A program made the translations under genes and the position numbers. Shown here in pieces: positions 1 through 40,414 of a stretch of DNA of 40,414 bases. Source of the DNA: a bacterium (GTDB taxonomy: Bacteria; SAR324; XYD2-FULL-50-16); NCBI GenBank assembly GCA_032250835.1, contig JAVVEA010000025.1, positions 1-40,414 on the forward strand, written 5' to 3'. Positions within the stretch are counted from its first letter, which is position 1, and every line of letters starts with the position of its first letter. Under the pieces are notes generated by a model that saw only the letters and a program-made list of their open reading frames with translations, had not been told where the DNA came from and ran no database searches.

Positions 1-1
1 T

Positions 2-802
2 TTTGTGCAAGGCCTTGATGACGAGTTTTTTGACGGAAACCAGCAGATCAGCGTGGTTTTCGGTCCGGCCTCCTCGGTGGCCGATCCCAATTACAACAAT
101 CTAGCGGTTCCAAGCCAGGGGGTGACCATCCTGGACGAGGGGTTGATCTTCGAAAACGCGGTGTCCTGCGACCAATATTGGTATCGTCACGTGATTCAGA
201 GAAGAGAGCTAACTCCTCCGGACGGGAATGTGTATACAAAATATGTCTCCCCTAATCGACTTGCCCACTATTGGGTTACCGCTGCAGGCGTCCGGCAGGA
301 AGCCTACTGTATGATGGTGGGCGATGGGGGCTGGACCCGAGTGTTGCACGCCCAGAGCGGGGACAACTTTACGAATCTTACAGGTTGGGTTTCGGGGGTA
401 AATGTCGACGCGGCCAATATGGTTGCAGGGAACGGATTGGCAAGCAAGTTCCCAGACGCGATGATCCGCGCCATCCAGGATGCCCCCAGTACTTACACAC
501 CGGATCCAGAAATCTTCATGGATTGCCAGGTCGGTCAGGTGCACATCAAGAAGCTTTGGTTTTCCACAAATGCCAACCATTCCACATGTTATGATCATAA
601 CGTGGGTTTGGGATGGACTACAGCCGCTTTGCATGGCACTTTGGCCTGCTCCCGAGGAGTTTGGCCCGGATTTGACAACTACAACTGGACGGTAGCGGGC
701 GTTCCCGTCAGTTCTAGGTTTCCCCACCTGTTTTATCAACTCACCCCGGACATTCATGTCGGCTCCTCGGCGGGGTTTAAGTGCAGCGTCTACGCAAGGT
801 AG
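2..802 (+). CDS. C-terminal part of a probable large surface/secreted protein (5' truncated by window edge) with a fibrinogen-like YCDxxxxGGGW-type domain
   Basis: Frame is open from the window edge to TAG at 800-802. The N-terminal DDEFFDGNQ...DPNYNNL...VTILDE stretch resembles acidic Calx-beta/Ig-like repeats. AYCMMVGDGGWTRV resembles the fibrinogen-like YCDM..GGWT motif. Confidence 0.55.
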   Translation, partial: FVQGLDDEFFDGNQQISVVFGPASSVADPNYNNLAVPSQGVTILDEGLIFENAVSCDQYWYRHVIQRRELTPPDGNVYTKYVSPNRLAHYWVTAAGVRQEAYCMMVGDGGWTRVLHAQSGDNFTNLTGWVSGVNVDAANMVAGNGLASKFPDAMIRAIQDAPSTYTPDPEIFMDCQVGQVHIKKLWFSTNANHSTCYDHNVGLGWTTAALHGTLACSRGVWPGFDNYNWTVAGVPVSSRFPHLFYQLTPDIHVGSSAGFKCSVYAR

Positions 803-1260
803 TTAATTACCCTAATAGGTAACAACCCGCTGCAAAACACCAAGACCCGCTTAATGCTGGGTCTGCAAGGGGAGGCCGGACCCTGGACCGGGTGCCGTCT
901 ACCCTCTGGTGAACGACGGGGCGGGCAGGTTGGTGTTACAGATAAAGTTCGCTACCCTTACAAAACGCGGCATCAACCAGACCTCTTAAGTTAAAGAACA
1001 GGTCACCAAAAAGGCTATCTTGGCCTGGTACTCCTGGCTAAATCTTTACCTCTTCAAGCCGCTCCATTTCCTGGTTCGACTCCAGTCAAACCAACTGTCC
1101 AGATTATCCCGCCCCAAGATCAAAGTCCGCACCCAAAAATCAGGTAGGCCTGAAAGGACCCCTGATCAAGAAAAGAGGGGCAATCCGGTGGATCAATATT
1201 GTAAGATACCCAATAATTTTGTTATCATGGAGGCGAGGAAAAGGTTTTTTAGGAGCCCTT

Positions 1261-3897
1261 ATGGACACTCAATATGTATACCGATTTTCCCCGGCCCAAA
1301 CCGATGGGAACAAAGACTTAAAGGCACTCTTGGGCGGCAAGGGGGCCAATCTAGCCGAGATGAGCCGCATTGGCCTGCCCGTGCCGCCTGGGTTTACCAT
1401 CAGCACCGAGGCTTGCGCGCGATACCAAAATTCGGGCACCGAAGGGATGGCGGCGATTGAGCCGCAAGTGCGCGAGGCGGTAGCCTTTGTGGAGCAACAG
1501 CGCAAGCAACGATTCGGCGACCCCCAAAACCCACTGCTCTTTTCGGTCCGCTCAGGTGCGGCGATTAGCATGCCGGGCATGATGGACACGGTGTTGAATC
1601 TGGGCCTCAATGAACCGACGGTGGCGGCGCTCCAAAGGAGCACGGGAAATCCCCGCTTTGTTTACGACCTTTACCGGCGTTTTATTGATATGTTTGGCGA
1701 TGTGGTGATGGGCGTCAAACACGAGCTCTTTGAGGCGGCGCTAGTCCAGCTTAAGCTGGAAGAAGGAGCCGCCCAAGATACGGACCTCAGCGCGGATGCA
1801 CTCCAACATCTTTCGACCCAATACCTAGAAATCTATCAAGCGCACACGGGCGAGCCCTTTCCCGCGGACCCCTGGGACCAGCTATTTAGGGCGATTGAAG
1901 CGGTGTTCCGCTCCTGGGGCAACGAGCGGGCGATTAAGTACCGCCGGATCAACCAGATCACCGGTCTTCTGGGAACTGCCGTGAACGTACAGTCCATGGT
2001 GTACGGCAACCGGGGGCCGAACAGCGCGACTGGCGTCTTGTTCACCCGCAACCCAGCCAACGGAGAAAACAAGCTCTTTGGTGAATACTTGGTCAACGCC
2101 CAGGGGGAAGACGTGGTCGCCGGTATCCGTACCCCTAGCCCCATTGAAGACCTACGACAGATCCAACCGGAATGTTATGGACAGATTGAGGCCCAGACGG
2201 ACCAGTTGGAACGCCATTTCAAGTGCATCCAAGACATTGAGTTCACCATCGAGGAAGGGGAACTGTTCATCTTGCAGACCCGCACCGGAAAACGTACCGG
2301 CCCCGCAGCGATGCGGATTGCCTGCGCGATGGTGGACGAAGGGCTGGTCTCGCCCAAGGAGGCCGTGGCCCATTTGGTCGAGCCGGAGCATTTAAACCAA
2401 ATGCTGCACCCCACCTTTGCCGACGAGGCCGCTTACCAGCCTCAGGTCTTGGCCTTGGGGCTGCCCGCGTCGCCCGGTGCGGCGGTAGGACGGATCGTCT
2501 TTGAAGCCGATGAAGCGGAACTCTGGGCCGAGCGGGGCGAAGCGGTAGTCTTGGTGCGCCAAGAAACCAGCCCTGACGATGTGGGCGGCATGCACGTTGC
2601 CCAAGGCATCGTCACCGCCCGAGGGGGGATGACCAGCCATGCAGCGGTGGTGGCGCGCGGTTGGGGTAAATGCTGCGTCGCCGGTTGCGGTGCCCTGAAA
2701 ATCCACGCGGACGCAAAGCGGGTGGAGGTTAAGGGCAGGACCTTTACCGAAGGCGACTGGATCAGCCTCAACGGAACCACCGGAGAAGTGATCGAAGGCC
2801 GCCACCCCTTAAAAATCCCCGAAATCAGCGGTGACTTTGCCCGGTTCATGGGTTGGGTGGACCAGTACCGGCGCTTGAAGGTACGCGCCAACGCCGAGAC
2901 GCCCACTGAGGCGCAGAAGGCGCTGGAGTTTGGCGCTCAGGGGATTGGCCTCTGCCGTACTGAGCATATGTTTTTTCAGGAAGAGCGCTTGCTTCCCTTC
3001 CGCGAGATGATTTTGGCGGAGTCCCTTGAAGACCGTAAAATGGCGCTTGAAAAAGTGCTGCCCTACCAACGCGAGGATTTTGAGGCGCTATTTCGGATCA
3101 TGACGGGCCAGCCGGTCACCATCCGCCTGCTGGACCCCCCGTTGCATGAATTTTTGCCCAAGGTCCTAGAGGACCAAGAACGGCTGGCTCAGGACCTGGG
3201 CATTCCGGTGGAACGCGTCCAAGCCGAGGTGGAGGCCCTTTCGGAAAACAACCCCATGTTGGGGTTCCGGGGCTGCCGCTTGGGCAACATCTATCCTGAA
3301 ATCACCCAGATGCAGGTTCGGGCCATCTTCGAAGCGGCTTTACAGGTCCAGTCCGAGGGCCTTAGGCCCGAACCGGAGGTGATGGTGCCCTTGGTGGGGG
3401 ACCGGTCTGAATTAGACGCCCAGCGCGGCGTGATCCAAGAGACCATTGAAGCGGTTTTCAAGGAACGGGGCCAGCGCATTGACTACCGCATCGGCAGCAT
3501 GATCGAAGTCCCCCGCGCTGCAATCCTGGCTGGCGAGATCGCCGAACAAGCCGACTTTTTTTCCTTCGGCACCAACGACCTCACCCAGATGACCTTCGGG
3601 TTCAGCCGCGACGATGCGGGCACCTTTTTACCCCAATATGTGGAGCGCAAGTTGTTGCTGAGCAGCCCCTTTGACGTACTTGACCAACGCGGTGTGGGGC
3701 AATTGATGCAGATGGCCATTGAGCGGGGGCGGGCAACCAAGCCGCAATTACAGATAGGCATCTGCGGAGAGCATGGCGGTGAACCCAATTCCGTGGCCTT
3801 CTGCCACCGGGTGGGTTTGGACTATGTTTCCTGTTCGCCCTACCGCGTGCCCATCGCTAAGTTGGCCGCCGCCCAGGCCGCCTTAAAGGAGCCCTGA
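1261..3897 (+). CDS. ppdK: Pyruvate, phosphate dikinase
   Basis: Motifs LLGGKGANLAEM, PLLFSVRSGA..SMPGMMDTVLNLG, RGGMTSHAAVVARG (catalytic His and regulatory Thr), GIGLCRTEHMF, FSFGTNDLTQ, GICGEHGG. AGGAG RBS at 1251-1255 favours ATG 1261 over the ORF-track start 1219. Confidence 0.97.
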   Translation: MDTQYVYRFSPAQTDGNKDLKALLGGKGANLAEMSRIGLPVPPGFTISTEACARYQNSGTEGMAAIEPQVREAVAFVEQQRKQRFGDPQNPLLFSVRSGAAISMPGMMDTVLNLGLNEPTVAALQRSTGNPRFVYDLYRRFIDMFGDVVMGVKHELFEAALVQLKLEEGAAQDTDLSADALQHLSTQYLEIYQAHTGEPFPADPWDQLFRAIEAVFRSWGNERAIKYRRINQITGLLGTAVNVQSMVYGNRGPNSATGVLFTRNPANGENKLFGEYLVNAQGEDVVAGIRTPSPIEDLRQIQPECYGQIEAQTDQLERHFKCIQDIEFTIEEGELFILQTRTGKRTGPAAMRIACAMVDEGLVSPKEAVAHLVEPEHLNQMLHPTFADEAAYQPQVLALGLPASPGAAVGRIVFEADEAELWAERGEAVVLVRQETSPDDVGGMHVAQGIVTARGGMTSHAAVVARGWGKCCVAGCGALKIHADAKRVEVKGRTFTEGDWISLNGTTGEVIEGRHPLKIPEISGDFARFMGWVDQYRRLKVRANAETPTEAQKALEFGAQGIGLCRTEHMFFQEERLLPFREMILAESLEDRKMALEKVLPYQREDFEALFRIMTGQPVTIRLLDPPLHEFLPKVLEDQERLAQDLGIPVERVQAEVEALSENNPMLGFRGCRLGNIYPEITQMQVRAIFEAALQVQSEGLRPEPEVMVPLVGDRSELDAQRGVIQETIEAVFKERGQRIDYRIGSMIEVPRAAILAGEIAEQADFFSFGTNDLTQMTFGFSRDDAGTFLPQYVERKLLLSSPFDVLDQRGVGQLMQMAIERGRATKPQLQIGICGEHGGEPNSVAFCHRVGLDYVSCSPYRVPIAKLAAAQAALKEP

Positions 3898-3899
3898 AC

Positions 3900-5300
3900 A
3901 TGAACGGTCACCTCCGCAACCTACCCTTTGAGGCACAGCAAGCCTTCACCCAGCTTGGCGAGGTGGTGGACCTGGATGCGGCGGACTTTGAGCTGGTCCA
4001 GGTGATCCCGGCCGACGTCACCGGGGGAGCCAGTGGAAATCCCCGAGTCCACAGCCTGTTGGTTTTCCGGCGGCAGGAACAACTCTATTTTGCCAAACCC
4101 GAGGTGGCGATGCGCAGCCTGCGCGACCCTGGAGCGCACGACTACCGTAGTTTTGCGAAGTTTGCGCTTTCCCTCTTTGATTGCGGCGACGGGGACACCA
4201 CCCCGATCTGGGAACACAATAGCCCCGAAGAGCCCGAGGCCCCGCCGCTGATCATCACCCAGGCCCAAGTCCTCAAGAACCAAGCCCTTCTTGAGGCGAT
4301 GGAATCGCCTAACGGAGCCGCCAGCGAGCCTTGGCTGAATGTCCTCTATAAATATTACCAAGCCAAAAAATCGGCTCTGATCAACTTAGGTGGTGAAACC
4401 TTCGAACCCTTCTTTAGCCATCAAGGACGTGATCTAGTCGGCGAGGTGTTGGTTTCGGCGGTGGGCCGAATTTTGGGCGTACCCGTTCCGCTGAACCATT
4501 TGGCGGTCCGGCGGGAGGAAGAACAATGGGGCCAAGGTCCAGGATGCTGGTGCCAGTGGCAGAGCCGCTACCTTTTGAGTGAAGCACTGGGGAATCGGCG
4601 AGATGTGCCCAACTTGGCGGACCTGTTGAAGGAGGCTTATTTGCAGCGGCTCCACCAATCGGAATATGTAGAAGACCTAAAGACGGCGTGGCACGAGGCC
4701 AATCCCTTAGGTCTGCCCTTTTTTTTAGGACAGTTCCACGAGATGGGACGCCAGAGGGCCGAGTTGTGTTTGGGCCTGCTGAAGCGCCCAGAAGACCTGA
4801 TCGCTTCAGACCTGCTAGACCGGATGCTGGGCGGCGTGGCGGATCGAAAGTTACAAGAATACCTGCTCCCGCAAGGGGCTGAAGGCCCGGTTTATACCTT
4901 AGATTTTGGCGAATCCTTCTTCGACGAATTGGCGCTGGAGCCCACCGACCCCCACTACATCAGAAGACGCAATCAGTGGTTTAAGCGGTTGGGCGGAGAT
5001 TTTGAGGCCTTAAGCCATTTAGACGGCGGGGGCCGGATCAAACAAGTCTGGTCCCAAATGTTAGCCAAACTGGTTAGCCTCCCCGGTGGGTATTTTGTAC
5101 GCTTGGTGCACCAAGTACCGCCGCTCTTTGCGCGGTCCGGCCGCTCCGATGGGGCCGATAGCTGCCACCTAGAAACCTTGGGCGATTATTTGGAGTCCCT
5201 ACGGAGTCTCTGCCGTCAGTATTTCCGGCTTACTGGACCGCTGGATCAAATCGGGGCCCAACGGAGGATGCTGGACTACTTCAGCCAAGGGGGGCTATGA
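3900..5300 (+). CDS. Uncharacterised protein with divergent HipA/PI3-4-kinase-like motifs
   Basis: 466 aa ORF starting 2 nt after the ppdK stop, with an ATGA overlap with the next gene. Motifs YFAKPE, GEVLVSAVGRILGVPVP, LDRMLGGVADRKLQEYLL and TLDFGESF occur in HipA-like kinase order. Confidence 0.6.
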   Translation: MNGHLRNLPFEAQQAFTQLGEVVDLDAADFELVQVIPADVTGGASGNPRVHSLLVFRRQEQLYFAKPEVAMRSLRDPGAHDYRSFAKFALSLFDCGDGDTTPIWEHNSPEEPEAPPLIITQAQVLKNQALLEAMESPNGAASEPWLNVLYKYYQAKKSALINLGGETFEPFFSHQGRDLVGEVLVSAVGRILGVPVPLNHLAVRREEEQWGQGPGCWCQWQSRYLLSEALGNRRDVPNLADLLKEAYLQRLHQSEYVEDLKTAWHEANPLGLPFFLGQFHEMGRQRAELCLGLLKRPEDLIASDLLDRMLGGVADRKLQEYLLPQGAEGPVYTLDFGESFFDELALEPTDPHYIRRRNQWFKRLGGDFEALSHLDGGGRIKQVWSQMLAKLVSLPGGYFVRLVHQVPPLFARSGRSDGADSCHLETLGDYLESLRSLCRQYFRLTGPLDQIGAQRRMLDYFSQGGL

Positions 5301-7237
5301 ACCCCTACCTCATCCCCACAAAGGCACGTCTAATCATTTTAGACGCCCATGACACCATCTTAAAACGAGACCTAAGCCGCAACACGGACCGGCCCTTTTT
5401 GGACCCCAAGGAAAAGGAAAAGCTCAGTTGGTTTCTGCGCGAAGGCTTCATCAACTTTCTAGATTATTTCAGCAGCGTCCAGGGTTTGATGGTGGTTATC
5501 AGCAGCGATGGCGGCAAACAATATCTGCTGGACACCTGCCGTCGCTTCGGCATTTTACACCAACTCCAGGCGGTTTACGGCTCCAACCACATGGACCCTT
5601 CGACAGGCCTCAAGCAGGTTGGACAAATCTTAGAAGACCTTGCAGTAGCTCCCGAAGAAGCGGTGTTCATTGGCGACAGTCGGATCGACCGCCTCAGCGC
5701 AGAAAAGGCGGGGGTTCCCTATGTGGAGGTGCCCGATACCTTGGATGACCGTAGTTTCACCTTCAATCGGTTCCTTCCGGTGCAATTCGGCAGCGGCAAC
5801 CTGGGGCTTGAGCTACAAAAGATCGAGAACCCTGGCCGCCTTTATCATAACCTTTCGACGCCTCATCTCGTCGAATTGGTCTTAGAGCGCGGCGAAGGCC
5901 AACTAGCCCACCTAGGACCTTTGGTGATCAACAATGGCGATGACGGGCCGACGGGAGCCCCCCAATACATTCTACGCGAGCCCTCTAGCGAGGAATTTGT
6001 GGATTGGGAGTCGGGGTTGTTCCATGAGTTTGAGATGGAGCGCTTTGAGATGTTGTACCTGCGCCTGCTGGCCTTTTTGCAGGACCGTCCCTTGTTCGTG
6101 CAAGACTGCTTTGCCGGGGCGGACCAACGGCGGCGGGTGCCCCTGCGCTTGATCACCCAAACGGCTTGGCACAACCTCTTTGCCCGGCACCTGTTTGTGC
6201 AGGCCAACGCGGAGGAAATGGCCGAATTTTTCCCCGAGTTTACCTTGATCCACGTACCTTATTTTAAGGCAATTCCGGCCATCGACGGGACCCAAGGACC
6301 GGCTTTTGTGTTGGTCAACCTGCTCAAGAAACTGGTGCTGATCGGTGGATGCCATGACCCAGGGCAAATCCAAAACGCGGTCTTCAGCCTGCTCTCCTTC
6401 TTGCTGGCGAAAGAGGACGTGGTGCCGATCCGGTGTTCGTCCTTTTTAAACCAATCCGAGCGCCCCACGCTGGTCTTCGGGCCCCCTTCGCTGGCTCGGA
6501 CCGCTTTCGCCGCCGCACCGGGCCACCGTTTTTTTGGCGATGACTGTCATGGCTGGGGGGCACAGGGGGTTTACAACATCGAGTGGGGGTGCCACTTGCC
6601 GCTGAACCATTTGACCCAACCCCGTTACCGACACCTCTTTGAGTCCACCCAAAAATTTGCGGTCCTGTTGCAGGGGGTGTCGGTGGACGAAAACCGGCGT
6701 CCCGATTACGCCCAAGCCCGCCCCAACGCCCGGGCTTCGCTCCCGATCACCCACCTGGGCACGGTAGAGCGCAGCGGTGTGGCCGAACGACCGGGGTTGA
6801 TTGTGGTCCTGGCCCCAGGGGGCGGGGCCCTCCCGGCGCTGATGGAACTCAGCCCCGAATTGGCCGTGTTGCTGCTCTTAGCGGGCTATCAGCAGGGCCC
6901 CTCGGGCCCAGATTACCGCCCTTTTTATGCCGGGCACCCCTTGTTATCCAATCCCTTGGATCATGCCTTGTTGCTTTGGGAAAAGATACGCAGCGCGCAG
7001 GCCCATTGCCTTTGGGTGGATTCCCCATCGGGGATTGAAGCGGGTCTTGCTTGGAATCAAGAGCCGGGCCTCAGCCAACTAGACCCTATTTGGGGCTGTC
7101 CCGCGCAAGGCCAATGTGAGGCGGCGCGGGCCAGGGACCTACAGGCACATTTGTTGGGGCTTTTAGGTGATCACCGCCTCAAGCTGGACCGTCAGTTTGT
7201 CGCAGAACTGCCCAGTTGGGCGCAGGTCTCTACTTAA
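5297..7237 (+). CDS. Fusion of an N-terminal HAD-like phosphatase and a degenerate ATP-dependent PEP carboxykinase-like domain
   Basis: HAD motifs IILDAHDT, VVISSD, FIGDSRID..AEKAGV. The PckA-like scaffold (YHNLS, LFVQDCFAGAD, AWHNLFARHLF, FFGDDCHGW, NIEWGC) lacks the P-loop and the metal/substrate ligands. Confidence 0.8.
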   Translation: MNPYLIPTKARLIILDAHDTILKRDLSRNTDRPFLDPKEKEKLSWFLREGFINFLDYFSSVQGLMVVISSDGGKQYLLDTCRRFGILHQLQAVYGSNHMDPSTGLKQVGQILEDLAVAPEEAVFIGDSRIDRLSAEKAGVPYVEVPDTLDDRSFTFNRFLPVQFGSGNLGLELQKIENPGRLYHNLSTPHLVELVLERGEGQLAHLGPLVINNGDDGPTGAPQYILREPSSEEFVDWESGLFHEFEMERFEMLYLRLLAFLQDRPLFVQDCFAGADQRRRVPLRLITQTAWHNLFARHLFVQANAEEMAEFFPEFTLIHVPYFKAIPAIDGTQGPAFVLVNLLKKLVLIGGCHDPGQIQNAVFSLLSFLLAKEDVVPIRCSSFLNQSERPTLVFGPPSLARTAFAAAPGHRFFGDDCHGWGAQGVYNIEWGCHLPLNHLTQPRYRHLFESTQKFAVLLQGVSVDENRRPDYAQARPNARASLPITHLGTVERSGVAERPGLIVVLAPGGGALPALMELSPELAVLLLLAGYQQGPSGPDYRPFYAGHPLLSNPLDHALLLWEKIRSAQAHCLWVDSPSGIEAGLAWNQEPGLSQLDPIWGCPAQGQCEAARARDLQAHLLGLLGDHRLKLDRQFVAELPSWAQVST

Positions 7238-7247
7238 CCGAGGCGGC

Positions 7248-8072
7248 ATGGAAACGACAAGCCTACCGTTGATCTGGGGATTGGGCTATCTGGCCGGTTT
7301 GGGTTTAACCTTGTCGTTGGTACTCGCGGCGGCGGGCCGCTGGCTGTTGGTTCCCGAAGACCCCCGCATCCACCAGCTGGAGGAACTCTTGCCGGGCACC
7401 AATTGCGGGGCCTGCGGACAGCCCAGTTGCCGCGCCTTCGCCCAAGGTTTGGGTTTGGGCCAGCTCCAGCCCGCCGATTGTAACGTCAGTACCGAGGCGG
7501 AACGGGAGGTTGTCGCTCAATTCTTGGGCGTCGAGGTGGGTCAAAGAGAACGGCTCGTCGCCCGCTTGGCTTGCAACGGGGGAACCGGCGTGGCCCAAAG
7601 GGCCTTCGATTATCAAGGCCCCGCCAGCTGCCGTGCCGCCGCCGAAGTCGCCGGGGGGCCGCTGGTCTGCGCTTGGGGGTGCATGGGCTATGGTGACTGC
7701 CAAGCGGCCTGCTCCTTCAAAGCCATCGAGATGACCGAGCGGGGCCTGCCGCAGGTGGACTTTAGCCGTTGCACTGCTTGCGGCGACTGCGTCCAGGTCT
7801 GCCCAAAGGACCTCTTCCGCTTGGTCCCGGTCCGGCAGGCCCTGTGGATTTATTGCCGCAACCACCAAGAGGGCGAGGCCGCCCTGGCGGGGTGCGATGT
7901 TGCCTGCACCGCCTGTGGGCTCTGCGTGCAGGACGCCCGGCCCGGTTTGCTTACCTTAATCGATCACCTCGTGGTGATGGAACCCGAAGCCTGGGACCAG
8001 GGGACTGCCAAAGCGGCGGGCCGTTGCCCCACCGGGGCCATCCGGTGGCGCCCCGACCCCCAAACATCTTAA
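7248..8072 (+). CDS. rnfB: Rnf electron transport complex subunit B
   Basis: N-terminal TM helix, LPGTNCGACGQPSC, CAWGCMGYGDCQAAC, CTACGDCVQVCP. GAGG upstream of ATG 7248 (the ORF track extends to 7167). Confidence 0.9.
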   Translation: METTSLPLIWGLGYLAGLGLTLSLVLAAAGRWLLVPEDPRIHQLEELLPGTNCGACGQPSCRAFAQGLGLGQLQPADCNVSTEAEREVVAQFLGVEVGQRERLVARLACNGGTGVAQRAFDYQGPASCRAAAEVAGGPLVCAWGCMGYGDCQAACSFKAIEMTERGLPQVDFSRCTACGDCVQVCPKDLFRLVPVRQALWIYCRNHQEGEAALAGCDVACTACGLCVQDARPGLLTLIDHLVVMEPEAWDQGTAKAAGRCPTGAIRWRPDPQTS

Positions 8073-8084
8073 CCGGAGAGGACC

Positions 8085-11000
8085 ATGAACGAGCAACCCT
8101 TCCCTTACCCCGGTATCCCCGGTGCGGTGGACGGCAATACCGCCGCTATCCTCTCGGAGCGTGAGGCCAGCGATGCCGCCGGGGCGTTTCCGATCACCCC
8201 TTCGACGCAAATGGGCGAATACTGGGAGGCCCAAGCCTCGGCGGGACACCTCAACGTTTCCGGTGAGCCCTTGATCTTCATCGAACCCGAAGGCGAACAC
8301 GCCGCCGCCGGGGTTACCGCCGGTCTTTCCATGTCCGGTCTGCGCTCGGCAAACTTTTCTAGCGGCCAAGGGATCGCCTACATGCATGAGTCGCTCTATG
8401 CGGCGGTGGGCAAGCGGTTGACCTACGTGCTGAATATGGGTTGTCGGGCCATGACCAAAGCGAGCCTGAATGTACATGCTGGGCACGACGACTACCACGC
8501 CGCCGACGATACGGGCTTCTTCCAGTTGTTCGCCAAGAACGTGCAACAGGTGGCGGACCTCAACTTGATCGCCCACCGCGTTGCCGAATGGGCGTTGACG
8601 CCGGGTATTATCGCCCAAGACGGCTTTTTGACCACCCATTTGATCGAGTCGCTGCGCCTCCCCGAGCGCGAGTTGGTCGCCGAATTTTTAGGTCGCCCTG
8701 CTGATTTAATCGCCACACCCACGGCATCACAGCGGATGATCTTCGGCAAGGAGCGCCGCCGGGTCCCCATGTTGTGGGATGTTGACAACCCCGTCTTGAT
8801 CGGGCCGGTGCAAAACCAAGACAGCTATATGCAACAGGTAGCGGCCCAAAACCCGCACTTCTTCCAGCCCATCCTGGGCATGGTACAGCAGGCGATGGAG
8901 CAGTATTACCGCCTGACGGGCCGTCGTTACCAACCGGTGGAAACCTACCGAGTCGAGGACGCCGAGTACCTCTTAATGGGGCAAGGGAGCGTCATCCCCA
9001 GTTGCGAGGCCGTCGCCGACTTCCTTCGCGAGAAGAAGGGCCTCAAGGTTGGGGTGATCAACCTGACCCTCTTCCGGCCCTTCCCCGGAGCCATCTTGAG
9101 CCAATTGATCCGGGGCGCTAAAGGTGTGACGGTACTAGAACGGGTCGACCAGCCCCTGGCCGAGGACCTGCCAATGATCCGCGAATTGCGGGCCGCCCTC
9201 TATAAGGGGATCGAAAACGGCATGGGCCACGAAGCCTTTGCCGGTTATGCGGCCATCACTCCTGGAGAAATCCCGCCGCTCTACTCGGCCTGTTTCGGCT
9301 TAGGCAGCCGCGACCTACAACCAGAGGGGCTGATTGGGGCGGTAGAGAACATGCTGGACAAAGCGCCGCGCAAGAAGCGCTTTTACCTCAGCATTGATTT
9401 CATAAAAAAACCAACTACGCCGAAACAAGAGATATACTTCCAACAGCTCAAAGAGCAAATCCCCAATCTGGAAGCGCTCAGCGTGCATGGCAGCGAGAAT
9501 CCCAACCTCATGCCTAAAGGAAGCATTACCGTCCGATTCCACAGCATCGGTGGCTGGGGGGCGATGGCCACCGGCAAAGCGTTGACCATGACCTTAGCCG
9601 ACATCTTGGGCTTTTACGTCAAGTCCAACCCCAAGTATGGCAGCGAAAAGAAGGGGCAGCCGACGACCTATTACTTGGCGGTCGCGCCCGAGCCGATCCG
9701 GGTGAACTGCGAGTTTTATTATGTGGACTCGGTGATTTCCCCAGACCCCAACGTCTTCAGCCACCCCAACCCCCTGGGTGGTTTGCGGCAAGGCGGAACC
9801 TTCATCCTGCAATCGGACCTAGGTGACAGCGCGAAGGTTTGGGCTTCCCTGCCCGCCCCTTACGCTAAGATGATCGTCAATCAGGAGATCCGCTTCTTTT
9901 ACCTCGACGCCTTTAAAATCGCCCGCGAAGAAGCCCACGACCCAGACCTGCTCTTCCGGATGCAGGGGATGGCCTGCCAGGGGGCCTTCTTCAAGGCCAC
10001 CGGGATTGCCCAACAACAGGGGCTAGACGAGGCCCAACTGTTCGAACGGATTGAGCAACAGCTACGCGCTAAGTTTAAAGGCAAAGGGGAGCAGGTGATC
10101 CAAGACAACCTTCAGGTGGTCAAGCGGGGTTATTTCGAGACCCACGAGATCACCGAAAAGCCGCTGGAACTAGGCCAGAGGGCCGAGAAGAAATCGGCGG
10201 AACTGCCTATGGCGCTCAAGGCGCGCCCCCAAGCCAACCGTCCGGTGGTAGACATCCACCGATTCTGGGAACAAACCGGTTATTTTTACAAACAAGGAAC
10301 TGGCGGGGGCATCTTGGCGGACCCCTTTGCGGGGATGAGCTTGATCCCCGCCGGCACCGGCATCTTCAAGGACCTGACCGAAATCCGTTTCGAGCACCCC
10401 CGCTGGGTGCCCGCCAACTGTACCGGCTGCGGGAAGTGTTGGGGCATCTGCCCCGATTCGGCTATTCCCGGTTTGGTCAGCCGGATTGACCAGCTCTTTG
10501 AAACGGCCGCCCAACGTTTGGAATCCAAGGGCCTGTCTCTAGAGGCGTTACGCCCCCAACTGAGGGCGTTGGAGAAGGACTTCCGGGCCCGTTTGGTGGC
10601 AGCGGAAAACGACGCCGATGTGATCGCTTTACTCAAAGCCTCGGTTGCCCAAAAAAACCAACCAGACGTGCCTTGGGATGATTTCCTAAGCGAGTTGGCG
10701 CATTTCCCCTTGGCCCTGACCCAACCCTACTTCCGTACCCCCGAGAACCAAACCAGCGGGGCGGGCGGGCTGCTATCGGTAACCATCAACCCGCTAGCTT
10801 GCAAGGGCTGTATGGAATGTGTGGCCCTCTGCGGGGATCAAGCTCTGGTCAAAGTACCCCAAAGCCCGGCAACCCTAGAGTCGCTGCACCATAGTTGGGC
10901 CTTCTGGAATGACCTCCCCACCACCGACCCCCGGTATATCCGGGTGGATAACTTAGAAGAAGCCGTGGGGGCCTTGGAGTCGATCCTGCTGGACAAAGCC

Positions 11001-12560
11001 GCCTACCAAAGTATGACTGGCGGTGATGGGGCCTGCCTCGGCTGTGCCGAAAAGAGCCTACTGCACCTGTTCACCTCGACCGTGGTGGCGCTGATGGACC
11101 GGCGGGTTAGGGGCTTTTTGGCGCACTTGGACCAGATGATCGAAGATCTACTGGACCAAGCAAGGCAACGCACCCAACTGGACCTGAACGACTCGCTGCG
11201 ACTTGAAGCGATCCTTTCGGGGCGCGAGGACCTGAGCCTAGAAGAATTGGCCCACCAATTGGGACCCAGGCGGCTTGATCTACCCTGGTTGAGCGAAGTG
11301 AACCGCCTGCGGCTAGGGCTCATGGCAATCCGGGATCAATACCTCAAAGGGGACACCGGCCTGGGTCGGGCCCAGATGGGCATCGTCAACGCCACCGGCT
11401 GTTCCTCCGTTTGGGGCAGTACCTACCCGATCAACCCCTACCCCTTTCCTTGGGTCAACCACCTCTTCCAAGACAGTCCCTCCATTGCGTTGGGAGTCTT
11501 TGAGGGGCACATGCGCAAGATGGCCGGTATGTTCAAACAAGTGCGGCAAGCCCAGGCGTTTCTAGACGCCGAAGAACCGCCCGACTTGACCTACTTCGAT
11601 TGGCGCCAGTTCAGCGACGAGGAAATGGAGCTTTCGCCCCCGGTAGTGGTGGTGGGCGGAGACGGGGCCATGTACGACATCGGCTTCCAGAACCTTTCTC
11701 GGTTGATGATGACCGGAAAGCCCATCAAGGTCGTGGTGTTGGACACCCAGGTTTACAGCAACACCGGCGGGCAAGCCTGCACCTCCGGCTTCAAGGGGCA
11801 AACCTCAGATATGGCTACCTTTGGCAAGCTGCACCAGGGCAAGGAGGAGGTCCGTAAAGAACTGGCGTTGATCGCCATGGCCCACCGCACCACGTACGTC
11901 TTGCAAGGCTCCATGGCCAATCCTTCGCATTTGGTTGAAGGCTTCATCGCGGGCCTTAAATCCCGTCGTCCCGCTTTGTTCAACCTCTACACCCCCTGCC
12001 AACCCGAGCATGGGATCGGCGACGACCAATCGGCTCACCAAGCCAAACTGGCTTTGGAGTCACGGGCCTATCCGGCATTACGCTTCGACCCGGAGCAAGG
12101 CGAAAGCTTCGCCGAGTGCTTGGACCTGGAGGGCAACCCGGACCCGGAGCGCGATTGGCCGACCTACGACCTGGAACTGGACGGCGAAAAGCGCGCGATT
12201 GACTTGACCTTCGCTGATTTCGCCGCTACGGAAATGCGCTTTTACAAGCACTTTAAGGAGGCCCCGCCAGAAACTTGGGACGACGGGCGGATGGTCCCAT
12301 TGGTGGCCTTTTTGGACCTAGCAGACCCTGGCGAGCGGGTCCCCTATATTTGGGCTAAGTCCCGAGAGGGTAAGGCCCGAAGGCTGCTGGTCTCGGCTGA
12401 GTTGGTCGATTCGACCCGAGACCGGCGGCGGTACTGGCGGCTGCTCCGCTCGTTGGCTGAATCGGGCCGGGAGGCGGCCCAAGAGCAACTGGCCGAGCAA
12501 TTGCGCCGCCAGATGGCCCAAGAATTGACCGAAAAATTGCTCGCGTTGGCCAGTTCTTAA
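8085..12560 (+). CDS. Single-chain pyruvate:ferredoxin/flavodoxin oxidoreductase family protein (NifJ/Por-like)
   Basis: FPITPSTQMGE, SIGGWG, KYGSEKKG, two CxxCxxCxxxC ferredoxin motifs, GACLGCAE, NATGCSSVWG, TPP motif GGDGAMYDIG...DTQVYSNTGGQ. GGAG RBS upstream. Confidence 0.93.
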   Translation: MNEQPFPYPGIPGAVDGNTAAILSEREASDAAGAFPITPSTQMGEYWEAQASAGHLNVSGEPLIFIEPEGEHAAAGVTAGLSMSGLRSANFSSGQGIAYMHESLYAAVGKRLTYVLNMGCRAMTKASLNVHAGHDDYHAADDTGFFQLFAKNVQQVADLNLIAHRVAEWALTPGIIAQDGFLTTHLIESLRLPERELVAEFLGRPADLIATPTASQRMIFGKERRRVPMLWDVDNPVLIGPVQNQDSYMQQVAAQNPHFFQPILGMVQQAMEQYYRLTGRRYQPVETYRVEDAEYLLMGQGSVIPSCEAVADFLREKKGLKVGVINLTLFRPFPGAILSQLIRGAKGVTVLERVDQPLAEDLPMIRELRAALYKGIENGMGHEAFAGYAAITPGEIPPLYSACFGLGSRDLQPEGLIGAVENMLDKAPRKKRFYLSIDFIKKPTTPKQEIYFQQLKEQIPNLEALSVHGSENPNLMPKGSITVRFHSIGGWGAMATGKALTMTLADILGFYVKSNPKYGSEKKGQPTTYYLAVAPEPIRVNCEFYYVDSVISPDPNVFSHPNPLGGLRQGGTFILQSDLGDSAKVWASLPAPYAKMIVNQEIRFFYLDAFKIAREEAHDPDLLFRMQGMACQGAFFKATGIAQQQGLDEAQLFERIEQQLRAKFKGKGEQVIQDNLQVVKRGYFETHEITEKPLELGQRAEKKSAELPMALKARPQANRPVVDIHRFWEQTGYFYKQGTGGGILADPFAGMSLIPAGTGIFKDLTEIRFEHPRWVPANCTGCGKCWGICPDSAIPGLVSRIDQLFETAAQRLESKGLSLEALRPQLRALEKDFRARLVAAENDADVIALLKASVAQKNQPDVPWDDFLSELAHFPLALTQPYFRTPENQTSGAGGLLSVTINPLACKGCMECVALCGDQALVKVPQSPATLESLHHSWAFWNDLPTTDPRYIRVDNLEEAVGALESILLDKAAYQSMTGGDGACLGCAEKSLLHLFTSTVVALMDRRVRGFLAHLDQMIEDLLDQARQRTQLDLNDSLRLEAILSGREDLSLEELAHQLGPRRLDLPWLSEVNRLRLGLMAIRDQYLKGDTGLGRAQMGIVNATGCSSVWGSTYPINPYPFPWVNHLFQDSPSIALGVFEGHMRKMAGMFKQVRQAQAFLDAEEPPDLTYFDWRQFSDEEMELSPPVVVVGGDGAMYDIGFQNLSRLMMTGKPIKVVVLDTQVYSNTGGQACTSGFKGQTSDMATFGKLHQGKEEVRKELALIAMAHRTTYVLQGSMANPSHLVEGFIAGLKSRRPALFNLYTPCQPEHGIGDDQSAHQAKLALESRAYPALRFDPEQGESFAECLDLEGNPDPERDWPTYDLELDGEKRAIDLTFADFAATEMRFYKHFKEAPPETWDDGRMVPLVAFLDLADPGERVPYIWAKSREGKARRLLVSAELVDSTRDRRRYWRLLRSLAESGREAAQEQLAEQLRRQMAQELTEKLLALASS

Positions 12561-12567
12561 GGGAGGC

Positions 12568-13884
12568 ATGATGGGCTTACGCACCTTCTCCAAGGGGGTC
12601 CATCCCCCGACTTTCAAGGATTTGACCCGAAGCTCGCCGATCCGTCGCTTGGGTTTTGCCCCCCTCTTGGCCGTCTCGCTGGCCGGGCATTTAGGCCGTC
12701 CTTCTAGGCCCATGGTGCGGATCGGAGAAGAGGTGGAGCGGGGCCAAAAGATTGCCGAGGCCGACGGATTTCTTTCGGTAGCCCAACATGCCCCTGCCTC
12801 GGGCCAGGTCACTAAAATCGACCAAGTCTTGGATGCTCAAGGGCACTGGCAACCGGCGGTCTTTATCGAACCCTTCGCGGCGTCCCAGCAAATCCTTCCG
12901 GTGCATCAGTTGGTGGATTCGCAGCATTTGGATTTGGAGCAATTGATCCATTGGAGTCAAGAGATCGGCATGGTGGGGCTTGGTGGGGCCGCCTTCCCAA
13001 CACACGTAAAAATCGCCTCGGCCAGGGAAGGAGCGATCCATAGCTTGATCGTCAACGGTGCCGAATGCGAGCCCTACCTAAGCGCCGACCACCGGGTCAT
13101 GTTAGAGCAAAGCGCCGACGTGGTGGCAGGTATCCGTCTGTTGCAGCGCTGCCTCGGTGCCCAGAGGGTGTTGGTCGCTGTGGAGGACAACAAATCCGAT
13201 GCCCTGGCCCAACTGCGCCAAACCGCCGGGGAGGGGACTGGTTGGGAGTGGGTGCCCCTCAAGACCAAATACCCCCAAGGGGCCGAGAAGTTGTTGGTCC
13301 GGGTCTTGTTGGGGCAAGACCTGCCTTCGGGTTTTTTGCCCAAAGATCTGGGGGTTCTAGTCGCCAACGTGACCACCTTGGCGGAGATGGGTTTGCTGCT
13401 GCCCATTGGGGCGGGGATCGTCGAGCGGGTGGTGACCGTTGCCGGTGATGCCTGCTTAAATCCCGGCAACTATCTGGTCCCCTTAGGGACGCCGCTAGGC
13501 TATATTTTGGACCAATTGGGCGAAAAGCCCGAGTTGGTGGTCTTGGGCGGTCCCATGATGGGCCGCCCGGTGGCATCGGGTCAGACCGTTACCACCAAGG
13601 GAGTGACGGGAATTTTGATGTTCAAAGGCCTGCAAAGGCCCACCGGGGGACCAGACCCCTGTATCTCCTGCGGGAAGTGCCTGAGCGCCTGCCCGTTGGA
13701 CCTAAACCCTAGCCGATTGGGGAAGCTGGCTCAGGCCGGGGCTTGGGCTGAAATGCAAGGGAAACAGCACCTCTTCGACTGTTTTGAATGCGGCGCTTGC
13801 GCCTATGTTTGCCCCTCGCGCATCCCGCTACCGCAACTGTTCCGCGCCGCCAAGGCCGCACTACGTAAGGAGAACGCCTCATGA
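12568..13884 (+). CDS. rnfC: Rnf subunit C (FMN/NADH-binding, 2x4Fe-4S)
   Basis: GMVGLGGAAFPTHVK, NGAECEPYLSAD, KYPQGAEK, GGPMMG, CISCGKCLSACP, CFECGACAYVCPS. The start could be 12571. Confidence 0.95.
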   Translation: MMGLRTFSKGVHPPTFKDLTRSSPIRRLGFAPLLAVSLAGHLGRPSRPMVRIGEEVERGQKIAEADGFLSVAQHAPASGQVTKIDQVLDAQGHWQPAVFIEPFAASQQILPVHQLVDSQHLDLEQLIHWSQEIGMVGLGGAAFPTHVKIASAREGAIHSLIVNGAECEPYLSADHRVMLEQSADVVAGIRLLQRCLGAQRVLVAVEDNKSDALAQLRQTAGEGTGWEWVPLKTKYPQGAEKLLVRVLLGQDLPSGFLPKDLGVLVANVTTLAEMGLLLPIGAGIVERVVTVAGDACLNPGNYLVPLGTPLGYILDQLGEKPELVVLGGPMMGRPVASGQTVTTKGVTGILMFKGLQRPTGGPDPCISCGKCLSACPLDLNPSRLGKLAQAGAWAEMQGKQHLFDCFECGACAYVCPSRIPLPQLFRAAKAALRKENAS

Positions 13885-14888
13885 AACTCCAGGCAGCCCC
13901 CTTTTTACACGGGCCCGAGACCCTGCGCGGGATGATGAACCGGGTTCTCTGGGCGCTCTTGCCGCTGGTGGCTTGGTCTTTCTACAAATATGGTCTCGCC
14001 GCCCTGGCGGTGATCGGCACCAGCGCGGTCGGTTGCTGGGCCATGGAAGCTTGGCTGCGCCCGGTGGGTGCTCCGGTTCGCGGGTTGCTTGGGGCCATGC
14101 CGCCCCGAGCGCCGGACGCCTCCCCCTGGATCGCCGGCATCTTGCTGGGCTTGAGCTTACCTCCGGGAACGCCTTGTTGGATCGCCCTGGTAGGCGCGGT
14201 GGTGGCCATGACCTTGGGGAAGTGGGCCTTTGGTGGCTTGGGGCATAACTTGTTTAATCCGGCGGTGGTGGCCCGGGTCTTCCTACAGGCGGCCTTCCCG
14301 GCAACATTGACCACTTGGCATCCAGCTTGGCAGCCTGGGCGGTTCACGCAGTTGATCCCCGCCAACCTCGCTTGGCCCATGATGGCCCCCTCGAGCGACG
14401 GGATCTCTGGGGCCACCCCCTTAGGGCTTTGGAAGTTTTCCCACCAGCCGCCCGATTGGTGGGCGCTGGTGAGCGACCAGAGCCAAAGTTCTCTGGGCGA
14501 TGGAGCCCCTGGGTTGGTCTTGGTTCTGGGTCTGGCTTTGGTGTTATTGAAGGTTGCCGACTGGCGTATTCCGGTAGGGATTCTGGTCTCTGCCGCGCTG
14601 GTTGCCGGTTTGTTCCGTCTGATGGGTCTTGGGCCGGGGCCGCTGTTCCACTTAAGCAGCGGCGGGCTGATGCTAGGTGCTTGGTTTATGGCGACCGATC
14701 CCGTCACCTCACCGGTATCGCCTAAAGCCATCTGGGTATACAGCTGGTTCATCGGGACGGGGATTGTCTTGCTGCGCCAATGGGGCGGGCAACCGGAGGT
14801 GACCGCCTACCTGTTGCTGATGGGCAACGCCATGGTCCCGCTAGTGGAACGCTGGCTTCCGCCAACCCCTTATGGAGCCAACCCGTGA
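13881..14888 (+). CDS. rnfD: Rnf subunit D
   Basis: Polytopic membrane protein with KWAFGGLGHNLFNPA, flavinylation motif SGATPLG and FMATDPVTSP. ATGA overlap with rnfC. Confidence 0.93.
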   Translation: MKLQAAPFLHGPETLRGMMNRVLWALLPLVAWSFYKYGLAALAVIGTSAVGCWAMEAWLRPVGAPVRGLLGAMPPRAPDASPWIAGILLGLSLPPGTPCWIALVGAVVAMTLGKWAFGGLGHNLFNPAVVARVFLQAAFPATLTTWHPAWQPGRFTQLIPANLAWPMMAPSSDGISGATPLGLWKFSHQPPDWWALVSDQSQSSLGDGAPGLVLVLGLALVLLKVADWRIPVGILVSAALVAGLFRLMGLGPGPLFHLSSGGLMLGAWFMATDPVTSPVSPKAIWVYSWFIGTGIVLLRQWGGQPEVTAYLLLMGNAMVPLVERWLPPTPYGANP

Positions 14889-15490
14889 CCACTCGAGGGA
14901 ATCCAACCTGGAAGATGGTGGCCCTTTTGGTGGGGCTGACCACGCTCTGTGGCCTGTTACTTTTGTTGGCCCATGCTTGGAGCGCTCCGATCATTCAGCA
15001 GAAGCAAGAGGCCGCCCTACGGTCCGCTCTGGTGCGCGTCCTGCCCCAGGCCAAAACCTTTGCCACCTGGACCGAACAAGGCGGACAGTTGGTCCCCCCT
15101 TTGGCCACCGGCAAGGACTTGCGGCTCTTTGAGGGCCTCGACAACCAAGGCCAACGAGTCGGCTGGGTGATCGAGGCACAAGGGGCGGGCTATCAAGAGC
15201 CGATCCGGCTGCTCTTTGGGCTGGATGTCCAAGGGCAGCAATTGAACGGATTCGAGGTGCTCGATTCGAAGGAAACCCCCGGCTTAGGCGACCGAATAGA
15301 GAAAGACCCGAGCTTTCTTGCCAATTTTAAAGCCCTGGACCTAAGCCAACCGATCCGCTTGGTTAAACCAGGGCACAAGACCAAACCCTCTCAGATTGAA
15401 GGGATCACCGGAGCCACCGTCAGCAGCCAGGCGGTGGCGCATATTATCCAACGGGCCTTGGCCAGCCGCCTTCCCTTGGTAAAGCAGTGA
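14885..15490 (+). CDS. rnfG: Rnf subunit G
   Basis: N-terminal TM, GYQEPI, ETPGLG, flavinylation motif ITGATVSS. GTGA overlap at 14885-14888 with GGAG at 14874-14877. Confidence 0.9.
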   Translation: MTTRGNPTWKMVALLVGLTTLCGLLLLLAHAWSAPIIQQKQEAALRSALVRVLPQAKTFATWTEQGGQLVPPLATGKDLRLFEGLDNQGQRVGWVIEAQGAGYQEPIRLLFGLDVQGQQLNGFEVLDSKETPGLGDRIEKDPSFLANFKALDLSQPIRLVKPGHKTKPSQIEGITGATVSSQAVAHIIQRALASRLPLVKQ

Positions 15491-16089
15491 AGGAACCGAC
15501 CGCCCAAGAATCTTTCAGACAAGGCCTTTGGACCAAGAATCCGGTCTTGGTCCAATTGTTGGGGATGTGTCCCGTCTTGGCGGTCAGTAACTCAGTGGCC
15601 AATGCCCTGGCTATGGGCTTGGCGACAAGCTTCGTGCTGGTTGCCTCGGCGCTGATGGTCTCCTGGATCAGGCATTGGGTGCCCCCATCGGTGCGTATCG
15701 CGGTCTTCATCCTGATCATCGCGACCTTCGTGAGCTTGGCCGAAATGCTGATCCAAGCAGTGAGCCTAGAGGTACACAAGGCTCTGGGGCCCTTTATTTC
15801 GTTGATCGTGGTCAACTGCATCATCCTCGGCCAAGCCGAATCCTTTGCCTCCAAACACCCGCCGTTGCCCTCGGTGATCGATGCCTTTTCAAGGGGCAGC
15901 GGCTTTACCCTAGCCATTTTGGCCATGGGGGCCATCCGCGAATTGCTGGGCAAGGGTAGTTTATTAGGTTACAATGTACTTGGAGAGCACTTCCTGCCCT
16001 GGGTCGTGTTTCTGTTGCCTGGAGGCGGCTTTTTTGTGTTGGGATTTTTACTGATGCTCTACCACCGATATCAGCGGGAGGCGAGATGA
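15487..16089 (+). CDS. rnfE: Rnf subunit E
   Basis: NPVLVQLLGMCPVLAV, LIVVNCIILG, LPGGGF. GTGA overlap with rnfG. Confidence 0.95.
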   Translation: MKEPTAQESFRQGLWTKNPVLVQLLGMCPVLAVSNSVANALAMGLATSFVLVASALMVSWIRHWVPPSVRIAVFILIIATFVSLAEMLIQAVSLEVHKALGPFISLIVVNCIILGQAESFASKHPPLPSVIDAFSRGSGFTLAILAMGAIRELLGKGSLLGYNVLGEHFLPWVVFLLPGGGFFVLGFLLMLYHRYQREAR

Positions 16090-16664
16090 ACGAAGGGTTG
16101 GCGGCCATCTTCTTGGGAAGCTTTTTGGTCAATAACTTTGTGCTCGCGTACTTCTTGGGTATCTGCCCTTTCTTGGGCGTTTCGGGCCGAATGGATACGG
16201 CGGTGCGCATGGGGCTAGCCGTCAGTTTGGTGATGTTGGTCGCCTCTATGTCGGCCTATGGGATCAACCAACTGCTGCAAGCCTTGGATTTGGAAGTTTT
16301 ACGGCTGATTTCTTTTGTTTTGGTGATCGCCACAGCGGTGCAACTAGTGGAACTGTTCGTAAAGAAAACCAGCCGCCCCCTGTTCGACGCGTTGGGCATC
16401 TTCTTGCCGCTGATCACCACCAACTGCGCGATCTTGGGCGTGGCGCTGTTCCAAACCAGCCGGGATTATGATTTTTTGCAGTCTCTGGCCTTTGCCGCCG
16501 GGGCGGGGGCGGGGTTTACCTTGGCTCTGTTGTTGATGGCGGGTTTGCGTGAAGAGCTTAAGTGGTCCAACCCGCCGGACCTAACCCAAGGCACGGCCTT
16601 AACCTTGATGGTCGGGGGGATCCTTTCCATGGCCTTTATGGGTTTTGCTGGGCTGGGAGGTTGA
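16086..16664 (+). CDS. rnfA: Rnf subunit A
   Basis: NNFVLAYFLGICPFLGVS, LGIFLPLITTNCAILG, SMAFMGFAG. ATGA overlap with rnfE. Confidence 0.95.
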   Translation: MNEGLAAIFLGSFLVNNFVLAYFLGICPFLGVSGRMDTAVRMGLAVSLVMLVASMSAYGINQLLQALDLEVLRLISFVLVIATAVQLVELFVKKTSRPLFDALGIFLPLITTNCAILGVALFQTSRDYDFLQSLAFAAGAGAGFTLALLLMAGLREELKWSNPPDLTQGTALTLMVGGILSMAFMGFAGLGG

Positions 16665-16665
16665 G

Positions 16666-18477
16666 ATGAGCAAGTCGCCACCAATCAGGGAACATATCTT
16701 GGAAATCCTCTCCGATGCGGGCGAGGGGGCCCAAAAGGCGGGGGGCATCTTTGCCAAAGCTTCGGCGAAGATGGGCAATTATCTTTGGACCGTAGAGATC
16801 ATACCGGCGGAAATCCAACCGCCAGCCCACACCACCCGAGGTTCTTCGGGCATCCGCATCCGCTTCGGGGCCGATCCCGTCACCAACGCCGGAGACCAAG
16901 CCAACCTGATCTTCGCCTTCAACGAAATGAGTTTGCTGGCGCGCCTGGAGGCGGATTCGCTGGCTCCTGAGGTGGTCTTGTTGATCGACGACTTTTGGGC
17001 CCAGCAAGAAGAGACCCAAGCCAACTACCGGCAGGTGGTGGCACGGGTAGTTGCTGGTGGGGGCCGCGTCATACCCGTTCCTTTGACCCAACTGCTACAA
17101 GACGCCGACGCCGAGCAAGGCAAAAACACCTTGGCCCTGGGGGTCTTGTCTTACCTCTACCACCGAGACCTAAGCTTGGTGGAAGAAGCACTCCGCCAGA
17201 GTTTTGCGCACAAAGAGACCGCCGTCATCGACGCCAACTGCGCGTTGCTGCACCGCGGTTACGACTGGGCTGGTGGTGCCGTCGATTTTCGGGTTAAGAT
17301 CCCCGCCAAGCCCTCCAAGCACCCAATGTTAGCTATGAATGGCAACCAGGCCTTAGGGATCGGTGCCATTGCGGCGGGCTTTGAGCTCTGTTCCATGTAC
17401 CCCATCACCCCGGCTTCTTCGGCCTCCGTCTTCTTGGCCAAGGAGTTTGAGGCCTTCGGCGGGGTGGTGCATCAGGCAGAAGACGAAATCGCCGCAATCG
17501 GCGTGGCGCTAGGCTCCAATTATGCTGGCAAACCCGCGTTGACCATCACCTCCGGTCCAGGATTGGCGCTCAAGACCGAGTTTATGGGGTTGGCGGTGAT
17601 GACCGAAACCCCCTTGGTTTTGGTGGATGTCCAGCGCGGCGGCCCCTCGACTGGCCTGCCGACCAAGATCGAGCAGTCCGACTTGCTGGCAGCGCTTTAT
17701 TCAACGCCCGGCGATGCGCCTAAGGTGGTGTTGGCCCCCACCAGCATTGAAGATTGTTTTGAGGTGATGATCACGGCGCGCCGCCTGGCCGAAGACTTAC
17801 GCACTTTGGTGGTGGTCCTCTCGGACGCCAACTTGGCCACTGGGGTCCAGACCTTCAAACGCCCCCCGGCGGACCGACCGGATTACTTCCGGCCCCTAGA
17901 GATCGAACCCGTTGGCACGGAGGCGGTTCCCTACCAGTGGGACCCCGAGACTGGCATAGCTCCCAGGCTGATTCCGGGGCACCACCGAATTCCCGCGATG
18001 ACCTCCTCCCTAAACCATGACCCCAAAGGGCTGGTGTCTTATGATGGAGCCAGCAACCAACGGAGCCACCAGATGCGCCGCTTAAAGCTCAATCGGCTGC
18101 GCGAAAGCCTCAAGACCCCACCGCTCCTTGGGGCAAGCCAGGGGGACCTGCTGGTGGTCGGCTGGGGGAGTACCTTGGGGGCTATTGAAGAGGCGGCGGC
18201 CCAGGCGCAGAAAGAAGGGCTCGCTGTGTCGGCCTGCCACTTACGCTTTCTTAACCCCTTGCCGCCGGGCTTAAAGGGGCTATTCGGCGGATTTAGGCAG
18301 GTGGTCACCGTCGAGTTGAACTACGGGGAGCCCAAAGAACCGGGGCAACTGGCCCGGTTGTTGCGGGCTGAGACGCTGGTGGACGTGCAGTCCTTCGCTA
18401 AGGTCTGGGGCAGGCCCTTGATGCCTTGCGAGCTCTTGGCCGAAATGAGGCGCTTGATCCAAGCACAGGAGGCCTAA
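16666..18477 (+). CDS. korA: 2-oxoacid:ferredoxin oxidoreductase alpha subunit (gamma-alpha fusion, KorA-like)
   Basis: MYPITPAS, QAEDEIAA, TSGPG, VQRGGPSTGLPTK. GGGAGG RBS at 16655-16660 favours ATG 16666. Substrate specificity cannot be determined from sequence. Confidence 0.85.
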   Translation: MSKSPPIREHILEILSDAGEGAQKAGGIFAKASAKMGNYLWTVEIIPAEIQPPAHTTRGSSGIRIRFGADPVTNAGDQANLIFAFNEMSLLARLEADSLAPEVVLLIDDFWAQQEETQANYRQVVARVVAGGGRVIPVPLTQLLQDADAEQGKNTLALGVLSYLYHRDLSLVEEALRQSFAHKETAVIDANCALLHRGYDWAGGAVDFRVKIPAKPSKHPMLAMNGNQALGIGAIAAGFELCSMYPITPASSASVFLAKEFEAFGGVVHQAEDEIAAIGVALGSNYAGKPALTITSGPGLALKTEFMGLAVMTETPLVLVDVQRGGPSTGLPTKIEQSDLLAALYSTPGDAPKVVLAPTSIEDCFEVMITARRLAEDLRTLVVVLSDANLATGVQTFKRPPADRPDYFRPLEIEPVGTEAVPYQWDPETGIAPRLIPGHHRIPAMTSSLNHDPKGLVSYDGASNQRSHQMRRLKLNRLRESLKTPPLLGASQGDLLVVGWGSTLGAIEEAAAQAQKEGLAVSACHLRFLNPLPPGLKGLFGGFRQVVTVELNYGEPKEPGQLARLLRAETLVDVQSFAKVWGRPLMPCELLAEMRRLIQAQEA

Positions 18478-19421
18478 TGGATTTTATGCATCTTGATGAA
18501 TTTATTGAGTCCCACTGTGCAAGGCCGCAGGCGGTCGACTTTGAGGGGGAAGCGGCCCGTTGGTGCCCCGGTTGCGGAGATTTCGCCATTTTGTCGGCCT
18601 TGGAACGCTTGTTGGCGAAAGAAGCGGTGGACCCTTCGGAAGTGGTGTGTCTTTCGGGCATAGGCTGTTCTGGCCGGTTCCCCTATTACCTGAAAACCTT
18701 CGGTTTCCACGGCATCCACGGCCGGGCCATACCGATCAGCACGGGTGTGGCGCTGGCCAACGAAAAACTTAAGGTGATCACCGTGATGGGGGATGGGGAT
18801 TGCTTCAGCATCGGATTGAACCATTGGCTGCATGGGTTGCGCTACAATGTCGATTTGCTGGCGCTGGTCTTCGATAACCAGATCTACGGCCTCACCAAAC
18901 AACAGGCTTCCCCGACCACGCCGCAGGGCACCTGGACGACCACCACGCCCGGCGGCGCATGGCTGCCCGCTATCGACCCACTAGCCCTAGCGCTCAATAT
19001 GTCCAACCGCAGTTTTGTGGCCCAAACCGCCACTTGGTTGCCAGGGCATTTGCAGCAGACCCTGGAATCAGGTTGGGCACACCGGGGCCTGAGCTTCATC
19101 CGCATCTTGCAGCGTTGCCCAAAATTTTCGCCCCAAGCCTATGGCGAGGCCCAGGAGCTAAGGGAACGCTTTGTTTTCCTGCAACCGGCAGAGGGGTCCC
19201 AGGCGAGTGCAGAAGAGTCCTTGGCCGATCGGCTGGAACATGACCCGTCGGACTTAAAGGCCGCCCGGCGGTTGTTGCAAGAAGAGCCCCGAATGCCCCT
19301 CGGGCTGTTGTACCGCAATCCGGCGGTGCCCAGCTATCAAGCCCTGCGCCTGCGAGCCCGGCCCAGCCGGGCAGAGAAGTTATTGGCCTTGGAAAACCTG
19401 TTGGACCGATTCTCCCTATAG
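18477..19421 (+). CDS. korB: 2-oxoacid:ferredoxin oxidoreductase beta subunit (TPP-binding, KorB-like)
   Basis: WCPGCGD, SGIGCSGR, HGIHGRA, GDGD...DNQIYGLTK.QASPT. TAATG overlap with the alpha gene. Confidence 0.85.
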   Translation: MDFMHLDEFIESHCARPQAVDFEGEAARWCPGCGDFAILSALERLLAKEAVDPSEVVCLSGIGCSGRFPYYLKTFGFHGIHGRAIPISTGVALANEKLKVITVMGDGDCFSIGLNHWLHGLRYNVDLLALVFDNQIYGLTKQQASPTTPQGTWTTTTPGGAWLPAIDPLALALNMSNRSFVAQTATWLPGHLQQTLESGWAHRGLSFIRILQRCPKFSPQAYGEAQELRERFVFLQPAEGSQASAEESLADRLEHDPSDLKAARRLLQEEPRMPLGLLYRNPAVPSYQALRLRARPSRAEKLLALENLLDRFSL

Positions 19422-19428
19422 AGCCGCC

Positions 19429-21057
19429 ATGATCGACCGGATCTTACAACCTGCGGTGGACCGCTTTGAGGCGGCCCGGAAAAATCGCCTGAACGAATGG
19501 ATCGAACGGGCCCGTCAGGTCTTTGCCCAATACCTAGGGGGCGCAACGCCGAGCGGCTACGGAGCCTTTGGGGCGGCGACCCTAGATCTGGACCGTTGGA
19601 CCCGGACCCTAAAGGGCCCCGGCGAGCCTTGGAACCTGAGCGAGGAATTGGCCCAGTTGGAGCAACAAATCCCCAGGCTGCCTGGCTCCCGCTGGGTTGA
19701 CATAAATTCAGAGGTTTCGTGGGTCCACCAGTTCAATGAGCAACTGGCTCCCTATGAAGATTTGGTGGGGCTGTTGCGGCAGGCCGAAGCGTTAAGCTAC
19801 GGTCGATGGGTTAGGCCCGAACGCCCCAGCTGGCAAGACTTCAGCCCTGCTGAATGGAGCCTTTGCCCCTTGGTATTGGTCGAAGGGAGCCAAGCCAGCG
19901 CGGGGTTGTTGCTCGACCTGTTGGCCTCAGGCTTGCCGCTCAAAATTTTGGTCCAGCGCTCCTTGCAGGCCTGTTTCCAGGCAAGGTCCGGGCGCGGCGC
20001 GGCCTTGCAGCCCGAGATCGACCTCGGTTGGATGGCCGCGGGTTTGCGCAGCGCCTACAGCCTCTGCGTCCCGGCGGGTTGGGCCGGGGAGCGGTTGGAA
20101 GCGGGCTTGGCCTCGGCGCGGGCGGCGCTCTTTTGCCTGATAGAAGTTCCTGAAGAATTTGAACAGCTTGCCGTGGACTCTAGAACCATACTCCCCCTTT
20201 GTTACGACCCGGACCGGGCCGAAAAGGGCGCAGGCCCGTTGGAGCTCATCGGTGTCTCCCTAAACTGCCCAGGGTGGTTGCCGGTCACCGAAGAGGGCTT
20301 AGACGACGAGGGAGAGGCTTGCACCCGCGAAGGGGCCTTAACCCCAGCGGATCTGTACGCTCGGTTGTCGGGCGCAGCGGCCCAATTCGACGGACCGCCC
20401 GCAGACCAGCCTGGGATTTCCCTGGCGGACTATCTAGCCGCCGATCACGAAAGGAGGCTGCACCACCTACCGACCCTAGCCATCCGCCGCGCCAACCTGC
20501 GTTGGACCCAGGAGGTGGTCCCCCCTTGGTTGGTTGGCTTCTGCCAAAGGCGGTTGGATTTGTGGCAACAGGCGTTACGCCAATTGGGTCCCCTAGAAGC
20601 TCCGTCTCAGGCAAAACCGCCGGTAGCCGCCCCTTCCGAAGTCCATCCTTCACCGGCAGAGGCGGTGCGCTCGGCGATGGCGCGGCTTGCCGCCAAGTTG
20701 ATGGGATTAGAGCCCAGCGGCCTTGAGGCGCTTTCTGGGGGCCTAGCGAACCCGACCACCGCCGTAGAACCGCCCAAGGAGCAACCACCTAAACCCCTGA
20801 CCTCATCCAGCGGGCTCCCTTGGATCGACTCGGCTAAATGTACCAGTTGCGACGAATGCACCCGGATCAATGCCAAGATATTTGCCTACAACGACCAGAA
20901 ACAAGCCTTTATCAAAGACCCCAAAGCGGGTCCCTTCCGGGATTTGGTCAAGGCGGCGGAAAAGTGTTCGGCTTCGATCATCCATCCCGGAAGCCCGCTA
21001 AACCCCCAAGAAAAGGACCTAGCTAAATGGGTCGCACGAGCGGCCAAGTACCCATAG
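19429..21057 (+). CDS. Degenerate PFOR C-terminal (beta-like) paralogue fused to a C-terminal ferredoxin
   Basis: Shows collinear similarity to the C-terminal third of the 8085-12560 protein but has no GDG TPP motif. A Pro/Ala-rich linker precedes CTSCDEC...KAAEKC. Confidence 0.75.
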   Translation: MIDRILQPAVDRFEAARKNRLNEWIERARQVFAQYLGGATPSGYGAFGAATLDLDRWTRTLKGPGEPWNLSEELAQLEQQIPRLPGSRWVDINSEVSWVHQFNEQLAPYEDLVGLLRQAEALSYGRWVRPERPSWQDFSPAEWSLCPLVLVEGSQASAGLLLDLLASGLPLKILVQRSLQACFQARSGRGAALQPEIDLGWMAAGLRSAYSLCVPAGWAGERLEAGLASARAALFCLIEVPEEFEQLAVDSRTILPLCYDPDRAEKGAGPLELIGVSLNCPGWLPVTEEGLDDEGEACTREGALTPADLYARLSGAAAQFDGPPADQPGISLADYLAADHERRLHHLPTLAIRRANLRWTQEVVPPWLVGFCQRRLDLWQQALRQLGPLEAPSQAKPPVAAPSEVHPSPAEAVRSAMARLAAKLMGLEPSGLEALSGGLANPTTAVEPPKEQPPKPLTSSSGLPWIDSAKCTSCDECTRINAKIFAYNDQKQAFIKDPKAGPFRDLVKAAEKCSASIIHPGSPLNPQEKDLAKWVARAAKYP

Positions 21058-21104
21058 GACCAAACCGGGGCTTGATTGGATTTCATTGGTTTTTTTTCTA
21101 ACTA

Positions 21105-21133
21105 TGTACACTTGAGGTCTGGGGCATTACAAT
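21105..21133 (+). promoter_or_regulatory. Candidate sigma70 promoter for the hydrogenase operon
   Basis: TGTACA-N17-TACAAT in the only sizeable AT-rich intergenic gap of the cluster. Confidence 0.35.
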
Positions 21134-21180
21134 AGGGTAAAACTATTCAAGGCCCTTTGATTGTTTTTGAGAGGTAGCCG

Positions 21181-22305
21181 TTGGACGCTTATTTGTTGGA
21201 TACTGATATGCTGGCCCAGTTGGTCGAGCGCCTCCGTTTGGAAGGGGAGGTGATCGGCCCGCAAATCGACCGAGGGGTGATCGCCTATGGTCCGCTCAAG
21301 TCCTTTGAGGACTTACCCCAGGGGTGGAGTGAGTTGCAGGGGCCGGGGCTGTACCGGCTCCAAAGAACCGGTCGGCCTTCGCGATTTGCCTACCGCGTGG
21401 CCCCTACCTCTTGGAAGCCTTTTTTATATCCGCCCAAGGAGCTATTGTTTAGGGCCCGCAAGGAAGGAGATTCCTTCACCGTCCAACCTGCCGAAACCTC
21501 CTTGGAAGCAAGGGTCTTGTTTGGTCTGCGTCCCTGTGAACTACGGGCCCTGCGGGTGCAAGAACGGGTCTTGTCCAAGGCGAATTACCCACCTTACCAG
21601 CAGCGTTTGCAGGCCAGTTGGATTGTCGCGGTGGCCTGTGTCGAACCGGGCGAAAACTGCTTTTGCGCGGACCTTGACAGCGGCCCCGAGGTGCGCGACG
21701 ACTGCGACCTTAAGCTAGTGGAATGGGGAGACGAACCCCGCTATCTGGCCCAAGCGGGGAGCGAGCGGGGCCGGGCGCTTCTGCGCGGATTGGCCCTACC
21801 CACCGCTAGCGCAGAAGACCAGAAGGAGGCCCAGGCAGCACTCGCAAGGGCCCGCCGCCAGATGGGCCGTAGTTTGGACCGCCGCCAAACCCCGGACCTC
21901 TTGACCCGGAAACACGCCCACCCGGCCTTTGATGCCCTGGCGGAACGCTGCACCGCCTGTGGGAATTGTACTCTGGTTTGTCCGACCTGCTTTTGCTCCA
22001 ACCTAGAGGACCATACCTCGCTCGATGGGCGGGAGGCCTCCCGCTACCGGGTTTGGGATTCCTGTTTTACCCTTGATTTTAGTTACATCCATGGTGGCCA
22101 TGCGCGGAGCAAGCCTTCTGAGCGCTACCGACAATGGATGACCCACAAGCTTTCCAGTTGGCAGTCACAATTTGACGAGGCCGGTTGCGTCGGTTGTGGG
22201 CGCTGCATCACTTGGTGCCCCGAGGGGATTGATCTAACCGAGGAGTTTAGGGCGCTGACCGAACGAGCCAAAGAGTCGACAATCCAATACCGCGAGTTGA
22301 CCTGA
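21181..22305 (+). CDS. Group 3b (sulfhydrogenase-type) hydrogenase Fe-S beta subunit (AsrA/HydB-like)
   Basis: LFGLRPCE, C....NCFC, CTACGNCTLVCPTCFC, WDSCF, GCVGCGRCITWCP. TTG start with GAGGT RBS at 21171-21175. Confidence 0.9.
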   Translation: MDAYLLDTDMLAQLVERLRLEGEVIGPQIDRGVIAYGPLKSFEDLPQGWSELQGPGLYRLQRTGRPSRFAYRVAPTSWKPFLYPPKELLFRARKEGDSFTVQPAETSLEARVLFGLRPCELRALRVQERVLSKANYPPYQQRLQASWIVAVACVEPGENCFCADLDSGPEVRDDCDLKLVEWGDEPRYLAQAGSERGRALLRGLALPTASAEDQKEAQAALARARRQMGRSLDRRQTPDLLTRKHAHPAFDALAERCTACGNCTLVCPTCFCSNLEDHTSLDGREASRYRVWDSCFTLDFSYIHGGHARSKPSERYRQWMTHKLSSWQSQFDEAGCVGCGRCITWCPEGIDLTEEFRALTERAKESTIQYRELT

Positions 22306-22763
22306 TGGGAACGAAACAAGAAATGTTGGGGCACCCCTTCATGGTTGGGTTGGCCCCGGAGCATCAAGCGGCCATGGTTGAATGCGCGCGCGAGGCGTTC
22401 ATCCAGAAAGGTACCTGGCTGTTACGCAACGGCGACTTGGCGGACCAATTTTTTTTAGTTCAAGAAGGGGTCCTTTCCATTGAGTTGTACGTCCCCAATC
22501 GGGCGGAACACTCCATCCAAACGGTGCATCCAGGGGAATTGCTCGGTTGGGATTGGATGGTGCCGCCTTACCGGTGGACCTTCGACGTGAGGGCGCAGGA
22601 AGACTGCCGCGCCTTCGCGGTAGACGCCCGCTGCATCCGAGGCAAGGGGCAGGTAGACCACGAATTTGGCTACCAACTACAAAACCGCATCAGCCAAGTG
22701 ATGGCCCGAAGGGTCAAGGCCCTAAGATTCCAACTGCTAGACGTGTATAGCCATGAACCCTGA
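22305..22763 (+). CDS. Stand-alone cyclic-nucleotide-binding (Crp-type) domain protein without an HTH
   Basis: LLRNGDLADQFFLVQEG...PGELLGW...FDVRA beta-barrel pattern in 152 aa. Overlaps both neighbouring genes. Confidence 0.8.
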   Translation: MGTKQEMLGHPFMVGLAPEHQAAMVECAREAFIQKGTWLLRNGDLADQFFLVQEGVLSIELYVPNRAEHSIQTVHPGELLGWDWMVPPYRWTFDVRAQEDCRAFAVDARCIRGKGQVDHEFGYQLQNRISQVMARRVKALRFQLLDVYSHEP

Positions 22764-23571
22764 ATCGGTCTTGACCCCCACTTTATGGAAGCTGCTTGAG
22801 GTACAGGAGGAAACAGGAGACTGTTTTAGCCTCCGGTTAGAGCCACCGGAGGGTTACCGGTTTGAGCCGGGACAGTTTAATATGCTCTACGCCTTCGGCA
22901 AGGGGGAGGCCCCCATCTCGATCAGCAGCGACCCTGACCGATCAGACCAACTGGTCCATAGCATCCGTGCCGTTGGCGTGGTGACCCAAGAACTGCAGCG
23001 GCTGCGGGCCGGTGAACAGGTCGGGGTGCGCGGCCCCTTCGGGCAACCTTGGCCCTTGGAAGAGGCCGAGGGTAAAGAGGTCTTGATCATCGCCGGGGGC
23101 ATCGGCCTGGCTCCGTTGCGCCCTCTGATCTACCGGATTTTGGCGCAGCGCCAACGATTCAAGCAGGTCTATTTGCTGTATGGGGCCCGCACCCCGAAGG
23201 ATTTGCTCTACCCGGATCAGTTGGAACTTTGGCAAGAAGGGATCGAGGTCCGCACTACCGTAGACCGTTCTATGGCCGGTTGGACCGGGCAGGTGGGCGT
23301 GGTGCCCAGGTTGATCACCGCCGAGGGATTCGACCCGGCCAACACCCTGGCCTTTGTCTGTGGTCCTGAAGTGATGATGAATTTTTGCGTGGAGGAACTG
23401 CAAAACCGAGGCGTCGCTGGGTCCAGTATTTTTGTCTCCTTGGAACGCAACATGAAATGCGCCCAAGGCTATTGTGGCCATTGCCAAATGGGGCCCTATT
23501 TTATTTGCCGGGACGGACCGGTCTTCCGCTACGAACGCATCCAACCCTTTCTCAACATACGAGGTGGATGA
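22753..23571 (+). CDS. Group 3b hydrogenase FAD/NAD(P)-binding gamma subunit (AsrB/HydG-like)
   Basis: PGQFNML, GEAPISISS, RGPFG, IAGGIGLAPLR, CGPEVMM, ERNMKCAQGYCGHC...ICRDGPVF. Confidence 0.92.
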   Translation: MNPESVLTPTLWKLLEVQEETGDCFSLRLEPPEGYRFEPGQFNMLYAFGKGEAPISISSDPDRSDQLVHSIRAVGVVTQELQRLRAGEQVGVRGPFGQPWPLEEAEGKEVLIIAGGIGLAPLRPLIYRILAQRQRFKQVYLLYGARTPKDLLYPDQLELWQEGIEVRTTVDRSMAGWTGQVGVVPRLITAEGFDPANTLAFVCGPEVMMNFCVEELQNRGVAGSSIFVSLERNMKCAQGYCGHCQMGPYFICRDGPVFRYERIQPFLNIRGG

Positions 23572-24344
23572 TGGCGATCAAACTAAAGCTGGCGGTGTGG
23601 AAGCTTTCGTCCTGCGATGGCTGCCAATTAAGCCTATTGGATTTGGAGGACCATTTGTTGGACTTGGCCGAGGCGGTGGACATTGCTTGGTTCCCCGAAG
23701 CCTCCAGCGCAATGTTGCCCGGCCCTTACGATGTCTCCCTAGTCGAAGGCTCGATCACCAGCCATAGCCAGTTGCGCGAAATAAAAAAAATCCGGCAAGA
23801 GTCCAAGCTTTTGGTCACCATCGGAGCCTGCGCCACTGCGGGCGGAATCCAGGCCCTGCGGAACTTTGGCGACCTGTCCCAGTGGCAGGCGAAGGTCTAT
23901 GCCCACCCCGAATACCTAGATTCGCTGGACCGTTCCACCCCGGTAAGTAACCATGTGCCGGTGGATTACGAATTGCGCGGTTGCCCGGTGGATAAGTACC
24001 AACTGTTGGAATTGCTGAACGCCACGCTCTTTGGTCGGAGGCCCAACATCTATGACCGTTCGGTCTGTTTTGAATGTAAGCTTAAGGGGAATCCCTGCTT
24101 GATGGTGTTGCGGGATACTTGGTGTTTGGGGCCCGTGACTCATGGAGGGTGCGACGCACTCTGCCCCACCTACGATCGAGGCTGTTTTGGCTGTTTTGGT
24201 CCCAAAGAGCAGGCCAACGTCAAGTCCATGAGCCGGGTCATAGAAACCAAGGGGGCATCCCGCGAAGAACTCAAACGCCTTTACCGTAAATTCACCGCAG
24301 GCGACCCCACCTTGGCCCGAGAGAGTGAACGCTATGAAGACTAG
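23571..24344 (+). CDS. Group 3b [NiFe] hydrogenase small (delta) subunit
   Basis: SSCDGCQ, VEGSIT, IGACATAGGIQ, RGCP, VCFECK, CLGPVT.GGC.ALCP...RGCFGCFG. No Tat leader. Start is 23568 or 23571 after GAGGT. Confidence 0.92.
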   Translation: MAIKLKLAVWKLSSCDGCQLSLLDLEDHLLDLAEAVDIAWFPEASSAMLPGPYDVSLVEGSITSHSQLREIKKIRQESKLLVTIGACATAGGIQALRNFGDLSQWQAKVYAHPEYLDSLDRSTPVSNHVPVDYELRGCPVDKYQLLELLNATLFGRRPNIYDRSVCFECKLKGNPCLMVLRDTWCLGPVTHGGCDALCPTYDRGCFGCFGPKEQANVKSMSRVIETKGASREELKRLYRKFTAGDPTLARESERYED

Positions 24345-25611
24345 GCAGATTAAAGTCGACCTGCTGGCGCGGGTCGAGGGCGAAGGGAGGTTGGAGGTTT
24401 CGCTCAAAGACAACCGGATCACCGACTTGTCTTTGCACATCTTCGAAGAACCCCGCTACTTTGAGGCGCTCTTAGAAGGGCGCGAGTACCATGAGGTGCC
24501 CGACATGACCTCACGGATTTGCGGGATCTGCCCGGTTGCTTACCAGATGAGCTCAATCCATGCGTTAGAGCGGATCTTTGGGCTCGACCCCGGCCCGGAG
24601 GTCCGCGCGCTGAGGCGGTTGATCTACTGTGGGGAATGGATCGAAAGTCATGGATTACACATCTACCTCCTGCACGCCCCCGATTTCTTGGGTTACCCCA
24701 GCGGCATCCACCTTAGCCAGGCGGCCCCGGAAGTCGTCAAGGCGGGCTTGCAATTAAAGAAAATCGGCAACCAAATCGTCCAGGTGGTGGGTGGAAGAGA
24801 AATCCACATGATCAACCTAAAGGTAGGTGGATTTTATCGAGCGCCCAGCCGCGCGGAGATCAAGGCCCTGCAAGCCCCGCTGGAACAAGCCGTCACCTTG
24901 GCAAGGGAATGTTTGGCCTGGGTAGGGACCTTCGACATCCCCCCGCTGGAACGGGACTACCACTTTGTGGCCTTGCGGCACCCGTCGGAGTATCCGATGA
25001 ACGAAGGTACCTTGACCTCTTCTAAGGGGTTGTCCTGGGAGCCGGCGGCCTTTGAGGATCACTTCGTTGAATCCCATGTCGCCCGCTCCAACGCCCTACA
25101 CAGTAGCTACCATGGCGAGAGTTATCTGGTGGGTCCCTTGGCTCGGTACGCCCTGAACTATGACCGGCTTGGTGCTGAGATCCAAGACCTTGCCCGCCAA
25201 GTGGGCCTGAGGGAGGTCTGCCGCAACCCCTTCGAAAGCATCAAGATTCGGGCGGTGGAATTGCTCTTCGCCTGCGTAGAGGCGCTGCGGTTGGTTCAGG
25301 GCTATGAGCCGCCCCCACCGGTGGAGGTAAAAGTCAAGCCAGGTGCCGCCGCCGCGATCACCGAAGCGCCCCGGGGCCTGCTGTACCACCGGTACCAAGT
25401 CTCCGAGGCGGGTTTGGTGGAAAAAGCCAATATCGTGCCCCCAACCAGCCAAAACCTACGCAGCATCGAAGAGGACCTAAAGGCGCTGATCGAATCTAAC
25501 TTGGAATTGGACGACGAGCCTTTGCGCCTTTTATGTGAGCAGGCGATCCGCAATTACGACCCTTGCATTTCCTGCGCTACCCACTTCTTGGACTTAAAGG
25601 TACAGCGGTGA
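24334..25611 (+). CDS. Group 3b [NiFe] hydrogenase large (alpha) subunit
   Basis: ARVEGEG, L1 motif SRICGICPVAY, EAPRG, L2 motif RNYDPCISCATH followed by a short cleavable tail. Confidence 0.95.
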   Translation: MKTRQIKVDLLARVEGEGRLEVSLKDNRITDLSLHIFEEPRYFEALLEGREYHEVPDMTSRICGICPVAYQMSSIHALERIFGLDPGPEVRALRRLIYCGEWIESHGLHIYLLHAPDFLGYPSGIHLSQAAPEVVKAGLQLKKIGNQIVQVVGGREIHMINLKVGGFYRAPSRAEIKALQAPLEQAVTLARECLAWVGTFDIPPLERDYHFVALRHPSEYPMNEGTLTSSKGLSWEPAAFEDHFVESHVARSNALHSSYHGESYLVGPLARYALNYDRLGAEIQDLARQVGLREVCRNPFESIKIRAVELLFACVEALRLVQGYEPPPPVEVKVKPGAAAAITEAPRGLLYHRYQVSEAGLVEKANIVPPTSQNLRSIEEDLKALIESNLELDDEPLRLLCEQAIRNYDPCISCATHFLDLKVQR

Positions 25612-26057
25612 TGATTTTGGGGATCGGGAACCAACTCCGGGGCGACGATGGCTTGGGGCCTCAAGCGGCCCTACTGATCCAACAAGCCAAGCCCCAATGG
25701 CCCGTCAGGCAACTGAGCGACTTGTCCGGCGTCCTGGACTATTTGGAGGAATCGGCCGATCTTTGTTTGTTAGACTGCCTGCAAGGAGCCGGGCCGGTTG
25801 GTAGCCTGCATTCATTTGATTTATTAAAGCAAACATTGCCGCCCATTCGGGTCGGTTGGTCTAGCCATGGCTTTAACCTCCCGGCCCTGCTGGGACTATC
25901 CCGCCACCTGGGCCAACAGCCCCGGCGTTTGCTGCTCTTTGGGCTAGAAGGCGCTTGTTTTGCTATAGGCCAGGGCCTCTCCAGCCCGGTAGCCGCCAAC
26001 CTGGAAACCCTCTGCCGCCGGGTGATCACCGAGGTTCAGGATTTTAAACCGCTGTAG
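25611..26057 (+). CDS. Hydrogenase maturation protease (HycI/HybD family)
   Basis: ILGIGNQLRGDDGLG, LLDC, SSHG. Start is GTG 25608 or ATG 25611, overlapping the large-subunit stop. Confidence 0.9.
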   Translation: MILGIGNQLRGDDGLGPQAALLIQQAKPQWPVRQLSDLSGVLDYLEESADLCLLDCLQGAGPVGSLHSFDLLKQTLPPIRVGWSSHGFNLPALLGLSRHLGQQPRRLLLFGLEGACFAIGQGLSSPVAANLETLCRRVITEVQDFKPL

Positions 26058-26095
26058 TCTGGGCTGACGCGTTGGATTGAGCTTTGGTCCGCAAC
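25919..26095. repeat. Direct repeat copy 1 (177 bp)
   Basis: Matches 28220-28396 with 2 mismatches (25965/28266 and 25997/28298). Confidence 0.95.
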
Positions 26096-26544
26096 TTATC
26101 TAAAGGAATATCCGGTTTTTAGTCCTAACGGAATTCCTTTAAGGCTTATGGCGCATCGGAATCATGTCTTTTTTCAAACAAAACCGCCTTCAGTGGTCTG
26201 GGTGGTGGGGGCCAATTCAGTCCTCGACGCACGCAGCTTTGCAGATCCAGTTCCAATCGGTCTTCAACGAGTCGCCCTGACTGAAGATTACCTGACGGTG
26301 ACTGCACTGGCCAGAGTCTAAATCACACCTACCGCAACTGGAGTAACCCTTGGACCGGAGCATGGGGTCACGTCATGCTCTGCGCAGCCTTCACTTTATT
26401 TGGTGCTGCTCCAAGGGGCAGAAGAGTAAAGCCTGAGGGCTGGCCTGTTCCGTCTGCTGGGCTTGATTGCTTTGGACTCTTGGTTCAAAATGTTTTAAGA
26501 CGAGCCATTGTTTGGCCGGGTAGCACCAACCCATCAGGGGAATC

Positions 26545-27033
26545 ATGCAGCAAATCGATTTTGGTCAGTTCCGTTTCAGAAGATTCCGACAGAATCAGGA
26601 TGAAGAGGATCTTTTTGCTGCGCTGGGGCAACCTGAGGTGGTCCGGCATATGGCCTCCACCGGCATCACCCAGCAAGATTGCGTGGACATCATTGCTGGC
26701 GCAGAACTGCACTGGCAAACCTACAACATCGGATCTTGGGCGGTGATCCATCAGGGGAGGTTGGCTGGTTGGGCCGGGTTTAAATACTGGCAGGAAAACG
26801 AATTTGAGATCTTGATTGTATTGGGGACGGAACACTGGGGGCTGGGCAGGCCAATTTTTAGAGAGCTAGTCAAGCTGGCTAAGACCCAATTTCACCTGAA
26901 TCAGATTTTTGTGATTTTGCCGGAAACCCGCAGAAGCTTTCAATTTATCGTCAAAAAAGCGGGGTTCACCGCCTTAGGGGCAGAGGAGTTCCACCAACAG
27001 GCATTTCAAAAATTTAAACTGACCCTCAGTTAA
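26545..27033 (+). CDS. GNAT family N-acetyltransferase (RimJ/RimL-like)
   Basis: PEVVRHM, WAVIHQGRLAGWAGF, EFEILIVLGTEHWGLG pattern. GGGG upstream of the ATG. Confidence 0.75.
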   Translation: MQQIDFGQFRFRRFRQNQDEEDLFAALGQPEVVRHMASTGITQQDCVDIIAGAELHWQTYNIGSWAVIHQGRLAGWAGFKYWQENEFEILIVLGTEHWGLGRPIFRELVKLAKTQFHLNQIFVILPETRRSFQFIVKKAGFTALGAEEFHQQAFQKFKLTLS

Positions 27034-27050
27034 TCAACAGCCCACTTCAG

Positions 27051-27067
27051 CCTTCAGAGACTGAAGG
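27051..27067. terminator. Hairpin between the convergent GNAT gene and TA operon
   Basis: CCTTCAG-AGA-CTGAAGG. No strong U-tract. Confidence 0.3.
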
Positions 27068-27177
27068 GAGTTTGGTTGAGGCTGTAGTTTCGGTCTAGAC
27101 TATTTCGGGTCCTGTGTCGCTGCCGAAAAAAGCCGCCGGGCTCCAATTCGTATACTGGGTTGGACGTGATCATTTGT

Positions 27178-27384
27178 TTATGGGAACTCTTCCACTAGAG
27201 GAAGAACTTCTTCGGTAAAGTCCAAGGTTTCGCTGCGTTCAGAGGCCTCAAAAATGTCCTCTAGGCGGTCCTGGTCGGTCTCGACCTGCTGCCCAGCCAG
27301 AACCTGTGGGTCGGCCTCTAGCGAGTCTTGCGGATTAGGTCTCTTGCTCGTAGGAATTTCCTCCTTAGGTTTCGGTCGGGCCAA
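27178..27384 (-). CDS. Small hypothetical protein with a basic N-terminus and acidic tail
   Basis: 68 aa ORF starting (TTG) 8 nt after the toxin stop on the same strand. No family recognised. Confidence 0.35.
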   Translation of the reverse strand: MARPKPKEEIPTSKRPNPQDSLEADPQVLAGQQVETDQDRLEDIFEASERSETLDFTEEVLPLVEEFP

Positions 27385-27392
27385 GTGGTCGG

Positions 27393-27632
27393 TTACCGTT
27401 TCCTCCGGAAGGAGAGTCGTGCGAATTTAACACCTCCTTCGGAAATGTAATAATAGACGATCCAGAAACGTTTCTTGGGGTCTTCGTAAAGCCAGTATTC
27501 CTTGCCAATGACGGGGCTTCCCAGGCTGGGATTGGACTCAATCAAATCTATTGCCTGTTTGACTACGCCTATCATCTCCCGGTTTTCTGGGGTCAACCAA
27601 AGGCTTAGGAATTTCTTTAAAAAACTAGCCAC
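27393..27632 (-). CDS. RelE/ParE-superfamily toxin candidate
   Basis: AIDLIESNPSLG..., RFWIVYY, basic C-terminus. GTG at 27632 with GAGGT upstream, overlapping the antitoxin stop. Confidence 0.6.
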   Translation of the reverse strand: MASFLKKFLSLWLTPENREMIGVVKQAIDLIESNPSLGSPVIGKEYWLYEDPKKRFWIVYYYISEGGVKFARLSFRRKR

Positions 27633-27855
27633 CCAGCACCTCTTTGAGCATGGCCTGGACCTGCGCCTCATCGTATTCTGTTTCTCCCCCTTCCACTGCG
27701 GCTTTGGCTTCGTACGCCAAGAGCTTTTTTTCCATCGCCTCTACTTGAGCCTTTGGGATCAGCAGAAAGTCTTGCCCCTTAGGGTATTCAATCTCCAGGG
27801 GTTGCCCGGCCTTGAGTAAGGCATAGAGGTGGGTTTTTACTTCCGATGCTTTCAC
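27625..27855 (-). CDS. Phd/YefM-family antitoxin candidate
   Basis: ASEVKTHLYALL...PLEI...FLLIP...EAM pattern with an acidic C-terminus. AGGAGG RBS at 27861-27866. Confidence 0.7.
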   Translation of the reverse strand: MKASEVKTHLYALLKAGQPLEIEYPKGQDFLLIPKAQVEAMEKKLLAYEAKAAVEGGETEYDEAQVQAMLKEVLGG

Positions 27856-27868
27856 TTGAACCTCCTAA

Positions 27869-27918
27869 ATAGGTCGTTAGATAGGTCTAAAAATAACCTA
27901 TAGACAGGTATATGTAAA
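27869..27918 (-). promoter_or_regulatory. Candidate TA promoter with overlapping operator repeats
   Basis: Minus-strand TTTACA-N18-TATTTT. ATAGGT(27881-86)-N9-ACCTAT(27896-901) inverted repeat. ATAGGTC direct repeats at 27869 and 27881. Confidence 0.5.
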
Positions 27919-28219
27919 GGTTCTCTAGCGTTGTCCCGATCAAAGAGAGTTCGGATTATAATTCAATACCTTAAAATCAGAATCCGGTGACTGAAATCAG
28001 GTGACAGTATACCATTTTTCACAAATTCCGCAGAGCGAGCGCAGCCACAATTTGGACGGCCTGCTAAGAGGGCGGTTTGCTTGAGAAAATGCCGGTAATG
28101 GCAGGGGGACCAAAGGGCTCAGAGACGCCGCCTTGCGGGGCGTCAGACCTAGAATACTCTCCTAGACGGGGCTCATAGCGATATTTTACGGGAAGTCGGC
28201 CTGATCCGGCCAAGATACT

Positions 28220-28396
28220 GCCCCGGCGTTTGCTGCTCTTTGGGCTAGAAGGCGCTTGTTTTGCTTTAGGCCAGGGCCTCTCCAGCCCGGTAGCCGCTAA
28301 CCTGGAAACCCTCTGCCGCCGGGTGATCACCGAGGTTCAGGATTTTAAACCGCTGTAGTCTGGGCTGACGCGTTGGATTGAGCTTTGGTCCGCAAC
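28220..28396. repeat. Direct repeat copy 2 (177 bp); orphan 3' fragment of the hydrogenase protease gene
   Basis: Matches 25919-26095 at an offset of 2301 bp. Confidence 0.95.
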
Positions 28397-28585
28397 CCAG
28401 AGCCTTTTCCCGTTGATTAAATCCATATTTATTTTATAAACCAAGCACTTACCTAAAGAAATATTCGGTTTTTTGGTCCTATCGGAATCGGTGTAAGGCT
28501 TTTGCTGCACCGAAATCATGTCTTTTTCATACAAAATCGCCTTCAGTTGTCTGGACAAGTGGGTCCGCTAGGCTGGAAATGAACC

Positions 28586-30073
28586 TTACAACAACATTTG
28601 GTTCTTGCGGCTTCGGCTTTCACCGACTGAAGTCACCCGGATTGCCGGGTGATCAATCACCGGGCATTGATTTTCGCAAATCCCGCAACCGATACATTTT
28701 TCGGCATCCACAAAGGGGCGCTTTAATTGAATGTTTTGGTTTTGGTGGTTCTTTACCTTTACCTCTTCAAACCAAATGGCCTTAGGTGAAGTAGGGCAGA
28801 CCTCTTCACAGACAATACACTGCCGGTGCATAGCCCAAGGCAAACAGCGGCCACGATCAAAAAAGGCGGTGCCCAGTTTTAACGGGGCTTGTTTGGTCGA
28901 GTCGCCTAATTTTTGCGCTACGGTGATTTCTTCAATGGCCCCGGTCGGGCAAACTTGGCCACATAACACGCAGTGGTGCTCACAATAACCTAATTTATTG
29001 ACCAAAATCGGGGTGAAAAGCCCCTCGGTTCCGGCCTCTAACAAGGCGGGCTGTAAAACCCCAGTGGGGCAGGCTTTCATGCATTCGCCACACTTAATGC
29101 AGCGGCGCAAAAAATCCTCTTCCGCTAGGCTGCCGGGCGGACGGATGACTTTGGCTTGGGGCGAAGAAAAGGCCTTGGCGCTCACCCTTAACATCGGAAA
29201 AAAAGCTAAGGCCAAAACCCCCGTTTCCACCAAACGACGTCGATTTACATCCCAGCCTTGGGCCTGGGCCTGGTTCTTACAGGCGCTAGCATAGCTCAAG
29301 GCCCCTTCAGGACAGTCTTCAATGCAATTCATGCAAAGATGGCACTCCGTTTTTCGGTGGTAGCTATGTGGGTCTGCGGCTCCTTGGCAGGAGTTCAGGC
29401 ACTTGTTACAATCGGTGCATTTTTCAATATCTCTGCGGATGGCCCAGGGGCTAAAGAGGCTCAATAGCCCCAACATTGCCCCGAGCGGACAAAGGCGGCG
29501 GCAATACCAGCGCGGCCAAAACCGGTTCGCATAAAGGATAAAAAGCAACACCAACGCAGTGATCACGCTGCCTTGTTGCAGGCCGGGGTTGGCCAAGAAA
29601 CTCCAACCCAATCCCGGCAGAAAGGCGGTGGCAAAACTACGGGTCATCAGGGAAATCGGGTCGAAAAGCCCGGTTTGCAAACTGCCCAAAGCCGCTAAAA
29701 CCAGCAAAAAGAAAAGCAGGTAATATTTGAAACGAAACCAAGGTGAATATTGGTTGGCAGAGAGGTCATCCTTCTTGCGTTTTTTGTTCAAGAGCCAGCC
29801 AAAAAATTGGTTCAAAATCCCTAAAGGGCAAACCCAACTACAAAAAAAACGGCCAAAAAACAAGCTGGGGATAACCACCAACAAGCTCAAGGCCATTCCT
29901 TGGTAGAGCGTGTTGCTGGTCAAAAAGCTGGCTAGTGCATTGAGTGGGCTGAGATTTAATAAAAAATCAACCTCATAACCTTTAAGGCGGCCGTAGCTGG
30001 TTAAAGCCAAAAGGGTGAAAAAAAGCCCGATAAAAAACAAGGCCCAGATGCGCCTGATAGTTCTTAGCTTCAC
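28586..30073 (-). CDS. Membrane polyferredoxin (NapH-like membrane domain + NapG/MauM-like domain)
   Basis: TM helices, GRFFCSWVCPLG, RWYCRRLCPLG, multiple CxxCxxCxxxC motifs, IRPPGS..E..F...CIKCGEC. GTGA overlap with the upstream gene. Confidence 0.9.
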   Translation of the reverse strand: MKLRTIRRIWALFFIGLFFTLLALTSYGRLKGYEVDFLLNLSPLNALASFLTSNTLYQGMALSLLVVIPSLFFGRFFCSWVCPLGILNQFFGWLLNKKRKKDDLSANQYSPWFRFKYYLLFFLLVLAALGSLQTGLFDPISLMTRSFATAFLPGLGWSFLANPGLQQGSVITALVLLFILYANRFWPRWYCRRLCPLGAMLGLLSLFSPWAIRRDIEKCTDCNKCLNSCQGAADPHSYHRKTECHLCMNCIEDCPEGALSYASACKNQAQAQGWDVNRRRLVETGVLALAFFPMLRVSAKAFSSPQAKVIRPPGSLAEEDFLRRCIKCGECMKACPTGVLQPALLEAGTEGLFTPILVNKLGYCEHHCVLCGQVCPTGAIEEITVAQKLGDSTKQAPLKLGTAFFDRGRCLPWAMHRQCIVCEEVCPTSPKAIWFEEVKVKNHQNQNIQLKRPFVDAEKCIGCGICENQCPVIDHPAIRVTSVGESRSRKNQMLL

Positions 30074-31053
30074 AGTTGCAACTCCTTGGTGTTAAGGCTT
30101 TTCCAGTCCGTGGTGCCTAAGCCCCGGGCTTGGCCTAACTTGAGATAGTCGATCTGGTCTGGTCCTTTTTCGAACCAGCGTTGGGCGGCATAGGTATCTA
30201 AAGCGACCTCATCTAAGCTGGCGACCAGACAGTTTTCTTGGGTAACATCTTCCAGATTACCGCCGGTGGGCCCGTTTCTGCGCAAGACCCGGGTGGCGTC
30301 TAAAATGGTTAAGGTCGGATGAATCGCCCCGGCCAAATCAGCAATCGATTGGTGGATTTTTTGATGGAGCCGGTTGCGGCGTCCGCCAATCACGCCGTAC
30401 CAATTCTTCATCGAAAGGGTGCAATTTGAAAGGGAATGGTGTTTAGCAATCGGCAAGTTGATCACTTTATCTACCTGATGAAAGGCTTCTAAAGCGGGCC
30501 ATACCTTTAATATTTCCCCTTTAAAATCTGTTTCTACAAAGTTGTTTTTTGCTCCATAAAGCACTTTGGCCCCGGCCTCTTGGGCGGCCTGTTCTATCCC
30601 GCTACGGTGAAAGGCCCTAGCCGGGTCGTTGATCGAATGATCGACAACCAACACCTCGGCACGGGCCTCACGCAAGATTTTGCAAAGGGCACCCACCAAC
30701 TCTGGTCCTGTATTAGCGGCCTGTTCTGGTTGACGGTCCCAGCCCACATTTGGCTTCAGCAAGACCTTCTCATGGGGGCTGACAAAGCGCGCGACCCCAC
30801 CCATGGACTCAAACAAGCCGCGCACCATCTGTTCCACGTCTTGGCCCTGGGCAATCACCATCTCCGGGTAAAGCTTGTTAGCGGCGACTGAAAAATTTTT
30901 AAATTGATGGATAACCTCATCGCCTAAACGGACGGGCTCGGTGGAATAGCCCCACCAACCCCACAGCCCGACTCCGCTTGCTGCGGCGGCGGCAATCCCG
31001 GCTTGGCGGAGGAATGCTCTGCGGCTGGCGGTTTGGTCTTTTTTTGAAGTCAT
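30070..31053 (-). CDS. DUF362-family protein with a twin-arginine leader
   Basis: SRRAFLRQAG leader, KVLLKPNVGWD, VINLPIAKHH....TLSMKN..G, LDATR, DEVALD. ATGA overlap gives start 31053. Confidence 0.85.
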   Translation of the reverse strand: MTSKKDQTASRRAFLRQAGIAAAAASGVGLWGWWGYSTEPVRLGDEVIHQFKNFSVAANKLYPEMVIAQGQDVEQMVRGLFESMGGVARFVSPHEKVLLKPNVGWDRQPEQAANTGPELVGALCKILREARAEVLVVDHSINDPARAFHRSGIEQAAQEAGAKVLYGAKNNFVETDFKGEILKVWPALEAFHQVDKVINLPIAKHHSLSNCTLSMKNWYGVIGGRRNRLHQKIHQSIADLAGAIHPTLTILDATRVLRRNGPTGGNLEDVTQENCLVASLDEVALDTYAAQRWFEKGPDQIDYLKLGQARGLGTTDWKSLNTKELQL

Positions 31054-31913
31054 GGCAGGTCCTTTTCCAGACAACCAAAACAACCAAGGGCCTGTTCTTG
31101 GTTAAGCCAAAACCACCATTCGCCCTCAAAAGGGTCTAAGACCTTATATCGGCTTCCTACCTTTTCCGCCTTCATTTGGGCATCCTCGAGATATTGCTGA
31201 AACCCCGCTAGAGCCTTTTGGCCCCCTTTGGGCAACAAGAAAAATTCCAACTCTCGGCCTTCAATTTCAAGGCGGCGGGTTAAGGCCTGGTTGGCAAAGC
31301 CCATCCCTCGGTAAGCTTCGGCAGCAAAACCTTCGGACAGTGTTTTGCCTAGTTTAGGCAATCCTTGAAAGAGGTCTTGGGTCCCTGGGGCTTGAGGCAG
31401 GTTTTCGCTGATGGCCTGGGCCAGCTTTTTGAGCTGGCCTCTTTTATCCAGGGCCACCAACTTGGCGTAAAATGGTCCTTGGATAAAACTCAATTCACCT
31501 TGTCCCATAAAGGCCATCTTCCCAAGGTCAATCGCCCTGGCCGTCTCGCCCTTTTCATCCATTAAAACCCCAAAGGCCGCCAAGGCCTGATCAAAACGGT
31601 ACACCTCAGCGACCACCCAGGCCGAACCCGGCTCGGGGGCATATTCTACCACCGTTAAAAGCTCAAACCCCTGGCCGATGAAATAGTCTGCGTGGCCGTT
31701 GACATACTCCCAAAGATTGTCTTTTTTAAACCAGCGGGGGCCCGGTAGCTGCTTTAAATCACCCGCCTCTGGGGGGAAGCTTTTTAACAAAGCCGGGCGA
31801 GAGGACAGCTTAAAGTCAATCAACCCTGGGTCGTAGCTTTGTCCCTCCCAATAAAGGGCCAAGGCCAATAGGGGCAACAGAGCGAGCAAAATGAAGGAGC
31901 GGGCTTGTTGCAT
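31050..31913 (-). CDS. Membrane-anchored uncharacterised protein (DUF6599-like)
   Basis: N-terminal TM and the motif DNLWEYVNGHADYFI..GF. TAATG overlap with the AKR stop gives start 31913. Confidence 0.65.
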   Translation of the reverse strand: MQQARSFILLALLPLLALALYWEGQSYDPGLIDFKLSSRPALLKSFPPEAGDLKQLPGPRWFKKDNLWEYVNGHADYFIGQGFELLTVVEYAPEPGSAWVVAEVYRFDQALAAFGVLMDEKGETARAIDLGKMAFMGQGELSFIQGPFYAKLVALDKRGQLKKLAQAISENLPQAPGTQDLFQGLPKLGKTLSEGFAAEAYRGMGFANQALTRRLEIEGRELEFFLLPKGGQKALAGFQQYLEDAQMKAEKVGSRYKVLDPFEGEWWFWLNQEQALGCFGCLEKDLP

Positions 31914-33100
31914 TAGGCTAACGAAAGGTCTTGATGGGCCTGATTCATCATTGTTTTGACTGGTAAGCCATGAGGGCAAGCGGCCTCGCAAGAAGGGTTC
32001 TCGCAGCTTTGACAAGCCGCCCCATTAGGCGAAATTTCCGCATAACCTTGTATGGCCTTTTTCTCTTCGCCATAATCTTGAAAATACATTAAATGGCGCA
32101 GGCTTTTGGCGATTTGAACCCCCTGTGCGCAAGCCGGGCCGCAATCGTTACAGCCTGTTCGGCAATACTGGCTCCCCCAACGGCTTGCGTAACGGTCTAA
32201 TTGACGCTGGTCCGCTTGGGTGAAGCTCTGCCCAGAGGCCTTGATGTAATGGTAGAGGTTTCCCACTGTTTTCATGGTGACCACCAGACCGGCCACCTCT
32301 TGGTGTTTTAAGACCCACTTAAAGGCCGCATGGGCGAAATCTTGGGCCCCTTGGTCTAGTTCCAACGCCTTGGCCCCGGCCAGGGTCTTCATCGCGACCA
32401 CGCCGACGCCCTTTTTCTTGGCCGCTTTGAGAAGGTCGGGCACCTTGGGGAACTTCATGAAGTTAAAGGCCGGCATGATCACGTCGTAATAACCAGAATT
32501 CACGGCCTCTAATAATAGAGCTTCCATATTGTCGGGGCCATGGCTGCTTACGGCTAGGTGTTTTATCTTGCCTGCCTTCTTTAAACTTTCTGTGGCGCTT
32601 AACATCTCCTCTGCAAAAAGGCGCTGTTTTTCCTCTTCAAAGTTTTCGCTGAGCTCGCCCATGGCATGGACAAACACAAGGTCAAGGTAGTCGGTCTTGC
32701 ATCTTTGTAAGCTGGTATCAACGGCTTCGATAAATTTTTGTTTTTTTGTGCCCACCGGTAAGTGATTAGGGTAAGAGCGGCCATCGCAATACTTGCTCGC
32801 GAGAATGATCTCTGCTCGATTTAAACGAGCCATGGCCCCACCTATGTGGTCTTCACTGCGACCATAATCCGGGGCGGTGTCAAAATAATTAATTCCCGCA
32901 GCAGCGGCCCTTAAGACCAGTGATGAAGCCGGTAGCTTGCCCGCCCCAAAGGAAATATCGCTAATTTCCAGCCCCGTATTGCCCAATTTATTGTATTTTA
33001 CGATTCTGTCTGCACCCAAGGCTGAATCGGGCATCCCTCCTAAAGCGGCAAGCCCCACCCCGCTAAGCGCTGAGGTTTTAATGAATTCTCGGCGTTTCAT
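31913..33100 (-). CDS. Aldo/keto reductase with a twin-arginine leader and C-terminal 4Fe-4S domain
   Basis: MKRREFIK leader, LGNTGLEIS, YFDTAPDYG, ASK, DYLDLVFVH, GVVAMKTLAG, YCRTGCNDC...CQSC....CEAACP. GGAGG RBS at 33105-33109. Confidence 0.9.
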   Translation of the reverse strand: MKRREFIKTSALSGVGLAALGGMPDSALGADRIVKYNKLGNTGLEISDISFGAGKLPASSLVLRAAAAGINYFDTAPDYGRSEDHIGGAMARLNRAEIILASKYCDGRSYPNHLPVGTKKQKFIEAVDTSLQRCKTDYLDLVFVHAMGELSENFEEEKQRLFAEEMLSATESLKKAGKIKHLAVSSHGPDNMEALLLEAVNSGYYDVIMPAFNFMKFPKVPDLLKAAKKKGVGVVAMKTLAGAKALELDQGAQDFAHAAFKWVLKHQEVAGLVVTMKTVGNLYHYIKASGQSFTQADQRQLDRYASRWGSQYCRTGCNDCGPACAQGVQIAKSLRHLMYFQDYGEEKKAIQGYAEISPNGAACQSCENPSCEAACPHGLPVKTMMNQAHQDLSLA

Positions 33101-33535
33101 CGGTCCTCCAAAGTGTTTGCCCATATCTTAAACCCTCCAGCCCGTGGCTAGCAAGTTCAAAGCGAATTTTGGGTTAACCCCTTAAGACCCCTTGAGCCAG
33201 GCTGGGTTAGCGGTTTTTTTGGATATGCAGCTAAAGGACCTTCGACCTTAAAATGAGGGGAGCACCCGTTCGAAGACCCTTTCCCGCTAGAAATTCGCGA
33301 AGATCTTCGAATACTTATCCCTATGCTGCTCTTTGTTTTATGCAAAGACCAACATTAGGCAAAGCTACAGGTTTTGGGTGGGTGGATGGGTTTGTCCGAT
33401 TGACCAGCCCTCCTTAACAGGGCCAGTTTTTTGAAAAAACATCAACCTTCTAACACTTACAAAAAGTCCAGTTTGCGCGAACAACGCCAAACTGTTGAGT
33501 CCCTCGCGGAGGCATATTTTCACTCCGAATTGAAA

Positions 33536-33587
33536 TGTTGCAAGTGTCGCATTTTTTATGCTACATATGTTGCATCGGTGCAACATA
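33536..33587. promoter_or_regulatory. Cluster of TGTYGCA half-sites forming two palindromes (candidate activator/enhancer sites)
   Basis: TGTTGCA at 33536, TGTCGCA-N7-TGCTACA at 33545-33565, and perfect TATGTTGCA-TCGG-TGCAACATA at 33566-33587. Confidence 0.55.
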
Positions 33588-33822
33588 GGGGAATGTTGGG
33601 TTTCCAGCGGATCAATGCTTTGGGGTCGGCTTACAGACCCGACAAGCCAGTGCCAAAACTCCGATGACAAGCACAGGGCTCATCCAGAACAACAGGTTTA
33701 GCCCGCAACAGACAAAGTCAAAAGTGGTGGCGTCCATGACGACCTCCTGATTGGGGTTGAGTCCTCTTCCATACCCTTAATGCTGCATCGAACAGGCCAA
33801 GCGGATGCCACAGAGAAAAACG

Positions 33823-35157
33823 ATGAAAAAGCGAAAGCGACCTTTTGATTTTTTGAGTGGACAGGACATACTGGACAGCGTGGCCGATGGTGTTTTTACG
33901 GTGGACGAAGAATATCGAATCACCAGTTATAACCGCGCTGCCGAGCAGATTACAGGATTTACTCGCGAAGAAGCCATCGGGAGTCTTTGCCATGAAATAT
34001 TTAAGGCCAACATCTGCCAAAACAGTTGCGCCCTGCGGCGGACGTTCTTAACCGGCGACAACTTGATTGATATTCCGGTGGAGATTCTGCGCAAGGATAG
34101 CAAACCGGTCCCGATCAGCGTCAGCACGGCTATCCTCAAAGACGGCAACGGAGTCCAAGTGGGCGGTGTGGAGAGTTTTCGGGACCTATCGGAGATCCAG
34201 CACTTAAAGCAACAGCTGAAGCAAGCAACGATGCCACTTGAACAGGTTGGGCTTGATTCCAGTTTGGCTCATATTGGCAAGCTTCTGCCGGATATTGCCG
34301 CCAGCGACGTCACGGTGCTGATCACTGGGCCCAGCGGCACCGGCAAGGGCCTTTTAGCCGAAACCATCCACAAACTCTCCCCCCGCAAGGAGGGCCCCTT
34401 CGTCACGCTTAGCTGTGCGGCTTTGCCAGAAAGCCTCTTAGAGGCGGAACTCTTTGGCCACGAAAAAGGAGCCTTTACCGACGCCAAAACCGGCCGCCCA
34501 GGACGCATCCTTGGTGCAGAGGGAGGAACTTTGTTTCTTGATGAAATCGGCGATATCCCCCTGTCTATCCAGGTCAAGTTACTGCGCTTCATCCAAGACC
34601 GAGAATACGAACCCTTAGGGAGTTCGCAGCCCAAGAAAGCAGATGTGCGTATTCTGACCGCTACCAATGTAGACCTGCGGCAGAAGGTCGAGGAGGGAAC
34701 GTTCCGCGAAGACCTCTTTTACCGGATCAATGTAGTTTCCATCGAACTCCCTTCGCTCAATGAGCGAAAAGAAGACATTCCCGCGCTGGTTTACCGCTTT
34801 ATCAGGAAATTTAATGCCCGTTATGACAAGGAGGTAAAAGGGTTTAGTGACGAAACGCTCAAAACTCTGCTGGCCTACGATTATCAGGGCAACATCCGAG
34901 AACTGGAAAACGCCATCGAACATGCCTTCGTTTTGTGCAAATCTCCTTTGATAGAACCACGCCATCTGCCTGCTCGCTTTATCGAGGGTGCCGGTCACGG
35001 AGGAGCCCTTGCAGCCAGCTACGAAAACAACGAGGTACTAAAGATCAAAGAAGCGCTTCGGGCCTCTGGCGGCAATAAGAATCTTGCAGCCCAATCTCTG
35101 GGCATGCACCGCGCAACTCTGTGGCGCAAAATGCGGCGTTATAAGATCAACAAATGA
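33823..35157 (+). CDS. PAS-domain sigma54-dependent transcriptional activator (Fis-type HTH)
   Basis: PAS ILDSVADGVFTVD...YNRAAEQITG, Walker A GPSGTGKG, ELFGHEKGAFTDA, FLDEIGD, FREDLFYRINV, GNIRELEN, HTH AAQSLGMHRATLWRK. The start may be 33805. Confidence 0.93.
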   Translation: MKKRKRPFDFLSGQDILDSVADGVFTVDEEYRITSYNRAAEQITGFTREEAIGSLCHEIFKANICQNSCALRRTFLTGDNLIDIPVEILRKDSKPVPISVSTAILKDGNGVQVGGVESFRDLSEIQHLKQQLKQATMPLEQVGLDSSLAHIGKLLPDIAASDVTVLITGPSGTGKGLLAETIHKLSPRKEGPFVTLSCAALPESLLEAELFGHEKGAFTDAKTGRPGRILGAEGGTLFLDEIGDIPLSIQVKLLRFIQDREYEPLGSSQPKKADVRILTATNVDLRQKVEEGTFREDLFYRINVVSIELPSLNERKEDIPALVYRFIRKFNARYDKEVKGFSDETLKTLLAYDYQGNIRELENAIEHAFVLCKSPLIEPRHLPARFIEGAGHGGALAASYENNEVLKIKEALRASGGNKNLAAQSLGMHRATLWRKMRRYKINK

Positions 35158-35416
35158 AGCGTTAGGGGAGGCTCAAGGACGGTGCGCAGGACGCGGCTTA
35201 GGCCCTTGGCAAGGCCTCGGTGCATGCCCTTCTGCTACCGACGACCTCAAGGATAAATTTTTCAAAGCCCAGACCAGCCCCCATGGGCCGGGCCAGCTTT
35301 TGCAAAAACAAGGAACTGCTGATCGCTAAAACAACCGGGCCTGGGGGCACCCAGTCACCCAAAGGCCCAGGTCCTCTCAGAGCGAACTGGCCACAAAGCC
35401 GGGCTTAGCTTGAAGC

Positions 35417-37003
35417 TCAAAGCGGTTTTAAGAGTTTAGAGGCGGAACCATCAGGGATATGGTTGGCGAAACCCGCACCGGCCTCAGTATAAAAATTGTA
35501 GACCGCCTGGACCCCCTCTTTGGTTAAGGATTCGGCGTCGTCGGCATACATCACCGTGGCGGCGACAAACCCCTTAAACTCGGCGGCGGCCAGCTGTTTT
35601 GCGGCAAAAAGATTTCCTGCGTGGTGGGGCATGGTTAACATGACGACCTCGACGTGGTCATGTTGCAACCTGCGCCAGAGGTCTTTATCCGCGGCATTTC
35701 CCTCGATAACCCGGCGACCGGCCTTTATATGGCCGTAAACAATGGCGGGGTCGGAGTCAATGCCGATCACAGTGTCCCCATGCTTGGAAACCATTTGATT
35801 GTAAGCACCGGTTCCGATGCGCCCCATCCCGAAGATCAAAATCTTGGCCTGACCGAGGTCTAGGGGGAGGTCGTCGGGGTGGGGTTGATCGGTTTCAAAG
35901 CGCTTTAAAAAATTCTCTAAGCGCGCAAAAATCTCATTGGCTTTAGCGCTCAACACCGACGCGATCAAAAATGAAATGGATAGGGTCATGGCAATGACCA
36001 TCAACCAGTCCCCATGTAACCAGCCTTTGGTCACTCCGGCAGCGGCGACAAAAAGACCGAACTCACTATAATTAGCCAGGCTGATTGCCGCCAGGAATGA
36101 GGAACTGGACCGGAGCCCAAAGCGAACCAGAATCCAAAAAAACAAGCCCATCTTAAAGGGAAGCAAGAGCGCAAGGAATAGAGCGGCTCCAACGGACTCG
36201 AAGGTGAGGGTTCCAGACAAACCGATGCTCAGAAAAAACCCAACCAGGAAAATGTCTTTAAAACTTAAGATGGAATTTGCTAGTTCCTTAGCCTTGGGGT
36301 GATCGGCAATCAAAGCACCGAGGAAAATAGCCCCCAAATCTGCCTTAACGCCCAACAGCGGGAAACCGAAGCCCGCCAGGACCAGGGCCATGAAGAGCCC
36401 GAACAGTATCAAAAGTTCACCATGGCCGCACCGGTCCAAAATTGCGGCGAATAGGGGCCTGAGCGGGAAAAGACCCAAGAGGAGTAAGGCCCAGACGGAA
36501 GGTACCTTGCCCATCGTCGCGGCGAGAAATAGGACCGCGAATAGATCCTGCATGATCAAAATACCAATGGCTTTTCGTCCGTACAGAGACCGCATTTCGC
36601 CCTTTTCCTCGAGAACCTTGACCGCAAAAACGGTACTCGAAAAACTCAAGGCAAAGGCAATAATCAAGGAGGTGGTCAAATCCATCCCGCTGAAAATAAG
36701 AAACCCGATCACGCTTAGCCCATACATGCCGACCCCAAAAACGGCACTGGTGACGACCATGTGCAGGGTGGAACCAGCCCAAACCTCCGGTTTGGTAAGC
36801 ATTCTGATCCTTAGTTTCAGCCCGATACCGAAAAGCAGCAACAAAACACCGATGTCGGCGATGCGGTCTAGGACCTGTCCTCCTTGAACACCCAAGGCAC
36901 TCAGCACAAAGCCAGCGACTAGATAACCGACCAAAGGCGGAAGCGAAACCTGCTTAGCCACTAAGCCAAAAAGCAGTGCGATGGCAATCCAAAGGGGGTC
37001 CAT
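35417..37003 (-). CDS. CPA2-family cation:proton antiporter (KefB/KefC-like) with a C-terminal RCK/TrkA-N domain
   Basis: LPPLVGYLVAGF, LLLFGIGL, SFSSTVFAVKVLEEKG, ILIMQDL, SEFG, IFGMGRIG, GDA-like GNA. Confidence 0.9.
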   Translation of the reverse strand: MDPLWIAIALLFGLVAKQVSLPPLVGYLVAGFVLSALGVQGGQVLDRIADIGVLLLLFGIGLKLRIRMLTKPEVWAGSTLHMVVTSAVFGVGMYGLSVIGFLIFSGMDLTTSLIIAFALSFSSTVFAVKVLEEKGEMRSLYGRKAIGILIMQDLFAVLFLAATMGKVPSVWALLLLGLFPLRPLFAAILDRCGHGELLILFGLFMALVLAGFGFPLLGVKADLGAIFLGALIADHPKAKELANSILSFKDIFLVGFFLSIGLSGTLTFESVGAALFLALLLPFKMGLFFWILVRFGLRSSSSFLAAISLANYSEFGLFVAAAGVTKGWLHGDWLMVIAMTLSISFLIASVLSAKANEIFARLENFLKRFETDQPHPDDLPLDLGQAKILIFGMGRIGTGAYNQMVSKHGDTVIGIDSDPAIVYGHIKAGRRVIEGNAADKDLWRRLQHDHVEVVMLTMPHHAGNLFAAKQLAAAEFKGFVAATVMYADDAESLTKEGVQAVYNFYTEAGAGFANHIPDGSASKLLKPL

Positions 37004-37378
37004 ATTCTTTCTTTGGTTTAACGGTTAACGATTGATTAAGCCCATGGGATTTAAAGAAGAATAGATTAACGGGACCGGACGGGTTGCGCCTACTTCGGAG
37101 CTCGCAGAACTAGGTGCCCGATAGTCTAGGGGACGAACCTAAATTCGGGATATGGTGACAAGCTTTTTAGGCTTGTCTGAAAAAAATGGGAATCCTCTAA
37201 AGTGCTTGTATCACAGAGGTTAGATTTTGCAATAGGGCGGAAATCAGCTATCATCGTCTATTCGAAAATTTTACCACAAAAATAGGTTACTTATAAACCG
37301 CTCCGGCCCGTTTTCAAGGGCCTTGCCAGCGCCAAATCCGTGCGGTAAGCGGGGTTTACTGGGCGCTAACCAAGCAAA

Positions 37379-38706
37379 GGCCTCTGAACAATACCCCAAT
37401 TAATCCAAAAATCCCCTCCGCCTCACTTTTTAGCTGAAATTGACCTCAAATCTCCCCTTTTTGCCCTCCATTTCTGGGCATTTCCGGCCTTTTGCCGGAT
37501 TTTGGGCACGCCGCCTGCGCAAGGCGTATCATGCGAAGCACTATCCGAGACTGCGAGAGCAGTCTCGCTACGCTCTATGAAACCAGTCAGACTGCCTTCT
37601 TCGCGTTGAAGCAGAAGGCGTTGAGGTAGAATTCCACCTCAAGCTTCGCTGCCCCCAAATACCGCGCCCGGTTAAACTGGTAATCTCGCCTGAGGGTCCC
37701 AAAGGCCCGTTCCACTTGGGTAGCGAACCGTGGAAATGGTCCGGTTAAATTCCTTTTGGGCAGCATCCAGTTTCCGGCCCCGAAACGCCTTATGCATGAT
37801 TTCATCGTAATGACCTAATTTACTAAGCAAACTGCGATTGGCTTTACTGCAATACCCCTTGTCAGCCATCACCAACGTTCCCTCCGGCAAGTCGGATTCT
37901 GCCAGCGCTTGCCCAATCTCGTTCGTGTCTGAACGGCTGGCGGCAGTAACATGCCCGCCAATGATGAAGCCATGCTGCGAATCCACGGCCATGTGTTGTT
38001 TGTAGCCCTAGTGCGGGCGGCCCATCTTGACGGTCCAGTTGGCTTCTTCATCATCCGAGTAAGTCACTCGGGCGTTTGCGGAGTCCTCCCCTTCTTCCTC
38101 GGTCATCGGTTCTACCTCGATCACCTTGCCGGGGCGGCGCTGGGACTGCACTAAGGTAGCAACTACGATGGCCCCCTGCTTAACGATCAGTCCCGAACCT
38201 TCCAATTGCTGGTTCAAGATTTTGAAGAGTCTTTCGAACAGGCGCGCTTCCATCAACGCTCCTCTGAAGCGGCAGAACGTCGTTTCATCCGGTCGGGGTC
38301 CACTCATTTGAAAGCCGCAGAACCGGATAAAGGAAACCCGATCATAGAGAGCTTCCTCAAGGCCAGGGTCGCTGAGATCGTACCAGCGTTGGAGCAGGAG
38401 CGCCTTGAACATGGGCAGAGCCGGATAGGCCGCATTCCCCACAACGTTTTGGGTCCGCCGGTATTGCTTCTTGAGTTGTTTTTCGATGGGTTTCCAGTCG
38501 ATGAACTCATCGACTTGAGCCAAAAAGCTGGGCTTGGGGGAGTGTGGGGTGAGGCAACCCCACCCCGCTACGCCTCTGCGAGGCTTGCGGGGGCCCCGGA
38601 ATCAGCGAAACCGGGGGTGGTCTTTTTGGTCGTCATGGCGGCTCCTGGATCGGGGTTGCATCCAGGTTAGCAAAGACTTTTAAAGATTTCTACCCGTGCA
38701 GAAGTC
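37379..38706 (-). mobile_element. Defective IS5-family insertion sequence
   Basis: Transposase remnants lie inside. Imperfect terminal IRs are GGCCTCTGAAC (37379-37389) and GACTTCTGCAC (reverse complement of 38696-38706), with TTAA immediately outside at 38707-38710. Confidence 0.7.
37587..38636 (-). pseudogene. IS5-family transposase pseudogene
   Basis: Motifs IDWKPIE, LLLQRWYDLSDPGLEEAL.DR.SF..FCG, PDETTFCRFR, GYKQHMAVD, ADKGY, VERAFG. Lesions: N-terminal stop/frameshift, D-to-V in GAIV(D)AT, TAG at 38008-38010, and a +1 frameshift near 37720. Confidence 0.9.
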
Positions 38707-38925
38707 TTAATATATCTTTTACCCGCCACAGTCCTTGATCATATCCTCCAAGCGGGGAGCCTCTATAGCCCGAAATATATCCCGCTGTATTTAATCCATT
38801 TTGCGTGTCCAACCATTTCTGCATTAATGGCAATCGAGTTAAAGCTTGTATGCTGTCATATGTACAGTCCGATACAAAGCGCGATAACATTCATCCAAGT
38901 CGAATTTTCGGTCTTGCTCACTCAT
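38707..38925 (-). pseudogene. 5' fragment of an indolepyruvate:ferredoxin oxidoreductase (fused-type) gene
   Basis: MSEQDRKFDLDECY..RTVHMT, a frameshift, then IQALTRLPLMQ...GLNTAGYISGYRGSPLGGYD. The reading frame runs into the IS end. Confidence 0.8.
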
Positions 38926-38995
38926 AGAATGGTACCCAAGAGCAGTATATCAGAGTTAAACCAGCCATCATTTCTCCTGCGCGTAATAAAGAGGA

Positions 38996-39880
38996 TTACC
39001 CCCAGCGTTGTTGGGCGGCTCCATTTAGTTCTAATAACTCAAAATGTGGAACTGAGGATAGAGGTTCATCTAAAAAGAACCAGCGTAGTATGCCTTCCAT
39101 GGTTTCTGGGCGCTGAAAATGAAAAAGATGATCAGCATCACGGACAACACCGAAGGCGCTATCTGGCATTTCCCTGGCTACTTCAGAACAATATGTGGGT
39201 GTGCAAAGTGGATCATGTTCACCGGTAAACACCAGAATGGGGATTTCTGGGGCTTTTTTTAAATCAAGACTCCCACCATTGATTAATGATTGAGTTCTTT
39301 GAATAAAACGCTTGCAGTCATCCTGATTGATTCGGCGGAGCTGGCGGATAAACATTTCTTTTACAAAATCTCCTTGGTGTACGTAGTTGTTAGGATTGTT
39401 ATTAGTTACAAGGTTTGCTATATGAATTGCAAAAGAATCGAGGTCTCTATCCTTAACAAGTTTAAGACTTTTACTTATACCGTCAAACATATGTGGCGCT
39501 AGCGTCTTCATTGTTCCGCCTAGAATCAATCGTTTTACCTTTTTACTCATTTGAGCAGTTAGGTAACCGATAGCGGTACCGTAAGAAGCGGAACCAATGA
39601 AAATTTCATCGATTCCTAAATGTTCGAATAAGCTAATAGCTGCCGCAGCGGTGAATTCAGCTGGTGTCTCCTCTGGTAAAGGATCTGATTGACCTGTTCC
39701 AGGTAAATCGGCTAACAGAATGCTACTCTGAACTTGCAACACTCTTGTCAGCTTGAACCACGATTTCATTTCCTGAAATCCCCCGCTTATAAACATTATT
39801 GGTGGTTTGACCGCAGCAGGATTCTCAATCCAAATAAATGGGTATCTAAAATTTTTATATTCAGTATATTGAATTTTCAT
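38996..39880 (-). CDS. Alpha/beta-fold hydrolase
   Basis: DLPGTGQS, nucleophile elbow SASYG, GEHDPL, ADHLF. AT-rich. ATG 39880 preferred over TTG 39913. Confidence 0.85.
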   Translation of the reverse strand: MKIQYTEYKNFRYPFIWIENPAAVKPPIMFISGGFQEMKSWFKLTRVLQVQSSILLADLPGTGQSDPLPEETPAEFTAAAAISLFEHLGIDEIFIGSASYGTAIGYLTAQMSKKVKRLILGGTMKTLAPHMFDGISKSLKLVKDRDLDSFAIHIANLVTNNNPNNYVHQGDFVKEMFIRQLRRINQDDCKRFIQRTQSLINGGSLDLKKAPEIPILVFTGEHDPLCTPTYCSEVAREMPDSAFGVVRDADHLFHFQRPETMEGILRWFFLDEPLSSVPHFELLELNGAAQQRWG

Positions 39881-40414
39881 GCTATCCGCGATCCAGGTTA
39901 AATTAATTGACAAGTTTTTTGCGATTCGGCGAAGAGGTGGTGATTATAACTAGTTGATCCGTAACAGTGTAGTCCCATTCGTCCAGTACCCTTTTATACT
40001 CCATTTGAAGAAAGGTAACGAGTATAGCGCAACTGGATGCTACAAAATTGGGAGCCCATTTTCACCAGGGAACCAATCTCTGGACAGTGATTATAAACGA
40101 ATAGTGTTTGCAACGCTTTAATCTAGCAACCCACATGGGGCTTTTCAACTAACCTTTAAGGTATCTGCACCGAAAACACTTCCCAGTTTTAGATCAAAAT
40201 AGGCCCCAATGACCCGGACCCCTTGGAGCTGGGTCCTACTTCCTGTTTTGTTTAGGCTGGTTGGAGAAGGTTTGGACTGGGCTCCATTTTTGGTAAGAAA
40301 AGCTCTGGGGAAGGAAGGGGGACGGTTGGGCCGAAGATTTATAGTGGACCGAAAAGTTCAGACAAAATTTGAATTAGGCGTTATTTCTGAATTGCGGTAA
40401 CGAACCTCGATTTA

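What the first reader, a model, noticed from the sequence alone, without database searches (positions are those of the whole stretch)
3900..5300. Orphan ORF hides a divergent HipA/PI3-4-kinase fold without an antitoxin
Seen, in order: YFAKPE (ATP-binding Lys), GEVLVSAVGRILGVPVP (alphaC Glu + LG.PVP), DRMLGGVADRKLQEYLL (catalytic loop) and TLDFGESF (DFG). Established: the HipA/PI3-4K consensus loop is D...GN.DRH..N. Here DRH..N becomes DRK..E, and an insert of roughly 110 aa separates the Lys from the Glu. No HipB-like HTH gene is adjacent and the context is metabolic. Inference: a domesticated regulatory kinase or pseudokinase.
Basis: partly seen in the sequence, partly recalled or inferred. 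Interest (0 to 1): 0.72.

Follow-up and report, generated by a model that had tools for sequence, protein, structure and literature searches.

The report
Kinase–phosphatase pair beside pyruvate enzymes
This gene encodes a previously unlabelled kind of protein kinase that travels with a phosphatase fused to a dead copy of a metabolic enzyme, and the pair probably works as an on/off switch for central carbon metabolism.

Summary
The 466-aa ORF (3900-5300) and its four motifs are real. It is not an orphan: 18 homologues were found. An alignment-based AlphaFold model (pLDDT 86.7) matches CtkA (Z 17.5), CotH, PI4KII and HipA (Z about 12). Lys66, Asp315 and Asp335 are invariant in 37 of 37 rows, and Glu-for-Asn has a precedent in active Fam20 kinases (DRHHYE), so a pseudokinase is unlikely.

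The overlapping downstream gene (5297-7237) fuses a short-cap HAD domain (motif DAHDT, His in place of the acid/base Asp) to a PEP carboxykinase that has lost its catalytic residues. The genes are adjacent in 20 of 20 informative metagenome loci and 9 of 9 genome loci, in either order. They mark the same genomes in two lineage surveys (5 of 156; 4 of 94). The pair often sits beside ppdK, pckA or a PFOR-like/Rnf cluster.

Best reading (0.55): a two-gene protein kinase/phosphatase switch on a PEP-pyruvate-node enzyme, with the pseudo-PEPCK as sensor or docking module. Activity, substrate and binding are untested. Nine of my ten paper searches sought the module or its kinase family; none described it.

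The parts
3900..5300 (+). HipA/CtkA/PI4K-fold atypical kinase, 466 aa. K66 (4095), E182 (4443), D315-R-K-x-x-E320 (4842-4859), D335-F-G-E (4902-4913).
4098..4430 (+). Family-specific folded insert between the beta3 Lys and alphaC (about residues 67-177), with invariant F88, F93, Y153, K157, R177. A substrate- or partner-docking role is inferred.
   Evidence: (block pLDDT 64-96)
5297..5800 (+). N-terminal HAD domain of the partner gene: D16-A-H18-D-T20, SSDG, K106, GDxxxD. Short C0-like cap. His replaces the second Asp of motif I.
   Evidence: (DAHDT, SSDG, K106, GD and the final D invariant in 48 of 48)
5801..7237 (+). C-terminal pseudo-PEP carboxykinase domain of the partner gene (646 aa in all). 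GLSGTGKT becomes GPPSLART; the R65, K212/K213, H232 and K288 equivalents are lost (E. coli numbering recalled).
   Evidence: far below the NCBIfam PckA cut-offs
1219..3897 (+). ppdK, pyruvate phosphate dikinase; ends 2 nt before the kinase ATG; candidate target.
   Evidence: also upstream of the kinase in L033
7248..16664 (+). rnfB, a giant PFOR-like 2-oxoacid:ferredoxin oxidoreductase (8085-12560) and rnfC-D-G-E-A, starting 10 nt after the fusion; candidate target cluster.
   Evidence: (RnfC over cut-off; PFOR-like below the TIGR02176 cut-off); rnfD/G/E/A names are from sequence and gene order, not from a family scan
16645..26057 (+). Rest of the same-strand cluster: 2-oxoacid:ferredoxin oxidoreductase alpha/beta, a 542-aa ORF, and sulfhydrogenase-like NiFe hydrogenase subunits with a maturation protease (context).

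Best explanation
A two-gene reversible protein-phosphorylation switch at the PEP/pyruvate node. (1) Shown by structure prediction and conservation: the ORF has a HipA/CtkA-type kinase fold with a full catalytic set. (2) Shown: it is co-inherited with, and often overlaps, a gene fusing a short-cap HAD domain to a catalytically dead PEP carboxykinase. (3) Inferred: the kinase phosphorylates a Ser/Thr on a central-carbon enzyme. The HAD domain removes the phosphate through an Asp16 phospho-intermediate, with His18 as acid/base. The dead PEPCK fold, derived from an enzyme that binds oxaloacetate/PEP and ATP, senses a metabolite or docks the target and so gates the phosphatase. (4) Inferred target, within this reading: the giant PFOR-like enzyme or its Rnf cluster about 40%, canonical PckA about 25%, PPDK about 20%, other about 15%.
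For: Fold: CtkA Z 17.5 (rmsd 3.2, 245 aligned), CotH 12.2, PI4KII 12.1, HipA 12.0, actin-fragmin kinase 12.0. K66, D315, R316, D335 and G337 in 37 of 37; E182 in 35 of 37; K317 in 34 of 37. Partner: adjacent in 20 of 22 kinase loci, the other 2 ending at a contig edge, and in 9 of 9 loci found with the HAD domain alone. Both queries hit the same 5 of 156 and the same 4 of 94 genomes. Both gene orders occur, with ATGA overlaps in each. Tree distances correlate: r 0.44, 3 of 5000 permutations, 16 pairs. HAD motif I to II spacing is 53 aa in 46 of 46, leaving no room for a large C1 cap; C0 HADs typically act on macromolecules (PMC8069645 passages). A separate intact PckA is present in 9 of 10 carriers, and as a contig-edge fragment in the tenth. 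Neighbours: ppdK (window, L033), pckA (gammaproteobacterial clade), Rnf/PFOR-like cluster (window, G091, G095; G090 about 12 kb away). The PFOR-like gene is in 5 of 5 carriers versus 5 of 151 non-carriers in the order of G091.
Against: No activity, substrate or expression data. The superfamily also holds lipid and sugar kinases (PI4K, MavQ, Fam20B), so the fold does not fix the substrate class. Most HAD structural matches are small-molecule phosphatases. The HAD lacks the second Asp that the literature calls the general acid/base. No metabolic neighbour was recognised in L054, L074 or L052. PFOR enrichment is weak in the gammaproteobacterial family: 3 of 4 versus 37 of 90. PckA is common anyway: 118 of 156. 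No carrier-specific Ser/Thr was found in the PFOR-like or PckA alignments. 18 of the 22 metagenome loci, 16 of the 37 kinase rows and about 27 of the 48 fusion rows are one clade, so the counts are not independent.
Confidence: 0.55

Rival explanations
1. A small-molecule kinase/phosphatase pair. The kinase phosphorylates a metabolite, lipid or signal, the HAD reverses it or acts at another step, and the altered PEPCK pocket acts as a substrate-binding cap or a new enzyme.
For: PI4KII and MavQ are among the top fold matches. The HAD's nearest structures are phosphoglycolate-phosphatase-like. The PEPCK pocket keeps basic and acidic residues: Arg at the K212 position in 46 of 48, Arg at H232 in 38 of 48, D268 in 44 of 48.
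Against: The HAD has no large cap. The best fold match is a protein kinase (CtkA Z 17.5, about 5 above the rest). No transporter or pathway genes are conserved with the pair.
Confidence: 0.2
2. A toxin-antidote or stress/defence module: a HipA-like toxic kinase neutralised enzymatically by the HAD, with the pseudo-PEPCK as trigger sensor.
For: HipA and HipT are fold relatives. The two genes occur strictly together and are very patchy: 1 of 88 genomes in the window's phylum, 5 of 156, 4 of 94. YjjJ is a HipA-like toxin that affects carbon storage (PMC9948734 abstract).
Against: No PADLOC hit for 5 proteins. No hit in viral contigs or plasmids. No HTH gene nearby. The pair is embedded in a central-metabolism operon with GC3 like its neighbours and the genome: 0.66 and 0.68 versus a median of 0.68.
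Confidence: 0.12
3. The HAD is not a hydrolase but a phospho-Asp/His switch or phosphotransferase. Lacking the acid/base Asp, it holds or relays phosphate and is itself the kinase's client or input.
For: His18 is invariant in 48 of 48, in place of the second Asp. HADs without that Asp, such as P-type ATPases, keep longer-lived phospho-Asp (recalled).
Against: Motifs II, III and IV are intact, and His can act as acid/base (inference). HipA-fold kinases are not known to feed Asp relays (recalled).
Confidence: 0.08
4. A pseudokinase: an ATP-binding scaffold without phosphotransfer.
For: There is no conserved Gly-rich loop before K66, and Asn becomes Glu/Asp in the catalytic loop.
Against: All catalytic positions are conserved at about 31% median pairwise identity. 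Fam20 has Glu at that position and is active. A dedicated phosphatase-like partner implies a phospho-product.
Confidence: 0.05

Closest known systems
CtkA of Helicobacter pylori (PDB 3akj/3akk)
   Same: Best fold match, Z 17.5-17.9, rmsd 3.2-3.4 over 245-259 residues.
   Different: 12% identity. The ORF has a family-specific insert between Lys and alphaC and a DRKxxE/D loop, and it has a phosphatase/pseudo-PEPCK partner in a metabolic operon. CtkA is a host-directed effector.
HipA/HipT/YjjJ kinases (hipBA, hipBST and the families of Gerdes 2021, PMC8262856)
   Same: Core fold, Z 10-12.5; alphaC 'E...LGVPVP' segment; two-gene organisation.
   Different: No HipA_C Pfam hit in 19 of 19 members; no HipB/HipS/HIRAN partner. 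'Phosphatase' and 'carboxykinase' occur 0 times in that paper's main text and in its 6 held supplements.
Fam20C/Fam20B and CotH
   Same: Same superfamily, Z 8.8-12.2. Acidic residue at +5 of the catalytic loop (DRHHYE) and 20-21 residues between the two Asps.
   Different: Those are secreted or spore-coat enzymes. Here +2 is Lys, not His, and no hydrophobic stretch suggests a membrane protein (maximum 19-residue hydropathy 1.64 in 20 rows).
Metabolic-enzyme kinase/phosphatases: PDRP/PpsR (PF03618), AceK, HPrK/P, mitochondrial PDK/PDP (functions recalled)
   Same: Proposed logic: reversible phosphorylation of a central-carbon enzyme, tuned by metabolites.
   Different: Different folds. The bacterial ones are single bifunctional proteins, while here the kinase and phosphatase are separate. 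PF03618 was found in 1 of 11 carrier genomes.
ATP-dependent PEP carboxykinase (PckA), the name databases give the partner
   Same: PEPCK_ATP Pfam hit, E 7e-71; closest solved structure 1j3b, E 4e-73.
   Different: Catalytic residues are lost, scores are less than half the NCBIfam cut-offs, there is an N-terminal HAD, and an intact PckA exists separately in the genome (C22). The 'phosphoenolpyruvate carboxykinase (ATP)' label on these records is probably a misannotation.

Membership tests
HipA/CtkA/PI3-4K atypical kinase superfamily | Bilobal atypical kinase fold | tested here: met
   Model pLDDT 86.7, pTM 0.86. The top 20 VIA-align rows are all CtkA/CotH/PI4K/HipA/AFK/Fam20/PIKK/PI3K-type kinases, Z 8.2-17.5.
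HipA/CtkA/PI3-4K atypical kinase superfamily | beta3 Lys, alphaC Glu, catalytic Asp and Mg-binding Asp conserved | tested here: met
   K66 37 of 37, E182 35 of 37, D315 37 of 37, D335 37 of 37. Roles were assigned from motif and secondary structure; residue-level superposition was not available.
HipA/CtkA/PI3-4K atypical kinase superfamily | ATP-dependent phosphotransfer | not testable with these tools
   Needs an assay.
HipA toxins (hipBA/hipBST) | HipA_C / Couple_hipA profile match | tested here: not met
   0 of 19 members at E<=1. The Atlas structure rows carrying HipA_C were under the bar for naming a family.
HipA toxins (hipBA/hipBST) | Adjacent HTH/HipS antitoxin gene | tested here: not met
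   Neighbours abut with a 2-nt gap and a 4-nt overlap. The conserved neighbour is the HAD/pseudo-PEPCK fusion.
HipA toxins (hipBA/hipBST) | Growth inhibition on expression | not testable with these tools
   Needs an experiment.
HAD phosphatase (partner, N-terminal domain) | Nucleophile Asp, motif II Ser, motif III Lys, motif IV GDxxxD | tested here: met
   All invariant in 48 of 48. HAD_2 hit E 9e-7, over cut-off.
HAD phosphatase (partner, N-terminal domain) | Second Asp of DxD (general acid/base) | tested here: not met
   His in 48 of 48. A further member reads DAHGT (L073), which fixes the register.
C0 (capless) HAD acting on macromolecules | No large C1/C2 cap | tested here: inconclusive
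   Spacing 53/55 aa in 45 of 46 rows and 53/53 in 1 leaves no room for a large cap. The domain was not folded by me, and the fused PEPCK domain could act as a cap.
PckA, PEP carboxykinase (ATP) (partner, C-terminal domain) | Substrate Arg65/Arg333, metal ligands K213/H232/D269, P-loop GxSGxGKT (numbering recalled) | tested here: not met
   Window copy: R65>P, K212>Q, K213>N, H232>R, GLSGTGKT>GPPSLART, K288>P; D268, D269 and R333 kept. Family: H232 is R in 38 of 48, R333 is kept in 10 of 48, and the inner P-loop glycines are lost. The Walker Lys position is still K in 36 of 48 and K213 is K in 28 of 48.
PDRP/PpsR (PF03618) | PF03618 domain | tested here: not met
   No hit in either protein.
Known anti-phage systems (PADLOC 2.0) | Profile match | tested here: not met
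   0 of 5 proteins at E<=0.1. The library dates from 2023.

The most novel reading that the evidence does not exclude
A bacterial analogue of the mitochondrial pyruvate dehydrogenase kinase/phosphatase switch, built from unrelated parts. A HipA-fold kinase turns off the giant PFOR-like/Rnf pyruvate-oxidising system (or PPDK/PckA). A His-type capless HAD phosphatase turns it back on when its fused dead PEP carboxykinase binds PEP, oxaloacetate or a nucleotide. The module moves sideways between phyla together with the anaerobic pyruvate/Rnf/hydrogenase cluster.
Probability: 0.25. Interest if true: 0.86.

Novelty: new variant of a known kind. Interest (0 to 1): 0.7.

Why it matters
Few dedicated kinase/phosphatase systems for central-carbon enzymes are known in bacteria (AceK, PDRP, HPrK/P; recalled), and HipA-fold kinases are known mostly as toxins or effectors. 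This module would add a housekeeping role for that fold, a pseudo-PEPCK used as a sensor, and a HAD with His in place of the acid/base Asp. It has only two soluble proteins, and its candidate targets are encoded next door, so it is directly testable in vitro. It also flags a set of records annotated as PEP carboxykinase that are probably not enzymes of that kind.

Tried and rejected
Single-sequence AlphaFold gave pLDDT 36 and was unusable; the 19-row alignment fixed this. Word-index protein searches missed the family: self only, and 3 hits with A1. Sequence searches of the PDB found nothing significant for the kinase. Foldseek gave no E<=0.001; its best was HipA at 1.3e-3.

Complex prediction of kinase 17-437 with fusion 6-583 returned no answer, score 0.00, controls not folded. 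No RNA run was listed. The promoter/terminator scan was near chance: 4 versus 1.9+-1.3 and 14 versus 10.3+-4.1. No hits in viral contigs or plasmids.

'Replaces PDRP': 0 of 4 carriers versus 54 of 90 non-carriers in one family. But 0 of 19 genomes in the window's own family have PDRP at all, carrier G089 has it, and the carriers are kin, so I did not use this as support.

A search for carrier-specific Ser/Thr in PFOR-like proteins (8 carriers, one partial, versus 18) and PckA (9 versus 25) found no clean site. G088's fragmented PFOR-like gene and G312 were left out. A kinase-profile scan of the genome contig collection could not be built from A1, so that collection was scanned from the HAD side. 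PFOR-like frequency in the window's own phylum was not measured. Four look-ups in earlier scan findings returned nothing.

Full report
Observation. The ORF at 3900-5300 encodes 466 aa and carries the four quoted motifs. It starts 2 nt after ppdK. Its stop overlaps the ATG of a 646-aa gene, which ends 10 nt before rnfB. It has no useful Pfam, NCBIfam, PADLOC or PHROGs match. GC3 is 0.66, against a genome median of 0.68 for long ORFs.

Family. phmmer over 1.84 billion representatives found 18 proteins, all at E<=1e-30 and none between that and 0.001, so this is a sharply bounded family. Median pairwise identity is 31%. In a 37-row alignment (16 rows from one gammaproteobacterial clade), K66, D315, R316, D335 and G337 are invariant, E182 is kept in 35, K317 in 34, and position 320 is E in 21 and D in 16. 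In the less redundant 19-row set the numbers are K66 18 of 18, E182 17 of 18, D315 and D335 19 of 19. The Lys-to-Glu distance is 114-126 in all 37 rows, and the insert holds invariant residues of its own.

Fold. ESM Atlas pointed to PI3_PI4_kinase and LepB_N clusters by features, and to HipA_C clusters by structure (TM 0.52, under the naming bar). AlphaFold with the 19-row alignment gave pLDDT 86.7 and pTM 0.86. Against 48,161 PDB representatives the best match is CtkA (Z 17.5, rmsd 3.2, 245 aligned), then CotH 12.2, PI4KII 12.1, HipA 12.0, actin-fragmin kinase 12.0, MavQ 11.7 and Fam20C 11.2 (one search agrees). Foldseek alone was not significant. The Asn-to-Glu change is no sign of a dead kinase: Fam20 enzymes use DRHHYE, and FAM20B's two essential Asps are 20 apart (PMC12110425, passages), as D315 and D335 are in 37 of 37 rows. 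Lys at +2 resembles Ser/Thr kinases such as PKA (recalled).

The partner. A metagenome scan with the kinase profile gave 22 loci. In 20 the next gene is a homologue of window 5297-7237, and the other 2 end at the contig edge. Eighteen of the 22 are one clade and some are duplicates, so this amounts to about four lineages. The reverse test, scanning GTDB contigs with the HAD domain alone, gave 9 loci titled Gammaproteobacteria and Leptospiraceae/Leptospirales/Spirochaetales MAGs. All 9 have the kinase adjacent, downstream of the fusion in the 3 spirochaete loci.

In whole-genome surveys the two queries hit the same 5 of 156 genomes and the same 4 of 94, with the genes adjacent in each. The kinase is in 1 of 88 genomes of the window's own phylum. 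One pair has consecutive accessions, MBE7438777.1 and MBE7438778.1. Of the 18 homologues, 12 could be linked to a fusion by DNA or by equal contig length; 6 have no context. Tree distances correlate (r 0.44, 3 of 5000; pruned to 12 pairs r 0.40, 64 of 5000; five of the 16 pairs rest on contig length only). This shows co-inheritance, not contact.

Anatomy of the partner. The HAD motifs DAHDT, SSDG, K106 and GDxxxD are invariant in 48 of 48 sequences. The nucleophile Asp is kept, but the second Asp, the general acid/base (PMC8069645, passages), is His. Motif spacing leaves no room for a large cap, and the same review says C0 HADs typically act on macromolecules, with exceptions. The PEPCK domain has lost the substrate Arg, the His metal ligand and the P-loop glycines, although the Walker Lys position is still K in 36 of 48 (numbering recalled). 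The genome has an intact PckA on C22, as do 9 of 10 carriers tested.

Context. The pair lies next to ppdK (window, L033), before pckA (most gammaproteobacterial loci with room), or in or near an rnf/PFOR-like cluster (window, G091, G095; G090 about 12 kb away). G091 also shares the hydrogenase genes. No metabolic neighbour was recognised in L054, L074 or L052. The giant PFOR-like gene is in 5 of 5 carriers and 5 of 151 non-carriers in the order of G091, but in 3 of 4 versus 37 of 90 in the gammaproteobacterial family; kin are not independent. A canonical-level PPDK was seen in 7 of 10 carriers and only divergent copies in 3. PckA is too common to discriminate (118 of 156). No carrier-specific Ser/Thr emerged.

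Mechanism. Shown: a kinase fold with intact catalytic residues; a strictly linked HAD/pseudo-PEPCK; recurrent placement at the PEP/pyruvate node. Inferred: the kinase and HAD form an opposing pair on a protein substrate, with the dead PEPCK as metabolite sensor or docking domain (0.55). Rivals: a small-molecule pair (0.2), toxin-antidote or defence (0.12), a phospho-relay HAD (0.08), a pseudokinase (0.05). The substrate is open.

Known or new. It belongs to the HipA/CtkA/PI4K superfamily by fold and residues, but fails the HipA-toxin tests (no profile match, no antitoxin gene). It would work like AceK, PDRP or PDK/PDP (recalled) without belonging to any of them. Nine paper searches aimed at the module, its kinase family or a dead PEPCK listed nothing describing it; one search served only for HAD background. 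The HipA phylogeny paper PMC8262856 (passages, and a term search of 6 held supplements) never mentions a phosphatase or carboxykinase. PMC9948734 was seen as abstract and outline only. Most subscription journals are not in the library, so absence from print is not proven.

Verdict. A real, active-looking atypical kinase family and an apparently undescribed two-gene module; new variant of a known kind; interest 0.70.

Noticed in passing
window 19429-21057: The 542-aa ORF matches the C-terminal region of longer (1650-1720 aa) PFOR-like proteins elsewhere, at about 30%. It looks like a separate partial copy of that region with a ferredoxin end; no NCBIfam hit at 1e-10.
   Followed up: partly
window 21181-26057 and L075 5489-10608: Sulfhydrogenase-like NiFe hydrogenase genes, with an inserted small gene (cNMP-binding look, recalled), are in the same order after the Rnf/PFOR-like cluster in a Leptospirales genome, at 31-54% identity. 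This suggests a transferred anaerobic-metabolism island.
   Followed up: partly
L011 1453-3126, L015 997-2658 (G004, G012; also G015, G017, G018): One genus of the window's family has two or three divergent PEPCK-like genes, two of them about 4.5 kb apart. The copies read have altered motifs (for example GCESSGKTT, DRKPEIK) and no HAD domain: possibly other pseudo-PEPCKs.
   Followed up: no
L019, L021, L022: PckA in three relatives carries a C-terminal extension of about 230 aa of unknown family.
   Followed up: no
L073 6709-9252: A glycogen/starch phosphorylase gene ends about 20 nt from the kinase gene, on the opposite strand, in G095.
   Followed up: no
G088:C1:54708-56801 (L090): The PFOR-like gene is in several frames in this carrier genome: either a broken gene or an assembly error.
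   Followed up: no
G000 C14 and C6: The genome has a second Rnf cluster (C14) and a second giant PFOR-like gene (C6, 36% identity).
   Followed up: no
window 5-802: A 265-aa ORF at the contig start with no Pfam or PHROGs hit; its 'DGGWT' segment recalls fibrinogen-like domains (recalled, untested).
   Followed up: partly
window 38008-38523 (-): A short ORF that reads like an IS5-type transposase fragment (recalled), near the lower-GC contig end.
   Followed up: no
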